Assembly (NCBI GenBank): GCA_018823705.1
Contig: JAHJHP010000031.1
Span: forward strand, 1,982 to 65,981
DNA: 64,000 bases
From: Candidatus Omnitrophota bacterium
GTDB taxonomy: Bacteria; Omnitrophota; Gorgyraeia; 2-01-FULL-45-10
Reading direction: 5' to 3'
Positions 1-64,000 of this stretch are shown here, piece after piece; positions within the stretch are counted from its first letter, which is position 1, and the number at the start of each line of letters is the position of its first letter. Under the pieces are notes generated by a model. That model was not told where the DNA came from. It searched no databases and saw nothing but the letters and a program-made list of their open reading frames with translations. Position numbers and translations under genes: made by a program.

Positions 1-1480
1 CATCATGGTAAATTGTAATCCCGAAACTGTCTCCACTGATTATGATACGTCCAATAAGCTGTATTTTGAGCCGCTCACCGTTGAAGACGTGCTTACCATC
101 TACCGTAAAGAGAAACCGGACGGTGTGATAGTCCAGTTTGGCGGGCAGACCCCTCTCAATATAGCTCAGGAGCTTCAGGATAATGGCGTAAAAATAATCG
201 GCACGAATCCCGAGAGCATAGCCTTTGCCGAAGACCGCGAGCTCTTCCGTAAAAAGATGATATTGCTCGGCATACGTCAGACGGATGGCGCCACAGCGTT
301 CTGTATTGAAGAGGCTCTCGAGATCGCGAAGAAGATAGGATATCCGCTTATGGTCCGCCCGTCATTTGTGCTCGGCGGGCGAGGTATGGACATAATACAT
401 GACGAAGATATGCTATCTACCTACGCCAGAGAAGCTATCAGGGTCAGCCCGGAATATCCGATGCTTCTCGACCGGTTCCTTGAGAATGCCCTTGAATGTG
501 AAGTCGATGCGCTTTCCGATGGGGAAGAGGTATTTGTGACGGCGGTCATGGAGCATATCGAGCAGGCCGGCATCCATTCCGGCGATTCGGCGTGTTCCAT
601 TCCTGCGCGTACGATCAAGCCGGAGCATATTAAGACGATCGAGAAGTATACGGTAGTGATCGCGAAAGAATTGAAGGTAATGGGCCTGATCAATATCCAA
701 TTTGCCATCTGCGATGACGTCGTATATATACTTGAGGCCAACCCCCGCGCTTCAAGGACGGTGCCGTTTGTCTCCAAGATAATAGGCATGCCCATAGCGC
801 GTATCGCCACACAGCTTATGCTTGGTAAGAAGATAAAGGATTTCCCCGAATTACGCCATCAATCACGCGATTATGTCGGCGTAAAAGAGGCGGTCTTTCC
901 GTTCAACATGTTCCCGGAAGTCGATCCGGTGCTGGGCCCCGAGATGAGGGCTACCGGTGAGGTGATGGGGATCGACCGGACATTCGGACTTGCTTTTTAC
1001 AAAGCCCAGGAAGCTGCGGGGAATCCGCTTCCGCGCGAAGGGAGCGTCCTGGTCACTGTAGCCGACGAAAACAAAGCGGAGCTCCTGCCGATAGCCAAAC
1101 GGCTGGTGAAACTGGGGTTCACGCTGCACGCGACCGAGCATACCTGCGAATATCTGAAGAAAAAAGGCGTTTCGTCATCGCTGATCAATAAGATGTATGA
1201 AGAAAGGCCGAATATTGAAGATGCGATAAAGAATAGACAGGTCCACCTGATCATCAATACTCCTTCCGGCAGGTTTGGGAAGCGGGACGATAGCTATATC
1301 AGGATGATGGCGATCCAATACAAGGTGCCTTATTTTACGACGATGGCAGGCGCGGAAGCGAGTGTCGAAGGAATAGAAGAGATGAGTAAAGGCCGGAGCG
1401 AACCGGTTTCATTGCAGGAGTACCATGCCCGGAAGATAGCGGCGGATCAGGGAAAGAAAGCGCTTAGCGCCAAAACATAA
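1..1480 (+). CDS. carB: carbamoyl-phosphate synthase large subunit, C-terminal portion (5' partial; starts upstream of window)
   Basis: ORF 5..1480 translation matches the CarB second ATP-grasp half plus MGS-like domain (VIVQFGGQTPLNIA, IQFAICDDVVYILEANPRASRTVPFVSK). No start codon inside the window. Confidence 0.9.
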   Translation, partial: IMVNCNPETVSTDYDTSNKLYFEPLTVEDVLTIYRKEKPDGVIVQFGGQTPLNIAQELQDNGVKIIGTNPESIAFAEDRELFRKKMILLGIRQTDGATAFCIEEALEIAKKIGYPLMVRPSFVLGGRGMDIIHDEDMLSTYAREAIRVSPEYPMLLDRFLENALECEVDALSDGEEVFVTAVMEHIEQAGIHSGDSACSIPARTIKPEHIKTIEKYTVVIAKELKVMGLINIQFAICDDVVYILEANPRASRTVPFVSKIIGMPIARIATQLMLGKKIKDFPELRHQSRDYVGVKEAVFPFNMFPEVDPVLGPEMRATGEVMGIDRTFGLAFYKAQEAAGNPLPREGSVLVTVADENKAELLPIAKRLVKLGFTLHATEHTCEYLKKKGVSSSLINKMYEERPNIEDAIKNRQVHLIINTPSGRFGKRDDSYIRMMAIQYKVPYFTTMAGAEASVEGIEEMSKGRSEPVSLQEYHARKIAADQGKKALSAKT

Positions 1481-1538
1481 ATACCGTTTATCTGAAAGCT
1501 TAAACGTGGTTTCCGTAAATTAAGGAGGCGGTTAAAAA

Positions 1539-2729
1539 ATGAAAAAAATATTAGTGATAGCAGGATGTATTATCTTTTGCCTCCTGGCCGCACTGATGAT
1601 CAGGAAGGCGCTGCCCCCCGCTGAAGAGATAGTGTATGATCAGGCTAATAAGGTATTCATGGTGAAGGGAGACGTGAAGATCAGAAGAGCCGAAAACCCG
1701 TCATCTTTGCAGGACATGAAAGTTTCGGCGATATTAAAAAAAGGCGATATATTGGAAACCTCCAAAGATTCCGCGGTGGAAATAGTGATCGGCGAAAATG
1801 TCGATAAAGCGGTAAAGCTGGGAGAGAATAGCCGCCTGGAGTTTCAGGATATTAACCCTGCGCATCTGAACCTTTCAAGGGGAAAAGTACGCGTGACATT
1901 AAAAAAATTGGAACCCAAGTCTTCGTTTACCGTAAAGACGCCTACGGCGATATCCGGCGCAAGAGCGACAGCGTGGTCGGCGGAGGTAATCGGCAACAAG
2001 ACCAAAATTTGCGTATTTGAAAGCGACGTATTGGTGCGCGGAATAGATGCCGCAGGAAAGCCTAACACGAAAAGATATATTACCGGTGAAGGGACGGAGC
2101 GGGAGGTCGAAAGAGGCAAACCCGTAAGCGCGGCCAAAAAGATATCGGAAATTGATATGCAGGACTGGCAATATTGGGATAAGAACATCTCGTTCCTCAG
2201 GGAAGGCAAAATATTGGTGGACGATTTTAGCAAAAAAGAGAATTTCAATAATCTTAGCGGCCCCCTGGGCTCCTGGAACGTATTTTATTCCGATCCAAAC
2301 CAGCAATGTAAAGATGAGTTTACCGACCTGGAAAGAGTAGGAGACAGCGGATACGGCCTGAAATTGACGTATGACGTCGATTCGCCATTTTCCGCCTATA
2401 ACGGTTTCTTTACAAGCCTTATGGGAATAGACCTGACGGATTATAGATATCTCGTCTTCTCCATAAAAGGGGATAAGAAGGCGGGCTTTACGACGACATT
2501 GAATATTGAGTTAAAGAATAAGAATCAGATAGGCAGGATGTCCATAGACGGCATAACGGATGAATGGGAAAAGATAACAGTTCCTCTGGGACAGTTCGTG
2601 GGCATAAATGATTTTAAGGACATGAAGGAATTCGTGATAGTATTCAGCGATATAAATGCCACTAAGAAAGAGGGTGTCGTGTATATAGACGACATCTATT
2701 TCGCAAAGCCGGAAGCTCCCGGTCAGTAA
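1539..2729 (+). CDS. secreted FecR-domain protein with C-terminal beta-rich (possible carbohydrate-binding) domain
   Basis: Signal peptide/TM at N-terminus. FecR-like motif (FTVKTPTAISGARATAWSAEV). RBS ggagg at ~1523. Confidence 0.5.
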   Translation: MKKILVIAGCIIFCLLAALMIRKALPPAEEIVYDQANKVFMVKGDVKIRRAENPSSLQDMKVSAILKKGDILETSKDSAVEIVIGENVDKAVKLGENSRLEFQDINPAHLNLSRGKVRVTLKKLEPKSSFTVKTPTAISGARATAWSAEVIGNKTKICVFESDVLVRGIDAAGKPNTKRYITGEGTEREVERGKPVSAAKKISEIDMQDWQYWDKNISFLREGKILVDDFSKKENFNNLSGPLGSWNVFYSDPNQQCKDEFTDLERVGDSGYGLKLTYDVDSPFSAYNGFFTSLMGIDLTDYRYLVFSIKGDKKAGFTTTLNIELKNKNQIGRMSIDGITDEWEKITVPLGQFVGINDFKDMKEFVIVFSDINATKKEGVVYIDDIYFAKPEAPGQ

Positions 2730-2733
2730 AGAC

Positions 2734-2773
2734 AAAAAACCCTACATACACCAAATGCGTTGTAGGGTTTTTT
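2734..2773. terminator. bidirectional rho-independent terminator shared by convergent genes
   Basis: A-run, stem ccctaca / tgtaggg, then T-run (aaaaaaccctacatacaccaaatgcgttgtagggtttttt). Confidence 0.65.
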
Positions 2774-2788
2774 AGAAGCGGCAACTGA

Positions 2789-3253
2789 CTATTCTTCGAC
2801 CGCTTCAACCTTTACGTTAAACGTGGTGCCTCTGACGCCCACGATAGATGTCGGGGTCTTCACCTCAAACCTTGAATTCTCGCTATGCACTTTCTGTGCT
2901 TTTATCATGACTTCGCCCATAGCCAGATCCAGAAGCGTCTGTGACGTGTCTGTCGCAGGATCAGCTCTTAATTCAGAGATCGACAACTCGGAGCCGCTCT
3001 TTACCTCTACGGTGGCTATCTTGCCGTCATCGAGATTCAGAAGCGCCGATGATCCCGCGGACGTCTTCATGGTATCTCCCTCACTTAATACCATTCCGAC
3101 GGTGGCCGGAGACCAGGCACTTTGCCCGGACTGTCTCATCTCAGCCGTTCCGTTTATACTCATGACCTGCGCGTTACGTTTTTCCACCGCGTAACCGGCT
3201 GTGGCGATACCTAATACCAGCACCATAATGCAAGCTAACCTTAATATTTTCAT
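2789..3253 (-). CDS. FecR-domain protein, secreted
   Basis: N-terminal signal peptide. FecR-like core (FEVKTPTSIVGVRGTTFNV). Only convincing minus-strand gene in the window. Confidence 0.55.
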   Translation of the reverse strand: MKILRLACIMVLVLGIATAGYAVEKRNAQVMSINGTAEMRQSGQSAWSPATVGMVLSEGDTMKTSAGSSALLNLDDGKIATVEVKSGSELSISELRADPATDTSQTLLDLAMGEVMIKAQKVHSENSRFEVKTPTSIVGVRGTTFNVKVEAVEE

Positions 3254-3464
3254 CTTGTCACCTCCAGTTTAAATATACCCGAAAATACACTAAAAGTCAA
3301 TGGACGGAGTTACTAATATATTTCTGTTAGGCATTGATTAAAAGTCAGATTTAGTGTAGACTCTAACTAAAATATGGTCTCAAATCACGATGGTTTTATG
3401 CGGCAATTTTCTTAATGTTAGAGAATAAAAAGTATGCGACATTTCAAGGTTTAAAAGAGAAGGC

Positions 3465-4538
3465 ATGCTGATGAAAAGAATAACGATATTGTCCGCGTTT
3501 ATAGTCATAATTTTGTTCACGCGCACGGCTGTAATGGCTCAGGAAACTGCCGGGAGTGACGCGCAGAAATCGGCGAAGACAAAGAACGCGATAAGCTGGC
3601 AGTCGATAGGCCAGAAGATGAAAGAATACAAAGGAATTTTGAAGGAGATCGTCAGTGATGCCGAGAAGAGCCTTAAAAAGATGGAAGAAGAATCTAAGGC
3701 CCGTGAGAGTGAAAAAGCGATGAAGGAAGCCGCCAAAAAGGCGAATGCGGAAGCTATCAAAAAAGCGGCGAAAAAAGCAGCTAAAAAGAAGGCCGCGGAT
3801 GAAGTCGTCGTGAAGGCTAATAAGGCAGCTGAAAAGAAGGCCGCGAAAGAGGCCATCGCGAAGGCAAAGAAGGCCGAGAAAGAAGCCGCCGCGAAGGCAA
3901 AGAAGGCCGAGAAAGAGGCCATCGCGAAGGCAAAGAAAGCCGAGAAAGAGGCCATCGCGAAGGCAAAGAAAGCCGAGAAAGAGGCCGCCGCGCAGGCAAA
4001 GAAAGCCGAGAAAGAGGCCGCCGCGCAGGCAAAGAAGGCTGCCAGGCAGAAGGCCACGGATGAAGCCGCCGCGAAGGCTGCCAGAGAGATTGAAAGGAAA
4101 AGGTCGGAAGAAGCCGCTATAATGGCGAAGAGTGCGTCAAGATTAAAAATCACGGAGCCCACTCAGGAGCCCCGCCTGTTACCTGCTACTAGACGTCCTG
4201 TGAAAAAACCCAGAGCGGTAAGAGAGGTAAAAAAAGAGAGCTCCGCGTCAACCGCTAAAAGTTCAGTAGACGCTAGGAGGCTTACACCTACAGAATTGGT
4301 TATAATTCCGGTGACGCATGTGAGGAAAAGACACTTGATCGATAGGCCTTCACCGGAAGCTCAGATGATCGTTGCCAGTGAAGAAGTCTCCGCTATATAC
4401 AGGGATGCGGTAGCGCTTTACTGGGATAATAAATACAGCGATGCTAAAGCGAAGTTCGAACAAGTCCAAAAGGCATTGCCTGAATATGCGCGCACGAGCT
4501 ACTATCTGAGGCGCGTCAAGGAAAAGCTAAGTAAGTGA
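3465..4538 (+). CDS. membrane-anchored Lys/Ala/Glu-rich tandem-repeat protein (TolA-domain-II-like helical region plus Pro-rich linker plus C-terminal globular domain)
   Basis: N-terminal hydrophobic segment. About six copies of an 11-aa unit (KAKKAEKEAIA/AAA), followed by a PTQEPRLLPATRRPVKKP linker. Confidence 0.5.
   Translation: MLMKRITILSAFIVIILFTRTAVMAQETAGSDAQKSAKTKNAISWQSIGQKMKEYKGILKEIVSDAEKSLKKMEEESKARESEKAMKEAAKKANAEAIKKAAKKAAKKKAADEVVVKANKAAEKKAAKEAIAKAKKAEKEAAAKAKKAEKEAIAKAKKAEKEAIAKAKKAEKEAAAQAKKAEKEAAAQAKKAARQKATDEAAAKAAREIERKRSEEAAIMAKSASRLKITEPTQEPRLLPATRRPVKKPRAVREVKKESSASTAKSSVDARRLTPTELVIIPVTHVRKRHLIDRPSPEAQMIVASEEVSAIYRDAVALYWDNKYSDAKAKFEQVQKALPEYARTSYYLRRVKEKLSK
3850..4060 (+). 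repeat. 33-nt in-frame tandem repeat (about 6 copies) inside the CDS
   Basis: Repeating gcgaaggcaaagaaRgccgagaaagaRgcc... units encoding the KAKKAEKEA(I/A)A repeats. Confidence 0.8.
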
Positions 4539-4554
4539 TTAGTTATTAGGACGT

Positions 4555-4800
4555 ATTAGGGGACGTGTCACTTTGGCCTGCCTGCCTGCGACCTGTTTAC
4601 CAGCAGGCAGGCAGGGACACTCCACTTTTTGTAAATTATCCATAACTACCGGCAAATTAACTATAAGTAGCCCAGGTTACTATTGTTATCAGCAGTAGGG
4701 GAGGTTTACCTGCCCGCCCGCAGCCGTATTCTTGCGAGCAGGCGGGAACCTCCCCTACCATAGGTCTTCCCGCTCGCCTCCCCCAAAGTGACACGTCCCC
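4555..4800. mobile_element. MITE-like non-autonomous element, copy 1 (terminal inverted repeats ATTAGGGGACGTGTCACTTTGG ... CCAAAGTGACACGTCCCC) with internal nested hairpins
   Basis: Left end at 4555-4576 is the reverse complement of the right end at 4783-4800. Same termini as the element at 48349-48463. Contains internal GC-rich hairpins (cctgcctgcctgc...gcaggcaggcagg; ggggaggtttacctgcccgcc...ggcgggaacctcccc). Confidence 0.6.
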
Positions 4801-4907
4801 TTTAGCCTTGAGTTTAAGTTGGTTATTTGATAATATAAACGCAAGCTCGCCGGCACGATAAAGGCAATAGCACAGAAATATTGGCGCTAACATTTAGGAG
4901 AGTTGCG

Positions 4908-5387
4908 ATGAAGACGATGATTACATATTATTCGTTCAGTGGCAATACCGACAAGGTAGCGAAGATCTTTGCCGAAGCATTGAAAGCGAAGGGAGAGGTC
5001 TCCATGCAAAGGCTTAAACCCGCGGATGAGATCACCGCTTTTTCCGCCCAGTGCCGCGCGGCGTTTACAAGAAAGCGCGCGGAGCTTGGCCCCGGAGTGA
5101 ATTTTGACATGAGCCCGTTTGATCTTGTGATACTTGGCTGTCCCGTCTGGGCATTCGCTCCCGTTCCCGCTATGAACAGCTACCTTGATAAGGTGAACGG
5201 TTTGCATGGCAAACGCGTTCTGATCTTTTTGACCTCCGGCAGCGGGCTCGGAGTCGGCAGATGCTTTAAAAACATAAGAGAGGCTTTGCGTAGTAAGGGA
5301 GCTTCTTCCATAGAGGATATAAATATTCCCGACCGGAAACAGGGTGACACCGGATTTATAACCGCGTCCATTTCGAAGTTCCTGTAG
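4908..5387 (+). CDS. flavodoxin-like domain protein
   Basis: MKTMITYYSFSGNTDKVAKIFAEAL is a flavodoxin-type phosphate-binding loop. RBS aggagag 4894-4900. Start chosen at the ATG 7 nt downstream of the RBS rather than the track start. Confidence 0.6.
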   Translation: MKTMITYYSFSGNTDKVAKIFAEALKAKGEVSMQRLKPADEITAFSAQCRAAFTRKRAELGPGVNFDMSPFDLVILGCPVWAFAPVPAMNSYLDKVNGLHGKRVLIFLTSGSGLGVGRCFKNIREALRSKGASSIEDINIPDRKQGDTGFITASISKFL

Positions 5388-5403
5388 CGAAAGGCCCCGT
5401 ATA

Positions 5404-6435
5404 ATGCGCGTTGCGATGTATTATGCCAATGATGATGTCAGGCTCGAGGAGATGGTTAATCCCGTTATAGGCGAGGGCGAACTTCTAGTCCGCGTTGAGG
5501 CTTCCGGCATCTGCGGCAGTGATGTCATGGAATGGTACAGAATCCACCGGGTGCCGTTGGTGCTCGGTCACGAGATCGCGGGTACTGTCGCTTGCGTGGG
5601 TAAAGGCGTAGCGCGCTTCAAGGCAGGTGATCGGGTTGCCGTAGCTCACCATGTGCCGTGCCTGAAGTGCCGTTACTGCATGGATGGCCACGAGACGGCC
5701 TGCGAGACTCTGCGCAAGACCAATTTTGATCCGGGCGGATTCAGCGAATATGTGAGAGTGCCGAAGATCAATGTCGAAAAGGGGGTATTTGCGCTCCCCG
5801 ATAAAGTCTCGTTCGAGGATGCCACATTCATAGAGCCGCTCGCCTGTGTCCTGCGCGGCCAGCGCCTGGCAAAAATTAAAAAAGGCAAGACCGTTCTCGT
5901 AGTGGGAAGCGGTATCTCAGGGCTTCTCCACATAAAGGCTGCGCGCGCTGAAGGCGCCGGGCGCATATTCGCGACCGACATTTCAGATTTCAGGCTTGAG
6001 TGCGCGAGAAGGTCCGGCGCGGATCACGCCATAAACGCGGCGGAATACAGTCCTGCCATGCTTAGTCAACTGAACGGTGGATATCTTGCCGACTTTGTGA
6101 TAATCTGCGCCAGCGCTGCCGAAGCATTCGAGCAGGGGATCAGGTCGGTCGAGCGCGGGGGCACCATACTGATATTTTCAGCCGCCGCGGGCAAGGATGC
6201 GCTCATTCCGGTGCCGACTAACGATATATTCTGGCGCAATGAGGTGACGGTTACAAGCTCTTACGCCGGGAGCCCGCAAGACCACCTTAATGCTTTAGAT
6301 AAGATATGCCTTGAAAAAATAAGAGTATGTGATATGATAACGCACCGGTTTAAGCTGGACGAGACAGGGCTGGGATTTAAACTTGTCGCGGAAGCAAAAG
6401 AGTCGATGAAAATTATAATCCAACCACAACGATAA
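5404..6435 (+). CDS. zinc-dependent alcohol/threonine dehydrogenase family (MDR) protein
   Basis: GICGSDVMEW...GHEIAG catalytic Zn motif. C-x2-C-x2-C-x7-C structural Zn motif. GxGxxG Rossmann fold. Confidence 0.8.
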   Translation: MRVAMYYANDDVRLEEMVNPVIGEGELLVRVEASGICGSDVMEWYRIHRVPLVLGHEIAGTVACVGKGVARFKAGDRVAVAHHVPCLKCRYCMDGHETACETLRKTNFDPGGFSEYVRVPKINVEKGVFALPDKVSFEDATFIEPLACVLRGQRLAKIKKGKTVLVVGSGISGLLHIKAARAEGAGRIFATDISDFRLECARRSGADHAINAAEYSPAMLSQLNGGYLADFVIICASAAEAFEQGIRSVERGGTILIFSAAAGKDALIPVPTNDIFWRNEVTVTSSYAGSPQDHLNALDKICLEKIRVCDMITHRFKLDETGLGFKLVAEAKESMKIIIQPQR

Positions 6436-6452
6436 TAACCGATAAGGACATT

Positions 6453-8228
6453 ATGGCGACACCTCTGGAGAGATGGGTAGACAAAATAGCGAAGATCACA
6501 AAGCCCGACAAGATTTATTGGTGCGATGGCTCTGAAGAAGAAGCGCGTCGTCTCGTCGAGATCGGTATTAAAGAAGAGAAGATAGTGGGCACTCCCATCT
6601 TCAGGGAGCTGAACCAGAAGACCTTCCCCAACAGTTATTACCACCGCAGCCATCCGACAGACGTTGCCCGCACAGAACACCTTACGTTCGTCTGCCATCC
6701 GGATAAGGAGACGGCGGGAGCTAACAATAACTGGATGGACCCGAAAGAGGCTAAGGAGAAGATGACAAAGCTCTCCGACGGCTGCATGCGCGGGAGGACT
6801 ATGTACGTCCTTCCGTATATGATGGGACACCCGCAATCACCATACGCCAAAGCCTGTATACAATTAACGGATGTTTCGTATGTCGCGGTGAGCATGCGCA
6901 TCATGACGCGCATGTCCAGGTACTCCATTGCGAAGATCGGCGACAGCGAGAACTTTGTTAAAGGCATACATTCGGTCGGAGATTTTGATCCCGAGAAGCG
7001 TTTTGTGATGCATTTTCCGGACGAGCAGCTGGTATGGTCGATAGGTTCCGGCTACGGAGGCAATGCCCTTCTCGGCAAGAAGTGTTTCAGCCTGCGCATC
7101 GCGTCGTGGCTCGGTAAACAGGAGGGATGGATAGCCGAGCATATGGTCATCATGGGGATACAGGATCCCTCCGGCAAGACGACTTATATAACCGCCGCGC
7201 TCCCGAGCGCCTGCGGTAAGACGAATTTAGCGATGCTCGAGAGCGCTCTTCCCGGCTACAAGATATGGACGCTTGGTGATGATATTGCCTGGCTCAATGT
7301 AGGATCCGATGGCAGGCTATGGGCGATCAATCCCGAGACGGGGTTTTTCGGTGTCGCGCCGGGCACATCGATGAAGACCAATCCCAATATGATGCGGACC
7401 CTGCTGAAAGGGACATTCTTTCCGACGTTATTCACCAATACGGCTTTGAACGCCGATACGAACGAGCCGTGGTGGGAGGGCATTGATGGCGAGTGTCCGG
7501 CAAACCTTATCGACTGGCTTGGCAACAAGTATGACCCGGCTTCCGGCAAGAAAGCGGCGCATCCGAACTCGCGCTTTACCGTTTCCGTTTCACAGTGTCC
7601 CAATCTTTCAAAAGAGTTCGATAATCCCAGAGGAGTACCGATCTCAGCGATCCTCTTCGGAGGCAGGCGCGCGCATGTCGTGCCTCTGGTCACGGAGTCG
7701 AAGAGTTGGCAGCAGGGAGTCCTTTTAGGCGCGCTCATGGGCTCAGAGACGACAGCGGCAGCCAGCCATAAGGAGGGTGTTCTCAGGAGAGATCCGATGG
7801 CGATGCTCCCGTTCTGCGGCTATAATATGGGCGACTATTTCAGCCATTGGCTGGATATCGGCAGGAAGATGACCCGTCCTCCGAAGATATTCTCCATAAA
7901 CTGGTTCAGGACCGATGACCAGGGCAAATTTATATGGCCCGGTTTCGGGGATAATATTCGCGTATTCAAATGGATCATAGACAGAGTTAATAAGAACGTC
8001 GATGCCAGAAATACACCGATCGGATATCTGCCGAACATAAGTGACCTGGATCTGAAAGGGCTTTCTATGTCGAAGGAAAACATAGAGCGTTTATTCATCG
8101 TTAAGTCCGACGAGTGGTTGAAGGAGGCTGAGGCTGCCGAAGTTTTCTTCGGTAAATTCGGCAGTCGTATACCGAAGGCATTGACAGAAGAGCTGCGAAG
8201 TTTGAAGGCGAAATTACAGGGCTGCTAG
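6453..8228 (+). CDS. pckG: phosphoenolpyruvate carboxykinase (GTP)
   Basis: 591 aa, full-length similarity to GTP-PEPCK (kinase-1a region AALPSACGKTN, WMDP, FFGVAPGTS). Confidence 0.9.
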   Translation: MATPLERWVDKIAKITKPDKIYWCDGSEEEARRLVEIGIKEEKIVGTPIFRELNQKTFPNSYYHRSHPTDVARTEHLTFVCHPDKETAGANNNWMDPKEAKEKMTKLSDGCMRGRTMYVLPYMMGHPQSPYAKACIQLTDVSYVAVSMRIMTRMSRYSIAKIGDSENFVKGIHSVGDFDPEKRFVMHFPDEQLVWSIGSGYGGNALLGKKCFSLRIASWLGKQEGWIAEHMVIMGIQDPSGKTTYITAALPSACGKTNLAMLESALPGYKIWTLGDDIAWLNVGSDGRLWAINPETGFFGVAPGTSMKTNPNMMRTLLKGTFFPTLFTNTALNADTNEPWWEGIDGECPANLIDWLGNKYDPASGKKAAHPNSRFTVSVSQCPNLSKEFDNPRGVPISAILFGGRRAHVVPLVTESKSWQQGVLLGALMGSETTAAASHKEGVLRRDPMAMLPFCGYNMGDYFSHWLDIGRKMTRPPKIFSINWFRTDDQGKFIWPGFGDNIRVFKWIIDRVNKNVDARNTPIGYLPNISDLDLKGLSMSKENIERLFIVKSDEWLKEAEAAEVFFGKFGSRIPKALTEELRSLKAKLQGC

Positions 8229-8246
8229 GCGTTTTTTGGCAAATAA

Positions 8247-9044
8247 ATGCGGAGGAGCGATATGGACTGGGGAATGAAGAACAGGGTATCGAGGCTGATA
8301 AAGCCGAAGACCGGTAAAGCGGTTTGGCTCGCGATAGATCATGGATATTTTTTAGGGCCGGTATCGAAACTTGAAGATCCCGCGAAGACGATCAAACCGT
8401 TGATCCCTTATACGGATGCGTTGATGCTGACGCGGGGTATCTTAAGAAATTGCGTTGATGCCGGCCTGGAGATACCATTTTTACTGAGAGTATCCGGAGG
8501 TAACTCAATAGTCGGGCCCGCGCTATCCGACGAATCCATCCATACGTCTATGGAAGAAGCTCTCAGGCTGAATGCCTCCGCGGTGGCTTTTTCGGTCTAC
8601 GTGGGAAGCCAGCATGAGAACCAGACGCTCACATGTCTCGGCCAGCTCGTTAACGAAGGCCAGAGGTTCGGCATGCCGGTCCTTGCGGTAACCGCTGTGG
8701 GCAAGGAACTCGAGAAGAGAGACGCCCGATATCTGAGCCTCTCGTGCCGTATAGCCGCCGAGCTCGGCGCGCAGATCGTGAAGACATATTATTGCGATGA
8801 CTTTGAGAAGGTAGTTAAGTCATGCCCGGTGCCGGTGGTCGTAGCCGGAGGGCCGAAGCTTGACACCGAGATGGACGTGCTTGATCTCGCTCACGAAGCT
8901 GTGACGGCGGGCGCCAGGGGCGTAGATATGGGCCGCAACATATGGCAATCGAGTAACGCCGTCGGAATGATAAAGGCCATACGCTCGATCGTCCATGACG
9001 GTTCATCGGTAAAAGAAGCCGCTAAATTTCTCAATCAGAAGTAG
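8247..9044 (+). CDS. class I fructose-bisphosphate aldolase, DhnA/FbaB (archaeal-type) family
   Basis: DhnA-type aldolase motifs (LAIDHG, Schiff-base Lys in IVKTYY). Confidence 0.75.
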   Translation: MRRSDMDWGMKNRVSRLIKPKTGKAVWLAIDHGYFLGPVSKLEDPAKTIKPLIPYTDALMLTRGILRNCVDAGLEIPFLLRVSGGNSIVGPALSDESIHTSMEEALRLNASAVAFSVYVGSQHENQTLTCLGQLVNEGQRFGMPVLAVTAVGKELEKRDARYLSLSCRIAAELGAQIVKTYYCDDFEKVVKSCPVPVVVAGGPKLDTEMDVLDLAHEAVTAGARGVDMGRNIWQSSNAVGMIKAIRSIVHDGSSVKEAAKFLNQK

Positions 9045-9069
9045 ATGGGCCGCGCGCGGCAGATTTCGT

Positions 9070-9098
9070 TTGCTATTTAGCCGGTCGTCCCGTATAAT
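9070..9098 (+). promoter_or_regulatory. sigma70-like promoter (TTGCTA-17-TATAAT) upstream of lipoprotein gene
   Basis: Hexamers read directly from the sequence. RBS aaggagg follows. Confidence 0.45.
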
Positions 9099-9133
9099 TA
9101 ACAGCGATGGGTAAAAATTAAGGAGGTTAAGGA

Positions 9134-9643
9134 ATGAGCAGGAATAACCTAATCGGTTTAAGCATTATAGTTTTAGCGGCATTTAGTATTTCCGGATGCG
9201 GGACATCCCAGAAGAAAGTCCAGTCGGAGGTTACCGGTATTAAGACCAGGGTCGAGACTCTCGAGTCGAGAGTGGAAGGTGTCGAATCAAAACAGGCGGA
9301 TGTTGAGCGCATGACCGCCGAGCAGGCGCAGGCTCTTGATGATCTGAAATCCGTAAATATGCCCCAGCCCAATACAAATATAAGCATAAAACCCAGAGAG
9401 GGCGCGCGCGCCGGCAGGATGAAAGATATACAGCAGGCTCTTAAGAATGCGGGTTACTATGACGGTATGATCGACGGAGTAAAAGGTAAGGTCACGAAGA
9501 GGGCTATAAAAGATTTTCAGAAGTCCAATGGTCTCAAGGCTGATGGAGTGGTGGGCCGCAAGACATGGAACCTGCTCAGCGGTTATCTTTCAGCCGCGTC
9601 CGCAGTCCCGGCTTATCAGGGTGGGGACGAAGCCGTAAAATAA
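9134..9643 (+). CDS. lipoprotein with coiled-coil region and C-terminal peptidoglycan-binding (PG_binding_1-like) domain
   Basis: Lipobox LAAFSISGC. C-terminal IQQALKNAGYYDGMIDGVKGKVTKRAIKDFQKSNGLKADGVVGRKTW. Paralog of the 11466 gene. Confidence 0.7.
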   Translation: MSRNNLIGLSIIVLAAFSISGCGTSQKKVQSEVTGIKTRVETLESRVEGVESKQADVERMTAEQAQALDDLKSVNMPQPNTNISIKPREGARAGRMKDIQQALKNAGYYDGMIDGVKGKVTKRAIKDFQKSNGLKADGVVGRKTWNLLSGYLSAASAVPAYQGGDEAVK

Positions 9644-9699
9644 CGGATCGCTCTGGCTTATAACCAAGGGACAGAAGAGTTAAGGTGAAATTTTCCGTA

Positions 9700-9749
9700 C
9701 AAAGGGGCGCATCCTGGGCAATATAAGGGTTCGCCCCTTTCAAATTTTC
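9700..9749 (+). terminator. rho-independent terminator
   Basis: Stem aaaggggcg / cgccccttt followed by caaattttc. Confidence 0.55.
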
Positions 9750-9761
9750 AAGGAGGATGAG

Positions 9762-10247
9762 ATGAACGAGATAATAGAGATATTGGAGCGTGACGCGCGC
9801 GCGACCCCGGAAGAGATAGCGAAGATGCTCGGAATGACGAGCAAGGCCGTGGCTTTGGCGATAAAGAAGATGGAAAAAGAGGGTATCATACTCAAGTATA
9901 AGGCGATAATAAATAGAGAGATGTCAAAAGAAGAGCGTAATGATGTCCGCGCCCTGATAGAGGTAAAGCTTACTCCGCAGAAGAACGTAGGTTTCGATCA
10001 TCTGGCGGAACGCATATATCAGTTTCCGGAAGTAACGAGCTGCTATCTGATGTCCGGCACTTATGATCTTCTGGTAGTGGTCGAAGGCGGCAATATCCAC
10101 ACGGTCTCCAGCTTTGTCAGCGAAAAACTTTCCCCCATGGAAGGGGTGAGGGGGACGGTCACCCATTTTATATTGAAGAAATATAAGGAAGACGGAGATA
10201 TATTGAAACAGCCGGAGCGCTCCAAGCGGCCGGCAATAAGCCTATAA
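9762..10247 (+). CDS. Lrp/AsnC family transcriptional regulator
   Basis: N-terminal HTH (ILERDARATPEEIAKMLGMTSKAV) plus RAM/ACT-like C-terminal domain. Confidence 0.85.
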   Translation: MNEIIEILERDARATPEEIAKMLGMTSKAVALAIKKMEKEGIILKYKAIINREMSKEERNDVRALIEVKLTPQKNVGFDHLAERIYQFPEVTSCYLMSGTYDLLVVVEGGNIHTVSSFVSEKLSPMEGVRGTVTHFILKKYKEDGDILKQPERSKRPAISL

Positions 10248-10251
10248 AAAT

Positions 10252-11412
10252 ATGAAGACAGCGAAAATAGTAGGGCAGATACCGCCTTCGGGCATACGCG
10301 TATTCTTTGATCTCGTTCTCGGGATGAAGGATGTTATATCACTTGGCGTAGGAGAGCCGGATTTTGTCACTCCCTGGAATATAAGGGAGAGGGCTATCTA
10401 CGCTGTCGAAGAGGGTTACACTTCCTACACATCCAATAAAGGCCTCGTGGAGCTCCGCCGTGAGATATCGAAATTTTTAAAGAACAAACACGGCCTCGAT
10501 TACGATCCTGAAGAAGAGATACTCATAACAGTGGGTGTCAGTGAGGCTTTTGATCTCTCCCTGAGAGCTATTATCGACAGAGGCGACAGGATCCTTATAC
10601 CCGAGCCGGCATATGTCTCTTATCGGCCGATAACGATGCTATGCGGCGGGACGCCAGTTTCGATAAATACAAGTCCCGGCAGTAATTTCAAGATCACGCC
10701 TAAGGATATATCGAGACTCTGCGATAAGAAGACGAAGGCGATGATATTGAACTATCCCAACAATCCCACGGGCGCTTCCTATTCCAAAAAAGAGCTCAAA
10801 GCCATATCCGAGGTGATATTGAAACGGGATCTCATAATGATATCGGACGAGATATATGGCGATCTCACCTATGATTTTGAGCATACGCCTTTCGCGACGC
10901 TCCCGAAGATGAAGGAGCGCACCATATACCTTAACGGATTTTCTAAATCATACGCTATGACGGGATGGAGAGTCGGGTACGCTTGCGGCCCCAAAAGCCT
11001 GATCGGGGCCATGACCAAGATACACCAGTATACGATGCTCTGCGCATCCATTATCTCTCAGATGGCAGCTGTGGAAGCTCTCAAGTCCGGGGAGAGATCC
11101 GTTCAGGAGATGAAGCGCGAATACAGGAGAAGGAGAGAATTCGTCATATCCCGCCTGAATGAGATAGGATTATCGTGCCATCGGCCAGAGGGCGCGTTTT
11201 ACGCTTTCCCGTCAATAAAAGAGACAAGGTTATCGTCCCTGGAGTTTTCGAGGAGGCTTCTGGAAAAAGAGAAAGTGGCGGTAGTGCCGGGCACGGCATT
11301 CGGCTCGCTTGGAGAAGGATATCTCAGGCTGTCCTACGCTTCGAATATGGATAAGCTTAAAGAAGCTCTTCTCGGTATCGAGCGTTTCGTGAAGTCCCTT
11401 AGCCAGATATAG
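10252..11412 (+). CDS. pyridoxal-phosphate-dependent aminotransferase class I/II (aspartate/aromatic aminotransferase-like)
   Basis: Fold-type I aminotransferase with Lys in FSKSYAMTGWRVGY. Classic AsnC-aminotransferase pairing. Confidence 0.85.
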   Translation: MKTAKIVGQIPPSGIRVFFDLVLGMKDVISLGVGEPDFVTPWNIRERAIYAVEEGYTSYTSNKGLVELRREISKFLKNKHGLDYDPEEEILITVGVSEAFDLSLRAIIDRGDRILIPEPAYVSYRPITMLCGGTPVSINTSPGSNFKITPKDISRLCDKKTKAMILNYPNNPTGASYSKKELKAISEVILKRDLIMISDEIYGDLTYDFEHTPFATLPKMKERTIYLNGFSKSYAMTGWRVGYACGPKSLIGAMTKIHQYTMLCASIISQMAAVEALKSGERSVQEMKREYRRRREFVISRLNEIGLSCHRPEGAFYAFPSIKETRLSSLEFSRRLLEKEKVAVVPGTAFGSLGEGYLRLSYASNMDKLKEALLGIERFVKSLSQI

Positions 11413-11413
11413 C

Positions 11414-11441
11414 TTGACAAAGAATTGAGTGGCGGTATAAT
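11414..11441 (+). promoter_or_regulatory. near-consensus sigma70 promoter TTGACA-16-TATAAT
   Basis: cttgacaaagaattgagtggcggtataatc, 25 nt upstream of the RBS aggagcgagg. Confidence 0.6.
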
Positions 11442-11465
11442 CACATTTAAAGAAAGGAGCGAGGA

Positions 11466-11939
11466 ATGAATAAGAGGTTTTTGACAGTTTTATTGATCGC
11501 AATAATAACATTAACAGTCGCTTTGCCGGGGTGTAAAGGTAAGATTGAGAAGCAGTTAGAAGAACCCGGATTAGAGGAGGCCGACACTATGACACCTCTG
11601 CCAATGGAAAGCATGATGAGCGCGCAGCAGGCGGCGCAGAACGTAATAGTGGAGCCGGCTCAAAGCCTTGCGTCCGAACCGATCCCTGCGACAGCAGCTC
11701 TTCCGGAAATTGCGGAGAGAGCGGCATCCTCTGTCACAAAGGCATCGCAGGACAGGAATAAAGATATTCAGAGAGCTCTTAAGTCAGCGGGATTCTATAC
11801 CGGCGCGATAGACGGTAAGATCGGCCCGAGGTCCAAGAAGGCTGTAATAGATTTTCAGAAAGCCAACGGTCTTAAGGTGGATGGAAAAGTAGGCCCGAAG
11901 ACATTGGCCGCGCTTGATAAGTACCTGTTGCGGGAGTAA
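11466..11939 (+). CDS. lipoprotein with C-terminal peptidoglycan-binding domain (paralog of 9134..9643)
   Basis: Lipobox ALPGC. C-terminal IQRALKSAGFYTGAIDGKIGPRSKKAVIDFQKANGLKVDGKVGPKT. Confidence 0.7.
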   Translation: MNKRFLTVLLIAIITLTVALPGCKGKIEKQLEEPGLEEADTMTPLPMESMMSAQQAAQNVIVEPAQSLASEPIPATAALPEIAERAASSVTKASQDRNKDIQRALKSAGFYTGAIDGKIGPRSKKAVIDFQKANGLKVDGKVGPKTLAALDKYLLRE

Positions 11940-11987
11940 CTCCCGAAAAGTCCGTCATGGTGACAATTTTATGGAGGTATTAATTTG

Positions 11988-12317
11988 ATGAAAGCTATTA
12001 AGGCGGCGGGTTTATGCGGCGCGGTTCTTGCTCTGGCGGTTTTACTGGCCGGTTGCGGAGTTTCAAAAAATAAGTACGAAGCTGTGCTGAACGAGAAGGT
12101 AGCCCTGGAAGAGAAAGTAGCTGTTATGACCGTGGCCAAAGACGCGCTGAAGAATGAGTATGACATACTGTTGAGCGAGAAGATGGATCAGGCGACCAAG
12201 CTTGAGATGGCTATCAATGAGAAAGCCGCGCTGAAATCCGAATACGATAAGCTGCTTGACGAAAAGATATCCCTGAGGGCGGCCTACGATAAGCTGTTAG
12301 CTGAGTCCGTGTCCTAA
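11988..12317 (+). CDS. coiled-coil lipoprotein
   Basis: Lipobox LLAGCG. Heptad-like repeats (NEKVALEEK, NEKAALKSEYDKLLDEK). Confidence 0.5.
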   Translation: MKAIKAAGLCGAVLALAVLLAGCGVSKNKYEAVLNEKVALEEKVAVMTVAKDALKNEYDILLSEKMDQATKLEMAINEKAALKSEYDKLLDEKISLRAAYDKLLAESVS

Positions 12318-12361
12318 TAACAGGACAGTTAACTAAAGAGTGAGGTAGCTGTAAGATCACC

Positions 12362-12401
12362 GGGAGGCACGTCTTCAGAAGATAGCGTGCCTCCTGTTTT
12401 T
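12362..12401 (+). terminator. rho-independent terminator
   Basis: Stem ggaggcacg / cgtgcctcc then tgtttttt. Confidence 0.65.
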
Positions 12402-12497
12402 TCCCGTCTAAACCTAACAATAAGCAACACATGACGGGATCCCGCCGTAAGTCGGATAGCAAGTTACAGGCGGGATCTCTCATCCAGGGGATGATAG

Positions 12498-13256
12498 ATG
12501 CTGAACGGTAAGAAGATAGTGGTCGTTATGCCCGCTTATAACGCCGAGAAGACGCTCAAGCGGACTTTCGATGAGATCCCGAAAGACATAGTAGACGATA
12601 TACTTCTCGTGGACGATAAGTCTTGCGATGGCACCGTAGATCTTGCCCGTTCACTGGGGATAAAAGTCTTCGTGCACGATAAGAACCTCGGCTACGGAGG
12701 TAATCAGAAGACCTGTTATAGCCAGGCGCTTAAGACCGGGGCCGATGTGGTCGTTATGCTGCATCCGGATTATCAATACCCCCCTAAACTCATAACGGCT
12801 ATGTCCGCGCTCATAACAAGCGGTATATTCGATGTTGTCCTCGGCTCAAGGATACTGGGCAATAAGGCTATAAAAGGCGGAATGCCGATATATAAATACA
12901 TTGCCAACAGGGCCCTGACGCTGCTGGAAAATAATATGATCGGACAAAAACTCTCCGAGTACCATACAGGCTACAGGGCTTTCTCCCGCAAGGTGCTTCT
13001 CAGCCTGCCCTTACTCGAGAATTCGGACGATTTTGTCTTTGATAACCAGATGCTGCTGCAGGCGTTCTATTTCGGGTATCAGGTGGGAGAGATAACGTGT
13101 CCCGCGAGCTATACCAGGGAGTCCTCATCCATCAATTTTTCAAGAAGCGTGATTTACGGGTTCGGTGTGCTGGAAGCGGCGTGGAAATATATGCTGAAGA
13201 AGCGCGGATTTGGCAAGTCGCGTATATTCGACAGTCTTGGCGATAAACTCTCTTAA
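12498..13256 (+). CDS. family 2 glycosyltransferase (dolichyl/polyprenyl-phosphate sugar transferase-like)
   Basis: [12 protein letters not shown]...[14 protein letters not shown]-type GT2 N-terminus. Confidence 0.8.
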
Positions 13257-13271
13257 GAATATTCCTATCGC

Positions 13272-13300
13272 TTGACTTTTAGCCGTATATTTGATATAAG
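13272..13300 (+). promoter_or_regulatory. sigma70-like promoter TTGACT-17-TATAAG
   Basis: cttgacttttagccgtatatttgatataag upstream of RBS aaggagg. Confidence 0.4.
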
Positions 13301-13342
13301 AACTAACAAAGGTCATTATAAACAAAAAAGGAGGTTAGCGCT

Positions 13343-13804
13343 ATGAAGTTGTCATATTTAAAGGTTTTACTTGTATCCTGCATGCTCGTTTCGCTCATCG
13401 CAGTCCCTGCGATTTCCCAGGATACCGGAAATGCACCCACGGCGCCGCAGGAAGGGTCATCATCCATATTGACTCCCGTAATTATTCCTCAGGCTAAAGA
13501 GATAGCTATATACGGAGAAATCCAGACTGTTGATGTCCAGGCAAATGCTTTGGCCGTCCAGTATTACGATTACGACAGCGACAGTGAAAAGACCGCGGAT
13601 ATCGTGATTAACGCCGACACGAAGCTGGAGAACGCCATAGCTCTAAGTGACATTAAGAAGGGCGATTGGGTCGATGTAATTTATACTTCGACGGATGGGA
13701 AGAGTACCGCCAAGGTCGTTACGCTCGAGAAAGAAGAAGTACCTGCGCCCGATGAAGCATCGGCTCAAGGCGCTCGTCCCGTAAGCGTGCCCGCGGAACA
13801 GTAA
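13343..13804 (+). CDS. hypothetical secreted protein
   Basis: Signal peptide. No recognisable catalytic motif. Confidence 0.4.
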   Translation: MKLSYLKVLLVSCMLVSLIAVPAISQDTGNAPTAPQEGSSSILTPVIIPQAKEIAIYGEIQTVDVQANALAVQYYDYDSDSEKTADIVINADTKLENAIALSDIKKGDWVDVIYTSTDGKSTAKVVTLEKEEVPAPDEASAQGARPVSVPAEQ

Positions 13805-14751
13805 TGGCTAAAAGACGCGAGAAGAAGAGCAAGGTCTTAAAGACGAAAAAAGATCGGGCTGTCGTTGCGGTTAGATCAGAGCAGGAGGTTGCTCCTATGC
13901 CGAAGCAGGCTGAGGAAACGGTAAAGCCTTTTGATATCAAAGAGCAAAATGTCATGGATAAAAAAGAGTTTCGTTTCCCGCATGGCTATGGTGATAACAG
14001 GATAATTATCCTCATCAGGGATCCGTGGTGGATATTCTCTTATTGGGAGGTCCGCAGGGATAAAGAAGAAGAGATATTACGCAAGATTGAGTCTGCCGGT
14101 GATCAGAAACAAAAGTCGGTCCTTAGAGTTTACGACGTTACCGATGTTCACTTTAACGGCAGAAACGCCCACACATATTTTGATATCGACCTTGCCGGGT
14201 TGGCCAACAGCTGGTATATAAATGTGGGCAAGCCGGACCGGGCATGGATCGTAGATATAGGCATCGTTACGAAGAAAGGCGATTTTTATCTGCTCGCCCG
14301 CTCCAATGTCGTAAAGACGCCGAGATTCGGCATGTCGGACCAGCTGGACGCCGAATGGATGATGCCGGAAGAAGAATACTGGAAGATGTTCTCGCTCTCC
14401 GGAGGTTTTGGCCTGGGAAAAGGGTCGGTCGAAGTCAGGGAGATGGTGAAGAGGCAACTGGAAGAACAGATCTCCTCGGGAGCTCTCTCCAGCGGCGCTT
14501 CGGTATTCAAGGCCCGCGCCGAGCGAAAATTCTGGCTGGTAGTTAACTGCGAGCTTATTGTGTACGGGGCCACAGAACCCGACGCGAAGGTTTCGATGCA
14601 GGGAAAACCGATGCAGCTTCGTCCGGATGGCACATTCTCCATGAGATTTGCGCTTCCAGACGGCATGCAGGCCATCCCTGTAGAGGCGACCTCAAACGAT
14701 GGGATCGATACCCGCCGCATAACCCCGATAGTTACACGAAAGACAGAATAA
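13804..14751 (+). CDS. DUF4912-like protein (GH57-associated)
   Basis: Basic N-terminus. Located immediately upstream of and translationally coupled to a GH57 gene, an arrangement recalled for DUF4912. Confidence 0.45.
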   Translation: MAKRREKKSKVLKTKKDRAVVAVRSEQEVAPMPKQAEETVKPFDIKEQNVMDKKEFRFPHGYGDNRIIILIRDPWWIFSYWEVRRDKEEEILRKIESAGDQKQKSVLRVYDVTDVHFNGRNAHTYFDIDLAGLANSWYINVGKPDRAWIVDIGIVTKKGDFYLLARSNVVKTPRFGMSDQLDAEWMMPEEEYWKMFSLSGGFGLGKGSVEVREMVKRQLEEQISSGALSSGASVFKARAERKFWLVVNCELIVYGATEPDAKVSMQGKPMQLRPDGTFSMRFALPDGMQAIPVEATSNDGIDTRRITPIVTRKTE

Positions 14752-14757
14752 CATCTT

Positions 14758-16347
14758 ATGGCAAAAGGTTATCTCGCGATAGTACTGCATGCGCACCTTC
14801 CTTTCGTACGTCACCCCGAGTTTACTGATTTTCTGGAAGAGGACTGGCTATTTGAAGCCATCACCGAGACTTACATCCCTCTCATAAAGATGCTGCAGGG
14901 CCTCGAAAGAGACAAGATAGAATATAAGCTCACGATATCGCTATCCCCGACGCTAATGACCATGCTTATGGACGGCCATTTGCAGAGTAAATATATAAGA
15001 CACCTGGAAAAATTGATCGAGCTTTCCGAAAAAGAGATAGACAGGACAAAATGGGAGCATCAGTTCAACGCCCTTGCTCACATGTATCACACGATGTTTG
15101 TTGACGCTCGCCGTATATTCGTGGAAGAGTACGGGCGTAACCTTGTAAATGCTTTCAAACATTTCCAGGAGACGGGTAATCTCGAAGTTATAACCTGCTG
15201 CGCTACACACGGTTACCTGCCGTTAATGGAGACGGAGAGGACTGCTTCGGTAAGAGGCCAGGTGAAGACGGCTACCGATATGTATCAGAAGGTATTCGGC
15301 AGGAAGACTCCGGGAATATGGCTTCCCGAATGCGGATATGTACCGGGCGATGAAGCGGCATTGAAGCGGGAAGGTGTGAAGTACTTCCTTGTCGACAGTC
15401 ACGGCATATTATTCGGCACTCCCAGGCCGAGGTTTGGCGTCTTCAGCGGCTACCTTACAAAGAGCGGCGTCGCGGTATACGGTAGAGACATAGAGTCGTC
15501 GAAGTCTGTATGGAGCGCGGTGGAGGGTTATCCGGGCGATTATAATTACAGGGAATTCTACAGGGATATCGGTTTCGACCTCGATTACAATTACATAAGG
15601 CCGTACATAAACGCCGACGGAGTAAGGATAAATACCGGCGTTAAATATTACAAGATCACGGGAATTACAAATCATAAAGAGCCTTATAACCCCGATCAGG
15701 CGCGCGATACGGCCGCTTCACATGCCGCCAACTTCATGTTCAATCGCGAGAAGCAGGTTGAACACCTGATAGGATCGATGGGTGGTAGAAAGCCGATAAT
15801 CATCGCGCCCTACGACGCGGAGTTATATGGCCACTGGTGGTATGAAGGCCCGATGTGGCTTGATTTTCTGATCAGGAAGATACGGTATGACCAGGATACG
15901 ATAGCGCTTACTACCCCCGGGGAATATATGAAGATGTATAAGAGCTATCAGGTACTGCAGCCGGCTTTCTCCAGTTGGGGGTATAAGGGTTACAGTGAAT
16001 TCTGGCTCGAAGGTTCCAACGACTGGATATACAGGCATCTTCACAAGATGGTAGAACGCATGGTAGAAGCGGCCAATACCAATAGACACGCCAAAGGCCT
16101 GGTATTAAGAGCGCTGAATCAGATGGCCAGGGAACTGCTCTTGGCCCAATCCAGCGATTGGGCATTCATCATAAAGACGGGTTCGCACTCTTCGTATGCG
16201 ATCAAGCGCTTCAGGGGCCATGCTGAGAACTTTACCAGCCTCTATGACGATATCAAATCGGGCTCACCGGATGAGGAATATTTAAAACGCCTCGAAGGTA
16301 AGAATAATATATTCCCGGACGTGGACTACACTGTCTATTGTACTTAA
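14758..16347 (+). CDS. GH57 family 1,4-alpha-glucan branching enzyme
   Basis: LAIVLHAHLPFVRHPE N-terminal GH57 signature. About 530 aa, typical of GH57 GlgB-type enzymes. Confidence 0.8.
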   Translation: MAKGYLAIVLHAHLPFVRHPEFTDFLEEDWLFEAITETYIPLIKMLQGLERDKIEYKLTISLSPTLMTMLMDGHLQSKYIRHLEKLIELSEKEIDRTKWEHQFNALAHMYHTMFVDARRIFVEEYGRNLVNAFKHFQETGNLEVITCCATHGYLPLMETERTASVRGQVKTATDMYQKVFGRKTPGIWLPECGYVPGDEAALKREGVKYFLVDSHGILFGTPRPRFGVFSGYLTKSGVAVYGRDIESSKSVWSAVEGYPGDYNYREFYRDIGFDLDYNYIRPYINADGVRINTGVKYYKITGITNHKEPYNPDQARDTAASHAANFMFNREKQVEHLIGSMGGRKPIIIAPYDAELYGHWWYEGPMWLDFLIRKIRYDQDTIALTTPGEYMKMYKSYQVLQPAFSSWGYKGYSEFWLEGSNDWIYRHLHKMVERMVEAANTNRHAKGLVLRALNQMARELLLAQSSDWAFIIKTGSHSSYAIKRFRGHAENFTSLYDDIKSGSPDEEYLKRLEGKNNIFPDVDYTVYCT

Positions 16348-16365
16348 ACATATCAAGGCCATAAG

Positions 16366-18027
16366 ATGAATGTAAACAAGAGGCTGGGTGTCGCGTTCTT
16401 GTGGCACATGCATCAACCGTTTTACAAAGATCCGCTATCCGATAAATACCTCATGCCCTGGGTAAGGCTCCACGGGATCAAAGATTATTTTCCGATGGCC
16501 CGCCTTGTAGAAAATTTCGACAATATCAGGGTTACTTTCAATCTGGTTCCATCGCTCGTGGAGCAGATCAACGACTATGTTCAAAATGACGTCTCAGACG
16601 CATATCTTGATCTCACCGTAAAGAAAGCCAGTCTCCTTACGCTCGAGGATAAGGTGGAAATCCTGAACCATTTCTTCAAGGTAAATTTCAAACAGTTCAT
16701 CGAGCCTAACCCCAGATTTTCCGAACTCCTGATCAAAAAAGGGGTCAAACCCCTTACGGGGACTGCCCTCAAAAGAATGGTCAAGACATTCTCGAAGCGG
16801 GACTTCCTGGATCTGCAGGTGCTATTCAACCTCGCGTGGTTCCATTCCATATCTATCGATGATGATACGCAGCTCAATGACCTGATAAGGAAGGGCAAGA
16901 ATTACAACGAAGGCGATAAAGAGTATGTGGTCATTAAGCAGAAAGAGATAATGAGCCAGATCCTGCCGCTCTACAGGAGATTGCAGGACGAGGGGCGCAT
17001 AGAGATCACGACTACGCCTTTTTACCATCCGATTTTACCGCTTATATGCGACACTTCAGTAGCGAAGATTTCGCTCCCTCACTCACCGCTGCCGAAAAAA
17101 TATTCGCATCCGGAAGATGCCGAATGGCAGGTGGAGGCAGCGATAAAATACCATACTGAGCAGTTCGGCGCGCCTCCGCGGGGCATGTGGCCGTCCGAAG
17201 GCAGTGTATCGGATCAGATGCTCGATATATTGACAAAGAAAGGCATAGACTGGGTAGCGACTGACGAGGACATACTCTTTAACAGCCTGTCATTATATGA
17301 TAAGAACTATAAGGGCCAGACAGAATTCGACCGTCGTATAATATACCGTCCTTATACTTATAAGGTCGATTCGCGCCGTATCACGATGATCTTCAGGGAC
17401 AAGAACCTTTCCGATATTATCAGCTTCAACTATCACTCCTGGGACCAGGACGAAGCGGCCCGGGACCTGATAAATCACTGCAATAACGTGGGCGAGCGTA
17501 TGCGCCGCGATAACGACAGGGGCCTATTGACGATAGTCATGGACGGTGAAAATGCGTGGGAATACTTTGACGATAACGGCAGATTATTTTTCGATACGCT
17601 CTATGCCGGCCTCGATAAACAGGAACTTATAGGATCCACTACGGTGAGCGATTTTCTGGAGCTCGAAAGCTCCAAGAGATCGATAACTAAGGTATTCCCG
17701 GGATCGTGGATAAACCATAATTTCGATATTTGGATAGGCCAGGAACAGGATAATATGTCGTGGGACTATCTTAACAGAGTCAGGAAAGACCTCGTAAAAT
17801 TCACAAAAGAGGCTGAAGATGACCCCGGTGTGGACGGAGTCAGTATAGCGAGTGCCTGGCGGGAGTTGTATATAGCGGAAGGGAGCGACTGGAACTGGTG
17901 GTATACCGGCAAGGCTCATGCCGGCAAAGAAAACCCGTTCGACAAGCTGTACAGGACCCATTTAAAGAATATATACAGGCTTCTGAAGAAGCCGATTCCG
18001 GACTTTTTGAAGATTTCTATTGCATAA
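16366..18027 (+). CDS. GH57 family glycoside hydrolase (alpha-amylase / 4-alpha-glucanotransferase-like)
   Basis: WHMHQPFY GH57 region-I motif. 553 aa. Confidence 0.75.
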   Translation: MNVNKRLGVAFLWHMHQPFYKDPLSDKYLMPWVRLHGIKDYFPMARLVENFDNIRVTFNLVPSLVEQINDYVQNDVSDAYLDLTVKKASLLTLEDKVEILNHFFKVNFKQFIEPNPRFSELLIKKGVKPLTGTALKRMVKTFSKRDFLDLQVLFNLAWFHSISIDDDTQLNDLIRKGKNYNEGDKEYVVIKQKEIMSQILPLYRRLQDEGRIEITTTPFYHPILPLICDTSVAKISLPHSPLPKKYSHPEDAEWQVEAAIKYHTEQFGAPPRGMWPSEGSVSDQMLDILTKKGIDWVATDEDILFNSLSLYDKNYKGQTEFDRRIIYRPYTYKVDSRRITMIFRDKNLSDIISFNYHSWDQDEAARDLINHCNNVGERMRRDNDRGLLTIVMDGENAWEYFDDNGRLFFDTLYAGLDKQELIGSTTVSDFLELESSKRSITKVFPGSWINHNFDIWIGQEQDNMSWDYLNRVRKDLVKFTKEAEDDPGVDGVSIASAWRELYIAEGSDWNWWYTGKAHAGKENPFDKLYRTHLKNIYRLLKKPIPDFLKISIA

Positions 18028-18081
18028 GAAGCCCCGGATATGTATAATTAGGGCAAATTCTATGAAAGGAGGTAGTTAGTC

Positions 18082-18264
18082 ATGGCAAAAACGACTTTTA
18101 AAATAGGGAAGTCTTCCAATCCGCCGATGTCTAAGGAAGATATAAATTCGTTAATAGCGAAGAAATCCTATGAGCTTTACGAAAAGAGAGGCCGCAAGAG
18201 CGGTTATGCGCTGCAGGACTGGATTGAAGCTGAGAAGATCGTAAAGGGTAAGATCTCCAGATAA
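18082..18264 (+). CDS. DUF2934-like small protein
   Basis: 60 aa. KKSYELYEKRG...LQDWIEAE core shared with the 33539 paralog. RBS aaggagg. Confidence 0.55.
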   Translation: MAKTTFKIGKSSNPPMSKEDINSLIAKKSYELYEKRGRKSGYALQDWIEAEKIVKGKISR

Positions 18265-18298
18265 TCTGACTTTTCCCGTAACAGTTTATAAAATTTAG

Positions 18299-18336
18299 TA
18301 AGGCCGGACTTTAAATGCCCGGCCTTATTGTTTTAT
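18299..18336 (+). terminator. rho-independent terminator
   Basis: aaggccgg...ccggcctt hairpin followed by attgtttt. Confidence 0.6.
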
Positions 18337-18439
18337 CCTTCGGCTCCACTGCTGGCAAATCTCTTGTTTTTGGCGGTGTATATGATATAATTTGATATAA
18401 TTATAGTAAAAGGGGGGCGCTATTACGCAGTTATTTCTC

Positions 18440-19021
18440 TTGTCGTTTATACCTATATTTGTTGCGATGGATGTCCTTGGCATACTTCCGCTATATATCG
18501 GATTTACCGAGCATCTCAAGAAGAGAAATAAGCGGGATATCATCAGTCAATCGATCATAACGGCTTTCGTGATAGGCATAACATTCCTTTTTTTGGGCAA
18601 GTGGATATTCGAGCTACTCGGTGTCATGGTATTTGATTTTAAGATAGCCGGAGGGCTTGTCCTTTTAACCATAGCTCTCCGCGATCTTCTTCAGCACAGA
18701 AAGCCTCACAGATTATCGACAGATACTATGGGAGCCGTACCTATAGGCACGCCGCTTGTAACAGGCCCTGCGGTGCTGACTACGATGGTGATCCTCCTGG
18801 ATTCATACGGCATGTTCTTTACGGTCTTATCTTTTATCGTCAACCTGATGATAGTATGGGTCGTGTTTACCTTCGCGGATTCGATATTGAAGGTCCTGGG
18901 TAAGGCGGGCTCTAAAGCGCTGTCAAAGATAGCGCATCTTTTACTTGCCGCGATCGCGGTTATGATGATGCGCAAAGGGCTGTTTGACGCAATAACGTAC
19001 TTTACTTCTAAAGGTTTCTGA
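18440..19021 (+). CDS. MarC family (UPF0056) integral membrane protein
   Basis: FIPIFVAMDVLGILPLY N-terminus typical of MarC. About 6 TM helices. TTG start per the ORF track. Confidence 0.75.
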   Translation: MSFIPIFVAMDVLGILPLYIGFTEHLKKRNKRDIISQSIITAFVIGITFLFLGKWIFELLGVMVFDFKIAGGLVLLTIALRDLLQHRKPHRLSTDTMGAVPIGTPLVTGPAVLTTMVILLDSYGMFFTVLSFIVNLMIVWVVFTFADSILKVLGKAGSKALSKIAHLLLAAIAVMMMRKGLFDAITYFTSKGF

Positions 19022-19052
19022 CGGGCCATAGAAGGGCTGTGAAAAGGATTAT

Positions 19053-19670
19053 ATGATCTGGATGATAAAAGGCGGGCCGGTTATGATACCGATAATATTC
19101 GGTTCCATACTCGGCCTGGCGATAATAATCTGTAAACTTTGGCAGCTGTACGGGATCAGGATGGATGCCGAAAAGTTTACGGAGGGCGTCATATCCAGAG
19201 TTCGTCTTAAACGTTTTGACGAGGCTATCGAATACTGTTCCCGTAACACACGATATCCGCTCGCCATAACTTTGAAAGCCGGTCTTGAGAAGAGAACCCT
19301 GGCCGTTCATGAGATAGAGAAGGTCCTGGAGCGGGTCGGAAATACCCAGGTAAAGCGGCTCGAAAAATATATAGGCGGCCTGATATCGATAATCGGCATA
19401 GAACCGCTACTGGGATTTTTGGGAACGATCACAGGGTTAATAAAAGCCTTCATGGCGTGGGAGAGGGCAGGGTCGAATGTAACCGTATCCCAGCTGGCCG
19501 CCGGGATATATGGGGCGATGGTAACGACCGCGGCCGGCCTTATCGTAGCCGTGCCTTTCTACCTGATATGCAATTTCATTATCTCAAGAATAAAATATGT
19601 CTCCTACGAATTGAGTGATTCTTCGATGCAGCTTGTCGAGGCGATAGTCGAAGCGAAACACGGCGCATGA
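19053..19670 (+). CDS. exbB: MotA/TolQ/ExbB proton-channel family protein
   Basis: 3-TM topology with conserved C-terminal channel helices (GFLGTITGLI...AAGIYGAMVTTAAGLIVAVP). Confidence 0.85.
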   Translation: MIWMIKGGPVMIPIIFGSILGLAIIICKLWQLYGIRMDAEKFTEGVISRVRLKRFDEAIEYCSRNTRYPLAITLKAGLEKRTLAVHEIEKVLERVGNTQVKRLEKYIGGLISIIGIEPLLGFLGTITGLIKAFMAWERAGSNVTVSQLAAGIYGAMVTTAAGLIVAVPFYLICNFIISRIKYVSYELSDSSMQLVEAIVEAKHGA

Positions 19671-20107
19671 TTACCATAAGAGGCAAGAAAGATTATCTGG
19701 TGGCGCTCGAGTCCGTCGCGATGACGGACATAGTCATGAACATGTTTATATTCTTCTTCATCTCGTTCAGCCTGATATACACGTTCAATCCTGTAAAGAT
19801 GTCGAAGATTGAAGTGAGGCTTCCGAAAGCTTCCTCCGCCATAGCGCTGGAAGGTTCCGAGAGGTTGACCTTTGTAATCAATAAAGAAGGAAGTTATTTT
19901 ATAAACGAGGAAGAGGTCAGGCCTTCCGGCATAAAGGCAGCCCTTGAGGCGAAATTGAAAGAAAACGCGGCCTTGAGTGTTATCCTGAAGGTCGATGGTT
20001 CCGCTAAGTTCGATAATGTCGTAAAGGCGCTCGATATCATAAACGAACTGAACATACAGAAGATCAGTATAGCGTCTGTCAAGAATGACGAGGGGGCAAT
20101 CCAATGA
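19667..20107 (+). CDS. exbD: ExbD/TolR biopolymer transport protein
   Basis: Single TM (MTDIVMNMFIFFFISFSL) plus periplasmic domain. 4-bp overlap with exbB. Confidence 0.85.
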   Translation: MITIRGKKDYLVALESVAMTDIVMNMFIFFFISFSLIYTFNPVKMSKIEVRLPKASSAIALEGSERLTFVINKEGSYFINEEEVRPSGIKAALEAKLKENAALSVILKVDGSAKFDNVVKALDIINELNIQKISIASVKNDEGAIQ

Positions 20108-20748
20108 ATGTGATGATAATAGGATGCGGCAGGGTCGGTTCGCAGCTTGCTTTATTGCTGGCTCAGGAAGGCCATAACGTTACGATAATAGATAAAAATC
20201 CGGAAGCTTTTAAGAATCTGGGCGGGACATTTAACGGTATAGCGGCTACCGGCACCGGGTTCGATGAGAAACTTCTCGATGAGCTGAAGATAAACAAGCA
20301 GGACGCTTTCATATCGGTCACCAGCGGTGACAATACCAACCTGATGGCAAGCCAGATAGCCAAGAAGATGTTTAAGGTCCCCAGGGTGATAGCCCGCGTG
20401 TACGATCCGAAGAGAGCGGATATCTACAGAAAACTCGGGCTCGACGTTATAAGCGGGACAACGCTTGTGGCGGCCATGATAAGAGACAAGATAATAGAGA
20501 ACCGTTTTACGAGTTATCTTGTTGAAACTGGCGAGCTTGGCGTTATCGAGATTGTGGTAAACGGAGCTCTTAAAGATAAGAGAGTCAGCGAAATAAATAT
20601 CCCCGATGAATTTCTCGTTACCGTAATAGAGAGAAAGAAGAGGGTTATCATACCGCAGCCGGATGCCAGGCTCGAGATCGACGATAAGGTGATGGGTGTC
20701 GTCAGGACTTCCAGTTTAAAGAAAGTCAAAGAGAAATTTAAGCTATAG
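20104..20748 (+). CDS. TrkA/KtrA-type RCK (K+ uptake regulatory) protein, half-size
   Basis: MIIGCGRVGSQLALLL Rossmann RCK-N domain plus RCK-C domain. Confidence 0.85.
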   Translation: MNVMIIGCGRVGSQLALLLAQEGHNVTIIDKNPEAFKNLGGTFNGIAATGTGFDEKLLDELKINKQDAFISVTSGDNTNLMASQIAKKMFKVPRVIARVYDPKRADIYRKLGLDVISGTTLVAAMIRDKIIENRFTSYLVETGELGVIEIVVNGALKDKRVSEINIPDEFLVTVIERKKRVIIPQPDARLEIDDKVMGVVRTSSLKKVKEKFKL

Positions 20749-20781
20749 AAGTTCTTTGGATTAATCTTTAGGAGAAGCCAT

Positions 20782-21447
20782 ATGAATATAGTCATAGTAG
20801 GCGCAGGCAGGATAGGATTTAATCTGGCCCAGAAGCTTATTCAGGATAAGCACACCGTTACCATGATAGAAAAAGACAAGGTGAAGTGCGAAGGCATATC
20901 CATGTCACTGAATGCGTTTGTGATTAACGGTGACGGGTGTGAGGCAAGGTTCCTGGAAGATGCCGAGGTCGGCCGCGCGGATGTTGTGGCAGCCGTTACG
21001 GCGGATGATGAGGATAATCTTGTCATATGCCAGCTCGCTAAAGAAGTCTTCGGCGTCAGACGTACCGTGGCCAGAGTCAACAATCCGAAAAACGAACATA
21101 TATTTACTGAGCTCGGAGTCGATGTTCCGGTCAATGCTACAAAGATAATAGCCAAGATCATTGAGGAAGAGGTCTCTTTTGAGGATTTTATAAATCTGAT
21201 GACTTTCAAGCGCGGCAAACTGGCCCTGGTAAGGGTGGACCTCTCATCAGACTCGCCGATAATAAATAAGTACGTAAAAGATATAATATTGCCCGAGAAT
21301 TCGGTCTTCGTTACGATAGTAAGGGGAGCGCAGATAATCGTTCCAAAGGGTGATACGGTGCTTCAGAAAGGCGACGATGTAGTAGCTCTTACAGCCATAG
21401 AGAACGAACAGGCCCTGTTGGACCTGATGATAGGCAAAGTAGAATGA
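20782..21447 (+). CDS. second TrkA/KtrA-type RCK protein
   Basis: IVIVGAGRIGFNLAQKL RCK-N domain plus RCK-C domain. Confidence 0.85.
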   Translation: MNIVIVGAGRIGFNLAQKLIQDKHTVTMIEKDKVKCEGISMSLNAFVINGDGCEARFLEDAEVGRADVVAAVTADDEDNLVICQLAKEVFGVRRTVARVNNPKNEHIFTELGVDVPVNATKIIAKIIEEEVSFEDFINLMTFKRGKLALVRVDLSSDSPIINKYVKDIILPENSVFVTIVRGAQIIVPKGDTVLQKGDDVVALTAIENEQALLDLMIGKVE

Positions 21448-21583
21448 TAACCTTGATCAAGGCAAGATTAGTCATTAAGAACATCTGGAACGGTATCTTC
21501 GGCATAGCCTCCGAGATATCCCTGGCATTCCTTTTTATCGCCGCGGGATTTGTGGTCTGTTTTTTCTGGTGGAGTTTTTTTAA

Positions 21584-23089
21584 ATGATCCTGAAGCCGAC
21601 ATCTGAAGATTACAAGGTCATAGGCTATTATCTGGGAAAGATAATCATAGGCCTGGGATTATTGATGATGATCCCCCTCGTCATAGCCGCAGCTTATTCG
21701 GAGCTCGAACCCGTCGTAGACTATCTTTTGAGCATATCGGTTGCGCTATTTTTGGGAGTATTGCTTACCGGAGCTTGCCATACGAATAAGGATATCGCCG
21801 CAGGAAATGCCATGTGTATTGCAGCTCTCTCGTGGCTCGTCGCGATGGTCATATCCGCGATCCCTCTTTACCTTAGCGGCCATTACGCCTCGTATCTTGA
21901 CGCATGTTTTGAGACGATGAGCGGTTTCGCCACGACGGGGCTCTCTTTGACCAACGATATGGACAGTATGGCCCATGCTCACATTTTTTGGCGCCATTTT
22001 ACAATGTTCATCGGAGGACAGGGTATAGTGGTGATAGCCCTTACCTTCCTCTTTAGGGGCACTGCCGGAGCATTCAGGATATATATCGGCGAAGCGCGCG
22101 ACGAGAAGATATTACCGAACGTCATACACACGGCGCGTTTTATATGGCTCGTTAGCATCGTATATATGGTGCTTGGCACAATAGCTCTTTCGGCCTCCGC
22201 CATTATTGGAGGGCTATCTCCCGGCAAAGCCATATTCGATTCAGTCTGTATATTCATGGCGGCCTGGGATACCGGGGGTTTCACTCCACAGTCGCAAAGT
22301 ATACTTTTTTACCATAATCTTTCCTTTGAAATTATAACGGTAGTCATAATGCTGCTCGGTTCAATGAACTTTGCGCTTCATTACGTCGTATGGACGGGCA
22401 ATAGGAGAGAGTTGTATAAAAATATAGAGGTAATCACGCTCTTTATAAGCGTCGTTGTGACACTGTCCATAACCGCAGTGGGATTTTTCGGCCACGATAT
22501 TTACGGCGGTGCGGCGGCGTTCTTCAGGAAGGTCTTTTATCAGCTCATATCAGGCCATACAGGGACGGGCTATTCTACGATATACCCCGGGCAATTCGTA
22601 AATGAATGGGGGCCTCTGGCTATGCTGGGAGTGACTATAGCGATGGCGATAGGCGGATGCATGTGTTCGACCACAGGCGCCATTAAAGTCCTGCGGCTCG
22701 GGATACTATACAAAGCTTTACGGCAGGATATAAAGAAGGTACTGCTCCCCGAAAGCGCCGTAGTCGTGCAGAAATTTCATCACATAAAAGACGTTATTCT
22801 CGAGAATAAGCATGTCAGGATGTCGGCTATCATTCTGCTCTCTTACCTGGGGCTTTATATGCTGGGTACCGTGGTAGCGATGTTATGCGGTTATTCCTTA
22901 AGCGAAGCCGCGTTCGAATCAGTATCGGCTGCCGCCAACGTCGGATTATCCTGTGGTATAACCAAGCCGTCAATGCCGTTGGTTCTCAAGATTACGTATA
23001 TGTTCCAGATGTGGGCGGGAAGACTCGAATTCATCGCGATATTTGCCCTTGGCGGCATGATCGTCGCGGCGTTGAAAGGCAAGAGATGA
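21584..23089 (+). CDS. trkH: TrkH/KtrB family potassium transporter
   Basis: 501 aa polytopic protein with repeated MPM pore-loop motifs (TMSGFATTG, GGCMCSTTGAIKVLR). Confidence 0.85.
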   Translation: MILKPTSEDYKVIGYYLGKIIIGLGLLMMIPLVIAAAYSELEPVVDYLLSISVALFLGVLLTGACHTNKDIAAGNAMCIAALSWLVAMVISAIPLYLSGHYASYLDACFETMSGFATTGLSLTNDMDSMAHAHIFWRHFTMFIGGQGIVVIALTFLFRGTAGAFRIYIGEARDEKILPNVIHTARFIWLVSIVYMVLGTIALSASAIIGGLSPGKAIFDSVCIFMAAWDTGGFTPQSQSILFYHNLSFEIITVVIMLLGSMNFALHYVVWTGNRRELYKNIEVITLFISVVVTLSITAVGFFGHDIYGGAAAFFRKVFYQLISGHTGTGYSTIYPGQFVNEWGPLAMLGVTIAMAIGGCMCSTTGAIKVLRLGILYKALRQDIKKVLLPESAVVVQKFHHIKDVILENKHVRMSAIILLSYLGLYMLGTVVAMLCGYSLSEAAFESVSAAANVGLSCGITKPSMPLVLKITYMFQMWAGRLEFIAIFALGGMIVAALKGKR

Positions 23090-23571
23090 AGAATCTGTAT
23101 GTCCTGATCATCGCGCTCGTTATGATAGCGTTGCCGCGCCCGGATGTCTACGCGGAAGTGAAGCCTATTACCAGTATAGAGCTTATAAGAGACGCCAATA
23201 GTCTCGATGGTAGCGTTATTACGTATAAAGGAGAGATAGTAGCGGCCATTATGAAGCGGGGAGACCATTCCTGGGTGAATCTGAACGACGGTTATAAGGC
23301 CATCGGGGTATGGTGCAAAACAAGCTCTCTCAGCGACGTAAAGACGCTGGGTGATTATAAGAACGAAGGCGATATACTGGAAGTAACGGGCGTATTTCAC
23401 AGGGCCTGTCCGGAGCATGGCGGTGAATTGGATATACACGCCGAAGCCCTGAGAATAGAGGCCCTGGGGTTTCCTGTGGAAGAACGCGTCTCCATGCGGA
23501 GAGTCAATATCTCCATAGCGTTCTTTATAATGGCTCTCTTAGCCATATTCATGCTTAGAAAAAGGTTATAA
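23086..23571 (+). CDS. hypothetical secreted protein with C-terminal TM anchor
   Basis: ATG overlaps the trkH stop. Signal peptide at N-terminus and hydrophobic C-terminus. The track ORF 22885..23571 is an upstream in-frame extension. Confidence 0.45.
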   Translation: MKNLYVLIIALVMIALPRPDVYAEVKPITSIELIRDANSLDGSVITYKGEIVAAIMKRGDHSWVNLNDGYKAIGVWCKTSSLSDVKTLGDYKNEGDILEVTGVFHRACPEHGGELDIHAEALRIEALGFPVEERVSMRRVNISIAFFIMALLAIFMLRKRL

Positions 23572-23579
23572 AACAGCAT

Positions 23580-24908
23580 ATGATAACTAATCTGAACGAG
23601 GCGAGAGCGATTGCCGCGGAGATGTTCATAAATTTCTCCGATCTTTTGAAGAAGGACGTCATTGCTTTTGACGGAGCATACATAGGAAAGGTTTGGGACG
23701 TATCTTCCAAGCTGGGCGAGATCTATCCTAAAGCCGAGGAGCTCATAATATATAAGGGAACAGTCAACCGTCTTTATGCGAGCGTTCCCTGGCCTGAGGT
23801 AGGGCAGGTGGCGGATGAAATAGTGCTGAATATCAAAAAAGACGATCTGAAGTTTTCATCCGAAATAAAAGATAGCGAGCTCATGCTCAGACGCGATGTC
23901 CTGGATCAGCAGGTAGTGGATACATTTAACCACAACGTGCGCCGTGTCAATGACGTACAGCTGCTGAAGGTCGATCATGATCTCGTTATTGCGCATGTCG
24001 ATATAGGTTTAAGCGGATTATTCAGAAGGCTTGGCTGGGACAAGTTCATAGGCCTTCTTATGAAGCTGGTATCTAAAGATTCATGGCGTTCTAAATCCAA
24101 GGATCTCATTTCCTGGAAATATGTGCAGCCCGTCACTATAAATCCCGCCAGCATGAAAATGAAGTTATCTGTGTCGGAAAAACAGCTCCTCTCCATCCCT
24201 CCGGCAGATCTCGGCGATATCATATTTGACCTTAACCCAAACCAGAGGATGGCGCTATTCAGGGTCCTCGATATAATGACCAAGGCAAAGATATTTGAGA
24301 ACCTGGAATTTGACGAACAGAATTTAATACTTAAGGAGCTCGACAAGAAAGAGGCGGCCCAGATAGTGGGCACTATGTCGACAGACGAAGCTACAGACCT
24401 GCTCGAGAGGCTCTCTCCCAGGACCGTAAATAACCTGCTGCCGCTCATCGAATCGTCGCGGGCGAAGAAGTTATCGACGCTCCTGGGATATTCAGGCGAT
24501 TCGGCAGGCGGCCTGATGACGACAGAATTTGTATCTCTTCCTGAAATGACCCTGGTCGAGGGAGCCATTATGTACATAAAGACCAATACAAAAAATTATG
24601 ACACGGTGCCGTACATATACATCGTAGACGACAAAAACCACCTGAAAGGCGTCACTACTATCAGGAGGCTCTTATTCGCGGATCCTAAAGACCCAATTTC
24701 TAAAACGGCTTTTCAGCAGACCCTTCACGTTTACCTGAATAACAGCGCTAAAGAGATAGCGTACTTCATGGATAAGTACAAAGTATCGGCCATACCGGTC
24801 ATAGACGAGAATAAAGTGATGCAAGGCATCATCACGATCGATGATATATTGAGTCAGGTCATAGCTATTGCGTGGAGAAAGAGACCGCGGACGCCTAAGG
24901 GATTGTAA
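23580..24908 (+). CDS. soluble MgtE-N-domain plus CBS-pair protein (no transmembrane domain)
   Basis: MgtE N-terminal-domain-like region (DEATDLLERLSPRTVNNLLPLIESSRAKKLSTLLGY) followed by two CBS motifs. No hydrophobic helices. Confidence 0.6.
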   Translation: MITNLNEARAIAAEMFINFSDLLKKDVIAFDGAYIGKVWDVSSKLGEIYPKAEELIIYKGTVNRLYASVPWPEVGQVADEIVLNIKKDDLKFSSEIKDSELMLRRDVLDQQVVDTFNHNVRRVNDVQLLKVDHDLVIAHVDIGLSGLFRRLGWDKFIGLLMKLVSKDSWRSKSKDLISWKYVQPVTINPASMKMKLSVSEKQLLSIPPADLGDIIFDLNPNQRMALFRVLDIMTKAKIFENLEFDEQNLILKELDKKEAAQIVGTMSTDEATDLLERLSPRTVNNLLPLIESSRAKKLSTLLGYSGDSAGGLMTTEFVSLPEMTLVEGAIMYIKTNTKNYDTVPYIYIVDDKNHLKGVTTIRRLLFADPKDPISKTAFQQTLHVYLNNSAKEIAYFMDKYKVSAIPVIDENKVMQGIITIDDILSQVIAIAWRKRPRTPKGL

Positions 24909-24917
24909 GGGAAACGT

Positions 24918-26171
24918 ATGAATAGCAGCGATGCGGTAAAAAAACCTTCTTCATGGAAGAGCCTTCTCATATTCCTGAGCGTGATGGGCCCCGGTATAAT
25001 TACCGCGAACGTTGATAATGACGCCGGAGGTATAGCGACATATTCCGTAGCCGGCGCGCATTTCGGATATTCGCTGCTGTGGATATTCATTCCGATGACG
25101 GTTGCCCTTATAGTCATTCAGGAGATGTGCTCCAGGATGGGCGTAGTAACGGGCAAGGGCCTGGCGGACCTGATCAGGGAAAAGTTCGGAGTGAAGGTGA
25201 CGTTCTACGCCATGCTTGTATTGATATTTTCCAACCTGACCAATACGATAAGCGAATTCTCCGGCATCGCTGCAAGCTGTGAAATATTCGGTATATCCAA
25301 ATATGTATCGGTCCCGATGGCGGCCATATTTGTCTGGTGGGTAGTCGTGAAGGGGACATACAAATCGGTCGAGAAGGTATTTCTCGGAGCCTGCCTGTTT
25401 TATCTCGCGTATGTTATTACCGGATTCCGGGTTGAGCCTTCATGGGGTGAGGTTTTGAAAGAGACGATAACGCCTTCATTTCATTTTAATAAAGCCTTTA
25501 TCCTCATGGTGATGGGTGTCGTAGGTACGACTATAGCCCCTTGGATGCAGTTCTATCAGCAGTCTTCGGTAGTGGAAAAAGGTATAAGCGTAAAAGACTA
25601 CAAATATGCCAGGCTGGACGTGATCATCGGAGGCGTACTTGTAAGCATCATAGCGATGTTCATCATGATATCGTGCGCCGCTACGCTCTTTAAGAGCGGT
25701 ATCAGGATAGAGTCCGCCAAGGACGCCGCGCTTGCGCTGGAGCCCCTCGCCGGCCGTTACTGCTCAAAACTATTTGCGTTCGGGCTCCTGAACGCCTCGG
25801 TATTTGCCGCGATGATACTGCCGCTCGCGACCGCGTACTCCGTATGCGAGGGGCTCGGCTGGGAGAACGGAGTCGATAAACGTTTTAAGGACGCGCCCCA
25901 GTTTTACTTCCTCTTTACCGCGCTGATTATAATAGGCGCAGGTTTCATAATGTTCCCGAATATAAATCTTATAATGGTCATGCTCTTATCTCAGGCGGCA
26001 AATTCCGTGTTTCTGCCGTTCGTCCTTGTATTCATGCTGCTTCTCATAAATGATAAGCGGCTGATGGGCGAGCACAGGAACTCCAGATTTTTTAATATAG
26101 TATCGTGGGCGACGGTTGTCGTAACGGTCTCCCTGACATTAGGTCTTACGATCACCATGTTTCTGGGGTAA
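24918..26171 (+). CDS. NRAMP/SLC11-family transporter with non-canonical metal-binding site (possible Mg2+-type NRAMP-related transporter)
   Basis: NRAMP TM1/TM6 architecture is recognisable. The DPGN motif is replaced by VDNDAGG and the MPH motif by APW. Confidence 0.7.
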   Translation: MNSSDAVKKPSSWKSLLIFLSVMGPGIITANVDNDAGGIATYSVAGAHFGYSLLWIFIPMTVALIVIQEMCSRMGVVTGKGLADLIREKFGVKVTFYAMLVLIFSNLTNTISEFSGIAASCEIFGISKYVSVPMAAIFVWWVVVKGTYKSVEKVFLGACLFYLAYVITGFRVEPSWGEVLKETITPSFHFNKAFILMVMGVVGTTIAPWMQFYQQSSVVEKGISVKDYKYARLDVIIGGVLVSIIAMFIMISCAATLFKSGIRIESAKDAALALEPLAGRYCSKLFAFGLLNASVFAAMILPLATAYSVCEGLGWENGVDKRFKDAPQFYFLFTALIIIGAGFIMFPNINLIMVMLLSQAANSVFLPFVLVFMLLLINDKRLMGEHRNSRFFNIVSWATVVVTVSLTLGLTITMFLG

Positions 26172-26188
26172 TAATAAAGAAAGGACAT

Positions 26189-26782
26189 ATGAAGATAAGG
26201 CATTATTTCGCGACAGGGTTCCTGATATCATTACCGGTATTCATAACGCTCTATTTAATTTTTATAATATTCCGTTTCATCGACGGGATATTCGGCAAGG
26301 TGATCAATTTTTATATAATGCGGTATCTGGGTTTCACGATACCCGGCGTCGGTATTATAATAAGCCTCATCATAGTATTCGCGGTAGGATTTACCGCCGC
26401 CAACTTCTTTGGCAAGAGGATAATGCACGCTCTCGAAGGCTGGTTTTTAAAGTTTCCGTTCATCCGCCAGATATATCCGGCCGCAAAACAGATAGTCGAC
26501 TCTTTCATCTCCAAAGATAGTCCGGCTTTTAAGAAAGTGGTATTGGTGCAGTATCCGTCAAAAGGGGTCTGGGCGGTAGGATTTCTTACGAATGAGAGTT
26601 TTAAAGAAGCAAATGAGAAGGCGGGCCGGGAACTTCTACACGTATTTATAGCCACAACGCCGAGCCCGTTTACAGGTTATCTTGCGCTCATTCCGAAAGA
26701 GGATGTCCGGTATCTTGACATGTCGATAGAGGAAGGGATAAAGCTTATCGTCTCGGGAGGCATCGTAAAGCCCGCCATGTAG
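26189..26782 (+). CDS. DUF502 family membrane protein
   Basis: Two N-terminal TM helices and a conserved FTGYLALIPKEDV C-terminal region. Start chosen at the ATG after RBS aaggacat. Confidence 0.55.
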   Translation: MKIRHYFATGFLISLPVFITLYLIFIIFRFIDGIFGKVINFYIMRYLGFTIPGVGIIISLIIVFAVGFTAANFFGKRIMHALEGWFLKFPFIRQIYPAAKQIVDSFISKDSPAFKKVVLVQYPSKGVWAVGFLTNESFKEANEKAGRELLHVFIATTPSPFTGYLALIPKEDVRYLDMSIEEGIKLIVSGGIVKPAM

Positions 26783-26802
26783 GCGCGTTAGAAGCTATAA
26801 TC

Positions 26803-27831
26803 ATGAAAGAATTAATACAGACTATATTGATATTCTTCCTGCTGATGCTGTCCGCCATAACGGCCGCGGCGGAAATCTCCATAATATCCGCGGGCCGGCT
26901 CAGACTCAGGCGTCTGGCATCCGAAGGCTCCAGGCGCGCCGCGATCATCCTGAAGATACTTGAGACGCCGGAACGCTTCTTCAGCACTATCCTGGTATCG
27001 AACAACGTTGTCGATACATTGATAGCGGTCCTTATCACCGCTATCGTTATACGGTTTATGGGACAGGGCGGGTGGGAAGTCGTAACCTCCACAATCGTCG
27101 CGGCCTTACTCATAATAGTATTCGAAGTCACCGCCAAGACTATAGCGGCAAATTATTCCGAGCGGATGTCGTTATATCTCGCCCGGCCTATGAGATTATT
27201 GATAAAATTATTTTCTCCCCTTGTCATCGGTTTCGAAGTGATAATAAACGCGATCTTAAGGGTGATCAGGGCCAAGACGCTCGCAAAGGCGTCTCTGGTG
27301 ACTGACGAAGAGATAAGGGCTATGATCAAGATAGGCCAGGAAGAAGGGAGCCTGCAAAAAGAGAAGTACAGCATGATAACCAAGGTATACGCCCTTCATG
27401 ACGCTGTGGTCAAGACTGTGATGACACCCAGGAAAGATATATTTTCGATCAACGCGCTCGCCGGTATGGACGATATATTGGCGAGGGTGCTGGAATCCGG
27501 ATATTCCAGGATACCCGTGTATACGGATAGCCCCGATAATATATCCGGTATAATAAATATGAAGGATCTTCTGATGCTCTCATCGAATAGAGATCTCGTA
27601 GTCCTGCAGGATATTATCTACCCTCCCACGGTTGTAAACGAATCGAAGAAAGTCACCGAGCTTCTTAAGGAGTTCCAGAAGGGGCATACGCATATAGCGA
27701 TCGTAGTCGATAACCAGAACAAGGTTCAGGGTATCATCACCCTTGAAGACCTTGTCGAAGAGATCGTGGGTGAAATAGAGGACGAGTACGACGTGAGGGT
27801 CAATAATTACAAGGCCAGGCATATCGAATGA
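26803..27831 (+). CDS. CNNM/CorC-HlyC family protein (DUF21 transmembrane domain plus CBS pair); putative Mg2+/divalent-cation efflux
   Basis: DUF21 region ISIISAGRLRLRRLASEGS. Tandem CBS domains. Confidence 0.75.
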   Translation: MKELIQTILIFFLLMLSAITAAAEISIISAGRLRLRRLASEGSRRAAIILKILETPERFFSTILVSNNVVDTLIAVLITAIVIRFMGQGGWEVVTSTIVAALLIIVFEVTAKTIAANYSERMSLYLARPMRLLIKLFSPLVIGFEVIINAILRVIRAKTLAKASLVTDEEIRAMIKIGQEEGSLQKEKYSMITKVYALHDAVVKTVMTPRKDIFSINALAGMDDILARVLESGYSRIPVYTDSPDNISGIINMKDLLMLSSNRDLVVLQDIIYPPTVVNESKKVTELLKEFQKGHTHIAIVVDNQNKVQGIITLEDLVEEIVGEIEDEYDVRVNNYKARHIE

Positions 27832-28475
27832 AGCGGTACAGGATAGTATATGAAGACGGCCGGCTGATCGTTATCGATAAACCCTCGGGAATGCTTGTAA
27901 TCCCCACCCCGAAGAGAGAGACAAACACTCTTACGGATCTGGTCAATAAAGAGCTGGATGCGCGCGGCGTCGAGGTGAATGCTTACCCCTGTCACAGGCT
28001 GGACAGAGAGACTTCAGGGCTCGTCATATACGCGAAAGGTAAGTCTGCCCAGCATGCCATGATGGAAGAATTCCGCAAAAGGTCGGTTAAAAAGGTGTAT
28101 GTGGCGTTCGTAAACGGCATAGTGAAGAAAAGATTTGATACTATAAAGGATCCTATCTATAATAGGAATAAGCGGAAAACTGATGATGCGGTAACGAAAT
28201 ATACTGTACTGGAGAAGCATGCCGCGTTTACGGTAATAGAAGCCGAGCCGGTCACGGGCAGAACTAACCAGATACGTATACATATGAAGTCGATAGGCCA
28301 TCCGCTTGTGGGCGAGACGGTGTATGCTTTCAGGAAAGATTTTAAGCTGCGCTTTAAAAGAGCCGCGCTTCACGCGAAGCGCATAGAATTTAATCATCCG
28401 GTCACCGGCGAGAAGATGAGCTTCGAATCACCGCTTGCTGCCGATATGGTAAATTTTTTAAAAGGCACGGACTAA
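27828..28475 (+). CDS. RluA-family pseudouridine synthase
   Basis: HRLDRETSGLVIYAK catalytic Asp motif. Confidence 0.85.
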   Translation: MKRYRIVYEDGRLIVIDKPSGMLVIPTPKRETNTLTDLVNKELDARGVEVNAYPCHRLDRETSGLVIYAKGKSAQHAMMEEFRKRSVKKVYVAFVNGIVKKRFDTIKDPIYNRNKRKTDDAVTKYTVLEKHAAFTVIEAEPVTGRTNQIRIHMKSIGHPLVGETVYAFRKDFKLRFKRAALHAKRIEFNHPVTGEKMSFESPLAADMVNFLKGTD

Positions 28476-28486
28476 CCGGAGGATTT

Positions 28487-29938
28487 ATGAGCGGTATATT
28501 CGGAGTGGCATCGAAGCACGATTGCGTGAGGGACCTTTTTTACGGGACGGACTATCATTCCCATCTGGGCACCGAATTCGGGGGGATGGCGGTCCTGGGT
28601 AAGAAGTTCACCAGGCAGATACATAATATAAGCCAGACGCAGTTCAAATCGAAGTTTTACGAGGATTCCAGGCTGATGTCCGGCACCAAGGGCATCGGAG
28701 TGATAAGCGCGCATGACGAACAACCTATCTACATAAATTCCAGGTTCGGGCCCTTCTGTATAGTGACCAACGGATTTATAGAGAATGCCGAAAAATTGGC
28801 CGCCGGGCTTATGGATAGAGGGGTGTCTTTCAGCGAGGTCACAAAAGGTTCCGTGAATATCACGGAGCTTATAGCCAAACTCATTGTGGAAGGAAGCTCT
28901 ATAGTAAGCGGGATAGAAAAGATGTTCGAGATGATAGAGGGATCTTGCTCGCTGCTGTTGCTGAATAAGGACGGTATATATGCCGCGCGCGACAGGTACG
29001 GGTATACTTCGATGGTGCTCGGTAAGCGCAAAGACGCCTGGGCTGTCACCTCGGAGACATCGGCATTTCCCAATAACGGTTTTGAGATCGCAAGTGACCT
29101 GGGCCCCGGCGAGATAGTCCTTATAAATGAGGACGGCCCCCAGGTAAAGAAGGTTCAGGGCGTCAGATCCCAAATCTGCACTTTCTTTTGGATATATACG
29201 GGATTTCCGGCGTCCACCTACGAAGGCGTAAATACCGAGATCGTCAGGGAGAGATCCGGCCGTTTTCTGGCAAAGCGCGACAAGGATATAGGCGTGGATC
29301 TTGTGGCAGGCGTTCCGGACTCGGGTGTGGGGCATGCTATAGGATACGCGATGGAATCCGGCAAACCCTACAGGCGTCCGCTGGTAAAGTATACGCCCGG
29401 TTACGGCAGAAGCTATACTCCACCGTCTCAGGAGACCAGGGACCTTATAGCAACGATGAAGCTGATACCCGTGAAAGAGATAATTGATTCACAGCGCATC
29501 GTGCTATGCGAAGATTCAATAGTGCGCGGCACACAGCTCAAGAACTTCGCGATCAAAAAACTATGGAGCGCGGGAGCCAAAGAGATACATGTGAGGCCTG
29601 CCTGTCCGCCGCTTATGTTCCCCTGCCGCTTCAATCTTTCGACGCGCACTATAAATGAACTTGTTGCGCGCAGGGCGATACGCAGCATCGAAGGGCGTGA
29701 TGTCGCGGATGTAGCAGCCTATATTGATCATAAATCTCCGAAATACAGAAAGATGGTGGATTGGATCGCGAAATATATCGGAGTCACAACCCTCAGATAC
29801 CAGACTGTGGATGACATGGTAAAGGCGATAGGCCTCCCCAGGGAGAAGCTTTGTCTATATTGCTGGACAGGTGAATGTTGCGGCAAGTCCTCCTGCCGGA
29901 AGAAGAGCAAAGAGAGCGAAACGGTTTTAAAATCATAA
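28487..29938 (+). CDS. purF: amidophosphoribosyltransferase-like protein (PurF homolog; N-terminal nucleophile position is Ser not Cys; Cys-rich C-terminal tail)
   Basis: Ntn-amidotransferase fold plus PRTase motif VLCEDSIVRGTQ. Begins MSGIFGV where canonical PurF has MCGI. Tail CLYCWTGECCGKSSC. Confidence 0.7.
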   Translation: MSGIFGVASKHDCVRDLFYGTDYHSHLGTEFGGMAVLGKKFTRQIHNISQTQFKSKFYEDSRLMSGTKGIGVISAHDEQPIYINSRFGPFCIVTNGFIENAEKLAAGLMDRGVSFSEVTKGSVNITELIAKLIVEGSSIVSGIEKMFEMIEGSCSLLLLNKDGIYAARDRYGYTSMVLGKRKDAWAVTSETSAFPNNGFEIASDLGPGEIVLINEDGPQVKKVQGVRSQICTFFWIYTGFPASTYEGVNTEIVRERSGRFLAKRDKDIGVDLVAGVPDSGVGHAIGYAMESGKPYRRPLVKYTPGYGRSYTPPSQETRDLIATMKLIPVKEIIDSQRIVLCEDSIVRGTQLKNFAIKKLWSAGAKEIHVRPACPPLMFPCRFNLSTRTINELVARRAIRSIEGRDVADVAAYIDHKSPKYRKMVDWIAKYIGVTTLRYQTVDDMVKAIGLPREKLCLYCWTGECCGKSSCRKKSKESETVLKS

Positions 29939-29953
29939 TCAAAGGAAGATAAT

Positions 29954-30427
29954 ATGCAAGAAGGTTCCTACCTTTCAAGCGCAGGGCATGAAAAGCTGAG
30001 TAAAGAACTGGAGCAATTAAAGACGGTAAAACGCAGGGCGCTGTCAAAGGCGATCGGCGAAGCGAGAGCCCATGGAGACATCAGCGAGAACGCCGAATAT
30101 GACGCCGCGAAAGAGGCTCAGGGGCTGAATGAGAAAAGGATCTCGGAGCTTGAGAATAAACTCGCGGCCTCTCAGATAATAGATGAAGAGCAGATGTCAT
30201 CCGATGAAGTGTTGGTCGGGGCAACCGTTCAGCTGGCCGATATCAAATCGGGCCGTGAGATCACTTATACCCTGGTGGCGGAGGAAGAGGCCGACTATTC
30301 AAAGGGTATGATATCAGTATCTTCTCCGGTCGGCAGCGGGCTTCTGAATCACAAAGAAGGCGATACGGTCGAGATTAAGGTGCCGGCAGGAGTCCTAAAA
30401 TATAAGGTACTTAAGATATCGAGATGA
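29954..30427 (+). CDS. greA: transcription elongation factor GreA
   Basis: N-terminal coiled coil plus FKBP-like C-terminal domain. 157 aa. Confidence 0.9.
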   Translation: MQEGSYLSSAGHEKLSKELEQLKTVKRRALSKAIGEARAHGDISENAEYDAAKEAQGLNEKRISELENKLAASQIIDEEQMSSDEVLVGATVQLADIKSGREITYTLVAEEEADYSKGMISVSSPVGSGLLNHKEGDTVEIKVPAGVLKYKVLKISR

Positions 30428-31764
30428 CACTAAACGCGATGAAGACCCTCGAAAGAGACCTTCGTTTATCCAGGAGAGAGCTTGAAAGCATAGTCAAAAG
30501 CTTTCACCAAGAGATGAAAAAGGGCCTCACGGGGTCATCGGGTTCCCTGAAGATGATCCCCACCTATGTCGACAGACCCACCGGAAGCGAAAAAGGGAGA
30601 TACCTCGCCCTGGACCTGGGAGGTACGAACTTCAGGATACTGAGCCTGACGCTAAAGGGGCGCGGCATTCCCTCTGATAAACGGGTCATGAAGTTCGCGC
30701 TGAGGAAAAGGGATATCTCCACTACAGGCAAGAGGCTCTTTAAGTTCCTGGCCGGATCGATCAAAAAATTCATCAAAGAAAAGAAGATAGACCTCTCCGG
30801 AAGTATAGATCTCGGCTTCACATTCTCTTTTCCGGTCAAGACTACCGGCCCGGCCAGCGGGACGCTCATCGTCTGGACTAAGGGTTTCAGCGCAAGCGGC
30901 GTAGAAGGGCGCGATGTCGTGGCCCTATTGGAAAGGGCTATCGCGGACGAGAAGATCGACAACATATCTGTGGTAGCGCTTGCCAACGATACCGTAGGCA
31001 CGCTGGTGGCCAGGAGTTACGATGATAAAGATTGCGATGTCGGAGTCATAATAGGAACCGGCACCAATGCCTGTTACGTGGAAGATCTCCGTAATATCAG
31101 GAAGATGAAGAACCTGCGCCGGCAGCCTGGCACGATGATAATCAATATAGAGTGGGGTAATTTCAACAGGCTTAAAGCAACGCGATATGACAGGCAGCTT
31201 GACGGAGAGTCTATCAATCCCGGCGCCCAGATACTGGAGAAGATGGTCTCCGGAATGTATCTTGGCGAACTTTGCAGGCTCATAGCCGTCGACCTCATAT
31301 CCGAAAAGATATTATTCGGCGGCAGGGCCTGCGGAAACTTTAATAAAAATATGGCTTTTAGCGGCGAATTTGTGTCACAGGTATTGGCGGACAGGTCCCG
31401 GGGCTTGAGCGGGATCATATCTTTGTTACGGCGCCTGGGCGTGAAAGATCCGGGAACTGAAGACGGAAAAACGATAAGAAAGATCTGTAGCCTGCTGGCG
31501 GTAAGGGCCGCGCGCATAAGCGCCGCCGCGATATTCGCGGTCATCACCAGGATAGATCCGGATATAAAGAAGAGGCATATCGTTGCCATAGACGGCAGCG
31601 TTTATGAAAAACTTCCCGGATTTGCTGAAAATATTAAAAGTGCCGTTAGTGAATTATCGGGCGTTCGGACGGGGAAGATAAGGATATCGCTGACTAAAGA
31701 CGGTTCAGGCTATGGCGCGGCTATTATCGCGGCGGTGTCATCGGCGGAGGGGGACACTAAGTGA
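30424..31764 (+). CDS. hexokinase-family sugar kinase (eukaryote-type hexokinase fold)
   Basis: LALDLGGTNFRIL phosphate-1 motif. IGTGTNACYVE. 446 aa. Confidence 0.75.
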   Translation: MTLNAMKTLERDLRLSRRELESIVKSFHQEMKKGLTGSSGSLKMIPTYVDRPTGSEKGRYLALDLGGTNFRILSLTLKGRGIPSDKRVMKFALRKRDISTTGKRLFKFLAGSIKKFIKEKKIDLSGSIDLGFTFSFPVKTTGPASGTLIVWTKGFSASGVEGRDVVALLERAIADEKIDNISVVALANDTVGTLVARSYDDKDCDVGVIIGTGTNACYVEDLRNIRKMKNLRRQPGTMIINIEWGNFNRLKATRYDRQLDGESINPGAQILEKMVSGMYLGELCRLIAVDLISEKILFGGRACGNFNKNMAFSGEFVSQVLADRSRGLSGIISLLRRLGVKDPGTEDGKTIRKICSLLAVRAARISAAAIFAVITRIDPDIKKRHIVAIDGSVYEKLPGFAENIKSAVSELSGVRTGKIRISLTKDGSGYGAAIIAAVSSAEGDTK

Positions 31765-33041
31765 GGAATAAAAATAAAGTCCTTGATACTGACAAAGTAA
31801 GCAATCTGGAGCGTAAACGTATCGACGCGCAACTGCGCAAGAGCGATGAGCGCTATCGGGCACTTACTGAAATGGCCGAGGACCTTATATATATGGTAGA
31901 CAAGTCCGGGCACATAGTATATATAAATACCTTTGGCGCGGCGTACTTTGGTAAGAAACCCAAGGATATGATAGGTAAGTACCTTCCTGATATGTTCTTA
32001 CATGAAGAAGCAGCGCATTTTATGAGAAGCTTCAGAAAAGTCCTGAAGACCGGTAAGTCTGTCTTCATTTATGGTGAATTTGGATTTCATGGCAGTAGAT
32101 TCTGGCTGGATACGCGCCTGAGCCCTATAACCGACGATAACGGTAAGATAACGCATATAATGGGTATATCCCGGGACGTGACAAGCTATAGGCGGGCGGA
32201 GGAAGTGCTTGAGAGAGATAAGGTAGAGCTTGAGAGGCTGGTAAGAGAGAACAGTAAAAAACTTTTGGCAACTCAGAAAAAACTCGACAGGGCCGGCAGG
32301 TTAGCCGATATAGGGACGATCTCCGCAACGATTGCCCATGAATTGCGAAGTCCGCTGGCGGCTATCGGTTTAGCGGCTTATAATATAAGAACAAAGAGCA
32401 AGGACCCTCAGATCAGCGGCAATATACGGAATATAGAGATAAAGGTGCTCGAGAGTGACCAGATAATCAAGAATCTGCTGTTATACTCCGGGCTAAAATC
32501 GCCTATACGGGAGGTTGTAAAAGTTTGCGAGTTACTGAGCGAGTGCGTGGATCTTGCGCACTCTATGTTCCCGGAGCACGATATAAAGATACGTAAGATA
32601 TTCAAATGCCCGCGCGATACGACGTTGAAGGCGGATCCGGTGCAGCTGCAGGAGGTATTTAATAATATATTGAATAATTCCTGCGAGTCATTTGAGAAGA
32701 AGAAGGGCGACATAAAGATATCTGCATCCGTGTATAAGGAGGGTAAATTCAGAATAGTATTCAAAGATAACGGCCCGGGAATAAGCCCTGCGGTGCTTGA
32801 GCATATCTACGAGCCCTTCAACAGCACAAAAGCGGAAGGAACCGGATTGGGGCTGCCGGTCTGTAAGCAGATAGTAAATCTTCACGGCGGTAAGATGGAT
32901 ATAGTAAGTTTGCCGGGCAAGGGCACGACGATTACCATTTACCTGCCCGCCTGTGGTCGCACCCCACGCGGGCAGGCGGGACTTCCGCTTAAAAACGGTC
33001 AGGCACGTGGTCAGCAGAGGCCTATAAAAACCGAACCATAA
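31761..33041 (+). CDS. PAS-domain sensor histidine kinase
   Basis: PAS region. H-box IAHELRSPL. N/G1/G2 boxes (DNGPGISP, GTGLGL). Confidence 0.85.
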   Translation: MRNKNKVLDTDKVSNLERKRIDAQLRKSDERYRALTEMAEDLIYMVDKSGHIVYINTFGAAYFGKKPKDMIGKYLPDMFLHEEAAHFMRSFRKVLKTGKSVFIYGEFGFHGSRFWLDTRLSPITDDNGKITHIMGISRDVTSYRRAEEVLERDKVELERLVRENSKKLLATQKKLDRAGRLADIGTISATIAHELRSPLAAIGLAAYNIRTKSKDPQISGNIRNIEIKVLESDQIIKNLLLYSGLKSPIREVVKVCELLSECVDLAHSMFPEHDIKIRKIFKCPRDTTLKADPVQLQEVFNNILNNSCESFEKKKGDIKISASVYKEGKFRIVFKDNGPGISPAVLEHIYEPFNSTKAEGTGLGLPVCKQIVNLHGGKMDIVSLPGKGTTITIYLPACGRTPRGQAGLPLKNGQARGQQRPIKTEP

Positions 33042-33058
33042 AAAAGGAGACGCGCGAA

Positions 33059-33448
33059 ATGGCTCCAAAGAAGATATTGATAGTTGACGATGATAAAGAA
33101 TATCTGGAAGAGCTGAGCGAGATGCTGACTCTGGCGGGATATGATGTAACGGCTATTAGCGATGGCGCTTCTGCCGTAAAGGCCGCGCAAGTCACAATGC
33201 CGGACATAATATTAATGGACCTTCGTATGCCGATAATGAGCGGATTCGAAGTTGCCGACCGCCTTAAGGTGCTTACCCAGACATGCAAGATACCCGTGAT
33301 AGCCATAACGGGGTATTATACGATGAAGGAGCACGTATGGCTGATGAAATTTTGCGGTATTAAAAGATGTATAAAAAAACCGGTCAATCCGATCGATATA
33401 AAAGCGGAAATAGAGAGCGTTTTAAAAGAGCAGGAAGCTTCAGGATAA
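33059..33448 (+). CDS. response regulator, receiver domain only
   Basis: ILIVDDD...phospho-acceptor D in IILMDLRMP. Confidence 0.85.
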   Translation: MAPKKILIVDDDKEYLEELSEMLTLAGYDVTAISDGASAVKAAQVTMPDIILMDLRMPIMSGFEVADRLKVLTQTCKIPVIAITGYYTMKEHVWLMKFCGIKRCIKKPVNPIDIKAEIESVLKEQEASG

Positions 33449-33472
33449 TGACATTTTGAATCGGGTAATAAA

Positions 33473-33526
33473 GGCCTCGGTCGGAGACCTCGGCACTTAG
33501 CTAACACTGTGGCTTAATAAACTTGG
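33473..33526 (+). repeat. 54-nt leader repeat (family D: GGCCTCGGTCGGAGACCTCGGCACTTAGC-N12-GGCTTAATAAACTTGG), single copy, abutting the RBS
   Basis: Also present as two tandem copies at 36312-36417. Ends in cttggagg, i.e. it supplies or abuts the Shine-Dalgarno sequence. Confidence 0.7.
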
Positions 33527-33538
33527 AGGTGGCTTGAG

Positions 33539-33718
33539 ATGGCAAAAGTTATGAACGTGGGTACAGATTATTTAAAGAAGGCTTCAGGCAAAAATCTCGG
33601 TAATATGGTCCAGAAGAAAGCATATGAGTTGTATGTGAAAAGAGGTAAGCGGCCCGGCCACGAGCTGGACGACTGGCTGGAGGCCGAAAGGCTCATAAGG
33701 CAGAAGGCCAGTTTCTAA
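33539..33718 (+). CDS. DUF2934-like small protein (59 aa; below the ORF-track length cut-off)
   Basis: MAKVMNVGTDYLKK...KKAYELYVKRGKRPGHELDDWLEAERLIRQKASF. Paralog of 18082..18264. RBS ggagg. Confidence 0.55.
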   Translation: MAKVMNVGTDYLKKASGKNLGNMVQKKAYELYVKRGKRPGHELDDWLEAERLIRQKASF

Positions 33719-33732
33719 TTGGGAAATCAATT

Positions 33733-34857
33733 ATGAAGTCAAAGCATGGCCGCGCCGGAGATGAAGCTCCCAGGAGAAAGTCTTACGCCGAAGAAAGGAT
33801 AGAAGACGCCGTTATGCAGCTATCCGCGGTGATAGAGCGTATCGATGAGGGTATAGCTTTATGCGATTCGAACGGCCAATTTGTGATATTTAATTCGAAG
33901 ATGGAGGAGATAACCGGATATAAGATGGAGGAGGCCAACACCCACAAAGATTTTCTCAAGGCGATCTATCCGGATCACGAAGAAAGACGTAAAGCTCTTG
34001 AGAGGCTTGGCGAAGTCGTAAAGAAGGGTAAGGTATATGAGGCCGAATCGACTATAACGTCAAAGGAAGGGGTAGTAAAGACGCTCCTCGTATCCACATC
34101 GCTAATACCGCATATGGGCCAGGATATGTTCCTCAGCGTTTACCGCGATATAACCAAACATAAGAAGTTTAATCAGCTCAAAGATGATTTTATAGACATG
34201 GTCTCTCACGAACTGCGTACGCCGCTATCCATCGTCAATGAGGGGATAAATATTATTCTGGATGAGATACCCGGCAAGATAAACCCCCAGCAGGCCAGAA
34301 TACTGACAAGCGCTAAGGCCAACATAGAAAGGCTGAAGCGCATATTAAACAATCTGCTGGATATCTCAAAAATAGAAGCCGACAAAGTAGTCATGAAAAA
34401 AGAGGTAATGGATATTAAGAAACTGATGAAAGATGTCCTATTCTCGTTTGAACCCAAGATGAAAGAGAAGGGCCTGGAGGCAAAGATGGACCTGCCGGAA
34501 GTTGAAATAAAGGCCTGCGCGGATAAGGATATGATGGCGCAAATTATGACGAACCTTATCGATAACGCGATAAAGTTTACCGAACATGGTTTTGTAAGGG
34601 TATCAGTCAGAGAAACTAAGGAAGGCATTGAATGTTCGGTTTCAGACACCGGCATCGGGATCACCGCCGAGAACCTTCCCAGGATATTCGGAAAGTTCCA
34701 GCAATTCGCGCGAGTAACCGGACCCAGTGAGAAGGGCACAGGGCTTGGCCTCCTGATATCGAAGAAACTGGTAGATATGCATGGCGGCAGTATACACGTG
34801 GAGAGCAGGCTCGGCAAAGGCACAAAGATTATCTTCACATTACCAGGAGACGCTTAA
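33733..34857 (+). CDS. PAS-domain sensor histidine kinase
   Basis: H-box MVSHELRTPL. G-boxes (DTGIGI, GTGLGL). Confidence 0.85.
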   Translation: MKSKHGRAGDEAPRRKSYAEERIEDAVMQLSAVIERIDEGIALCDSNGQFVIFNSKMEEITGYKMEEANTHKDFLKAIYPDHEERRKALERLGEVVKKGKVYEAESTITSKEGVVKTLLVSTSLIPHMGQDMFLSVYRDITKHKKFNQLKDDFIDMVSHELRTPLSIVNEGINIILDEIPGKINPQQARILTSAKANIERLKRILNNLLDISKIEADKVVMKKEVMDIKKLMKDVLFSFEPKMKEKGLEAKMDLPEVEIKACADKDMMAQIMTNLIDNAIKFTEHGFVRVSVRETKEGIECSVSDTGIGITAENLPRIFGKFQQFARVTGPSEKGTGLGLLISKKLVDMHGGSIHVESRLGKGTKIIFTLPGDA

Positions 34858-34877
34858 GTGCGCTTAAGGAGGGTACC

Positions 34878-35264
34878 ATGACCAGGAAGAGGGCCATACT
34901 TGTGGTCGATGATGAGGTTGAATTTTTAAAGATGATAAGGCTCAGGCTGGAGGCAAACGATTACGAAGTCGTCACCGCGATAAACGGAGCACAGGCCAAG
35001 GAGAAGCTTAAGAGCTATAAGCTCGATGCGGTTCTCCTGGATATAATGCTGCCCGATATGAACGGTATCGATATATTGAAGACGATCAGGAAGACAGATA
35101 AGAATATGCCGGTCTTTATGATAACGGCGTTCTCCAGTCCGGAGCGCTTTGAGCTGGCCAATAAGTTTAATGCCTCGGGTTTCATCGTCAAGACCGATGA
35201 CCTTCAGGTGGAGGTCAATAATATAACGAGCGCGATAAGGCTTGCGGATAAATTTAAAGGTTAG
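34878..35264 (+). CDS. response regulator, receiver domain only
   Basis: ILVVDDEVEFL...VLLDIMLPDMNG. Confidence 0.85.
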   Translation: MTRKRAILVVDDEVEFLKMIRLRLEANDYEVVTAINGAQAKEKLKSYKLDAVLLDIMLPDMNGIDILKTIRKTDKNMPVFMITAFSSPERFELANKFNASGFIVKTDDLQVEVNNITSAIRLADKFKG

Positions 35265-35312
35265 AAAGCTTTGAGTTAGATTACACGTCCCCTAATTCAT
35301 TAGGATGACTTT

Positions 35313-35981
35313 ATGGTAGCGATCATAGCATCGTTTATATTTGTCCTTCTGGCGGAGATGGGGGATAAGACTCAGCTTCTGGCGATGGCGTTTGCGACAA
35401 GATACAGCGCTCATAAGGTGCTTATTGCAGTATTCTTTGCGACTCTCCTGAACCACGCGCTCGCGGTAGCTGCGGGTCATTACCTGACTACCGTAGTGCC
35501 TATGGATATCATCTCTTTTATTGCCGCGCTCTCCTTCATAATATTCGGGCTATGGACCATTCGCGGCGATAAACTTGATCGTGAGGATAAGAAGGTATCA
35601 CTCTTTGGTCCGGTGATGACCGTTGGCATCGCGTTCTTCCTTGCCGAAATGGGGGACAAGACGCAGCTTGCCACTATCAGCCTTGCCGTAGAATACAGGA
35701 GTATGCTGCACGTTCTCATCGGGACGACTCTCGGCATGGTAGTAGCGGACGCCATAGGTATCTCTATCGGTATAGTCATGCGCAAACATATCCCGAAGGG
35801 TGCTATTAAGTGGATCTCTGCGTCTATTTTTATACTATTCGGGCTTAGCGGAGTTCACAGAGTATTATCCGGCCATATCGGCAGCACATATGTCTGGCTC
35901 GCCATCACATTTATTATCGCGTGCACAGCCTATTGCGCGCGCTATCTGATCAGGAAAAATTCCCGCCTGGTTGTAAGCTGA
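35313..35981 (+). CDS. GDT1/TMEM165 (UPF0016) family putative Ca2+/Mn2+:H+ antiporter
   Basis: Duplicated E-x-G-D-K-T-Q motifs (LAEMGDKTQL twice). Confidence 0.8.
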   Translation: MVAIIASFIFVLLAEMGDKTQLLAMAFATRYSAHKVLIAVFFATLLNHALAVAAGHYLTTVVPMDIISFIAALSFIIFGLWTIRGDKLDREDKKVSLFGPVMTVGIAFFLAEMGDKTQLATISLAVEYRSMLHVLIGTTLGMVVADAIGISIGIVMRKHIPKGAIKWISASIFILFGLSGVHRVLSGHIGSTYVWLAITFIIACTAYCARYLIRKNSRLVVS

Positions 35982-35997
35982 AATAACAGACAATCCT

Positions 35998-36025
35998 TGA
36001 CTTAAGATAAGCGCATGCTATAATA
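35998..36025 (+). promoter_or_regulatory. sigma70-like promoter TTGACT-16-TATAAT driving the TPP riboswitch
   Basis: ccttgacttaagataagcgcatgctataataag, about 15 nt upstream of the riboswitch. Confidence 0.5.
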
Positions 36026-36040
36026 AGACCGTTAAGAAAA

Positions 36041-36190
36041 GGGGAGGTCGTAGGTACGGCCTGAGAGTTCCGCGCGCGCCTTCGGGCGCAGAGCGGATTA
36101 CCCAATGAACCTGATCTGGATAATGCCAGCGGAGGGAGAGGGGGGATGAAGAACGATAACCTTTATGCGACAAGCATAAGGGTTTTTTAT
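36041..36190 (+). promoter_or_regulatory. TPP (THI-box) riboswitch with intrinsic-terminator expression platform
   Basis: cctgagag...acccaatgaacctgatctggataatgccagcggagggag matches the THI-box core (CUGAGA ... ACCC.UGAACCUGAUCUGGAUAAUGCCAGCG.AGGGA). Followed by hairpin cctttatgc-gacaa-gcataaggg then tttttt. Confidence 0.85.
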
Positions 36191-36311
36191 TGAGGCCACA
36201 ACTTATGGGGCCATATTCTGCTGGCAGCGACATAAGTTGTAAGGACGAAATAATCCCGCCTGAATAAGAATTTTTCATATATCTGGCGGGATAATCAGCA
36301 ACCACAACTAA

Positions 36312-36417
36312 GGCCTCGGTCGGAGACCTCGGCACTTAGCCAATATCGTGGCTTAATAAACTTGGCCTCGGTCGGAGACCTCGGCACTTAGCCAATATCG
36401 TGGCTTAATAAACTTGG
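36312..36417 (+). repeat. two tandem copies of 52-nt leader repeat family D, immediately upstream of the thi4 RBS
   Basis: Two near-identical units (ggcctcggtcggagacctcggcacttagccaatatcgtggcttaataaactt), head to tail, with no spacer. Confidence 0.75.
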
Positions 36418-36428
36418 AGGGCGGATAA

Positions 36429-37238
36429 ATGTTTAAAAAGATAACAGAGTCTCAAATAAGCAGGGCCATTGTTGGTGAATTCACTAAGTGGTTTAATGAG
36501 TATATTGTTTCGGATGTTATAGTAGTAGGTGGAGGCCCCAGTGGCCTGATCGCGGCGCGTGATCTGGCGAATAGCGGCCTTAAGACGCTAATAATAGAGA
36601 GTAATAATTATATAGGCGGGGGCTTCTGGATAGGCGGATATTTTATGAATACCCTGACCTTCAGGGCTCCGTCAGACGAGATCCTTGATGAACTGAAGAT
36701 ACCTTATAAAGAGGTAGAAGACGGACTGTTCGTTGCGGATGGCCCTACCGCCTGCTCAAAACTCATTTCTGCGACCTGCGATTCCGGCGCTAAAATCCTG
36801 AACCTAACCAAATTTGACGATGTTGTCCATCGTAACAACAGAGTTGAGGGAGCAGTAATTAACTGGTCGCCGGTTTCTGCTCTACCGAGACAGCTCACCT
36901 GCGTAGATCCTATTGCTCTGGAATCAAAGGTTGTAATCGATGCTACCGGCCATGATGCCTGGGTGGCGAAGAGCCTTGAAAAGAGAGGGTTATTGAAACT
37001 GCAGACATACGGACCTATGGATGTGTGTTCCTCGGAGGATCTTGTAGTCGAAAAAACAGGGGAAGTATACCCCGGCTTATATGTGATGGGCATGGCAGCG
37101 GCTACCGTTCATGGCATACCACGCATGGGCCCAACATTCGGGGGGATGCTCTTCTCAGGCAGGAAAGCAGCTGAGCAGATAATAAAAAAATTGAATCAAA
37201 AAGAACAGTTTTCCGCTAAAGAAACTGTAGCTGTTTAA
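36429..37238 (+). CDS. thi4: thiazole biosynthesis enzyme Thi4 (archaeal/eukaryotic type)
   Basis: VIVVGGGPSGLIAA FAD/NAD fold. GMAAATVHGIPRMGPTFGGMLFSG. 269 aa. Downstream of the TPP riboswitch. Confidence 0.85.
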   Translation: MFKKITESQISRAIVGEFTKWFNEYIVSDVIVVGGGPSGLIAARDLANSGLKTLIIESNNYIGGGFWIGGYFMNTLTFRAPSDEILDELKIPYKEVEDGLFVADGPTACSKLISATCDSGAKILNLTKFDDVVHRNNRVEGAVINWSPVSALPRQLTCVDPIALESKVVIDATGHDAWVAKSLEKRGLLKLQTYGPMDVCSSEDLVVEKTGEVYPGLYVMGMAAATVHGIPRMGPTFGGMLFSGRKAAEQIIKKLNQKEQFSAKETVAV

Positions 37239-37265
37239 GAATATTCTAAACAGAGATTATATATT

Positions 37266-37441
37266 GTAGCCCGGGCTCCTGCCTACCTGCTTTCCTATTG
37301 GCAAGTAGGCAGGCAGGTAAGCCCGGGCTACAATCGTGTATAACCGTAATAGTTTAGCCGGAAGAACAACTTACGACGTAGGGGACATTTAAATGTCCCC
37401 TACAACCTCGTAGAGATACTTCTTTATGCTAAACTATTACG
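37266..37441. repeat. intergenic palindromic repeat cluster: family B hairpin (GTAGCCCGGGCTCCTGCCTACCTGC...GCAGGTAAGCCCGGGCTAC) plus an adjacent ~100-bp imperfect palindrome
   Basis: Family B unit recurs at 51707-51786. Arms cgtaatagtttagc (37345-58) / gctaaactattacg (37428-41) enclose the palindrome gtaggggacatttaaatgtcccctac. Confidence 0.7.
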
Positions 37442-37467
37442 TATAGCTATCTTCGAAAAAAAATGTC

Positions 37468-37511
37468 TTGACAGATTTTAGGAATAGTGTATACTCTACT
37501 ATGTTAGTAGA
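37468..37511 (+). promoter_or_regulatory. promoter (TTGACA-16/17-TATACT) with overlapping 17-bp palindrome TCTACTAtgtTAGTAGA; candidate Rrf2 autoregulatory operator
   Basis: Hexamers and palindrome read from the sequence, about 25 nt upstream of the rrf2 start. Confidence 0.45.
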
Positions 37512-37534
37512 GATAGTCAAGATAAGGGGTTCTG

Positions 37535-37975
37535 ATGAGAGTAACGTATAGAGGAGATTACGCTTTAAAGGTGGTCTTGGCTTTGGCCCTGAACTATGGT
37601 AAAGACGTGGTAACGATCCACGAATTGGCCAAACGCATCGATGCTCCCATTAAGTTTTTGGAGCAAGTATTACTGGACCTGAAGAAGGGCGGTTTTGTGG
37701 AGTCCAGACGCGGCAAGATGGGTGGATATCGATTAGCCAGGCCGCCGGGCAATATAACGGTGGGCCAGGTAATAAGATTTATCGATGGCCCCACAGAGCC
37801 TATTTCTTGTGTAAGAAATGGGTATTCCAGTTGCGGTGACATGTATAAGTGTGTATTTAGAAAAGTGTGGCAGGATGTCGCGAAAACAACCTCAGATATC
37901 ATAGACAATGTAACTTTTGAGGCGCTGGCTTTCGAGGCTGATTCAGAACAAGAGGTACTTGTTTATTCGATTTAA
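37535..37975 (+). CDS. Rrf2 family transcriptional regulator (IscR/CymR-like, three-Cys cluster ligand motif)
   Basis: N-terminal wHTH (MRVTYRGDYALKVVLALAL...). C-x7-C-x5-C (SCVRNGYSSCGDMYKC). Confidence 0.85.
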   Translation: MRVTYRGDYALKVVLALALNYGKDVVTIHELAKRIDAPIKFLEQVLLDLKKGGFVESRRGKMGGYRLARPPGNITVGQVIRFIDGPTEPISCVRNGYSSCGDMYKCVFRKVWQDVAKTTSDIIDNVTFEALAFEADSEQEVLVYSI

Positions 37976-37994
37976 AAAAAAGGAGGAAGGGAAG

Positions 37995-38705
37995 ATGGGC
38001 GTTTTAAATGAGAAAGCGGATCTGAAAGAGTTGGTAGAGAAGTTGAATTTTAAGGAGAAAGTGGAGAGGTCAAAGGCGCTAATCGAGGAAGCATATAAAG
38101 TATACGGCGATGGACTTGTGGTGGCAAATAGCTTAGGGAAAGATTCGGTCGCGGTATGGGATCTCGCTAAAAGGGTAAATCCGAAAATACGCGGGTTTAT
38201 AGTGACGACCAGATATAAGCCGGTCGAGACTTTAAAATTCATGAAGGAGACCGTGAATAGGTATCCGGAGCTCAAAGTCTATAAGAATGATTCGGAGATA
38301 CCGGAACGGTTGTATGAAACAAAGCCGGACCTATGCTGCGATATATTAAAGGTTGAGCCTGTGAAGCGCGCCATAGAAGAGATGGGCGTTACATGCTGGG
38401 TGACGGGCTTGCGCTGCACCGAAGGCAGGACGCGCACCGACTTTCAGGAAGTAGAAGAGCGGGATAAGGGGCTGATAAAGCTTAACCCCATACTTATATG
38501 GAAAGAGCGCGAAGTTTGGCAATATCTGGCGCTATACGGGGTCCCTGTGAACCCTCTGTATGCGGAAGGCTATAGATCGCTCGGGTGCGCGCCGTGCTCA
38601 AAGATCACCAATGACGATAATGAGCGGGCCGGCCGCTGGATAGGAACGAGTAAATGCGGCGGCGAATGCGGTATACACACAAGGCCATTGAAGGGTAATA
38701 AATGA
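37995..38705 (+). CDS. cysH: phosphoadenosine/adenosine phosphosulfate reductase (PAPS/APS reductase family)
   Basis: PP-loop SLGKDS. Conserved C-terminal Cys residues (ECGIH tail). RBS aaggagg then ATG at 37995. Confidence 0.8.
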   Translation: MGVLNEKADLKELVEKLNFKEKVERSKALIEEAYKVYGDGLVVANSLGKDSVAVWDLAKRVNPKIRGFIVTTRYKPVETLKFMKETVNRYPELKVYKNDSEIPERLYETKPDLCCDILKVEPVKRAIEEMGVTCWVTGLRCTEGRTRTDFQEVEERDKGLIKLNPILIWKEREVWQYLALYGVPVNPLYAEGYRSLGCAPCSKITNDDNERAGRWIGTSKCGGECGIHTRPLKGNK

Positions 38706-39673
38706 TAATAGCGGTCACGATACTGGTTTCAGTATTTCTCGCGATGAACATGGGTATAAGTGGTTTCTCTGTGTCATTCGCGCCTTCCTTTGGAAGCAAT
38801 GTCCTGAGAAAAAACAAGGCGGCGCTACTCTATGGCCTTTGCGTAATAGCGGGAGCCTGCCTGATTGGCCCGAGAGTCGTAGAAACTCTGGTGCGGAAAA
38901 TATCCTACGCGCCATTAAACGTTGTTTCAAGCGGGATAATACTCATCTCGTGCGCTATAACCATGTTCTTAAGCAATGTTTTAAAGGTGCCGCAATCTAC
39001 GAGTTTCGTGACCGTCGCAAGCTTCGTGGGGTCGGGTCTATTTTACGGCAAGGTCAACTGGTATACGGTAGAAAAGATCCTGGTATTCGCAGTCATCTTT
39101 TCTATCGCATCCTTTGGCCTTACCGTTATAATTAAGCGTAGAATCTATCCGCCCCGTCAAGATAACCTGGGATTTTATGAGAAATTTTTTGTACACAGGG
39201 ATAAATTCAAGAAATTCATAATTTTCCACGATATGTATGCCGGTTTTAGCGTTGGTACGAATAATGTGGCCAATATCGTAGCTCCTTTAGTAGTCGCGTT
39301 AGGTATGGGAAATCTTTTCTGGTTCCTGGTGATCAGCCCGCTCTTTGGTTTAGGGGCATATTTTTGGGGAGAAAGAATGATACGTTCGGTATCTCGGGAC
39401 ATCGTACCTGTAGGAGAATTCTCCGCCAGCATAGTATCTTTTATCACAGCCACTTTTGTGCTTATCGCGTCTTTTTTAGGGCTGCCGACACCTTACGTTC
39501 AGTTTACGACATTTTCTCTATTGGGGATAAGCTGTGTAAAGGATGGGTTTAAAAAGACTTCAGAAAAATTGATTGTAAAAAAGATGCTGTGTGTCTGGAT
39601 ACTGGTCCCTCTCTTTACGGTCTTACTTAGTTTTAGTTTGCATCTTATCTGTATAAAATATCTACATCTATAA
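38702..39673 (+). CDS. PiT (inorganic phosphate transporter) family anion permease, putative sulfate permease (CysP-like)
   Basis: Polytopic protein with FSVGTNNVANIVAPL, a PiT-family signature-like motif. Embedded between cysH and cysK, as with B. subtilis CysP. Confidence 0.55.
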   Translation: MIIAVTILVSVFLAMNMGISGFSVSFAPSFGSNVLRKNKAALLYGLCVIAGACLIGPRVVETLVRKISYAPLNVVSSGIILISCAITMFLSNVLKVPQSTSFVTVASFVGSGLFYGKVNWYTVEKILVFAVIFSIASFGLTVIIKRRIYPPRQDNLGFYEKFFVHRDKFKKFIIFHDMYAGFSVGTNNVANIVAPLVVALGMGNLFWFLVISPLFGLGAYFWGERMIRSVSRDIVPVGEFSASIVSFITATFVLIASFLGLPTPYVQFTTFSLLGISCVKDGFKKTSEKLIVKKMLCVWILVPLFTVLLSFSLHLICIKYLHL

Positions 39674-39687
39674 TAGGAGAATGCGCT

Positions 39688-40623
39688 ATGCGTGAAGATT
39701 CGGAGATCACAAAAAATATTCTCGAAGTTATAGGGAGAACCCCCCTGATAAGGCTTAATCGTATCGCCGGCCGGGGTATGGCAGAAATACTTGCTAAAGT
39801 TGAATCGCTGAATCCGGGCGGCAGTGTTAAGGATAGAATAGCTCTTGCCATGATCGAGGACGCTCAAGCGAAGGGAGAGCTTAAGCCCGATTCGACTATT
39901 ATAGAACCTACCAGCGGGAATACAGGGATCGGCCTGGCAATGGTCTGCGCGGTCAAGGGCTACCGATGCATACTTACTATGCCTGAGACGATGAGCCTGG
40001 AGAGAATATATATCCTGAAAGCTTATGGCGCGGAAGTGGTTCTTACTCCCGGTTCTCAGGGCATGAAAGGGGCTATAAAGAAGGCGGAGGAGATCCAGGC
40101 AAAGACAGCAAATTCATTCATGCCTCACCAGTTTGAACATCCGGCAAATCCGAAAGTTCATAGAGAGACTACGGCTAGAGAGATACTTTCACAGACGGGC
40201 GGCAGGCTCGATGCTTTTGTCGCCGGGGTTGGTACCGGTGGAACCATAACGGGAGTCGGCGAGATATTGAAGAAGCATGATGCCCGAATAAGAATTATTG
40301 CCGTAGAGCCTGAAACGAGCGCCGTCCTATCAGGTAAAAAACACGGGACTCATAAGATACAGGGTATAGGAGCCGGATTTATACCCGATATTTTGAATAG
40401 GAACGTTATAGATGAGATTATAACCGTAAGCGACCGGGATGCGTATGAAGCAGCAAAGCTATTGGCTGTGAAGGAAGGCATATTCTGCGGCCCGTCTTCA
40501 GGCGCGGCTTTTGTAGCTGCGCTAAAGATTGCGAAGACATTGGGGGCCGGTAAGAGAGTCATAACGGTATTTCCGGATACAGGCGAAAGATATTTTTCAA
40601 TGAACCAATACTTTGAATTCTAA
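39688..40623 (+). CDS. cysK: cysteine synthase A (O-acetylserine sulfhydrylase)
   Basis: PLP lysine in SVKDR. TSGNTGIGLA. GTGGT loop. Confidence 0.9.
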   Translation: MREDSEITKNILEVIGRTPLIRLNRIAGRGMAEILAKVESLNPGGSVKDRIALAMIEDAQAKGELKPDSTIIEPTSGNTGIGLAMVCAVKGYRCILTMPETMSLERIYILKAYGAEVVLTPGSQGMKGAIKKAEEIQAKTANSFMPHQFEHPANPKVHRETTAREILSQTGGRLDAFVAGVGTGGTITGVGEILKKHDARIRIIAVEPETSAVLSGKKHGTHKIQGIGAGFIPDILNRNVIDEIITVSDRDAYEAAKLLAVKEGIFCGPSSGAAFVAALKIAKTLGAGKRVITVFPDTGERYFSMNQYFEF

Positions 40624-40638
40624 CCGGCGCGGAGCGAA

Positions 40639-41118
40639 ATGAAAGAGTTATATTATCCGATAGCGTTAAAGCTTAAAGGCAAAACCGCCCTGGTTGTCGG
40701 AGGCGGACAGGTCGCTGAGCGCAAAGTAAAGACCCTGCTTCGTTTTGGCGCGCGGGTCCGTCTTGTGTCGCCTGATTTAACAACAGCATTAAGAAGACTT
40801 TTTAAATCCCGCAAGATCGCCTGGCACAAGAGAGCTATAAGATCTTCGGACGTCGAAGGCGCGGATCTTATCATAGCAGCCACTTCTATCGCGGCCGTCA
40901 ATAAGAAGGTAAGTAAATGGGCGAAAAGAGAAGGAACTCCGGTAAATATTGTAGATAGAGCGGATTTAAGCAGTTTTATTTCGCCGGCAATTCTGCATAC
41001 ATCCAGGGCCGTTGTAGCCGTATATACGCACGGCCGGAACCCTGCTTTAAGCAGGGATCTGAAGAACTTTCTGAAGGAGAATTGGGATGTATTTTTATCT
41101 TATAGGGGTAGATTATAA
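40639..41118 (+). CDS. precorrin-2 dehydrogenase / sirohydrochlorin ferrochelatase (siroheme synthase N-terminal domain type, SirC/CysG-N)
   Basis: LKGKTALVVGGGQVAERKVKTLL NAD-binding motif typical of the CysG N-terminal domain. 159 aa. Confidence 0.75.
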   Translation: MKELYYPIALKLKGKTALVVGGGQVAERKVKTLLRFGARVRLVSPDLTTALRRLFKSRKIAWHKRAIRSSDVEGADLIIAATSIAAVNKKVSKWAKREGTPVNIVDRADLSSFISPAILHTSRAVVAVYTHGRNPALSRDLKNFLKENWDVFLSYRGRL

Positions 41119-42070
41119 AAGTTCGACGATCGATACGCGCGAAAAGCTCTACCGTAATAGAAAGGCCATCTCCGGTTTCTGCGCAAGCCATCTCCCCCAT
41201 GAAGCAGCTCTCCTTACGACTTGTAACCGCATAGAGATCTATGGCCTTACAAAATACGCTGACGATGCGCTTGGGCATATCGCCGCTTTTTCCGAACGTC
41301 TCCCTGAATTTTCAAAGTACGCGTATGTGAAATACGGAGAAGCGGAAGTGTTTCATCATGCGCTCAGGCTGGGCGTCGGACTCGAGTCGCAGCTTAAGGG
41401 AGAGCCGCAGATATTGGCGCAGCTCGAGGCGTGGAGTTCAGGCGACAGAGTGCCGCTTCCTATTAAGGTTTTATGGGATAGGGCTATTACATTAGCGCGA
41501 AAAATACGAGTTGCGTCGAAGCTAAACGAGGATAATGATAATATAGCTACTATCGTGCTTGAAGATATAAGGAGACGTCTGGGTGGGCGCAGAAAGTATG
41601 AAATCGTAATTGTAGGGACAGGCAAGATCGCCGAACTTTTCTCAGGATCCCGGCCGATTGGCGCGCATCTTCTTTTCGCGGCCCATAAGAATTATCAAAA
41701 AGCACAAATGCTGGCAATGAATTCAGGCGGAGACGCGCTGTTTTTAAAGGATCTGCCTGGCATCATAGCCAGGACGGATGCATTGATATGCGCGACATCG
41801 AGCCCGCATCATGTTATTGAAAAGGATATCTTTAACAATCTGGCCGTTGGTCGTGAGTATCCGCTATATATTTATGATCTTGCGATTCCGAGGGATGTGG
41901 AGCCGACCTCAGGACGCGTAAATGGCATATTTTTGAATAATCTCGACAGTTTGAGATATCTATTTTACAGATATAACAAGTCGAAACAGGAGCGCATAGA
42001 GCTGGCATCCGATCTGATAGGCGATGTGTTAAAAATTCATCAGGAGCTCGCTCATGGCAAAGACCATTAA
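41087..42070 (+). CDS. hemA: glutamyl-tRNA reductase (short form, 327 aa)
   Basis: Catalytic Cys in LTTCNRIEIY. NADPH domain IVIVGTGKIAE. Confidence 0.8.
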   Translation: MYFYLIGVDYKSSTIDTREKLYRNRKAISGFCASHLPHEAALLTTCNRIEIYGLTKYADDALGHIAAFSERLPEFSKYAYVKYGEAEVFHHALRLGVGLESQLKGEPQILAQLEAWSSGDRVPLPIKVLWDRAITLARKIRVASKLNEDNDNIATIVLEDIRRRLGGRRKYEIVIVGTGKIAELFSGSRPIGAHLLFAAHKNYQKAQMLAMNSGGDALFLKDLPGIIARTDALICATSSPHHVIEKDIFNNLAVGREYPLYIYDLAIPRDVEPTSGRVNGIFLNNLDSLRYLFYRYNKSKQERIELASDLIGDVLKIHQELAHGKDH

Positions 42071-42707
42071 AGTCGGGACGCGGCCGAGCGCTCTTGCGCT
42101 AAAGCAGGTTGAAGAAGTGCGCAAGCGCTTGCCGCAGTATCACATAGAGACCGTTCTTATCGAAACTCGCGGCGACAAAGATAAGATCTCTTCTCTATCG
42201 GATAAAGAAAATAGCGACTTTTTTACACGCGAGATCGAGCAAGCTCTAATAGATGGGTCTATTGACGCGGCCATTCATAGCGCGAAGGACCTGGAAGATG
42301 TTATGTCGAGAGAATTGGTAATAGCGGCGATGACGTCTCCTATCAGCCCTTTCGAATGTTTGGTGTCTCGGGGAGGTTCGACGATGGAGAAGCTTCCTTT
42401 GGGCGCCTGCGTAGGCACTAGTAGCCGGAAGCGAAGAAGAGCGCTTATGAATTTCAGGCCGGACCTCGACGTAAAGGATATACGCGGCGATATTGATGAA
42501 AGACTGGCGCAGTTGAATAGCGGGAAGTTTGACGCTATTATCGTCGCGCATGCTGCCTTGATCAGATTGGGATATGAAGATAGGATCGCCGAGATCATTC
42601 CCAGAGAAATAATGGAGCCCCACCCTTTACAGGGAAGCCTCGCGGTCCAGATCCGTCGAGACAGGGATGACTTGTCGGCAATTTTTAGGAGCTTAGATGG
42701 AAAATAA
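42054..42707 (+). CDS. hemC: hydroxymethylbilane synthase (porphobilinogen deaminase) lacking C-terminal domain 3
   Basis: Domains 1-2 align to HemC (VGTRPSALALKQV, GTSSRKR, DAIIVAHAALIRLG). The ORF ends at 217 aa, where the cofactor-Cys domain would begin. Confidence 0.7.
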   Translation: MAKTIKVGTRPSALALKQVEEVRKRLPQYHIETVLIETRGDKDKISSLSDKENSDFFTREIEQALIDGSIDAAIHSAKDLEDVMSRELVIAAMTSPISPFECLVSRGGSTMEKLPLGACVGTSSRKRRRALMNFRPDLDVKDIRGDIDERLAQLNSGKFDAIIVAHAALIRLGYEDRIAEIIPREIMEPHPLQGSLAVQIRRDRDDLSAIFRSLDGK

Positions 42708-43416
42708 GAAGGGTAAAGTTTATATAGTAGGAGCCGGCCCGGGCGACCCGGAACTTATAAGCGTGAAAGGGCTGAAGGCACTCAAAAAAGCGGATTGCGT
42801 ATTGTATGATTTTTTGTCTTCCCCGGCGCTATTAAAATATGTTAAAACGGGCGCTAAAAAGATATGCGTAGGCAAAGCGAATGGCCTGCATCTTAAGGAA
42901 CAGGGTGATATAAATGAGTTACTTTACAAATATTCTCAGGTTTATAGATATGTCGTGCGCCTCAAAGGCGGCGATCCGTTTGTATTCAGCCGCGGTTTTG
43001 AAGAGGCGCGGTACTTGGCCGAGAAGAGAGTAAAATGTGAGGTGATCCCGGGAATAACGTCGGCCATCGCGGGCCCGGAAAGTTTCGGAATTCCGCTCAC
43101 GATAAAAAATAAGATACAATCCTTTGCGGTGTTGACCGGACGCAAAGAGAATCCAAATGCCGAAATCGATGCGCCCGATTGCCGGACGCTCGTGTATGTG
43201 ATGGGTGTAGCCAATATAAAGAATATAGTGAAGGCATTACGGAAGAGAGGCCGTCCCGATAAGACTCCGTGCGCATTCATAGAACGAGCGACCACCAGGA
43301 AGGCGAGGATCGTGACAGCCACGATAAAGACTATAGCGAGAGAGGTTGTGAGGCAAAAAGTGAAGCCTCCCGCTATTTTGATTGTAGGTGAGGTCGTAAA
43401 GTATGCTAAAAAATAA
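42697..43416 (+). CDS. cobA: uroporphyrinogen-III C-methyltransferase (SUMT)
   Basis: VYIVGAGPGDPELISVKG SAM-MT motif. 239 aa. Confidence 0.9.
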   Translation: MENKKGKVYIVGAGPGDPELISVKGLKALKKADCVLYDFLSSPALLKYVKTGAKKICVGKANGLHLKEQGDINELLYKYSQVYRYVVRLKGGDPFVFSRGFEEARYLAEKRVKCEVIPGITSAIAGPESFGIPLTIKNKIQSFAVLTGRKENPNAEIDAPDCRTLVYVMGVANIKNIVKALRKRGRPDKTPCAFIERATTRKARIVTATIKTIAREVVRQKVKPPAILIVGEVVKYAKK

Positions 43417-44335
43417 AAAGACTACCATCAGCGTAAAGGATCTGGTCTACCCTTTATTTGTAAGAGAGGGAATAGGTATATGCGAGGAGATACCTTCCAT
43501 GCCCGGTATTTACAGGTTCCCTCTTGACGCTATTGCCAGGGAAACCCGGGCTCTGGTGAAGTTGGGGATAGGGGCTGTTTTACTCTTCGGTGTGCCGACC
43601 GGGAAAAGCCGGGAAGGCTCAGAAGCATATAAAAAAGATAATGTAGCCGCCAAAGCCGTAACAAAACTTAAGCGAAAGTTTCCGGATCTTACCGTTATGA
43701 CCGATGTGTGTCTGTGTGCGTATACATCGCATGGGCATTGCGGCGTTATTCTGCCGGGATGCAGGACTATAGCTCATAAAACGACGCTTGATGCGCTCTG
43801 CAGGATGGCGTTATCCCACGCCGAAGCCGGCGCGGATTATGTGGCGCCTTCGGCTATGGCAAAAGGGCAGGTATGGGCTATAAGAAGAGCATTGGATGCC
43901 CACGGTTTTAAGGATACCGGGATAATGGGGTATTCAGCGAAGTACGCTTCAAATTTCTACGGCCCATTCAGGGATGCGGCTAATTCATCTCCGTTATTTG
44001 GGGACAGAAGCGCGTATCAACTCGGATTTTCTAACAGCGCGTCGGCTATGAAAGAGATAGCGGCTGATATAAGAGAAGGCGCAGACATAGTAATGGTCAA
44101 GCCGGCATTGGCATATCTGGATATAATCAGGGAGGCCGCGAACCGCTTCCGGGCGCCGCTTGCAGCCTATAACGTGAGCGGCGAATACGCCATGGTCAAA
44201 CATGGCGCAAAGCTGGGTTTGTGGAATGAAAAGAAGGTTGTGCTCGAGATCATTACTTCGATTAAACGTGCGGGGGCGGATCTGGTCATTACATATCATG
44301 CTAAGGACATTGCGAAATGGCTAAAAGAACGATAA
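43403..44335 (+). CDS. hemB: porphobilinogen synthase (ALA dehydratase), Zn/Cys-rich type
   Basis: DVCLCAYTSHGHCG metal site. Active-site Lys region. Confidence 0.9.
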   Translation: MLKNKKTTISVKDLVYPLFVREGIGICEEIPSMPGIYRFPLDAIARETRALVKLGIGAVLLFGVPTGKSREGSEAYKKDNVAAKAVTKLKRKFPDLTVMTDVCLCAYTSHGHCGVILPGCRTIAHKTTLDALCRMALSHAEAGADYVAPSAMAKGQVWAIRRALDAHGFKDTGIMGYSAKYASNFYGPFRDAANSSPLFGDRSAYQLGFSNSASAMKEIAADIREGADIVMVKPALAYLDIIREAANRFRAPLAAYNVSGEYAMVKHGAKLGLWNEKKVVLEIITSIKRAGADLVITYHAKDIAKWLKER

Positions 44336-45567
44336 ATTCTAAATTATTCTCTGAGGCGCAAAAATATCTGGTGGGCGGCGTCAATAGCCCCGTGCGGGCT
44401 TTTAATTATGTAGGCGGTGACCCTCTTATAATTAAGAGAGGCCATGGCTCAAAAGTCTATGACCACGATGGTAATGAGTATATCGATTATGTGCTTTCAT
44501 GGGGAAGCCTCATTCTTGGCCATGCGTTTCCCGATGTTGTGAATGCGGTCAAGGCCGCGGCTTGCGACGGTTTGAGTTTCGGCACGACAAATATAAAGGA
44601 AGTGGAGCTGGCAAAGTTGATCCATAAGGCGATACCGTTTGTAGAAAAGATAAGGTTTGTCAATTCAGGCACAGAAGCTGTTATGAGCGCGGTGAGGCTT
44701 GCCAGAGGGCATACCGGCAGGGACAAGATCGTGAAGTTTGAGAACTCTTATCACGGACACGCCGATTATCTCCTAGTCTCAGGAGGCTCGGGACTCGCAA
44801 CCCTAAATATTCCGCAAAGCCCCGGTGTCCCCCGAAGTTTCATCAAAGACACAATGGTCCTTCCTTACGGCGATTTCCGAAAACTGGAAGAGGCATTTGA
44901 ACTGCACGGAAGAGAGATAGCTGCTGTGCTGGTGGAGCCCGTGGGAGGCAATTATGGTGTCATGCCCCCCGATACAGGTTTTTTGCGGCATCTAAGGAAG
45001 ATCACTGATCGATACTCCGCGCTTCTGATCGCCGATGAAGTGATCACCGGATTTCGTTTCTCATTCGGTTCTTTTATGCATAGGTCGGGCGTATTGCCCG
45101 ATCTTATATGCCTCGGGAAGATCATAGGCGGAGGGTTACCTATAGGAGCTTACGGCGGTGGCGGTAAGATAATGAATAAACTCGCTCCGCTCGGAAAAGT
45201 CTATCAGGCATCAACATTTTCCGGGAATCCGGTCGTTATGCAGGCAGGCATATCCACACTTAAAGTGTTAGCGTTATCCGGGGGAAGATATAGGCAGATT
45301 GAAAGATTCGCGGAACTTTTAAGCAGCGCTATTGAAAGAGCCGCGAGGTCATGTAATATCGATTTAAAAGTGAGCAGATTTGGCTCCATGTTCAGCCTGA
45401 AGTTTGAGAGAAAGGATGATTTTAAGAAGTTCTACAGAGGGTTGCTCCGGAGCGGAGTCTATTTTGCGCCTTCGGAATTTGAATCGAATTTTGTGTCATT
45501 TGCGCACACAAAAAAAGATATTGATGATACAATAAATTTGATAAGAGTTATTTTGGCGAAGATATAA
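44317..45567 (+). CDS. hemL: glutamate-1-semialdehyde 2,1-aminomutase
   Basis: Class III aminotransferase fold. Length and motifs (VNSGTEAVM, GKIIGGGLP) typical of HemL. Confidence 0.9.
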   Translation: MAKRTINSKLFSEAQKYLVGGVNSPVRAFNYVGGDPLIIKRGHGSKVYDHDGNEYIDYVLSWGSLILGHAFPDVVNAVKAAACDGLSFGTTNIKEVELAKLIHKAIPFVEKIRFVNSGTEAVMSAVRLARGHTGRDKIVKFENSYHGHADYLLVSGGSGLATLNIPQSPGVPRSFIKDTMVLPYGDFRKLEEAFELHGREIAAVLVEPVGGNYGVMPPDTGFLRHLRKITDRYSALLIADEVITGFRFSFGSFMHRSGVLPDLICLGKIIGGGLPIGAYGGGGKIMNKLAPLGKVYQASTFSGNPVVMQAGISTLKVLALSGGRYRQIERFAELLSSAIERAARSCNIDLKVSRFGSMFSLKFERKDDFKKFYRGLLRSGVYFAPSEFESNFVSFAHTKKDIDDTINLIRVILAKI

Positions 45568-45583
45568 AATAAGCGGAGGATAA

Positions 45584-46291
45584 ATGGAAAATATCGATTA
45601 TGAAGATTTAAAGAAACGGGGATTCTTAAGACAAGCCCAGGAAGGTTTTTTTGTATTAAGGACGAGAATGCCGGGTGGCAACTATAAGAGAGAAGACCTC
45701 GAAAAACTGGCCGTGATAGCGCAAAAGTATGCCAAAGGATTTGTCCATGCCACTGTCCGTCAGGGGCTGGAGATCCCTTTTATAAGATTTGAAAATATTC
45801 CTGAGGTCGAATCCGAGGTAAAAAAAACCGGTATTCTGATAGGTGCGTCCGGTCCGCGGCTCAGGACGACCGTTGCCTGCCCCGGCAACAACTGGTGCAA
45901 ACGAGGCCTCGTAAATACATTTTCTCTTGCCGATAGAATAGAAAAAGAGCCGGGGCTAAAATGCGGGTTAGACCTGCCGCACAAATTTAAGATAGCTATC
46001 TCCGGATGCCCCAACGCCTGTACGCGGCCTCAAGTCTCCGAGATAGGCATGCACGGTCAAGCCGATAGTCTGACGAAAGCGGCCGGCTATACCGTATATA
46101 TAGGAGGTTGCGGAGGCAGAATATCAAAGTCGGGTATAAAGCTCGAAAAAGTTTATACGGAAGATGAAGTTATGCGTCTGGTAGAGAAAGTGGTAAAATT
46201 TTATAAAGATCATGCTAAGCCCCGACAGCGGCTCGGCGCATTGATCGATGAATTCGGAATAGACAATTTTTATAAAACATGTTCGTGTTGA
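45584..46291 (+). CDS. small siroheme-[4Fe-4S] sulfite/nitrite reductase hemoprotein (low-molecular-weight assimilatory-type sulfite reductase-like)
   Basis: C-x5-C ... C-x3-C siroheme/Fe-S ligand pattern (CPGNNWC ... CPNAC) in a ~235-aa single-module protein. Confidence 0.6.
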   Translation: MENIDYEDLKKRGFLRQAQEGFFVLRTRMPGGNYKREDLEKLAVIAQKYAKGFVHATVRQGLEIPFIRFENIPEVESEVKKTGILIGASGPRLRTTVACPGNNWCKRGLVNTFSLADRIEKEPGLKCGLDLPHKFKIAISGCPNACTRPQVSEIGMHGQADSLTKAAGYTVYIGGCGGRISKSGIKLEKVYTEDEVMRLVEKVVKFYKDHAKPRQRLGALIDEFGIDNFYKTCSC

Positions 46292-46341
46292 TATGAGTTG
46301 CCCCCATATACACAAAGAGATACAATATGGGTGTGAGTAAT

Positions 46342-46380
46342 AGTCCGGGCTTAAGCCCGGACTACAATTGTGGATAACTT
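46342..46380. repeat. palindromic repeat family C (AGTCCGGGCTTAAGCCCGGACT plus CAATTGTGGATAACT)
   Basis: The CAATTGTGGATAACT 15-mer also occurs at 51772-51786 and, reverse-complemented, inside the MITE at 48386-48400. Confidence 0.65.
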
Positions 46381-46381
46381 T

Positions 46382-46615
46382 ATGAAGAAGATGTCTTTAA
46401 TAAAACTCAAGGCGAATCGCAAGGGCAGGATCGTTGAGATTTTAGGAGGCTCGAACTTGCAGAGCAGGTTGATGAATATGGGTGTGTTTAAGGGCAAGGA
46501 AATCAGTAAGCTCAGCCATGTTGGGCTGAGAGGCCCCGTAGTAATAAAATCCGGCAGAAGCATTCTAGCTTTAGGTCATGGCGTAGCAGCCAAAGTGATA
46601 TTAGAGACAGAATGA
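46382..46615 (+). CDS. feoA: FeoA family protein
   Basis: SH3-like FeoA (GRIVEILGGSNLQSRLMNMGVFKGKEI). Confidence 0.85.
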   Translation: MKKMSLIKLKANRKGRIVEILGGSNLQSRLMNMGVFKGKEISKLSHVGLRGPVVIKSGRSILALGHGVAAKVILETE

Positions 46616-48342
46616 TAAAGAAGATATATTTAATCGGTAATCCTAATGTAGGGAAAAGTGTAGTATTTTCACGTCTCACCGGCGTGCAGGTAATATCTTC
46701 AAACTATCCCGGTACTACCATAGAGCTTTGTAAGGGTTATCTCAGCTTAGGCGCCGAAAAGATCGAAATCGTAGACCTGCCCGGAACTTACTCGTTGGAA
46801 CCTACCTCAAAAGCGGAAGAAGCCGCAATCTCTTTATTAAAGGAATACTCCAAAGACGAAATTGTGGTCGTCAATGTACTGGATTCGACCAATCTGGAAA
46901 GAAACTTACTTCTCACCTTACAACTTATTGAAGATGGGTTCCCGACAATTGTATGCCTGAACATGTGTGATGATGCTGTTCATAAGGGTGTCCATATCGA
47001 TATCAAGACGCTGGAAGATATCCTCCATGTTCCGGTGATCTCGACCTGCGCGATAACGGGAGCAGGCATAAAATTATTGATCGAAAGGATCAAGGAAGCG
47101 GCCCCTGTTCCGAGAGATAAACTCCTCCATGAAGAGCAATGGAAAGAGATAGGTTTGATAATAAACCGGGTCCAGCGCCTGGAACATCGCCATCATACTT
47201 TCAGGGAGGCTTTAGAGGACGCATCCGTACGGCCAGTCACCGGTCTTGTAATGGCAGCAGGCGTAATTTACGCTTCATTTAAGATTGTGCGTTTTATAGG
47301 TGAGTTTATTATCAACAGAATAACGGACCCGATATTTATCAATCTTTACCAACCCATACTGGAAAAGCTGACCCGTCATTGGCAGGAACAGAGTTTTTTA
47401 TTTCATCTGCTGATAGGCGATTTAATCAACGGCAAGATCGACTTTAAACAATCACTCGGCGTATTAACAACGGCTCCATACATTGAATTCGGAATGGTAT
47501 TGCCGTATATCATCTCGTTCTATTTTATCTTAAGTCTTTTAGAAGATATAGGATATCTGCCGCGCCTGGCGATATTATTGGACAATCTTCTGCATCGGTT
47601 GGGGCTGCATGGTTTTGCGATCATTCCCATGCTTTTAGGTTTTGGATGTAACGTACCCGGCATATTAGCTACCCGTACCTTAGAATCGAAACGTGAGAGG
47701 TTTATCGCGGCGACATTGATCTCGATAGGCGTGCCGTGTGTGCCGTTACAAGCCATGATATTCGGATTATTAGGTAGCTTTGGAGGATTTTATGTAGCAG
47801 GGGTATATCTGGTATTATTTTCTTTAGTCCTGATATTAGGATTGATCCTGAACCGTGTCTTAAAAGGTTATAGCCCGGAATTCCTGCTGGAGATCCCTCC
47901 GTACAGATTTCCTCCGTTGGACATTTTAGGCAGGAAATTATACTTTCGCATAAAGGGGTTTATAATTGAGGCGGTTCCGATCGTGCTCGTTGGAGTTGCC
48001 GTTATAAACATCCTTATTTACTTTAACGTATTCAGTATAATATCCGGTTTTTTTGCGCCGGTTATTCACGATCTATTAGGACTGCCAAAAGAGTCGATAA
48101 TTGCGCTGGTGATCGGATTCTTCAGAAAAGATGTAGCGGTCGGGATGTTGATGCCATTAGGGCTTACTGCCAAGCAGCTATTCATCGCCGCGACATTATT
48201 GGCAATATCGTTTCCGTGCGTTGCCACGTTTATAATCCTGTGGAAAGAGTTGGGTTTGAAAGATTTGATCAAATCCACCCTCATTATGATAACTATAAGC
48301 ATCATCGTGGGCTCAGCGCTCAATCTTCTGATATTACGCTGA
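46612..48342 (+). CDS. feoB: ferrous iron transport protein B (short form, 576 aa)
   Basis: N-terminal GTPase G1 GNPNVGKS, G3 DLPG. Polytopic permease domain. Confidence 0.9.
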   Translation: MIKKIYLIGNPNVGKSVVFSRLTGVQVISSNYPGTTIELCKGYLSLGAEKIEIVDLPGTYSLEPTSKAEEAAISLLKEYSKDEIVVVNVLDSTNLERNLLLTLQLIEDGFPTIVCLNMCDDAVHKGVHIDIKTLEDILHVPVISTCAITGAGIKLLIERIKEAAPVPRDKLLHEEQWKEIGLIINRVQRLEHRHHTFREALEDASVRPVTGLVMAAGVIYASFKIVRFIGEFIINRITDPIFINLYQPILEKLTRHWQEQSFLFHLLIGDLINGKIDFKQSLGVLTTAPYIEFGMVLPYIISFYFILSLLEDIGYLPRLAILLDNLLHRLGLHGFAIIPMLLGFGCNVPGILATRTLESKRERFIAATLISIGVPCVPLQAMIFGLLGSFGGFYVAGVYLVLFSLVLILGLILNRVLKGYSPEFLLEIPPYRFPPLDILGRKLYFRIKGFIIEAVPIVLVGVAVINILIYFNVFSIISGFFAPVIHDLLGLPKESIIALVIGFFRKDVAVGMLMPLGLTAKQLFIAATLLAISFPCVATFIILWKELGLKDLIKSTLIMITISIIVGSALNLLILR

Positions 48343-48348
48343 GGCATA

Positions 48349-48463
48349 GGGGACGTGTCACTTTGGGACACTCCACTTTATATAAGTTATCCACAATTGT
48401 AGTCCGGGCTACAAGTTCGCTATTAGTTCTCTTAAGTGGAGTGTCCCAAAGTGACACGTCCCC
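48349..48463. mobile_element. MITE-like element, copy 2: 115 bp with perfect 30-bp terminal inverted repeats (GGGGACGTGTCACTTTGGGACACTCCACTT)
   Basis: First 30 nt are the exact reverse complement of the last 30 nt. The core carries the family C motif ttatccacaattgtagtccgggctac. Confidence 0.75.
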
Positions 48464-48491
48464 TAATTCGCGTTAAATCAAAATATATATA

Positions 48492-48543
48492 TTGACGTAG
48501 ATACGAGATGTGATATTATGGTTATGGACATATGTTCATAACC
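48492..48543 (+). promoter_or_regulatory. promoter (TTGACG-16-TATTAT) followed by a 24-bp near-palindrome GGTTATGGACATATGTTCATAACC (candidate operator)
   Basis: Read directly from the sequence. One mismatch in the palindrome. Located immediately upstream of the DUF134 regulator gene. Confidence 0.4.
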
Positions 48544-48556
48544 AGCGGAGATTATT

Positions 48557-48862
48557 TTGCGCCCAAAAAAGACCAGATGGATACGTTGTTTACCCGGCGA
48601 AAGATGCTTCAAGCCACTTTGCAAGCCTTTGAATAAACTGAAAAGCGTGCATCTTACTCTTGACGAACTTGAAGCCTTAAGGCTCGCAGATCTTGACGGA
48701 ATGAAACAGGTTGATGCAGCAAAAAGACTTAAGATATCCAGGCCCACATTCTCAAGGATCGTATCTTCAGCGCGGAATAAGATAGCTGATGGCTTAGTTA
48801 ATATCAAAGCTATAAGGATTGAAGGGGGTTGCTGTAGAGTGATAAGGAGGAACGCGCGATGA
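48557..48862 (+). CDS. DUF134 (UPF0251) family putative DNA-binding protein
   Basis: FKPLCKP...LTLDELEALRLADLDGMKQVDAAKRLKISRPTFSRIV sigma-70 region-4-like HTH. TTG start per the ORF track. Confidence 0.7.
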   Translation: MRPKKTRWIRCLPGERCFKPLCKPLNKLKSVHLTLDELEALRLADLDGMKQVDAAKRLKISRPTFSRIVSSARNKIADGLVNIKAIRIEGGCCRVIRRNAR

Positions 48863-50163
48863 AAGGTCTAAAGAAACTCTATTGGCTTATAGGCATATTC
48901 ATCGTTATGTACTTTTTGCCGCTGGGGAATCCCAAGATAACGAATGCCATCTTTGAAGCATTTAAGCTTCTTCAATGGTACGTAATTAATCATACGCTCG
49001 CATGCGTGGTACCGGCCATGTTTATAGCAGGTGCAATATCGACATTTCTGTCCCAGGCCTTTGTTATGCGATATCTCGGCCCTAACGCAAACCGCGGCAT
49101 GGCCTATGCCGTAGCGTCTGTGTCGGGAGTTATACTCGCAGTATGTTCCTGCAGCGTCTTGCCGATGTTTGCCGGTATTTATACCATGGGAGCGGGGCTT
49201 GGGCCCGCAAGCGCTTTTCTTTATTCGGGTCCCGCGATAAACGTCATGGCAATATTTTTATCAGCACGCGTTCTTGGGTTCGACATAGGATTAGCCAGGG
49301 CAGTTGGCGCGATAGTCTTTGCCTGTGTCATAGGGCTATGCATGGCCTTTATCTTCAGGCGATCCGAACATGCCCGAACAAAAAAAGCGATGGAGCTTCC
49401 TCCTCCTCCGCATCCTGCGAGGCCGTTATGGAAGACAGCGCTCTACTTCTTATGCATGGTATTATTTCTTGTTTTTAGCGATTGGTATAATACCAACGAT
49501 GTAACTATTACGCTAAAAAACGGGATAGTAATGAAGGTGAATATCCAATATTCCACGCAGGACTTTATCGAAGCTAAGAAGTACGAAGCCGGTGGTAAGC
49601 TGGCTATAGATGCCGAGCGCCTAAACAGGCCTGATATAGCCGAAATAAAACCGGAAGATAACTTTGTCATGAGAGTTCACGCCATTAAGTGGTACCTCGC
49701 CGGGCTTATGGGGTTGACTATACTTATTATGCTGCATCGATGGTTCAAAAAAGACGAGATCCGACAGTGGCTTACTGCGACATGGGACTTCGGGATGATG
49801 ATAGTGCCGCTTCTATTCGGCGGTGTATTCTTGACCGGGTTTGTTGGAGCGTTACTTCCTGAGAAAGTGGTTGCGGCGTTTGTTGGAGGCAATAGCCTAT
49901 TTTCGAATTTTTTTGCATCCTTTATAGGCGTATTTTGGTACTTTGCCACTCTTACCGAGATACCCATTACGCAAATGTTAATGCGTCTTGGCATGGGCAA
50001 GGGGCCTGCGCTTGCGCTTCTTCTGGCCGGCCCTGCATTGTCAGTGCCGAGCATCCTGGTTATTAATAAGGTATTAGGATGGCGCAAGACGCTTGTTTTC
50101 TTCGTGCTTATAGTGGGATTTTCGACTATAGCGGGATATGTTTTTGGAATGATAATACGTTAA
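48859..50163 (+). CDS. DUF318 (YraQ/ArsP-like) family permease
   Basis: Polytopic protein with the Cys-containing motif AVCSCSVLPMFAGIYTMGAG. Confidence 0.7.
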   Translation: MKGLKKLYWLIGIFIVMYFLPLGNPKITNAIFEAFKLLQWYVINHTLACVVPAMFIAGAISTFLSQAFVMRYLGPNANRGMAYAVASVSGVILAVCSCSVLPMFAGIYTMGAGLGPASAFLYSGPAINVMAIFLSARVLGFDIGLARAVGAIVFACVIGLCMAFIFRRSEHARTKKAMELPPPPHPARPLWKTALYFLCMVLFLVFSDWYNTNDVTITLKNGIVMKVNIQYSTQDFIEAKKYEAGGKLAIDAERLNRPDIAEIKPEDNFVMRVHAIKWYLAGLMGLTILIMLHRWFKKDEIRQWLTATWDFGMMIVPLLFGGVFLTGFVGALLPEKVVAAFVGGNSLFSNFFASFIGVFWYFATLTEIPITQMLMRLGMGKGPALALLLAGPALSVPSILVINKVLGWRKTLVFFVLIVGFSTIAGYVFGMIIR

Positions 50164-50191
50164 ATGCAGGACTTAAAGGCGAGGAGATGAG

Positions 50192-50425
50192 ATGAAAATC
50201 GAAATTTTAGGAGTAGGATGTCCCAAGTGCAAACAACTTACTGCCAATGCAGAAGCGGCAGTAAGGGAGCTTAATATAGCCGCTGAAGTTTCCAAGGTGA
50301 CGGATATTGGAAAAATAACCGAATATGGCGTGATGATGACTCCTGCGCTTGCCCTTGATGGCACGATAGTTTCATTCGGCAAGGTATTAAGCAAGGATGA
50401 GATTAAGAAGATTATTTCAAAATAG
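50192..50425 (+). CDS. small thioredoxin-fold protein (redox-active disulfide protein 2-like)
   Basis: 77 aa. N-terminal CPKC redox motif in MKIEILGVGCPKC. Confidence 0.7.
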   Translation: MKIEILGVGCPKCKQLTANAEAAVRELNIAAEVSKVTDIGKITEYGVMMTPALALDGTIVSFGKVLSKDEIKKIISK

Positions 50426-50435
50426 GGAGGAAAGA

Positions 50436-50873
50436 TTGAAGAAACTATTTTTTATTCTTCTGGCAATTACTGCGCTAAGTAGTAGTGGAATAATTATTGC
50501 GCCGCCAGCTCAAGCAGGAGAGGACGCAAAAGGCGCTCATGTCGTCGCTTATTATTTTCACGGGACAATGCGCTGCTCTACCTGCCATAAACTGGAACAG
50601 TATTCAAAGGAAGCGATAGAGACTAATTTTAAAGATGCGCTTCAATCCGGAAAGCTGGAATATAAAGTTGTAAATGTGGAAGATAAAGGCAACGAACACT
50701 TTTGCGATGACTATCAACTTTATACGAAATCACTCATCCTGTCTTTAATCGAAGACGGTAAAGAAATAAAATGGAAAAATCTTGATAAAATATGGGAATA
50801 CGTCGGTAATAAACAGAAGTTTCTTGATTATGTTAAGGCGGGAGTCACCGATTTTCTGAAGGACGCTCAATGA
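50436..50873 (+). CDS. secreted CxxC protein (possible periplasmic thiol-disulfide oxidoreductase)
   Basis: Signal peptide KKLFFILLAITALSS. CSTCH motif. TTG start after RBS gggagg. The track ORF extends upstream in-frame across the previous gene's end. Confidence 0.4.
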   Translation: MKKLFFILLAITALSSSGIIIAPPAQAGEDAKGAHVVAYYFHGTMRCSTCHKLEQYSKEAIETNFKDALQSGKLEYKVVNVEDKGNEHFCDDYQLYTKSLILSLIEDGKEIKWKNLDKIWEYVGNKQKFLDYVKAGVTDFLKDAQ

Positions 50874-51559
50874 CAGAGATATTAATAAGCTTTGTTTCGG
50901 CATTGTGGCTGGGGATTTTGACATCAATTAGTCCGTGTCCTTTGGCCAGTAACGTGGCCGCCATCTCTTTTCTGTCCAAGAAGATAACCCATCCGGCACT
51001 TGTGTTTATCTCAGGATTGGCGTATACGCTGGGACGTATGGCCTCTTATGCGTTCCTGGGATGGATTATCATTAGTTATCTTTTAAGCGTTCCGCAGGTT
51101 GCTCAGTTCTTACAAAAATACATGGGCAAAGCTCTGGGGCCGATATTAATTCTTACCGGGCTTATTTTGTTGGAAATAATTACTATTCGCCTGCCAGGAC
51201 TATCGCTATCACAAAAGCACCATAATAAACTTGCGGAGTCCGGTGCCCCGGGCGCCTTTTTGCTTGGTTTTATCTTTGCTCTGGCGTTTTGTCCAATTTC
51301 GGCGGCGTTATTCTTTGGGAGCCTTATTCCTTTAGCTATTACCAATAAAAGCGGTATCGTGCTGCCATTTATTTACGGAATCGGCACAGGATTACCGGTT
51401 CTTTTATTTTCTGTTGCCATTGCGTTAGGTGTGAGATCGCTGAGTCATTGGTTTCATAGGATCACGCGGCTGGAATACTATACCCGAAAGATTACAGGAG
51501 TCGTATTTGTCCTCGTCGGCTTATACTACGTAGGGATATATGTGTTGAAATTATTTTAA
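50870..51559 (+). CDS. ccdA: cytochrome c biogenesis protein CcdA / DsbD-core family transmembrane thiol-disulfide transporter
   Basis: 6-TM protein with conserved Cys in TM1 (SISPCPLA) and TM4 (AFCPISAAL). Confidence 0.75.
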   Translation: MTEILISFVSALWLGILTSISPCPLASNVAAISFLSKKITHPALVFISGLAYTLGRMASYAFLGWIIISYLLSVPQVAQFLQKYMGKALGPILILTGLILLEIITIRLPGLSLSQKHHNKLAESGAPGAFLLGFIFALAFCPISAALFFGSLIPLAITNKSGIVLPFIYGIGTGLPVLLFSVAIALGVRSLSHWFHRITRLEYYTRKITGVVFVLVGLYYVGIYVLKLF

Positions 51560-51706
51560 AAGCATTAAATTCTGCTTGATGAAGAAAAAACGAACCTGTT
51601 TTTCTGCCGCTCCAAATTGCCCATTTTGAATGGAATCCAGTCTATTTTCATTTATGCTAATCCATTTTCATGATAATATATGGTATATTCAGCAGTAGCA
51701 GAAGCA

Positions 51707-51786
51707 GTAGCCCGGGCTCCTGCCTACCTGCTTTCCTATCGGCAAGTAGGCAGGCAGGTAAGCCTGAGCTGCAATTGTGGATAACT
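51707..51786. repeat. palindromic repeat family B copy 2 fused to family C 15-mer
   Basis: gtagcccgggctcctgcctacctgctttcctatcggcaagtaggcaggcaggtaagcctgagctgcaattgtggataact. Nearly identical to 37266-37330. Confidence 0.7.
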
Positions 51787-51829
51787 GTACGTAAGTGGGT
51801 TTTTAGTAGCTTATAAAGGTTGGCAAAAA

Positions 51830-52678
51830 ATGAGTCTATATTTTATTTTTACCGTGGACGGCGATTGGAACGAGTATTTTTCCACCAAATTGTCAAAGAA
51901 AGAAAGAAAACCTGACAGGAAAGGCTTACTTGGTTTGATTAAGCGTGAGATCGCAATTGCCCGTTCTATTGGCGGCAAAATTCTGCATTTTGTGCACACA
52001 TCACCCGTCACCCGGCAATATTACCTACAGCCAGAATTTATCCGCCTCTGGAAGAAGATAGAGGCATCCGGGGGGAGCATAGGGGTCCACTGTCACGAGG
52101 AAGGTCTTTTTAGCCGCGGCAGGCTTAACGATTCGGGCATGCTGGAGCAGTCGGTCCGCTCATTAACTGAGCCATTACGCAAAGAGGGGCTGACCCTCAT
52201 TTCTTATCGCGGCGGTTATCTTACTTTTTGTAAAAAAGTCATACCAATCTTAGAAAGAAACGAGCTTTTCCTTGATTTTTCTTGCGACCCGGGTCGTTAT
52301 CTTCATCACAAAAGAAGGCTGATCGCGGATTGGCGAGGGGCGCCGAAGAATTATTATCGCATGTGTTATCAAGATCACCGCGCAGAAGGTAAAAGTAATG
52401 TTATTGAAATACCCCTTGGAAAAATAAGGCAACGCGCTTTATATATAGACATTACATCTCTGCCGGATATCTGGAAGGTAACGCGGCGTTTGGCTAAAAA
52501 GGATAAATCATCAAAGGGCAACATAATTGTATCCCTCTTGACGCACACGTATGAGTTTTCTTCTGCATGGAAACGGGTTAAAATAAAAGCGGCCCTCCTT
52601 GTCTGCAGATTGTACGGTAGTTTTATTAATGATAAAGAAGCGTTAGAGATTATCGCAAAGGAGAAAGGAAAAACATGA
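51830..52678 (+). CDS. hypothetical protein, possibly divergent polysaccharide-deacetylase (CE4)-like fold
   Basis: Weak CE4-like motif order (FTVDGDW; HFVHTSP; YRGGY; LTHTY). AT-richer codon usage than neighbouring genes. Confidence 0.3.
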   Translation: MSLYFIFTVDGDWNEYFSTKLSKKERKPDRKGLLGLIKREIAIARSIGGKILHFVHTSPVTRQYYLQPEFIRLWKKIEASGGSIGVHCHEEGLFSRGRLNDSGMLEQSVRSLTEPLRKEGLTLISYRGGYLTFCKKVIPILERNELFLDFSCDPGRYLHHKRRLIADWRGAPKNYYRMCYQDHRAEGKSNVIEIPLGKIRQRALYIDITSLPDIWKVTRRLAKKDKSSKGNIIVSLLTHTYEFSSAWKRVKIKAALLVCRLYGSFINDKEALEIIAKEKGKT

Positions 52679-53613
52679 GAATTGGAATTGCGGCAGAAAA
52701 CATACCGCAAGAAAAGAGGGTTGTCATCCAGCCGCCTGAAATTAACAAAATTGCAAAAAAACATGAGGTAATTGTTGAGAGAGAAGCAGGGATAGGTATT
52801 GATATTACAGATGATGCCTTTATGAAAGCAGGGTGTAAAATCGGTTCTCGTAGAGAGGTGTATGATTGCGATTTGGTAGTTCGTATTAAAGAACCTAGTA
52901 TCGAGGATATTGCAATGATGCGGCCAGGTAGTATTATCATGAGCATGATGCATATCCGCTGTCACCCAAAATTAGAAGACGCCCTGCGTAAACAGAAACT
53001 CATCGCAATCGCATTAGAGAATCTGAAGAATTCAACCGGCAAAAGGACGGTTGAAGCAGTCGAAGATTCCGGCCGTATTGGAATGGAGTATGCTTTCAAA
53101 CTCTGGGGGAAAGACCCCGCAACTGCCAATGTGAAGATTATGGGGTATGGTAATATGTCTGTGGGCGCTATCAGGTGTGTTGCGCGTAAATTTGCCAGTC
53201 TTACTATTCTGAATAAAAGAGATTTTCTTGAAATGGCTAAGCATATCCCCGGGACAGATATTCTAGTAGACGCAGTCAATCGCCCTTTTCGTCGAGAAGT
53301 TGCCAAAGAACCTCCCATTGTTACTCGTGAGATGCTTAAACTTTTTAAGCCCGGATCAGTTATTGTAGATTTAGTTTCAACTCCTGAAAATCATGCGCCA
53401 GTGGAAACCATGCATCCAACAACGCTGGATAATTTACATTATATGGTCGATGGGATTTATCATACTTCTTGTTGGGGTTGGCCAGGTTTAGAGCCAAAGA
53501 AAATTGCCAAAAGGTATAGTCTTCAGCTTATGCCGATTCTTAAAAATCTAGCAGACAAAGGTATTGATAAGTGCAGTAGCCTTACTAAAGCAGCTATTTT
53601 ACGTTTTGATTAA
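52675..53613 (+). CDS. alanine dehydrogenase/PNT-family NAD(P)-dependent enzyme, opine-synthase-like (N5-(carboxyethyl)ornithine synthase-like size, 312 aa)
   Basis: AlaDH/PNT N-terminal domain (MRIGIAAE...VIVEREAGIGIDITDDAFMKAGCKI). Rossmann IMGYGNMSVGA. Confidence 0.5.
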   Translation: MRIGIAAENIPQEKRVVIQPPEINKIAKKHEVIVEREAGIGIDITDDAFMKAGCKIGSRREVYDCDLVVRIKEPSIEDIAMMRPGSIIMSMMHIRCHPKLEDALRKQKLIAIALENLKNSTGKRTVEAVEDSGRIGMEYAFKLWGKDPATANVKIMGYGNMSVGAIRCVARKFASLTILNKRDFLEMAKHIPGTDILVDAVNRPFRREVAKEPPIVTREMLKLFKPGSVIVDLVSTPENHAPVETMHPTTLDNLHYMVDGIYHTSCWGWPGLEPKKIAKRYSLQLMPILKNLADKGIDKCSSLTKAAILRFD

Positions 53614-53668
53614 CGGAACGTAGATTATAACGAGTTACGAGAATTAAAGCTAAGAGAACCGAACGTAA

Positions 53669-54985
53669 GTGAGAAAAAGAGGAATAGGTACTATTGAGAT
53701 GATTTCAAAGAAAATGACATTTTTTCTTATCATAATGATTGTAGGCGCCATTTTACTGGCTGGAGGAGGGATTTATCATATTGTTTTTACGACCAAAGGA
53801 TCGGATTCTATTATTCGGCCTCTCCTATCAAAATATGTCGAAGCAGAAAGTACCAACATTAAAAAAACAACAGGCAATCTTTCAAAAGCTTTAGTCTATC
53901 AGGATATTGAGTTCCGTAATCTAAAATGGCTTCCAATGGGAAATTCGCTTAAAATCCAAAAACTCGAAATAGCATTAAACTCTTTCAGCCTAAAAGGACT
54001 TAACATCAAAATACAAAATGGAAAACTAAGATTTTCTGGGTCCGGGGTGATCCTTTTCTATGGCGATTATCAAAATGGCATGTTAAATATTACTGTATAT
54101 TCCAAGGATATGAGTGTTCGTGACGTACTGGATTTATTTGCTGAAACTGTGAAATTAAAAAAGGTTTCAGGGACTCTTGATAATGTAGACATCAATATCA
54201 AAGGTTCTTTATTAGAGCCTGAAATATACGGTAGTTTTAATGTCGAAGAATTGACTATGAATGGATTTTCTATGACTAATTGTCTAGGCGACGTAAAGTT
54301 GCAACTTAAAGGTATAAAAGATGATTTTAAATTAGACGGTCAGATTTTATTAAAAAGCGGGGTAATATCGGGACCTAAAACAGCAGTTATAAATATAAAG
54401 GAGAGCAAAATCCTGTTTATAAATGAGCCTAAAAGACCGATGCTGGATCTAAAGGGGTTAGCCATTGTTGAAAAAGTTAATATTAATATTGCGTTGAAGG
54501 GCACCTTTGATCAACCAGAGTTAAAGCTAACCTCTATGCCTCCAATGGATGAGGACAGGTTGCTCTTGATGCTTGCAACAAATAAAACATGGCAAAGCGT
54601 TGAGACGGCCATAAACAAACAGGAATTGTCGGCCGATATTGCCAAAGATTTTTTAGATTATTTTATTTTTTCCGGATCTGGCAGCAAGATTTCCGAGAAA
54701 TATGGCATACGGGATATTTCGGTAAAATATAATAAGACTACTACTGGAGTCAGAGCCACAAAAGATATTACAGATAAAGCAGCACTCAGTTATTCTGTCG
54801 AGCAGTCACTGCAAACAATGGGTAATCAAACTACTACGCAAAAGATAGCAAGCGAATACAAAATCAACGAAAATATATCAGTAGGCGCAGAAAAAGAATT
54901 AAAGCAAAATGATAAAAATGCGCGTCCGGAGGATAAACAGCAAACAGATGATAAGGTAACAGTGAAATTTAAAAAAGAGTTTTAA
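53669..54985 (+). CDS. hypothetical membrane-anchored beta-rich protein (TamB/AsmA-like C-terminal region?)
   Basis: N-terminal TM (MTFFLIIMIVGAILLAGGG). Lys/Thr-rich C-terminus. No catalytic motif. Confidence 0.3.
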   Translation: MRKRGIGTIEMISKKMTFFLIIMIVGAILLAGGGIYHIVFTTKGSDSIIRPLLSKYVEAESTNIKKTTGNLSKALVYQDIEFRNLKWLPMGNSLKIQKLEIALNSFSLKGLNIKIQNGKLRFSGSGVILFYGDYQNGMLNITVYSKDMSVRDVLDLFAETVKLKKVSGTLDNVDINIKGSLLEPEIYGSFNVEELTMNGFSMTNCLGDVKLQLKGIKDDFKLDGQILLKSGVISGPKTAVINIKESKILFINEPKRPMLDLKGLAIVEKVNINIALKGTFDQPELKLTSMPPMDEDRLLLMLATNKTWQSVETAINKQELSADIAKDFLDYFIFSGSGSKISEKYGIRDISVKYNKTTTGVRATKDITDKAALSYSVEQSLQTMGNQTTTQKIASEYKINENISVGAEKELKQNDKNARPEDKQQTDDKVTVKFKKEF

Positions 54986-55033
54986 TAGTTTTTGCAGTTT
55001 TATACATTTTTTAGGAAATCATAACTTATTGAT

Positions 55034-56362
55034 ATGAATAAAGAAAAAACATGTCAGCCAAAAGTTTTTGTAAAGACTTTTGGCTGTCAGATGAATATGC
55101 GCGATTCGGAGCATGTGGCGGGGATACTGATCGATAACGGGTTCAGGCTCTCCGGCACCATGGACGATGCCGATGTTATCCTGTTTAACTCCTGCTCCGT
55201 AAGAAAGCACGCTGAGGAGAGGTTATTTGGCAATATAGCCTGTCTTAAAGGCCTGAAGAAGAAGAGGCCCGGGCTTGTCATCGCTCTTATGGGCTGCACC
55301 GCCCAGGCATACGAGGGCAAAGCTATGGACAGATCCTCCCTGATAGATATTGTCTGCGGGCCCGGCAACGAAACAGACCTGCCCCGGCTTATAAAAGACG
55401 TATTGAAGAAGAGGTGCCATATAATAGCGGTCGACAAGTTCAATAAAAAGCGCCCGGAACTTTTTCCCAAATACCGTGAGCATAAATTTAAAGCGCTCGT
55501 TTCGATAAGCGAAGGGTGCGATAACTTCTGCTCATACTGCATCGTGCCTTATCTGCGCGGCAGAGAGCGCTCGCGTCATGCCAGGGACATAATAAGAGAA
55601 GTCAAAGGCCTGGCCGGGCGCGGGTTCAAAGAAGTCCTGCTTCTGGGCCAGAATGTCAATTCCTATAAAGCGGAGTGCGGTAAAGACTTCATAAAACTAC
55701 TCGAAGACGTAAATAAGATAAAAGGGATTGAGCGCATCCGTTTCATGACGAGCCACCCAAAGGACGCCCATAAGGAACTATTCAGGGCCATGCGCGATCT
55801 CGATAAAGTCTGCGAGCATCTTCATCTGCCGCTGCAGTCAGGCTCCGACCGTATCCTGAAGCTTATGAATAGAAGGTATACTTCCGGAAAGTATCTGAAC
55901 TTAGCCGAAGAGTACAAGAGGATAGTCCCCGGGGGCAGTCTCACGACCGATATAATAGCGGGCTTCCCATCCGAAACAGATAGTGATTTTAAAAAGACAT
56001 GCGTTATAATGAAGGATGTCGGCTTTGACAGCTCCTATACGTTTAAATATTCGCCGCGCGAAAGGACAAAGGCTTCGGAGCTGGCGGATGACGTGCCGGA
56101 TGATGTAAAGGCCTCGCGCCTTAAGTCTCTCAGCGAGCTTCAATGCGGTATATCGGAAGAGAGAAACAGACGCCTGACGGATAAAGTGGTCGAGGTGCTG
56201 GTCGAGGGAGTAAGTAAAAAGGATGGAGAGATTCTGACCGGGAGGACCGGGACAAATAAACCGGCTGTATTTAAAGGAAGCCGGTCTCTCGTTGGAAGAT
56301 CAGTGGATGTCGAAATAGAATCTGTAACTGCGTATGCGCTCAGGGGGAGGATAGTAAGATGA
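55034..56362 (+). CDS. miaB: tRNA-2-methylthio-N6-dimethylallyladenosine synthase
   Basis: UPF0004 domain (FGCQMN...FNSCSVR). Radical-SAM CDNFCSYC. TRAM domain. Confidence 0.9.
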   Translation: MNKEKTCQPKVFVKTFGCQMNMRDSEHVAGILIDNGFRLSGTMDDADVILFNSCSVRKHAEERLFGNIACLKGLKKKRPGLVIALMGCTAQAYEGKAMDRSSLIDIVCGPGNETDLPRLIKDVLKKRCHIIAVDKFNKKRPELFPKYREHKFKALVSISEGCDNFCSYCIVPYLRGRERSRHARDIIREVKGLAGRGFKEVLLLGQNVNSYKAECGKDFIKLLEDVNKIKGIERIRFMTSHPKDAHKELFRAMRDLDKVCEHLHLPLQSGSDRILKLMNRRYTSGKYLNLAEEYKRIVPGGSLTTDIIAGFPSETDSDFKKTCVIMKDVGFDSSYTFKYSPRERTKASELADDVPDDVKASRLKSLSELQCGISEERNRRLTDKVVEVLVEGVSKKDGEILTGRTGTNKPAVFKGSRSLVGRSVDVEIESVTAYALRGRIVR

Positions 56363-57198
56363 AAGGGGCGTTATTACCGGCGCTGGTATCGATCATTATT
56401 TTTGCTCAATTATCGCCTGCAGGCGCCGCGGAGTCAGGCTATGCACTCGCCGAAAAGTATTTTCTCGAAGGAAATTATAAGTCGGCCATATCGAAATCCG
56501 ACGAGCTTATAGACTCCGGATCGGGCAGGAAGGATGAGCTCTATTATCTTAAAGGGCTAAGCGAACTGAAGGTCAATAAGTTCAGCGCCGCTAGAGCCAG
56601 TTTTAACTATATAATATCGAACTATTCGTGGTCAAAGAAAGTATTCGACGCGCGCCTTGGCCTGGGTGATTCGTATTTCCTGGAAGGCAATAGCGCAAAA
56701 GCGGCCGGTATCTACGACGATATGATCGAGAGGTATCCAACAAATAAGAATATCGCCATAGTTTACAGCAGGTTGAGCGCCCATTATGCCGGGACGGGCG
56801 CTCGCAATAAGGCGGATTCTTATCACGCCATGGTCAAGTCGAAGGCGCCGCACAGTTTCGAAGCTAAGTCCGCGCCGGTCACAAACCCTAAATCTCAATC
56901 TCAAGGCCCAGCCCCGGCAGGCCGCGCCGCCATCTTTTCCGGCTCCGATGCTAAGAAAGACGGATATTCTGTGCAGGCAGGGTCTTTTAGGAGTAAGAGA
57001 AACGCTGATAGACTGGTAAAAAAACTCGCGGCGCACGGTTATAAAAGTTACGTGGAGATATCCGTATCGGCCGGCGATAAATTTTACAGGGTCAAAGTAG
57101 GAAAACTGGTATCGAAAGAAGAAGCTTCCAGGATAGCTTCGAGACTGGAATCGGACGGTTACCTTGCCAAGATCTGCACTGATACCGCATGCCAGTGA
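56359..57198 (+). CDS. TPR-repeat plus C-terminal SPOR-domain protein
   Basis: Signal peptide. TPR-like helices. SPOR domain (GYSVQAGSFRSKRNADRLVKKLAAHGY...YRVKVGKL). Confidence 0.75.
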   Translation: MKGALLPALVSIIIFAQLSPAGAAESGYALAEKYFLEGNYKSAISKSDELIDSGSGRKDELYYLKGLSELKVNKFSAARASFNYIISNYSWSKKVFDARLGLGDSYFLEGNSAKAAGIYDDMIERYPTNKNIAIVYSRLSAHYAGTGARNKADSYHAMVKSKAPHSFEAKSAPVTNPKSQSQGPAPAGRAAIFSGSDAKKDGYSVQAGSFRSKRNADRLVKKLAAHGYKSYVEISVSAGDKFYRVKVGKLVSKEEASRIASRLESDGYLAKICTDTACQ

Positions 57199-58124
57199 AG
57201 AGAATCCGCGAAAATAAAGTCATATTACTCATAGTCGGGCCCACCGCTATAGGCAAGACCCGCCTCGCCATTACACTAGCCAAAAAGCTCCAGGGCGAAG
57301 TCATATCCTGTGATTCGATGCAGGCCTATAAAGGTATGGATATCTTAAGCCAGGCTCCGTCGAAGGATGAGAAGAAGGCCGCAAAACATCACCTGGTTGG
57401 AATTCTTGACCCAAAGAGAGAATACAGCGCGGCAACCTTCAGGAAAAAGGCCATGCCGGTTATAGCGGCTATCTTAAAGAGGAAGAGAGTGCCAATAGTC
57501 GCAGGAGGCAGCGGCCTATATGTGAGGGCCCTTGTAGACGGCCTCTTTCCGACAACCGCGGCTGATATGAAATTCAGGGAGAGGATGCAGAGATTCGTCT
57601 CGCGTAACGGATCCCAAGAATTACACGACCGGCTTTTGAGGATCGATCCGGGTTCCGCCCGGCTCATCCACCCTAACGATGTCAGGCGTATAATAAGGGC
57701 GCTCGAGATATATGAAACGACCGGTCGCACGATGACGGAGCTGAAGACCGCGACCAGGCCCTTAAAAGACCGTTACGATATCAAAATATTCGGGCTTATC
57801 GCCTCCAGAAAGAAGATATATTCCCGGATAGATTCCCGCGTCGATAAGATGTTTGATTGTGGAGCCGTGAAAGAGGCCGGGAAGCTTGCGAAGAAGAGAA
57901 TATCGAGAACAGCGGAGACTGTTCTTGGTTTCAGAGAGATAAAGAGATATTTGAATGGCGAATATGACCTGGAATACGCAAAAGATCTTGTTAAGATGAA
58001 TACCAGGCGTTTTGCCAAGCGTCAGCTCACGTGGTTTCGTTCGGATGGCAGGATAAAGTGGTTTGACATTACCAGGAATAAAGAGGCAAAGATCGTGAGA
58101 CGCATAATAAAAGAGGTCCGTTAG
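57189..58124 (+). CDS. miaA: tRNA dimethylallyltransferase
   Basis: P-loop GPTAIGKT. DSMQAYKGMDI. Confidence 0.9.
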   Translation: MPVKRIRENKVILLIVGPTAIGKTRLAITLAKKLQGEVISCDSMQAYKGMDILSQAPSKDEKKAAKHHLVGILDPKREYSAATFRKKAMPVIAAILKRKRVPIVAGGSGLYVRALVDGLFPTTAADMKFRERMQRFVSRNGSQELHDRLLRIDPGSARLIHPNDVRRIIRALEIYETTGRTMTELKTATRPLKDRYDIKIFGLIASRKKIYSRIDSRVDKMFDCGAVKEAGKLAKKRISRTAETVLGFREIKRYLNGEYDLEYAKDLVKMNTRRFAKRQLTWFRSDGRIKWFDITRNKEAKIVRRIIKEVR

Positions 58125-58125
58125 C

Positions 58126-59373
58126 ATGGAGCGGGCTATGATCGTAACGGTAGATTTCGGCAAGAGGGAATCATGGACGGCCGAGGAACGATCGGCCGAG
58201 CTCGCTGAGCTCGCGGAGTCGGCTTTTGCCAAAGTGGTACGCCGGGAGATAGTGCACAGGCATGAACCGTCGAGCGCGTCTTTTATAGGCAGCGGTAAAG
58301 CCGGGGAACTGGCCGCGATAGCCTTAAGCGAGAAGATAGACGTCGTGATATTTAATAACGACCTGACCGCTTCCCAGCAGAAGAATCTCGAGGATATAAT
58401 AAACACGAAGACGATCGACAGGACGCAGCTCATCCTGGACATATTCGCGCGGCGTGCCCATTCTAACGAGGGTAAACTACAGGTAGAGCTTGCGCAGCTC
58501 AAGTATATTCTGCCGCGGCTGATGGACCAGGGGCTCAGTATGTCGAGGCCCGGAGGAGGAATCGGGACGAGTGGCCCCGGAGAACAGAAGCTAGAAACGG
58601 ATCGCCGCACGATAAAAGCGAGAGTCTCCAAGCTTACAAAGGACCTTGCCGCGCTTGGCAGGAGGCGAGATATGATGCGGACCAACCGTTCGCGCCATTC
58701 GCTCCCGACCATAGCGATCGTGGGTTATACCAACGCCGGGAAGTCTACTCTGATTAACGCTCTTACAGGTTCCGATGTCGTAGTCAGGAATAAGCTCTTT
58801 GCCACACTCGATCCCACCGTAAGGAAACTCGTGATGCCCAATAACCAGAAGGTGCTCTTCATCGATACGGTCGGCTTTATAAAAGAGCTTCCGCACCATC
58901 TGGTCGAAGCGTTTAAGGCGACGCTCGAAGAAGTGACCGAGGCGGATTTTCTCCTGCATATTGTCGATGCAAGCCATCCTAAAGCCATGGAACAGGCGGA
59001 AGCGGTATATGAAGTATTGAAGGAGATAGGAGCGATAGATAAGCCTACGATCACCGCTCTCAATAAGACCGATAAAGCCGAAGGTAGAGCTGCGGCGGAG
59101 AGCCTTAAGGGCCGGTTCAGCGACCCGGTGGCGATATCCGCCATTAAGAAGGATGGACTTGACCGTCTTATATCGAGGATCCTCCATTATATAAAAGACT
59201 CTACCGTAGTCATCAATATAAGCATCCCGGCCGGTGATGTAAAGACGCTTAACCTTATCCATGAGAACGGCTTCATCAGGGATCAGAAATACCGGGGCGA
59301 GGAGCTCCTGATCGAGGCAGAAGTCCCCATCCGCCTCAAAGAGATGCTGGGCAGGAGATTTTGCGGAAAATAA
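58126..59373 (+). CDS. hflX: GTPase HflX
   Basis: HflX N-terminal domain plus G-domain (GYTNAGKSTLINALTG, DTVGF, NKTD). Confidence 0.9.
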   Translation: MERAMIVTVDFGKRESWTAEERSAELAELAESAFAKVVRREIVHRHEPSSASFIGSGKAGELAAIALSEKIDVVIFNNDLTASQQKNLEDIINTKTIDRTQLILDIFARRAHSNEGKLQVELAQLKYILPRLMDQGLSMSRPGGGIGTSGPGEQKLETDRRTIKARVSKLTKDLAALGRRRDMMRTNRSRHSLPTIAIVGYTNAGKSTLINALTGSDVVVRNKLFATLDPTVRKLVMPNNQKVLFIDTVGFIKELPHHLVEAFKATLEEVTEADFLLHIVDASHPKAMEQAEAVYEVLKEIGAIDKPTITALNKTDKAEGRAAAESLKGRFSDPVAISAIKKDGLDRLISRILHYIKDSTVVINISIPAGDVKTLNLIHENGFIRDQKYRGEELLIEAEVPIRLKEMLGRRFCGK

Positions 59374-59375
59374 TC

Positions 59376-59409
59376 TTGACATTTAGCACTCATTGATGTA
59401 GAGTGCTAA
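59376..59409 (+). promoter_or_regulatory. heat-shock promoter with CIRCE operator (TTAGCACTC-N9-GAGTGCTAA)
   Basis: cttgacatTTAGCACTCattgatgtaGAGTGCTAAtac. The -35 TTGACA overlaps the CIRCE left arm. Located 20 nt upstream of the hrcA start. Confidence 0.9.
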
Positions 59410-59428
59410 TACAAGGAAGAAAGCAAAG

Positions 59429-60169
59429 ATGATCAAAGAATTGAACGGAAGACAGCAGGGGGTGCTTGAGATTATAGTGCGCCGCTACGTCGAGACGGCG
59501 GAACCTGTGGGGTCACGCTATATCTCGCGAAAACTGAACCTGTCGAGCGCCACGATACGCAACGTGATGGCCGACCTTGAGGATTTGGGATACATAATGC
59601 AGCCGCATACTTCAGCCGGCCGCTCGCCTACGGATAAGGGGTACCGCTACTACATCGAGAGTCTCATGCATTTAAAGAATGTCAATATGCTGGAGGCGAA
59701 ACGCTCCGTAAAAGACCAGTATGGCGAAGCGGTGCGTTCCATTGAAGATGTCCTGGAGCGCACGTCATACATGATATCGAACGTGACAAATTACGTCGGA
59801 TTGACACTCTTTTCGCAATACGATAAGTTGTATCTTGACGGCACAAGCCATATAATAGAGCAGCCGGAATTCCGCGACCTGAGAAAGCTCTACGCATTGC
59901 TGAAGTGCCTTGAGCATAAGAGCGAACTGCTGGACCTCCTGAAGAATGATTTCGAGACAGAGGGCGTAACCATACACATAGGTAAGGAGAATTTTTCGAA
60001 CTCATTGAACGACTGCAGTATTGTGACTAAGGGCTACAAAGTGAAAGGCAAGACATCCGGAAGGCTTGGCGTTATCGGTCCGAAGAGGATGGTATACGAA
60101 AAGGTCATCCCTATGGTAGAATTCCTGGCGGATACGGTGACCGGCATATTCGATGAAATGGAGACATAA
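59429..60169 (+). CDS. hrcA: heat-inducible transcription repressor HrcA (short form)
   Basis: N-terminal wHTH (RQQGVLEIIVRRYVETAEPVGSRYISRKLNLSSATIRNVMADLEDLGYI). Confidence 0.9.
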   Translation: MIKELNGRQQGVLEIIVRRYVETAEPVGSRYISRKLNLSSATIRNVMADLEDLGYIMQPHTSAGRSPTDKGYRYYIESLMHLKNVNMLEAKRSVKDQYGEAVRSIEDVLERTSYMISNVTNYVGLTLFSQYDKLYLDGTSHIIEQPEFRDLRKLYALLKCLEHKSELLDLLKNDFETEGVTIHIGKENFSNSLNDCSIVTKGYKVKGKTSGRLGVIGPKRMVYEKVIPMVEFLADTVTGIFDEMET

Positions 60170-60174
60170 GATAA

Positions 60175-60747
60175 GTGGCACATAATAAGAACGCCCATAA
60201 AGATAAGAATGATAAAGACCCGGCGAGCGTAAGCCCGGCCGCCCAACCGGCGCCCGAAGAGAATCTTGTCACTATCGCGAAAGAGGAATACGAAGCGTTA
60301 AAGGCCAAAGCTGAAGAGCGGGACGCTTTCAGCGATAAGTACGTCCGAGCCCATGCTGAATTTGAGAATATAAGGAAACGCCTGGAGAAAGAGAAGGCCG
60401 ATTTCATAAAATACGCGAACGAAAGCCTGATCTTCGACCTCCTTCCGATAATAGATAATCTGGAGATTGCCGAAAAACATATCAAGGAGGCAAAGGATTT
60501 TAAGGCGGTGCAGGATGGAGTGGATATGATCCAGCTCCAGATACAGGGTTTTTTGAAGGATATCGGGCTGGAACGGATTAAGACGATCGGTGAGAAGTTC
60601 GATCCTCACATGCATGAACCGATCGAGACCGTCGAGGCCCATGACAGAGAAGAAGGTACGATCACCGACGAATTAAAGCCGGGGTATAAGCTTAACGGTA
60701 AGCTTATGAGGCCCGCATCGGTGAAGATCGTAAAAAATAGCACATAG
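60175..60747 (+). CDS. grpE: nucleotide exchange factor GrpE
   Basis: Coiled-coil N-terminus plus GrpE C-terminal domain (FDPHMHEP...[14 protein letters not shown]). Confidence 0.9.
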
Positions 60748-60757
60748 GAGGTGTAAT

Positions 60758-62701
60758 ATGTCAAAAGTCATAGGAATAGATCTCGGTACTTCAAATTCGG
60801 CGGCAGCATACATGGAGGCGGGCCGTCCGGTGATAATACCGTCAGCCGAAGGCGCCGGAGTGGCCAGCGGAAAGGCGTTCCCGTCGTTTGTAGCTTTCAC
60901 CAAGGACGGCCAGAAGTTGGTCGGTGAGCCGGCAAAGAGGCAGGCTTCGATCAACCCTGAAGGCACGATATTCGGCGCCAAGCGCAAGATGGGCACAGAC
61001 TTCAAGTATAAGGTATATGGAAAAGAGTATACTCCTCAACAGGTATCTTCATTCCTTCTGCAGAAGATAAAGCAGGATGCCGAGGCTTATCTTGGCGACA
61101 CTGTGAATGAAGTGGTCATCACGTGTCCGGCGTATTTCAATGATAACCAGCGCCAGGCGACCAAAGATGCCGGAGAGATCGCAGGATTAAAAGTATTAAG
61201 GATAATCAACGAGCCGACCGCGGCATGCCTGGCGTACGGCCTCGACAAGGCAGGAAAAGAGCAGAAGATAATGGTGTTCGATCTCGGCGGCGGCACGCTG
61301 GACGTAACCGTGCTCGAAATGGGATGGGACGATGAGCATAAGGCGGCGACGTTTGAAGTAATGTCGACATCCGGTGACACACAGCTCGGCGGTACCGATA
61401 TGGATAATACGCTCGTTGACTATATAGTGAAAGAGTTCAAGAGGGAGACGGGAATTGACCTCAAGAACGACAAGATGGCGGTTCAGCGCGTAAGGGAAGC
61501 TGCCGAAAAGGCCAAGGTCGAGCTGTCGAGCACCCTGTCGACCGATCTCAATCTGCCGTTCATCACAGCAGACCAGACGGGCCCGAAACATCTTACGATG
61601 ACACTGAACAGGGCCAAGGTCGAGGAGCTCGTTCAACCCATCATAGATCGCTGTAAGCATCCGATAGAGCAGGCGTTGTCGGACGCTAAAGTCACAGCTA
61701 AAGATATAAGCAAGGTTATACTTGTGGGCGGCCCCACAAGAATGCCGATAGTCCAGAAGTTTGTCGAAGATTATGTGGGTAAGAAGATCGAGCGCGGGGT
61801 CGATCCTATGGAGTGCGTGGCATTAGGCGCCGCGATCCAGGCGTCGATCATGAAGGGCGATACGAAAGATGTGCTGCTTCTGGACGTCACGCCGCTTTCA
61901 CTTGGGCTTGAGACGCTCGGAGGCGTGAATACAAAGCTCATAGAGCGCAATACGACAGTTCCGACCAGGAAGAGCCAGATATTCTCTACTGCCGCGGATA
62001 ACCAGACAGCGGTCACTATACGTGTTATCCAGGGCGAGCGTCAGCTGGCTGAAGGCGAAGGCAATGTGGAGCTCGGCAGGTTTGACCTGATAGGCATACC
62101 GCCGGCGCCGCGAGGAATTCCCCAGATAGAAGTCGGATTCGATATCGATGCCAACGGCATCGTGCACGTCTCGGCCAAGGACCTTGGCACAGGTAAGGAA
62201 CAGTCGATAAAGATCACTGCTCCCAAAAAACTGTCCAAGGAAGAGATCGATAAGATGATCAAGGACGCCGAGAAGTATGCCTCCGAGGATGCTAAGAAGA
62301 AGGAAGAGGTCGAGCTTGTCAACCAGGCGGATTCTCTGGCGTATTCGACTGAGAAGTCATTGAAAGAGTTCGGCGATAAAGTGAGCCAGTCAGACAGGGC
62401 AGATATAGAGTCGCGTCTTAATGAACTTAAGCAGGCTATAAAAGAGAAGAACCTGCCGAGCATCAAGCGCGGCATGGAAGATCTTACGAAGGCCGCTCAT
62501 AAACTGGCTGAAGAGGTATATAAGAAGACTGCGGGTGCCGGTAAGGGCCCGGGTGCACAACCGGGTGGACCCGGCGCCGGAGAGCCCCAGCAAGGCGCTC
62601 CCGAGCCCGGACAGGAAGCCCCGGGCCCCAAACAGGGCGAAGAGATCATAGACGCTGAATATACAGCCGAGAACGAGGACGATAAGAAGAAAAAGAAATA
62701 A
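60758..62701 (+). CDS. dnaK: molecular chaperone DnaK (Hsp70)
   Basis: [18 protein letters not shown], and other Hsp70 signatures. 647 aa. Confidence 0.95.
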
Positions 62702-63855
62702 TGGCAAAACGCGATTACTACGAAGTCCTCGGCTTAAGCAAGACGGCTAATGCGGACGATATAAAAAAAGCGTACAGAAACCTTGCGCTCAAATACCATC
62801 CGGATAGGGTAACTCCCGATAAGAAGAAAGAGGCCGAGGAGAAGTTCAAAGAGATGTCCGAGGCCTACGAGGTCCTCGTAGATAAGGAGAAGCGCGCCGG
62901 TTACGACCAGTACGGCCACGCAGGCGTTGAGGGCTCGTTCAAGCAGGGCGGCTTCCAGTGGCAGGACTTCCATCACTACGACGACCTTAAGGATATCTTC
63001 GGCGGCGCCGACGTAAGCGACCTCCTGAGAGGATTCGGTTTCGGCGGCGATAGCTTCGGATCTTCCCGTGGGTCGCGCTCAAGCCGCGGATCGGATCTCG
63101 AATACCAGCTTGAGATATCATTTGATGAGGCCGCTTTCGGCGGTGAAGAGACGATCACCATACCGCGTTATGAGACGTGTGAGGAATGCCGCGGCACGGG
63201 CGCCAAGCCCGGCTCCAAGAAAGAGCGATGCGCCGATTGCGGCGGCAAAGGGCAGGTCAGATCCTCGAACGGATTCTTCAATGTCGTGCAGGCCTGCCGG
63301 AGGTGCGGAGGCGAAGGGTCGATAATAAAGACTCCGTGTCCGTTATGCGGCGGCAGAGGGCGTGTAAAGACAAAGCGTAATATAAAGGTAAAGATCCCTG
63401 CCGGCGTGGATTCCGGGTCGAGATTGAGGATCCACGGGGAAGGAGAGGCGGGGGAAAGAGGCGGCCAGCGGGGAGACCTGTACATATTGATCTACGTGAA
63501 GGTTCACGAGATATTCGAGCGCCACGAAGCCGATATATATTGCGAGGTACCGATAGCGTATGCCACGGCGGTCTTTGGCGGTGAAATAGAGGTGCCTACT
63601 ATCGAGGGCAAGATAATGATGAAGATCCCGCCCGGCACTCAGGCCGGCCGGCAGTTCAGGCTGAGGAATAAAGGGATCGCCCATCTTCACGATTATAGTA
63701 GGGGCGACCAGATAGTGAAGATACAGATAGATATTCCCGAGGACCTTAATCAGGACGAGAAGAGGGCGCTAAAGGAGTATGCCAGGGTGTCGGCCGGAGA
63801 CAAGGGGCCGCTGGCAAAGAGATTCGTAGAGAAGATGAAGAGGATACTCAAGTAG
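62701..63855 (+). CDS. dnaJ: molecular chaperone DnaJ
   Basis: J-domain HPD (KYHPDRV). G/F region. Four CxxCxGxG zinc-finger repeats. Confidence 0.95.
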
Positions 63856-63856
63856 A

Positions 63857-64000
63857 TGCCAACGTACGATTATCAATGCGATAAATGCGGCAACCATTTT
63901 GAAAAGTTCGAGAAGATGACGGATAAACCGCATGGGAAATGCCCCAAGTGCGGCGGGAAGACCCACCGTCTTATTGGCGGCGGTAGCGGTGTGATATTTA
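63857..64000 (+). CDS. FmdB-family zinc-ribbon protein (3' partial; runs off window)
   Basis: MPTYDYQCDKCGNHFEKFEKMTDKPHGKCPKCGG, a CxxC...CxxC zinc ribbon. Confidence 0.7.

Follow-up and report, generated by a model that had tools for sequence, protein, structure and literature searches.

Inverted REP-A repeats in a Candidatus Omnitrophota genome, probable REPIN-type doublets of a long-class RAYT

Introduction

REP, REPIN, RAYT and TIRYT systems are established (PMC2817692; PMC3116915; PMC5581495; PMC3733652). For the TIRYTs, the terminal inverted repeats (TIRs) share the motif GGGGWSAS, the TIR families were found to be only moderately abundant and in few genomes, and REPs were seen inside UvrD-type helicase genes (PMC3733652). 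REPs have also been reported from the PVC superphylum.

Here, we describe a stretch of 64,000 nucleotides (64 kb) from Candidatus Omnitrophota, called the window throughout, in which an initial annotation had recognized a family of short MITE-like elements. We conclude that the window elements are very probably REPIN-type doublets of a 32-nt unit, REP-A, and that they belong to an apparently single-copy RAYT which the same genome encodes and which is of the long "TIRYT" class.

The likeness to REPIN-RAYT systems is broad. As in those systems, two inverted palindromic units and a spacer form one long single-stranded DNA (ssDNA) hairpin, the arms are conserved and the spacer is variable, the repeats are extragenic, and singlets and remnants occur. 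The HUH/Tyr transposase is likewise flanked by its own units, has one genomic context per assembly and is syntenic across species, a pattern that fits vertical inheritance. The differences lie in the host, which is here a member of the Omnitrophota whereas the described systems are mainly from Proteobacteria; in the RAYT, which is long (196 aa) and about 20-27% identical to the RAYTs of E. coli and P. fluorescens; in REP-A, which is without the GTAG tag; and in a modest-looking copy number, with 2 copies per 64 kb and 22 metagenome contigs.

Results

Two inverted-repeat elements and a remnant in the window

Exact matches to the 19-mer AGGGGACGTGTCACTTTGG were found at four sites in the window, arranged as two inverted pairs (Table 1), compared to 0.02 expected from shuffles. 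This is far above chance level and agrees with the exact inverted termini that had been annotated for both elements. The second element, called copy 2 here, is real, and its extent was measured as 119 bp rather than the 115 bp (48349-48463) first given. Copy 1 is the longer of the two because of palindromic modules, as had been proposed; these are a 39-nt hairpin and a 64-nt GTAG palindrome.

Table 1. Positions of REP-A elements and their parts in the window, and of related loci elsewhere; the REPIN-type naming follows the reading that we consider very probable
Feature	Position	Strand or length	Sequence or remark
AGGGGACGTGTCACTTTGG sites	4558-4576, 4783-4801, 48348-48366, 48446-48464	+, -, +, -	exact matches
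Copy 1	4557-4802	246 bp	decayed composite REPIN-type doublet; exact 19-nt inverted termini
Left REP-A outer arm, copy 1	4557-4576	+	TAGGGGACGTGTCACTTTGG
Module C in copy 1	4577-4615	39 nt	GC-rich "(CCTG)3" hairpin, CCTGCCTGCCTGC-13 nt-GCAGGCAGGCAGG
Left REP-A inner arm, copy 1	4616-4627	+	GACACTCCACTT
Copy 1 spacer	4628-4694		first ~30 nt match the canonical REPIN spacer (TTTGTAAATTATCC.TAACTACCGG), by comparison with canonical copies
GTAG palindrome remnant in copy 1 spacer	4667-4680		truncated GTAGCCCAGG palindrome, GTAGCCCAGGTTAC; GTAGYCCRGGCT match at 4667
GTAG-tagged palindrome, copy 1	4695-4758	64 nt	GTAGGGGAGGTT...AACCTCCCCTAC; C-like hairpin enclosed within
Right REP-A outer arm, copy 1	4783-4802	-	inner arm gone
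Copy 2	48347-48465	119 bp	intact REPIN-type doublet; two perfect 32-nt inverted REPs
Left REP-A unit, copy 2	48347-48378	+	TAGGGGACGTGTCACTTTGGGACACTCCACTT
Copy 2 spacer	48379-48433		nested small GTAG palindrome TTGTAGTCCGGGCTACAA (48397-48414) and 9-mer TTATCCACA (48387-48395)
Right REP-A unit, copy 2	48434-48465	-	perfect 32-mer
REP-A remnant	35283-35298	+, 16 nt	ACACGTCCCCTAATTC = ACACGTCCCCTA + ATTC
REP-A pairs around RAYT	L004 6722/7435; L012 2300/3013; L051 197/947		also L066-L069, L078
Canonical doublets	L021, L027, L031, L036, L040, L046	94-98 bp	

Copy 2 starts 4 nt past the stop codon of feoB (46612-48342) and lies upstream of a DUF134/ArsP-permease gene pair. Its arms can be taken as the perfect 32-mers or as 44 nt at 89% complementarity, and as ssDNA it folds at -41.2 kcal/mol (z = -13.5). 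Copy 1 has the stop of an ORF (3465-4538) on one side and a flavodoxin gene (4881-5387) on the other, and its ssDNA fold reaches -61.4 kcal/mol (z = -8.9). In copy 1, the left REP carries module C in its loop, with ACTTTGG on one side and GACAC on the other; by itself the 39-nt module folds at -16.7 kcal/mol (z = -6.1). The GACACTCCACTT inner arm is found on the left side only. Of the right arm, the outer 19-20 nt are left, with 1 mismatch in 20 nt and 9 mismatches over the whole 32-mer. The 64-nt GTAG-tagged palindrome folds at -21.4 kcal/mol (z = -5.6), and GTAGGGGA is found in it on both strands, at 4695 and 4751. The composite copy 1 is also present in three independent NCBI assemblies (L070, L071, L072) and one JGI contig (L022).

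The 16-nt fragment that had been noted as a solo end repeats, letter for letter, the final 12 nt of the right arm of copy 2 together with the 4-nt flank. By an arithmetic estimate, 2 x 64 kb should contain an exact 12-mer match about 0.008 times. The fragment lies in a gap of 48 nt, with a response-regulator gene on one side and a gene of the GDT1 family on the other. In total, the 64 kb contain 2 copies and 1 remnant, none of them inside a gene, and a Hamming scan found no further degenerate REP-A copies in the window. The pattern GGGACGTNTNCA is ill-suited and was uninformative. No Rfam matches were obtained at gathering thresholds in the whole window or in four further loci (L013, L014, L035, L051).

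The REP-A unit and its flanks

The unit TAGGGGACGTGTCACTTTGGGACACTCCACTT alone forms an imperfect hairpin with a bulge and a mismatch (-6.3 kcal/mol, z = -3.5), and a variant that is a perfect palindrome folds at -14.9 kcal/mol. An alternative reading of REP-A is a direct repeat of GGGAC, with 15 nt between the two copies. Across 89 unique REP-A ends, position -1 is A in 76 and position -2 is T in 66; at position -3 there are 49 A, 33 T and 1 G. The canonical GTAG tetranucleotide 5' of the stem is absent and the tag is WTA(G) instead, unlike in other palindromes of the window, which carry GTAG.

The TA next to REP-A varies, as GA, CA, AT and TT are also found, and weak conservation outside the ends reaches about 8 nt outward. 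Target-site duplications had been proposed as something to look for. Among 32 doublets, no flanking direct repeats were found beyond this variable and ambiguous palindromic TA. A palindromic TA flank is formally indistinguishable from a TA target duplication. Since the weak conservation continues for about 8 nt, we read the TA as part of the repeat.

REP-A doublets in other genomes and metagenomes

A scan of the GTDB representative genomes with the 19-mer AGGGGACGTGTCACTTTGG gave 18 loci, 10 of which are in Candidatus Omnitrophota MAGs of several species. REP-A was also borne by two loci from MAGs titled Planctomycetia (L001, L003). By our own estimate, about 4 chance matches to a 19-mer are expected in a collection of this size. 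Six loci with unrelated contexts (L007, L010, L011, L013, L014, L018) were treated as chance or unrelated matches. In Planctomycetota/Anaerolineales MAGs, with three of these loci (L013, L014, L018) and ten metagenome contigs treated likewise, the 19-mer is part of a conserved ORF that codes for 716 aa; its context is a different one in Amorphus (L010) and in the Clostridia elements (L007, L011).

The same scan of metagenomes found 47 loci, 22 of them from metagenome Ga0180007. Two JGI contigs of Ga0180007 are 99.9% identical to the window, over 3675-5995 (L022) and 44766-48469 (L048), so this metagenome holds the window's population. The 22 Ga0180007 contigs bearing REP-A may represent several strains or species. 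Apart from the two loci of the window and the RAYT unit, about 19 further contigs carry REP-A. With these contigs and several Omnitrophota species, the view that no further copies exist fails, and the family is dispersed, non-autonomous and mosaic, as annotated; the description "actively recombining" goes beyond the data.

In the canonical doublet of Ga0180007, which is 94-98 bp long, ~33 nt of spacer separate two REP-A units in inverted orientation; shorter and longer variants also occur. In an alignment of nine independent doublets, the arms are invariant over 28-30 nt and the spacers are variable. As ssDNA, the doublets form one long hairpin of -41 to -43 kcal/mol (z about -14). Perfect-palindrome singlets were seen as well (33 nt in L025 and L060, and also in L002 and L003).

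Several loci inform on the placement of the repeats. A 62-nt doublet lies at the dnaK-dnaJ junction in the UBA6215 lineage; in the window, the two genes overlap (TAATG) and the junction is repeat-free. As judged from this junction, REP-A positions appear to turn over between species. One of the contigs matching the window (L048) differs from it by 2.5 kb next to a REPIN, the REPIN being joined to window position 51011. This difference and the dnaK-dnaJ junction are indirect evidence of mobility. Metagenome contigs often break at REP-A repeats (L029, L065, L073), and some stop within the repeat. In L001, two REP-A insertions are in frame inside a 1049-aa UvrD/PD-(D/E)XK ORF. In L035, from another organism, the same REP, fused to a hairpin and a T-run, follows almost every small ORF.

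Modules nested in REP-A and in the spacers

Module C is present at the same REP-A junction (ACTTTGG/GACAC) in five loci besides copy 1 (L034, L042, L056, L057, L067). It is also found alone (L025, L060, L066 and window position 32942) and three times in tandem (L040). Furthermore, it occurs inside GTAGCCCGGGCT stems. These are the hairpins at 37266 and 51707 that had been named family B, and the annotated resemblance of a copy 1 module to them is confirmed by the comparison of repeat families. Four of the composites of REP-A and module C have homologous loops (GACCTGTTTACCA and variants of one or two bases), which suggests that a C-bearing REP-A composite has spread as a unit.

The GTAG-tagged palindrome of copy 1 likewise occurs by itself at other places. 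GTAGYCCRGGCT forms a repeat family of its own; the window has 10 matches to it, compared to 0.78 expected, and both window copies carry it in their spacers. The spacer of L064 holds another GTAG palindrome. A 20-nt module, ATATTTTCGCCTGAGTCAT, adjoins REP-A at three unrelated loci.

E. coli BIMEs offer a parallel, as REP-A forms mosaics with three kinds of short motif, namely the (CCTG)3 hairpin, the GTAG palindromes and the 20-nt ATATTTTCGCCTGAGTCAT. In E. coli, however, BIME modules lie side by side in alternating orientation. The REP-A mosaics differ in module sequences and are nested, with a hairpin in the loop of a hairpin. The nesting sites are the REP-A loop (ACTTTGG/GACAC, at six loci), the TA loop of the GTAGCCCGGGCT stems and the apices of REPIN spacers. 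This hairpin-in-loop nesting is the least ordinary aspect of the repeats. One speculative and rather unlikely explanation is that the nesting is not the result of random decay and that module C and the GTAG palindromes are inserted by an ssDNA-specific HUH-type activity that targets unpaired hairpin loops. If true, this would be a hierarchical "hairpin-in-loop" route to mosaic repeats, and we know of no description of mosaic repeats being built in this way.

A Y1 HUH transposase gene between inverted REP-A units

A single ORF of 196 aa lies between two inverted REP-A units, spaced by 693 nt, in three loci (L004, L012, L061). The same REP-A-flanked arrangement surrounds the protein P0001 on a Ga0180007 contig (L051), and P0001 is 58% identical to the RAYT of L004. 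The only genes seen inside inverted REP-A pairs encode Y1 HUH transposases, and no DDE enzyme was found there. The P0001 gene is present in GCA_018815945.1, GCA_018813565.1, GCA_018817565.1 and ERZ928008, and its sources name Candidatus Omnitrophota as the origin of P0001. Its context is constant, with TatC, DUF362, a Fer4 protein and then the RAYT, and REP-A on both sides; in three assemblies, there was one RAYT context per assembly.

No transposase was detected in the 64-kb window by tblastn, either with the RAYT or with 12 published RAYT/TIRYT sequences. The PEPCK of the window is matched residue for residue in GCA_018813565.1, GCA_018815945.1, GCA_018815955.1 and ENA sample ERZ928008, and P0001 and this PEPCK occur together in GCA_018815945.1, GCA_018813565.1 and ERZ928008. 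The RAYT gene lies outside the window but belongs to the Candidatus Omnitrophota genome that the window comes from. For feoB (46612-48342), a look-up of the exact protein gave no match, probably due to a differing called start.

The 196-aa ORF matches Pfam Y1_Tnp at 1.9e-16. With the NCBIfam model REP_Tyr_transpos (NF047646, cut-off 80 bits), scores were 81.3 for L012, 77.7 for L004 and 74.3 for P0001 (L051), P0001 itself thus being under the cut-off. The only other NCBIfam match was to the IS200 model, at about 20 bits against a cut-off of 55. Searching PDB sequences with a single RAYT in phmmer gave no match. With a profile of 29 RAYT sequences, the best solved relative was 4ER8, the E. coli TnpA_REP (E = 8.3e-6). 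This alignment places H60-F-H62 on H59-M-H61 of 4ER8 and Y120/N124 (in RYIERNP) on Y115/N119, residues whose active-site roles are described (PMC3479197). H60, H62, Y120, N124 and RYIERNP are invariant, the residues among 40 homologues, and this argues for a working enzyme. An AlphaFold model of the RAYT (pLDDT 89.6, pTM 0.85) had 4ER8_A as its top Foldseek match (E = 6.4e-9, TM 0.65/0.76). Its fold also matches the TnpA of ISDra2 and IS608, and all IS200/IS605 TnpAs ranked below 4ER8_A, with TM of about 0.43/0.6.

Of the transposase types that had been proposed for these elements, IS200/IS605 was right as to superfamily and IS630/Tc1 was not. IS200/IS605 elements and PATEs share with REP-A the Y1_Tnp superfamily, the lack of a target-site duplication and the ssDNA hairpin ends expected of them. 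The ends of IS200/IS605 elements are hairpins of another kind, in subterminal position, and are not known to be inverted repeats. A further difference lies in the enzyme, which is here apparently single-copy, with one context per assembly, and closest to TnpA_REP.

The RAYT class was examined by BLASTP of P0001 against the sequences of Additional file 5 of Di Nocera et al. 2013 (PMC3733652). Among the TIRYTs, P0001 scored 137 bits with Geobacter gbm 2474 (37% identity over the full length), 120 bits with Desulforudis dau 2153 and 116 bits with Rhodopirellula rba 2408. Among the RAYTs of GTAG REPs, the scores were 58 bits with pfs 3939 of P. fluorescens and 32 bits with E. coli b228. As judged by these scores, P0001 groups with the TIRYT class and not with the GTAG-REP RAYTs. 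Other likenesses to TIRYTs, or "TIRtrons", are a gene flanked by 26-34-nt inverted repeats ~700 bp apart, TIRs that occur as dimers and clusters, and REPs inside a UvrD-type helicase gene (L001). REP-A differs in that it only nearly fits GGGGWSAS, with 6/8 for GGGGACGT and 7/8 for TGGGACAC; the TIRs of close relatives of the RAYT (L079, L081) contain GGGGACAC, which fits the motif. Another difference is that the TIR family here is well populated and made up of regular doublets.

At least 1524 relatives of the RAYT were found at E <= 1e-10, and among the 120 relatives listed, nearly all that have a source name are from Omnitrophota. Within the REP-A clade, the RAYTs are 58-67% identical and still flanked by the same 30 nt. 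Two REP-A lineages, with RAYTs that are 67% identical, have the gene in the same place, fba-RAYT-lptF/G, and this common position suggests vertical inheritance of the RAYT. Relatives of about 55% identity have other inverted repeats of 26-34 nt at the same spacing of ~700 nt, and some TIRs at this level of identity have direct GGTGCCA repeats and no clear hairpin. One locus from another organism (L079) has two divergent RAYT paralogues.

Discussion

The elements had been annotated as MITE-like. The usual MITE is a deletion derivative of a DDE insertion sequence with target-site duplications, and IS630/Tc1-mariner elements duplicate TA. If the window elements were classical MITEs, they would be such derivatives (for example, of IS630/Tc1-mariner) mobilized in trans through their terminal inverted repeats. 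They are indeed short, with perfect terminal inverted repeats, and the bases outside GGGG...CCCC are mostly T-A (66/89 and 76/89), which can be read as a TA duplication. However, the TA is variable and continues into weakly conserved sequence, the inverted REP-A pairs enclose a Y1 HUH transposase and no DDE enzyme, and the arms fold as REP-like hairpins that also occur as perfect-palindrome singlets. With REPIN-type doublets, a Y1 HUH gene between REP-A units and no target-site duplication, an identity as classical MITEs does not hold, and we consider a DDE origin very unlikely. Less probable still is an assembly artefact or a set of coincidental matches. Contigs do often break at the repeats, and some public 19-mer matches, such as the coding ORF of L013 and the Amorphus and Clostridia loci, are chance. 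Against this, identical structures are present in independent NCBI, ENA and JGI assemblies, and four exact matches were found where 0.02 were expected, which leaves such an origin next to no probability.

The repeats could also be immobile palindromes selected by the host as terminators, mRNA 3' stabilizers or protein-binding sites, with an incidental or historical link to the RAYT. Three observations speak for this. Both window copies directly follow the stop codon of a gene that runs in the same direction as its neighbour, the arms do not vary between species, and in L035 the REP with hairpin and T-run stands behind almost every small ORF. The window copies have no T-run, however, and no terminator-like site (GC-rich hairpin plus T-run) was found at the ends of either window element; the suggested reading as intrinsic terminators was rejected. 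The positions of the repeats differ between related genomes, and the invariant active site of the RAYT argues for an enzyme at work. We regard purely immobile palindromes as improbable. The two readings are compatible and not mutually exclusive, as E. coli REPs are both mobile-type and host-functional, and a host-level role of the elements, for example, as an mRNA 3' hairpin, is putative.

The reading that we prefer is that of REPIN-type doublets belonging to a domesticated-type RAYT of the same genome. Points against it are the missing GTAG tag, the weak hairpin of a lone REP-A unit, which also permits the direct-repeat reading, and the score of P0001 below the NCBIfam cut-off. The reading leads to the following model. 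On ssDNA, a REP would fold into an imperfect hairpin (GGGGACGTGTC / GACAC-TCC). The RAYT may bind this hairpin together with a short conserved 5' stretch (..TA), by analogy with IS608 and with E. coli TnpA_REP (PMC3479197), which is only about 20% identical to P0001. It would then cut and rejoin single strands via Tyr120 and His60/His62 with a 5'-phosphotyrosine intermediate. Doublets could be moved or copied into extragenic DNA in this way without a target-site duplication; their transposition is inferred from these analogies. Copy 1 would be an old doublet from whose right unit the inner half has disappeared. It would also have taken up two other small palindromes known from this genome, the first placed in the left REP loop and the second in the spacer. 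The fragment at 35283 is probably a decayed REP-A end.

In full-text literature searches, we found no description of such repeats in Omnitrophota/Omnitrophica, and none of biochemical work on the TIRYT class or of an equally regular repeat family for TIRYTs. The elements had been called undescribed for this organism, which fits these searches; the kind of system itself is well described (PMC3116915; PMC2817692; PMC3733652). This is a known kind of system in a phylum for which we found no published description of it. With these findings, the range of intragenomic repeat populations of the REPIN/RAYT type takes in Candidatus Omnitrophota, a phylum that is uncultivated and PVC-related, and RAYTs of the long "TIRYT" class are linked to a doublet family that is well populated. 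The same 30-nt unit is kept around RAYTs that have diverged to 58% identity, which fits long-term co-inheritance of enzyme and repeat. The REP-A repeats also break metagenome assemblies of this lineage and mark points of strain-level rearrangement, and they would therefore be usable as strain markers, as the initial annotation had suggested.

Other repeats in the window

A true GTAG tag marks a second family of palindromic repeats in the window (GTAGYCCRGGCT), with 10 matches where 0.78 are expected; some copies have the (CCTG)3 hairpin in their loop and others lack it. No cognate transposase for this family was found among the sequences examined. The 9-mer TTATCCACA, which we take to be the DnaA-box consensus, occurs three times in the window against 0.38 expected and lies within the CAATTGTGGATAAC flank of GTAG palindromes at all three sites.

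A perfect 26-nt palindrome (GTAGGGGACATTTAAATGTCCCCTAC) begins with GTAGGGGA, as does the 64-nt palindrome of copy 1, the first REPIN-type doublet; it is also similar to the TAGGGGAC start of REP-A, the 32-nt palindromic repeat unit. An intergenic direct repeat (GGCCTCGGTCGGAGACCTCGGCACTTAGCC..AATAAACTTGG; aligned copies, 57 nt) has one copy upstream of ORF 33733 and a tandem pair, 52 nt apart, immediately upstream of ORF 36429. Immediately upstream of copy 1, the ORF at 3465-4538, which had no Pfam match, contains an in-frame tandem repeat (33 nt, about seven copies) rich in lysine, alanine, and glutamate.

Coordinates of repeats, insertions, and the segment absent from L048
Feature	Sequence	Position	Content
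GTAG palindromes	window	37266-37331, 51707-51772, 46340-46365, 48399-48412, 4667-4680	
9-mer TTATCCACA	window	46369-46377 (-), 48387-48395 (+), 51776-51784 (-)	
26-nt palindrome	window	37378-37403	
Direct repeat GGCCTCGGTCGGAGACCTCGGCACTTAGCC..AATAAACTTGG	window	33473-33529, 36312-36368, 36364-36420	
In-frame tandem repeat	window	3785-4063	
Segment absent from L048	window	48466-51010	DUF134 gene, ArsP-type permease, 158-aa ORF, start of DsbD-like gene
REP-A insertions in helicase ORF	L001	2010-2060 and 2727-2815	one singlet and one doublet
RAYT paralogues	L079	871-1458 and 4001-4585	

Variation at the right end of copy 2

Positions 1-103 of L048, a Ga0180007 metagenome contig from the same population, were compared with the window segment listed in the table. 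L048 tracks the window as far as the right-hand terminus of copy 2 (CCCCTAATTC), lacks the following 2.54 kb, and resumes at 51011 with 95% identity. The junction represents either a deletion variant next to the REPIN or a chimeric assembly.

REP-A and RAYT at other loci

The same locus of the RAYT, the HUH tyrosine transposase flanked by inverted REP-A units, was found in two assemblies (L066 7301 and L067 5200), whose sequences differ from a point 90 nt downstream of the RAYT unit. Past this point, a doublet of REP-A with the (CCTG)3 hairpin inside its loop and a tRNA-like sequence are present in one assembly; in the other, the inverted repeat is of another kind (CAGGGACGTTTTCAAAA...TTTTAAAAACGTCCCT) and is accompanied by a sigma-54 gene. 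In L079, from another organism, 2.5 kb separates two divergent paralogues of the RAYT, each surrounded by its own inverted-repeat pair.

In another organism, from metagenome Ga0272441, REP-A units, all on one strand, follow nearly every small ORF (L035 1600-6500; also L054, L055, and L032), reaching 11 units in 10 kb. Each REP-A precedes a hairpin (CCCAAGC...GCTTGGG) with a T-run, the box GGTATAAT, and a degenerate REP in inverted orientation; these units look like REP doublets that carry a hairpin of terminator type and what may be a promoter box. Half-REPs occur in tandem in L032.

Clostridia/Eubacteriales MAGs contain inverted-repeat elements of about 130 bp (L007 6468-6600 and L011 649-776) whose arms include the 19-mer found at the termini of copies 1 and 2, placed inside a different hairpin (TTGCCAAAGGGGACGTGTCACTTTGGCAA). 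We treated this match as coincidence; relatedness is possible.

Finally, in a MAG titled uncultured Planctomycetia (L001), the reading frame of a 1049-aa UvrD-helicase/PD-(D/E)XK ORF stays open across two REP-A insertions, which are translated as ...GDVSLGDVSKRDRSP... and ...GTCGLGTCQKGTGRKAGKEGGVSQSDTSP... This location echoes a published report that intragenic REPs favour repair-helicase genes (PMC3733652).

Follow-up and report, generated by a model that had tools for sequence, protein, structure and literature searches.

Here, we describe two adjacent genes of an uncultured Omnitrophota bacterium, on the + strand at positions 23580-24908 and 24918-26171 of the window (the whole 64,000-nucleotide stretch of DNA that was analysed), as an ordinary new example of the conserved two-gene NRMT module described in 2014. 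The second gene encodes an NRMT, an NRAMP-related Mg2+/Mn2+ transporter, while its partner corresponds to the regulatory, cytoplasmic portion of an MgtE-type channel, with the pore missing. We lean, with some reserve, towards a model in which this pore-less partner senses Mg2+ and restrains the NRMT in trans. Neither the pairing itself nor the idea of the fragment as a cytoplasmic feedback regulator is new: Shin et al. (2014, PMC4072509) reported that an "MgtE cytoplasmic fragment" gene adjoins most nrmT genes and proposed a feedback regulator, and thus the core idea is already in print. What our analysis establishes for this locus is the identity of the families, the residues of the binding site, the domain architecture and a gene linkage that holds in both directions.

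The transporter gene (24918-26171, + strand) encodes 417 amino acids that match Pfam Nramp over their full length (E 1e-104). Its best PDB profile match is EleNRMT (7qia; E 1.4e-120, 406 bits), the NRAMP-related Mg2+ transporter of Eggerthella lenta (PDB 7QIA/7QIC/7QJI/7QJJ; Ramanadane et al. 2022, PMC8806188), while canonical Nramps reach at most 103 bits in the same comparison and the score of 148 bits against NCBIfam MntH lies below the cut-off of 430. The Nramp and EleNRMT matches (E 1e-104 to 1e-120) are far beyond chance. Judged by its sequence, the window transporter is a clear NRMT, a non-canonical NRAMP and orthologue-level relative of EleNRMT, in agreement with a first-pass annotation of this DNA. 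The two motifs on which that annotation relied, VDNDAGG and APW...Q, are real. In helix 1, V32-D-N-D35-A-G-G38 aligns with DPGN of canonical Nramps, and the D35-A-G-G38 part (DxxG; 25020-25031, + strand) also with D55...G58 of EleNRMT. In helix 6, T204-T-I-A207-P-W209 (TxxA, with Trp for the first His; 25527-25544, + strand) matches T224-T-I-A227-P-W229 of EleNRMT letter for letter, and where canonical Nramps read M-P-H...H, the window protein has A207-P-W209 and then Q214/Q215. Overall, D35/G38, T204/A207, W209, Q214, E113 and Q359 align with D55/G58, T224/A227, W229, N234, E133 and Q379 of EleNRMT, for which the roles of the binding-site residues and of the DxxG motif have been defined and T224 has been found to be required for Mg2+ transport (PMC8806188). 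The two proton-pathway histidines of canonical Nramps are replaced by Trp and Gln in the window protein. In addition, alignment to PDB Nramps gives I103 and T110 in helix 3, at positions that we take to be those of the DraNramp proton-pathway residues E124 and D131. Since the NRMT lacks the proton pathway, its uptake is probably not proton-coupled.

The upstream gene (23580-24908, + strand) encodes a soluble protein of 442 aa, in which a tandem PRC-barrel is followed by MgtE_N, then by a CBS pair and finally by a short basic tail. Pfam matched MgtE_N (E 2e-22), two CBS domains and, weakly, a PRC-barrel, with no MgtE membrane domain among the matches, and no hydrophobic or transmembrane segment was found in the protein (KD19 maximum 1.52). 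Residues 203-426 match the cytosolic domain of Thermus thermophilus MgtE in a PDB profile search (E 8e-43), and the top Foldseek matches are MgtE cytoplasmic domains. The first-pass annotation had thus been right to read this neighbour as a pore-less MgtE cytoplasmic module, and had missed a unit of about 200 residues ahead of MgtE_N. These first 200 or so residues are confidently modelled as a tandem PRC-barrel unit, in which PRC-barrel 1 (residues 16-92; 23625-23855) is predicted to be followed by a second barrel, PRC-like but divergent, that includes two helices and an ISW..VQP strand (residues 100-200; 23877-24179). The unit is the best-conserved part of the partner, and its second barrel carries the most conserved motif of the family, LDxQ(I/V)VD..G.KV.RVND...HVD(I/V)G.RG..RRLG. 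The MgtE_N helical domain (PF03448; residues 201-305; 24180-24494) and the CBS pair (residues 306-430; 24495-24869) follow, and the protein ends in the tail IAWRKRPRTPKGL, hydrophobic and then polybasic (24870-24908 with the stop codon; all these features are on the + strand). This basic tail occupies the position of the acidic plug helix in MgtE, and the net charge of the tail is at least +3 in 28 of 51 partners.

The linkage of the two genes extends over many phyla. A full-length homolog of the partner adjoins the NRMT gene at 65 of 74 NRMT genome loci, upstream and on the same strand at 62 and convergently at 3 more; reciprocally, an NRMT gene is adjacent at 70 of the 73 loci chosen by partner. 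The sensor module that had been noted beside the NRMT is therefore one half of a conserved pair, for which we looked for natural fusions and found none.

In the model that we favour, the NRMT would import Mg2+, and also Mn2+, through a widened binding site like that of EleNRMT, a LeuT-fold SLC11 relative whose site, formed by a helix-1 Asp and Gly, a helix-6 Thr and Ala and a helix-10 Gln, takes largely hydrated Mg2+ and also Mn2+ (PMC8806188). The most likely role of the partner would be to sense cytoplasmic Mg2+ and, through Mg2+-dependent gating in trans, it would restrain an otherwise unregulated NRMT. Contact between the two proteins might be made by the tandem PRC-barrel unit, which could provide docking or oligomerisation, with the basic C-terminal tail possibly adding to it in the window lineage. 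Following the site definitions for cytosolic MgtE (PMC5882242), D269 and D422 of the partner align with TtMgtE D91 and D247 (Mg4) and D273 with D95 (Mg6); these putative ligands are kept in 43, 42 and 50 of 51 partners, respectively. Two of the four sites checked are lost in the window partner, Mg5 by D226/D250 to K401/S425 and Mg7 by E59 to K237. The ATP-contacting Y170 and R187 of TtMgtE are conserved as Y345 and R362 of the partner, while V402 and F378 stand at the positions of F227 and N203, the ATP-stacking Phe thus being Val.

In MgtE, the gating signal passes through a covalently attached plug helix. The partner has no such helix and its proposed target would be a LeuT-fold monomer, which speaks against gating in trans. 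One could speculate that the partner does not gate at all, but is a metal chaperone or buffer, or an adaptor for NRMT stability or localisation: a chaperone role was also raised by Shin et al. (PMC4072509), and PRC-barrel proteins such as CdpB1, which binds SepF, are protein-protein adaptors. We consider this improbable, because the entire MgtE N-CBS sensor unit, inter-domain Mg2+ ligands included, is conserved across phyla, and because gating is the established role of the PRC-PRC-MgtE_N-CBS unit on real MgtE pores. It is rather unlikely, but deserves more attention, that the pair serves primarily Mn2+ or mixed divalent metal uptake, with a partner that senses Mn2+ or another signal. The A. 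capsulatum NrmT, which has an adjacent partner, fully rescued a Mn2+-uptake mutant, needed millimolar Mg2+ to rescue a Mg2+-uptake mutant, and behaved mainly as a Mn2+ importer (PMC4072509); Mn2+ is also among the EleNRMT substrates, no M-box was found in the window, and the loss of the Mg5 and Mg7 ligands points the same way. Mn2+ as the main substrate would, however, fit poorly with T204, the counterpart of the helix-6 Thr specifically needed for Mg2+ in EleNRMT, with the retained Mg4 and Mg6 ligands, and with the M-boxes that precede close homologs (55-60% identity), Terriglobia loci included. Such riboswitches were found at 9 of 80 related loci (Geobacterales, Firmicutes and Terriglobia), immediately ahead of either the partner-NRMT pair or the NRMT by itself, and NrmT from C. 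acetobutylicum complements a mutant defective in Mg2+ transport (PMC4072509). Mg2+ rather than Mn2+ is a plausible, though not certain, physiological substrate.

The first-pass annotation had gone further and proposed a Mg2+ homeostasis locus of four genes: import by the partner-gated NRMT would be matched by efflux or regulation through a DUF502 membrane protein (26189-26782, + strand) and a non-canonical CNNM/CorB-like protein with DUF21 and a CBS pair (26803-27831, + strand). All four of its open reading frames are present at these coordinates with domains confirmed by Pfam, except that a DUF502 start at 26189 is preferable to 26105. The genes are co-directional and spaced by 9-20 nt, their order recurs at L006 and L007, the loci of the two nearest relatives within Omnitrophota, with 1.9 kb inserted at L006, and the closest structural relative of the CNNM homolog is the Mg2+ transporter MtCorB (7m1t, E 2e-50). 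Against this, DUF502 and CNNM are missing downstream of NRMT at the other 78 of 80 genome loci, and gene spacing is -4 to +33 nt throughout from trkA to the amidotransferase gene, with the pseudouridine synthase and amidotransferase genes packed just as closely, so that tight spacing carries no information here. In the CNNM homolog, the CorC_HlyC domain is absent, the Mg2+ ligand Ser25 is Ala, and the GEIxPK pi-helix motif, whose Glu, Ile and Pro were called invariant from archaea to humans (CorB paper), reads F-E108-V-T-A111-K, with Gly and Pro lost. Moreover, this protein reaches none of the curated NCBIfam cut-offs, and its score for CorC is lower than those for GldE and the polyamine exporter PaeA. 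DUF502 has no known function. Thus, both genes are adjacent to, but outside, the conserved module: their domain identities stand, while their membership of the NRMT system, including a Mg2+ efflux-type role, is not supported, and we regard the four-gene locus as very doubtful. The earlier interpretation as a whole is partly supported.

The PRC-PRC-MgtE_N-CBS unit is a portable regulatory module: proteins of 593-656 aa carry it joined to a genuine MgtE pore. These long channels (metagenomic P0192, P0230, P0244 and P0250; locus L126) have the same domain order as the partner and 31-32% identity to its N-terminal unit over about 175 residues, but possess an MgtE membrane domain of their own and an acidic plug helix, the latter retained as EEEATEDI in the full-length protein of L126. 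No NRMT was found next to their genes in the available, mostly short contigs, and literature text searches returned no paper linking the tandem PRC-barrel unit to MgtE. CdpB1 and CdpB2, archaeal cell division PRC-barrel proteins (PDB 8QZO, 8ONW), share 18% identity with the partner, a resemblance of fold only, with no functional link to cell division. T. thermophilus MgtE (PDB 2YVX/2ZY9/5X9H) and the partner have a homologous N domain and CBS pair; the partner lacks the plug helix and membrane pore, and has in addition the N-terminal PRC-PRC unit and the basic tail. Any regulation by the partner must be exerted in trans, its target being a LeuT-fold transporter unrelated to MgtE.

EleNRMT and the window NRMT, from Actinomycetota and Omnitrophota, respectively, show about 50% identity across 406 residues (E 1e-120), are equal in length and have no extra domains. 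DxxG and TxxA are common to both, as are the Glu in helix 3, the Gln in helix 10 and the Trp that stands in for the first His of helix 6b, while the position of the second helix-6b His differs (Gln in the window, Asn in EleNRMT). EleNRMT is active alone in liposomes and carries Mn2+ as well as Mg2+ (PMC8806188); NrmT also transports without its partner, and co-expression of the A. capsulatum pair left rescue unchanged (PMC4072509). In the systems of Shin et al. (C. acetobutylicum Ca_c0685/Ca_c3329 and A. capsulatum Acp2976-2977; PMC4072509), as in the window, the partner lies directly upstream on the same strand and shows homology to the N and CBS domains of MgtE. The window locus differs by having no M-box and by its 442-aa partner, whose first 200 residues form the predicted tandem PRC-barrel unit, and the feedback-regulation hypothesis of Shin et al. 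is equally applicable to this pair.

The locus is an Omnitrophota example of an already described module, in which a soluble 442-aa protein (23580-24908, + strand; the partner) is followed on the same strand, after a 9-nt gap, by a 417-aa NRAMP-related transporter (NRMT, 24918-26171, +). Pfam finds in the former an MgtE_N domain, two CBS domains and a weak N-terminal PRC-barrel match, and in the latter a full-length Nramp domain (PF01566, E 1e-104, spanning all 357 profile positions). Identical proteins are present in MAGs labelled Candidatus Omnitrophica/Omnitrophota.

Among all PDB sequences, the best match of the transporter is EleNRMT, the NRAMP-related Mg2+ transporter of Eggerthella lenta (7QIA; E 1.4e-120, 406 bits), with BfraNramp next at 103 bits and DraNramp at 84 bits or less. 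NRMTs form a sister group of canonical SLC11. Two motifs set the clade apart, with DxxG instead of DPGN on helix 1 and TxxA/T instead of AxxM on helix 6 (PMC8806188). In the window protein, D35-A-G-G38 aligns with D55-A-G-G58 of EleNRMT, T204-T-I-A207 is identical to T224-T-I-A227, E113 and Q359 correspond to E133 and Q379, and W209 and Q214 occupy the positions of both helix-6b proton-pathway histidines of canonical Nramps. The alignment of the PDB match also places I103 and T110 at two further helix-3 positions, which we take to be those of the DraNramp proton-pathway residues E124 and D131. We considered and rejected a canonical Nramp/MntH identity, as DPGN and A-x-x-M-P-H...H are replaced by DAGG and TTIAPW...Q, and the NCBIfam MntH score of 148 bits misses the cut-off of 430. 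Thus, judged on sequence, the score gap and the signature residues place 24918-26171 among the NRMTs. The first-pass annotation had read TM1 and TM6 as non-canonical by hand alignment and had pointed to a tie to NRMTs; alignment with EleNRMT and characterised canonical Nramps bears out both, since the DPGN/MPH residues are missing, placement in MntH is unsupported and no canonical Nramp exceeds 103 bits. By analogy with EleNRMT, the protein would take up hydrated Mg2+ (and Mn2+, not Ca2+) without proton coupling.

The partner contains no hydrophobic or TM segment and no PF01769 match (Pfam), and its match to TIGR00400 (NCBIfam mgtE) covers only profile positions 24-252 of 450. It is therefore the cytoplasmic part of an MgtE without the pore, in agreement with the TM-less MgtE-N/CBS neighbour described in the first pass, and it matches the cytosolic MgtE structure 2yvy with an E-value of 8e-43. 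That the partner is itself an MgtE channel could be rejected, as the PF01769 membrane domain with its pore Asp and the plug helix are missing and the chain ends 16 residues past CBS2. At the place of the plug helix, 28 of 51 partners carry a short hydrophobic-then-polybasic tail, which in the window reads IAWRKRPRTPKGL. We mapped the Mg2+ sites of T. thermophilus MgtE on these 51 partners. The Mg4 ligands D91/D247 (D269/D422) and the Mg6 ligand D95 (D273) are retained in the window partner and in most others. At Mg7, E59 is replaced by K237 in the window partner, with E or D at this position in 37 of the 51, and the Mg5 ligands D226/D250 are lost in the window partner (K401/S425). The ATP contacts Y170 and R187 are retained in the window partner, the stacking Phe is replaced by Val and an Asn by Phe; from these residues, nucleotide binding is uncertain.

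The first ~200 residues of the partner, absent from the first-pass annotation, go beyond the published picture of an 'MgtE fragment'. By Pfam, 49 of the 51 diverse partners have a PRC barrel, and a second, weaker PRC-like match falls at partner residues 100-150. AlphaFold2, given a diverse alignment, models residues 1-200 as a single compact unit (pLDDT 89.5, pTM 0.82), and this N-terminal unit has the PRC-barrel fold. The full-length model, built from a shallow alignment, is mediocre (pLDDT 68.6, pTM 0.38), yields no domain arrangement and gives Foldseek matches for the MgtE half only. Conservation within the partner peaks in a stretch of the second barrel, where D109, Q111, D114, R122, D125 and R150 are invariant; mean conservation is 0.64, compared with 0.55 for MgtE_N and 0.50 for the CBS pair. 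No description joining PRC-barrel and MgtE was found in the literature searched.

A search with the N-terminal unit among 1.84 billion representative proteins returned 874 clusters, mostly of about 420-450 aa and several of 593-656 aa. Free-standing PRC proteins of ~200 aa were rejected as a class: the single one examined (P0137, a metagenomic protein) is cut at the contig end, so the short relatives cannot be counted as such. The long proteins (~593-656 aa) begin with the tandem PRC unit, after which come MgtE_N and CBS; they comprise the metagenomic proteins P0192, P0213, P0230, P0244 and P0250 and proteins in the relative loci L126 (1320-3236), L086 (334-2115) and L087 (1603-3390). Four of the five long proteins scanned match the MgtE membrane domain (P0192, P0230, P0244, P0250), with no such match in P0213, and in the L126 protein both plug helix and membrane domain are visible. 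Since relatives of the PRC unit are fused to an MgtE pore, the partner corresponds to the entire cytoplasmic portion of a subfamily of 'long MgtE' proteins, an architecture for which we found no paper in the literature searched. No NRMT lies next to the long MgtE of P0244 or P0230, both on short contigs, or of L126.

With one genome scanned for each species, at least 597 NRMT loci came to light, of which we analysed the best 80. These are 55-81% identical to the window NRMT and span Omnitrophota, Syntrophales, Geobacterales, Nitrospirota, Acidobacteriota, Zixibacteria, Spirochaetes and Firmicutes, together with the archaeal Methanobacterium and Methanocellaceae. Among the 74 of these best 80 with enough upstream DNA, a full-length partner homolog (about 405-455 aa) lies directly 5' on the same strand in 62, is 3' and convergent in three and is absent in nine, so that it adjoins the NRMT in either orientation in 65/74. 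The reverse survey used 80 metagenome loci picked by partner homology, 73 of them with enough downstream DNA: an NRMT is adjacent in 70/73, one is the full-length MgtE channel of L126 and two have no NRMT. Taken together, the two surveys (L006-L085 and L089-L168) gave roughly 130 linked loci. A minority of pairs are convergent (L054, L062, L066, L114-L117, L119 and L123), and such tail-to-tail pairs indicate that linkage is retained without co-transcription. Seven NRMT loci have no partner despite 3.4-7 kb of upstream sequence (L043, L051, L077, L061, L063, L078, L081). The first three belong to magnetotactic Nitrospirota, and in L051 a canonical CNNM gene (GELLPK) lies divergently upstream of the NRMT, in place of the partner. 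Apparent partner-NRMT fusions in L046 and L036 were artefacts of a high-GC stop-free frame and of an alignment running past a stop codon, the genes being separate in both, and none of the 150 best relatives of the partner N-terminal unit has the size of a fusion (~850 aa).

The first-pass annotation had instead proposed a Mg2+ homeostasis locus of four genes (23580-27831). All four co-directional genes are present at the positions given in the first pass, the pair being followed on the + strand by DUF502 (26189-26782; Pfam) and by a CNNM/DUF21 protein with a CBS pair (26803-27831; Pfam), and the same genes follow the NRMT in L006 and L007, the closest Omnitrophota relatives. Among the best 80 NRMT loci, these are the only two with DUF502 and CNNM 3' of the NRMT, which puts both genes outside the conserved unit; in L006 a ~1.9 kb insert (about 8250-10160) separates NRMT from DUF502, so the four-gene order is not strictly contiguous even inside the clade. 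Moreover, the entire 64 kb window is coded on one strand, the genes inspected being all +, and from trkA through the glutamine amidotransferase each window gene is spaced by -4 to +33 nt. Adjacency and co-directionality are thus weak operon evidence here. GC skew is positive in each 2-kb bin of window 1-64000; the window lies on a single replichore and shows a very strong strand bias. A scan of 17500-30500 found no + strand terminator-like site from the trkH stop (23089) to 30500 and many weak promoter-like sites, so operon boundaries cannot be fixed. Immediately 5' of the partner lies a K+ uptake cluster (20104-23571) of two trkA, a 47-codon ORF and trkH, in a region where gene ends overlap by 4 nt; after trkH comes a 161-aa unannotated ORF (23086-23571) without a Pfam match, whose product has a signal-like N-terminus and a TM segment at its C-terminal end. 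In L006, too, a TrkH gene lies 5' of the partner, and in L086 the long MgtE is followed by trkA genes.

The last of the four genes (26803-27831) has the DUF21 membrane domain and CBS pair of CNNM/CorB/CorC proteins (Pfam CNNM E 2e-42, CBS E 8e-18; MtCorB match E 2e-50). Many bacterial CorB/CorC proteins also carry a C-terminal CorC_HlyC domain; Pfam gives no match to it here, and the chain stops a short way past CBS2, at residue 342. Its NCBIfam scores lie under every cut-off, with GldE and PaeA above CorC. The CorB paper (PMC8242095) describes the Glu, Ile and Pro in the pi-helical GEIxPK of TM3 as invariant in organisms ranging from archaea to humans. The window protein reads F107-E108-V-T-A111-K112, with the Gly deleted and the Pro changed to Ala, and of the TM1 Ser ligands S25 is replaced by A21 and S21 retained as S17. 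The orthologs in L006 and L007 share 'VFEV(T/V)AK', so this is a conserved clade variant and no sequencing error. The FEVTAK motif, the change of S25 to Ala and the sub-cut-off scores leave the Mg2+ efflux label given to this gene in the first pass unjustified.

We also searched for the M-box riboswitch, using the Rfam gathering score over 64 kb, E<=1 over 17000-25200 and our own covariance model, for which three M-boxes confirmed by Rfam had served as the basis; none was found in the window. With our own model, an M-box lies 5' of the module in nine of the 80 genome loci, none of them from Omnitrophota: L026 (5448-5615), L030 (1-93), L036 (5449-5616), L059 (5441-5611), L063 (6557-6723), L067 (5412-5585), L069 (5098-5276), L071 (4440-4617) and L084 (3728-3903). 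These loci belong to Geobacterales, Firmicutes and Terriglobia, and the M-box is a frequent, not obligatory, feature of the NRMT-partner family. In L063 it stands immediately before an NRMT without a partner gene.

Shin et al. named NrmT in 2014 and obtained Mg2+ rescue with two C. acetobutylicum genes (PMC4072509). They also noted, in most members of the NrmT group, an adjacent gene whose product is a homolog of MgtE's N-terminal cytoplasmic domain, and speculated that it serves cytoplasmic feedback regulation or as a chaperone (PMC4072509). Because both the pairing and the feedback idea were published then, the 'modular Mg2+-gated uptake system' of the first-pass annotation is the 2014 hypothesis; the structural work that followed on EleNRMT is silent on the partner. 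What our analysis establishes are the family identities, the binding-site residues, the domain architecture and the two-way linkage. If the partner behaves as MgtE does, its N domain would close on the CBS domain when Mg2+ is bound; this closure might be relayed in trans to the NRMT via the PRC unit, the basic tail or both, and uptake would then be limited once cytoplasmic Mg2+ suffices. It is tempting to extend this to a portable Mg2+ gate, PRC-PRC-MgtE_N-CBS, acting in cis on the MgtE pore and in trans on NRMT through a docking, oligomerisation or metal-binding element in PRC2, a proposal that we regard as possible and somewhat less than even in its chances. With the same reserve, the element that makes trans-regulation possible could tentatively be D109, Q111, D114, R122, D125 and R150.

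Several observations speak against trans-gating. The sole experiment saw no partner effect, in a rescue assay where inhibition would stay hidden; the partner misses the plug helix; of the four MgtE Mg2+ sites that we compared, this lineage has lost two; and no natural partner-NRMT fusions were found. In MgtE, a loss of regulation, to which rescue assays are blind, became visible in an assay of toxicity at high Mg2+ and hypersensitivity to Co2+, Ni2+ and Mn2+ (PMC5529423). Shin et al. also found the partner to be dispensable for rescue (PMC4072509). A less likely rival is a role as chaperone, which Shin et al. had raised, or as adaptor; against it stand the Mg2+ ligands conserved in most partners. 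The system could also be centred on Mn2+: the A. capsulatum pair behaved mainly as a Mn2+ importer (PMC4072509), and on the other side stands T204, which aligns with EleNRMT T224, a residue required for Mg2+ and far less for Mn2+ (PMC8806188).

Transporter specialists would be interested in what keeps a proton-uncoupled Mg2+ transporter from overloading the cell. If true, the portable gate would be the first MgtE-type sensor governing an SLC11-type transporter, and would give a function to a PRC domain itself without a description in the literature searched. The partner, a putative regulator since 2014, is linked near-obligately to NRMT genes in both directions across bacterial and archaeal phyla. 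Our survey sharpens the question of what it does: the partner has a conserved tandem PRC unit, beyond an 'MgtE fragment'; the complete PRC-MgtE_N-CBS unit also heads some genuine MgtE channels; and a short, often polybasic tail takes the place of the MgtE plug helix.

The window locus alone changes little, being one more example of a described module; what goes beyond the published work is confined to the partner, its function and its conserved tandem PRC unit, and is family-wide, not specific to the window. Compared with known systems, Shin et al. reported no riboswitch in A. capsulatum, whereas an M-box is present in four Terriglobia MAGs. The long MgtE of L126 retains an acidic plug helix (EEEATEDI), in contrast to the polybasic tail of 28 of the 51 partners.

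Follow-up and report, generated by a model that had tools for sequence, protein, structure and literature searches.

A 52-nt element that occurs three times in the window (the whole 64-kb stretch of Candidatus Omnitrophota DNA analysed here) was inserted in the sense orientation at the 5' boundary of start signals that were already in place, usually a Shine-Dalgarno (SD) sequence, and its unit number changes between near-identical strains. With about even confidence, we regard this repeat (family D) as a lineage-specific, dispersed tandem cassette in mRNAs that forms part of the 5' leader or, in the larger number of cases, a spacer between cistrons, from which the next cistron would initiate independently. 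Judged from sequence and position, it seems to be a portable leader within mRNAs, of the type "stop here, start again", that has so far gone undescribed.

The preliminary description of this region reported one copy in front of a DUF2934 gene and two head-to-tail copies in front of thi4. The coordinates and the Pfam matches of the downstream genes bore this out (Table 1), and no copy is expected by chance. The 29-mer GGCCTCGGTCGGAGACCTCGGCACTTAGC and the 18-mer GTGGCTTAATAAACTTGG were each found three times in the window, on the + strand only, and with up to three mismatches the 29-mer was found at 33473, 36312 and 36364 (0.00 and 0.06 matches expected from shuffles). The period of the units is 52 nt, and the distal and SD-proximal units of the thi4 array are identical in sequence. 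The variable positions were clustered, as had been described: the three copies differed at 5 positions only, in the stem and loop of hairpin 2 (TAACACTG versus CAATATCG). Family-wide, the stem and loop of hairpin 1 were variable too. The description of how the repeat runs into the SD was correct in that GGAGG follows each array, but the claimed ATG spacing of 9–11 nt did not strictly hold, the ATG lying 8–9 nt past AGG and hence 11–12 nt past CTTGG. An unfiltered covariance-model run detected no further copies in the window, the next best match (E=0.07) being inside an ORF. An nhmmer match at 29051-29095 was not confirmed by the covariance model, and a weak match at 58500-58550 fell within an ORF. 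The stop codon of the response-regulator gene lies 24 nt before the DUF2934 unit, and a weak promoter-like site at 33421-33449 overlaps the end of this ORF.

Table 1. Positions of the family D units and neighbouring features in the window.
Feature	Position	Strand	Description or basis
Response-regulator ORF	33059..33448	+	co-directional, upstream of the DUF2934 unit
Single D unit before the DUF2934 gene	33473..33524	+	covariance model, 80.7 bits, E=3.5e-22
P1 hairpin of the DUF2934 unit	33474-33494		9 bp, UC/UC internal loop, GGA loop; covariation analysis
Linker of the DUF2934 unit	33495-33498		ACUU
P2 hairpin of the DUF2934 unit	33499-33514		covariation analysis
A/U-rich tail of the DUF2934 unit	33515-33524		UAAUAAACUU
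SD, spacer and ATG of the DUF2934 gene	33525..33541	+	GGAGG (33525-33529) adjoining the unit, 9-nt spacer
DUF2934 ORF	33539-33718	+	59 aa; Pfam PF11154
thi4 upstream control region	35997..36191	+	
Sigma-70 promoter upstream of the thi4 riboswitch	35997-36024		TTGACT-16-TATAAT; consensus scan
TPP riboswitch aptamer	36040-36137		48.1 bits, under the Rfam gathering score of 54.3
Canonical intrinsic terminator	36158-36184		followed by a U run
Distal D unit of the two-unit array in the thi4 5' UTR	36312..36363	+	covariance model, 78.9 bits
SD-proximal D unit of the thi4 array	36364..36415	+	covariance model, 67.6 bits
SD, spacer and ATG of thi4	36416..36431	+	GGAGGG
thi4 ORF	36429-37238	+	PF01946

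A search for copies elsewhere and for the genes that they precede, which the preliminary description had suggested, revealed a large family located mostly before an SD and a start codon. Analysis by nhmmer of about 127 public contigs yielded 208 units in 130 non-redundant arrays of 1–5 units, and all multi-unit arrays were direct, head-to-tail repeats with the 52-nt period. All matches in named genomes were from Candidatus Omnitrophota, with a density of at least about 1 per 50–100 kb in one Omnitrophota lineage, and the metagenome scan returned more than 120 stretches as a lower bound. Most copies were detected via a pattern that fixed GGCACTTA and the tail; therefore, the conservation of these segments, the orthologue comparison included, is partly an ascertainment effect. 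A genome scan with the 5' half alone, which is free of bias toward the 3' end of the unit, found 6 loci, distributed over 5 MAGs that all belong to Candidatus Omnitrophota; five of the six ran into an SD and ATG, and the sixth shared its last TTG with a promoter -35 box. The units matched nothing in Rfam 15 at the gathering threshold or at E≤10, the TPP aptamer being the only match in the region. A literature search on this sequence and on Omnitrophota repeats or RNA motifs found nothing relevant, and a phage origin was rejected, as the pattern had no match in IMG/VR.

Among the 122 arrays with readable downstream sequence, 98 ended in AAUAAACUU followed directly by GGAGG, abutting the SD and co-oriented with the gene, with the start codon mostly 9–12 nt past the junction G. 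This supports the earlier proposal of a conserved UTR module fused to the SD. Copies lying mostly inside genes or in random orientation, which had been named as an argument against a UTR function, were not the pattern seen in the 130 arrays, at most one of which overlapped an opposite-strand ORF. In another 11 of the 122, the final TTG doubled as part of a canonical sigma-70 -35 box, and one array abutted position +1 of tRNA-Gly. A second tRNA case (L017) was rejected by both ARAGORN and Rfam and is a tRNA 5'-half fragment. GC skew was positive in the element's orientation at 61 of 65 loci; a replication-strand bias as the cause of the fixed orientation is inseparable from gene-strand bias, and the two clear exceptions follow the gene.

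The upstream gene was co-directional at 99 arrays and divergent at 10, and in 45 of the 99 co-directional cases the array began within 12 nt of the upstream stop codon. Most arrays were located inside conserved operons, at junctions such as fusA-tuf, rpsF-ssb, grpE-dnaK, kdpB-kdpC, xseA-xseB, hisD-hisB, serC-serA, pyrR-pyrB, ilvN-ilvC and parA-parB. A long upstream ORF read into 37 of 119 arrays; about 35 of these ORFs ended in the first unit or at its edge, and 15 of the 35 used the conserved UAG. The upstream ORFs used the UAG, UAAUAA and UGA stops that the element carries in two or three frames (at least two frames in 97% of units, all three in 40%), and about 30% of arrays provided the stop codon of the upstream gene. 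Because this stop codon is supplied by the element, the element belongs to the mRNA. Canonical sigma-70 promoters were found 0–130 nt upstream of arrays, at variable distance, where intergenic room exists. The 11 arrays that precede promoters, on the other hand, lie outside the mRNA of that gene. A pure translation-leader function leaves the -35-box and tRNA arrays unexplained, and these fit an insertion-site preference or a boundary function better.

Each unit consists of a 9-bp G+C-rich hairpin (P1) with variable sequence and preserved pairing, an invariant ACUUAG, a 5-bp hairpin (P2), and an invariant A/U-rich tail, UKAAURAACUU, that runs into the SD. The covariation analysis suggested in the preliminary description showed compensatory changes at all nine P1 pairs, with values that none of 500 shuffles reached. 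Sliding the P1 register by 1–3 columns decreased the paired cells from 88% to 25–42%, and RNAalifold recovered the same two helices. In P2, about 70 G·U or U·G cells were observed compared with about 4 A·C cells, indicating that it is the sense strand that folds. A mutual-information scan yielded P1 pairs only, so pseudoknot or tertiary covariation was rejected. The fold of a single unit was no more stable than that of shuffled sequence (z of -0.5 to +1), and where an upstream ORF ends at UAG, P1 is placed in translated sequence and thus cannot fold stably. The predicted unpaired probability from SD to start codon was 0.53 for element genes and 0.45 for control genes (Mann-Whitney p=6e-6), a modest difference against controls taken from crude ORF calls. 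The conservation of ACUUAG and the tail, which is stricter than an unstructured A/U tract needs, suggests a specific partner.

Comparison of related sequences revealed turnover of the units. The window and L087 were 99.7–99.8% identical except for one 52-nt unit, and both window sites carried 1 or 2 units among strains with identical downstream proteins, a difference that may be real or may stem from assembly collapse. L118 has three units that are absent from L100, although the FabG proteins are 97% identical; both insertions were at ACTT^G, one of them within a -35 box. At thi4, the promoter, TPP aptamer and terminator were all located upstream of the array, in accord with the earlier placement of the array downstream of the riboswitch terminator, and the array therefore lies inside a riboswitch-controlled 5' UTR. 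Orthologues of thi4 without the element (79–87% identity) kept the promoter, riboswitch, terminator and SD, a layout seen in L140-L143 without the D element, and L143 retains GGAGGGCGG, the same string that is present at the thi4 SD of the window. These findings indicate that the thi4 SD is older than the insertion and that the element was inserted at the 5' edge of an existing SD. Several "empty" orthologous junctions were overlapping ATGA/GTGA, whereas their "filled" counterparts contained the element and a free-standing SD. Orthologous junctions kept arrays across genomes with about 80–90% protein identity, with changes limited to loops or compensatory in P1, and distal units were conserved equally to SD-proximal units.

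Within the leader reading, we infer that the cassette is a translation-initiation leader or insulator. It would stop ribosomes coming from the upstream cistron, and its two local hairpins would lock the neighbouring sequence and would also cap the 5' end if the A-rich flank were cut by an endonuclease, while the SD would be offered in an unpaired A/U-rich context. The ribosome stop, hairpins and open SD together would allow the downstream cistron to initiate regardless of upstream context. In several comparisons, the cassette replaces the overlapping ATGA/GTGA coupling of the empty junctions. Among the candidate functions listed in the preliminary description, an RNA-level role as a leader or in translation fits best, and a mobile promoter cassette is disfavoured. 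The element probably has its origin in a semi-selfish insertion element, and it may behave like one even now; we propose that it is tolerated because it is non-polar.

In another reading, which we consider a tentative possibility, the host gains nothing: the element would be an essentially selfish, small non-autonomous insertion sequence that strongly prefers the 5' edge of G-starting signals (A-rich/GGAGG, CTT/GACA, tRNA +1). Its hairpins and ACTT motifs would serve mobilisation as single-stranded DNA, and its stops and SD-friendly tail would merely make it non-polar and hence tolerated. Consistent with this are the precise presence/absence junctions between close relatives (L118 and L100, ACTT^G), the variable unit number among near-identical strains, the greater age of the thi4 SD, and an upstream flank that resembles ordinary A-rich pre-SD context. 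Target choice, rather than translation, would also explain the fusions to -35 boxes and to a tRNA 5' end. Single-stranded DNA hairpins tolerate G·T pairs equally, and the one-strand subterminal hairpins without inverted repeats that characterize IS200/IS605-type elements are present, as judged from covariation and the excess of G·T over A·C. The right end of the element lies 10 nt 3' of the P2 foot, as in IS608. In about 10% of arrays, the flanks carry direct repeats of the array's own tail variant; a target-site duplication was rejected because the tail-like left flank is confined to this fraction, and the simplest explanation is truncated sister-unit remnants. Terminal inverted repeats are absent (GGCCTCGG at the 5' end is not complementary to AATAAACTT at the 3' end), as is a consistent target-site duplication, and flank and tail shared no junction nucleotide in 92 of 115 arrays. 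A CTT left flank was found in only about 10 of 118 arrays, in comparison with the two L118 insertions at ACTT^G, and about 80% of arrays had no conserved left-flank target. No transposase was identified in the approximately 0.9 Mb of flanking sequence covered. The persistence of arrays at orthologous junctions with loop or compensatory P1 changes only, the equal conservation of distal and SD-proximal units, and the two loci at which the element follows the gene against the local GC skew also argue against pure selfishness.

The remaining alternatives assign the element a different task in or before the mRNA. It is in our judgement unlikely that ACUUAG and UAAUAAACUU are bound by a global regulator acting in trans, be it an RNA-binding protein or a small RNA, that controls the translation of tens of genes per genome at a time; the two hairpins would present the invariant segments, with a logic like that of CsrA/RsmA or of plastid PPR/HCF107-type factors. 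The single-stranded segments are indeed invariant while the stems covary freely, the two conserved segments are alike (CACUUAG and AACUUGG), the element abuts the SD directly, and the downstream genes are functionally heterogeneous, as global control predicts. Their linker and tail conservation, however, comes partly from the search pattern, a CsrA-type GGA loop was present in only 47–59% of units, and 854 kb of sequence contained no antisense copy from which a small RNA might be made. The window copies alone made CsrA look attractive, with a GGA hairpin loop and the GGA of the SD. A CsrA/RsmA site was rejected because the P1 loop varies (AGA, UGA, UAAA, GGU and GCCA are frequent), and extended anti-SD pairing of CUUGGAGG with the 16S 3' tail was rejected because 79 GGAGG genes without the element showed an A-rich, not CTT, 5' context. 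The fixed 3' boundary relative to the SD, which coincides with tRNA-Gly +1, would also fit an RNA processing signal or small self-cleaving RNA that generates a 5' end at CUU/G, so that mRNAs begin at the SD and tRNAs at +1 and the hairpins stay on the 3' end of the upstream fragment. We hold this to be very unlikely, although the element is intercistronic where cistrons are needed in different amounts (fusA-tuf, grpE-dnaK), A/U-rich single-stranded tracts adjoin the hairpins on both sides, both AC/UU sites resemble RNase E-type preferences, and the 3' end of the upstream transcript could be the target of arrays that precede promoters. By mutual information there was no covariation beyond the two hairpins, Rfam contained no ribozyme match even at E≤10, no known self-cleaving class is as simple as two short hairpins, and only one bona fide tRNA case exists, the other being a tRNA fragment; hammerhead, twister, pistol, hatchet and HDV-like ribozymes were rejected for want of an Rfam match and of covariation outside the hairpins. 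An autonomous RNA "punctuation mark", self-cleaving or cut at CUU/G by a dedicated nuclease and homing as DNA or RNA to start signals, has in our view a slim chance of being correct; if true, Omnitrophota alone would have a mobile module for intercistronic processing and re-initiation. A compact mobile promoter cassette is the most improbable of these readings. Transcription would start at the junction G, mRNAs would begin with the SD, tRNAs would be leaderless, and tandem units would be tandem promoters. In its favour, downstream units (SD, tRNA +1) begin exactly at the 3' end of the element, and the downstream genes include highly expressed ones (tuf, rplU, rpmI, gap, ssb, dnaK). With the junction G taken as +1, a manual reading places TG at -15/-14, CTTAAT (or CATAAT) at -12 to -7 and, across a 17-nt spacer, TCGGCA (or TCGACA) at -35. 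Yet -11 is T instead of the essential A, the consensus scan called no promoter in the unit, and the promoters of these genomes are of the canonical TTGACA-17-TATAAT type and lie at varying distances upstream of arrays. Such a promoter would bypass the conserved TPP riboswitch and terminator at thi4 and would fall in tightly regulated operons, e.g., kdpFABC; moreover, upstream ORFs end inside the element, and RNA-type covariation of the sense strand persists even in single units. A sigma-54 promoter was rejected, since GGCAC is present but the next GC is 8 nt away, not 12, and no TTGC follows.

Several known systems resemble the element in part. BOX elements of Streptococcus pneumoniae (boxA-boxB(n)-boxC) are likewise small dispersed intergenic repeats with a tandemly variable module, predicted RNA folds, co-transcription with neighbouring genes and strain-variable copy number. 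They are longer, however, with three modules whose terminal modules pair together, they are neither fused to the SD nor a source of stop codons, and the two families share no sequence or structure similarity. REP/BIME sequences of Enterobacteria and Pseudomonas, associated with RAYT transposases, are imperfect palindromes of about 35 nt at hundreds of intergenic sites in operons; they are transcribed, stabilise mRNA and are thought to be mobilised as single-stranded DNA hairpins. REP sequences carry a 5' GTAG-type tetranucleotide, typically form inverted pairs 3' of genes and protect the upstream cistron, whereas the element has an A-rich flank without GTAG, forms direct arrays only and is anchored to the downstream start signal. 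Like IS200/IS605-derived miniature elements (PATEs) and IS608, the element has a pair of subterminal hairpins on a single strand and no terminal inverted repeats, inserts in a specific orientation beside a short sequence (ACTT^G, in the only recent case) and ends on the right 10 nt past the second hairpin. The left end of IS608 is about 19 nt from the hairpin, whereas that of the element abuts the hairpin foot. It further differs from IS200/IS605 in the missing left-flank target at about 80% of arrays and in that no TnpA was found, and described PATEs are far larger than 52 nt. Correia (CREE) and other MITEs are also abundant small co-transcribed insertions that alter the expression of adjacent genes, but they are bounded by terminal inverted repeats, duplicate their target site (TA for Correia) and can insert in both orientations, traits that the element lacks.

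In function, the element may resemble the plastid IEE and other intercistronic processing or stabiliser sites, such as those of Bacillus subtilis cggR-gapA and the dnaK operon, which are about 50 nt long, intercistronic and just upstream of the next SD. Sites of the plastid IEE type make the downstream cistron independently stable and translatable, which the element may do as well; they are single-locus sites with known bound factors, whereas the element is a dispersed tandem family. The T7 gene 10 leader "epsilon" UUAACUUUA and S1-binding tracts can be compared with the A/U-rich UUAAUAAACUU directly 5' of the SD, and the synthetic RBS insulators RiboJ and bicistronic designs follow the same logic, in which a hairpin and tract insulate the RBS from upstream context. 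Unlike these enhancers and insulators, the element is natural, has tens of copies per genome, carries stop codons and contains no evident ribozyme, and its conservation is much stricter than S1 binding requires.

If the leader reading is true, this would be, to our knowledge, the first dispersed repeat devoted to the boundary between a stop codon and the RBS that follows, bringing its own stop codons, insulating hairpins and pre-SD tract. For metagenomics, it carries a warning: short-read assemblies will break or collapse at tandem units, and gene callers will add the element-encoded 8-aa tail ASVGDLGT to upstream proteins. The sequence is also a marker for one branch of Omnitrophota, and as a compact natural "RBS insulator" it could become a synthetic-biology part for synthetic operons. 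The element opens a view of how gene expression is organised in Omnitrophota, for which we know of no cultured representatives and no genetics.

The preliminary description had listed three copies of a leader repeat, and these were borne out as written, all on the + strand. Each copy is a 52-nt unit with two hairpins (D unit). Its 29-nt 5' part had exactly three matches in the window (0.00 expected from dinucleotide-preserving shuffles), as did its 18-nt 3' part (0.06 expected from the same kind of shuffles). The repeat finder grouped the three copies into one family, and a covariance model run with filters off found no further copies in the window. The single unit continues into GGAGG and the start (ATG) of a DUF2934 protein of 59 aa, and the tandem pair into GGAGGG and the thi4 ATG.

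Positions of D units, thi4 leader elements and other repeats in the window
Feature	Position	Strand	Remarks
D unit, single, before DUF2934 gene	33473-33524	+	52 nt
D unit, first of tandem pair before thi4	36312-36363	+	52 nt
D unit, second of tandem pair before thi4	36364-36415	+	52 nt
Start-like triplet and tandem stops	33509-33520, 36348-36359, 36400-36411		P2 3' arm and tail
Sigma-70 promoter upstream of thi4 array	35997-36024		TTGACT-16-TATAAT, canonical
TPP riboswitch aptamer upstream of thi4 array	36040-36137		48.1 bits; Rfam gathering score 54.3
Intrinsic terminator and U run upstream of thi4 array	36158-36184		
Second repeat family, long near-perfect hairpin	37266-37348, 51707-51789, partial 46352-46382		repeat finder
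Two-copy repeat (family D8), GGGACACTCCACTTT..TTATCCAYAA	4614-4645, 48365-48396		repeat finder
Tandem repeat (families D1/D2), AAAGAAGGCCGAGAAAGAGGCC...	3780-4063		33-nt period, about 7 copies; repeat finder

The D unit is laid out as G-P1-ACUU-P2-tail. Hairpin P1 has nine pairs (GCC NN NNNC / GNNN NN GGC); pairs 4-5 are replaced by a UC/UC internal loop in about two-thirds of the units, and the rest are paired throughout (GA/UC, UA/UA). Compensatory double changes were found at 9/9 P1 pairs. Among 112 distinct units, 88.5% of P1 cells were paired compared with 83.0% after shuffling (0/500 shuffles reached the observed value), and registers slid by 1-3 columns gave only 25-42% paired cells. 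RNAalifold returned the identical two helices. Hairpin P2 has five pairs, and its variation was almost solely G·U (about 70 U·G/G·U cells versus about 4 A·C/C·A cells). This excess indicates that the sense strand folds; the folding molecule may be RNA or single-stranded DNA, but not a duplex palindrome or cruciform. The loops are variable (loop 1 is GGA, AGA, UGA, UAAA, GGU or GCCA), and the linker and tail are nearly invariant, a conservation partly imposed by the search pattern. The thermodynamic stability of the single-unit fold was not exceptional.

When 23 nt from the 5' half were searched as an exact match in a single genome of each GTDB species, six loci turned up, spread over five MAGs that all belong to Candidatus Omnitrophota. 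The tail was identical in 6/6 loci although the 3' half was unconstrained; five led into an SD and the ATG of unrelated genes, and in the sixth the last TTG was common to a promoter -35 box. A degenerate pattern matched at least 120 stretches in JGI metagenomes, and an iterated nhmmer search of 127 sequences (854 kb) gave 208 D units in 140 arrays. The element is amplified in tandem, the 130 non-redundant arrays comprising 80 singles, 42 doublets, 5 triplets, 2 quadruplets and 1 quintuplet. On large contigs the density was at least 1 array per 50-100 kb; an 830-kb contig carried no fewer than 13 and a 328-kb contig no fewer than 6. The pattern had no match in IMG/VR. Nor did it occur in 46 kb surrounding thi4 in four further lineages of Omnitrophota, indicating that the family is limited to part of this phylum. 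Nothing relevant was found in the literature on the D sequence, Omnitrophota repeats or RNA motifs.

Other repeats were observed in the window and its relatives. The second-family hairpin (GTAGCCCGGGCTCCTGCCTACCTGC...GCAGGCAGGTAAGCCCGGGCTAC) is followed by CAATYGTGKATAAC, which contains the DnaA-box-like TGTGGATAA; its first copy begins 28 nt past the thi4 stop, and TGTGGATAACTTTG of this family occurs just 5' of D arrays before pilin-like genes in three public loci (L014, L062, L096). The D8 repeat ends in the DnaA-box-like TTATCCACA, and the 33-nt tandem repeat looks like a coding Lys/Ala/Glu-rich repeat. Small hairpin repeats AGTAGCGCACCCTTAAGGGTGCGCTACT and AACCTACGCGGTTAACAT cluster beside D arrays on short contigs (L033, L049, L061; L029, L060, L071). 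D-bearing genomes appear rich in several intergenic hairpin repeat families.

The 3' end of the D element is anchored to the next start signal. We classed the downstream context of 122 arrays with readable 3' sequence (^, array edge or insertion point). An SD of the ...AAACTT^G(G)AGG type followed in 98/122, with the start codon mostly 9-12 nt past the junction G. Another 11 continued as ...CTT^GACA or ^GCAA with TAnnnT 16-17 nt on; in these, the final TTG of the element forms the first half of a good sigma-70 -35 box, as at the CIRCE-controlled hrcA promoter and the ftsH and fabG promoters. One array adjoined an ARAGORN-confirmed tRNA-Gly(TCC) whose +1 is the junction G, one a tRNA 5'-half fragment, and 11 had miscellaneous contexts. 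The genes downstream of arrays had no common function. On the hrcA contig (L037), the D unit within 1-130 is joined to a TTGACA-16-TAAACT promoter, after which come the CIRCE operator (TTAGCACTC-N9-GAGTGCTAA) and hrcA; a second unit (1418-1470, between grpE and dnaK) has a tail ending in CGA, not CTT, identical to its own left flank. At about 150-224 (- strand) of L017, a D unit adjoins the tRNA 5'-half match (acceptor arm, D arm and start of the anticodon arm), which ARAGORN and Rfam both rejected; the fragment may be the leftover of an integration event.

For 99 arrays the nearest upstream gene was co-directional, for 10 it was divergent, and 45 of the former 99 started within 12 nt of the upstream stop codon. 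Arrays occupy classic operon junctions (fusA-tuf, rpsF-ssb, grpE-dnaK, kdpB-kdpC, xseA-xseB, hisD-hisB, serC-serA, pyrR-pyrB, ilvN-ilvC and parA-parB). Messenger RNAs carry the D element as an insertion that is structured on the sense strand and supplies stop codons used by upstream genes. A long upstream ORF entered the array in 37/119 testable arrays, and about 35 of these 37 ended within the first unit or at its edge. The stop was the invariant UAG of ACUUAG in 15, which gives the protein the tail ASVGDLGT, a TA^G that shares the unit's first G in 7, and a loop-1-variant UAA/UGA or a tail UAA in the remainder. Stops were present in at least two frames in 97% of units and in all three in 40%. 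Where there was intergenic room, canonical sigma-70 promoters lay 0-130 nt 5' of the arrays at no fixed distance, unlike the array 3' end, which was always flush with the SD. About 90% of units also carry RUG-GCU-UAA(-UAA) or RUG-GCU-GAA-UAA (model columns 37-48), that is, a start-like triplet, 1-2 codons and in-frame tandem stops. No SD precedes this motif, so it may be a mere by-product of the P2 stem, or alternatively a minimal ORF used after upstream UAG termination.

The thi4 array lies inside a riboswitch-controlled leader. One stem of the TPP aptamer contains a long insertion that brings the score under the gathering threshold, so automatic annotation at that threshold misses it. The order promoter, TPP riboswitch, terminator, short spacer, SD and ATG is kept in thi4 orthologues (79-87% identity) of four other Omnitrophota (L140-L143), the leaders of which have no D unit. 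The L143 leader retains GGAGGGCGG, a string found 3' of the window array. Since this and the other unit-less leaders keep the SD, the array was inserted at the 5' edge of a pre-existing SD, which the element does not carry. Two extra hairpins (ACAACTTATG...CATAAGTTGT and ATCCCGCC...GGCGGGAT) lie at 36195-36310, between terminator and array. They are shared by near-identical strains and missing from L140-L143, so the leader grew by more than D units.

Array left flanks (AAA^G, TAA^G, ATA^G) resembled the ordinary A-rich context before GGAGG in element-free genes. Among the compared loci we found 34 pairs of orthologous junctions with and without the element; several empty junctions were overlapping ATGA/GTGA gene pairs, whose filled counterparts had a D element and a free-standing SD. 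The most similar of these pairs was L118 and L100 (FabG 97% identical). Here L118 has two units inserted exactly at CACTT^GACA within the -35 box, with TTG regenerated by the element's own CTT, and a third at TACTT^GAGGG. The element also turns over rapidly. The window and L087 were 99.7-99.8% identical over 8 kb, the sole indel being an extra unit at the DUF2934 site. Contigs encoding window-identical proteins had 1 or 2 units at both window sites, a polymorphism part of which could be assembly collapse, and MAG copy numbers need caution. Four short-read contigs (L131-L133, L139) begin or end inside a D element just 5' of DUF2934 or thi4, indicating that tandem units break assemblies. Orthologous junctions, among them those of rplU, ftsH and a pilin-like gene, have kept their arrays in genomes whose proteins are about 80-90% identical. 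In four usable pairs, loop 2 had changed at about the rate of synonymous sites (33% compared with 36%), P1 by 14% with four compensatory double changes, and linker and tail barely, in a small sample and with a search pattern that favours these last segments.

We infer that the D element serves as a portable cassette, placed between cistrons or in 5' leaders. Such a cassette would end translation of the upstream cistron, confine local structure to two hairpins and present the SD unpaired in an A/U-rich context. With this design, insertions within tight operons would be non-polar and therefore tolerated, or useful. Predicted SD accessibility was 0.53 for D-bearing genes versus 0.45 for control genes (p=6e-6), a modest effect against a rough control set. 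A role in translation leaves the -35 box and tRNA fusions unexplained; therefore, we rank as its main rival a largely selfish element that prefers to insert immediately 5' of signals that start with G, the preference to which these fusions point. The two readings are compatible. A promoter function is disfavoured, because no sigma-70 or sigma-54 register fits, the riboswitch would be bypassed, upstream ORFs terminate within the element, and RNA-type covariation is kept in single units. A processing site or ribozyme is a less likely possibility and had no positive structural support: no Rfam family matched the element at the gathering threshold or E<=10, and mutual-information analysis found no contacts beyond P1. 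A CsrA-type site was ruled out by the unconserved P1 loop, and extended SD pairing by control genes without the element.

We file the D element among the small structured dispersed intergenic repeats. Like pneumococcal BOX and enterobacterial REP/BIME, it is small, structured and co-transcribed, but it lacks the GTAG and inverted pairs that define REP. It also differs from MITEs, having neither inverted repeats nor target-site duplication and occurring in a single orientation relative to the downstream unit. IS200/IS605-derived elements share its one-strand hairpins without inverted repeats. As for a fixed left target of the IS200 type, ACTT^G marks both recent insertion sites in L118, and CTT forms the left flank in only about 10 of 118 arrays. 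By analogy, its nearest functional counterparts may be plastid intercistronic expression elements, A/U-rich enhancers such as the T7 gene 10 leader, and synthetic RBS insulators. What distinguishes the D element is that it is strictly fused to start signals and brings stop codons of its own.
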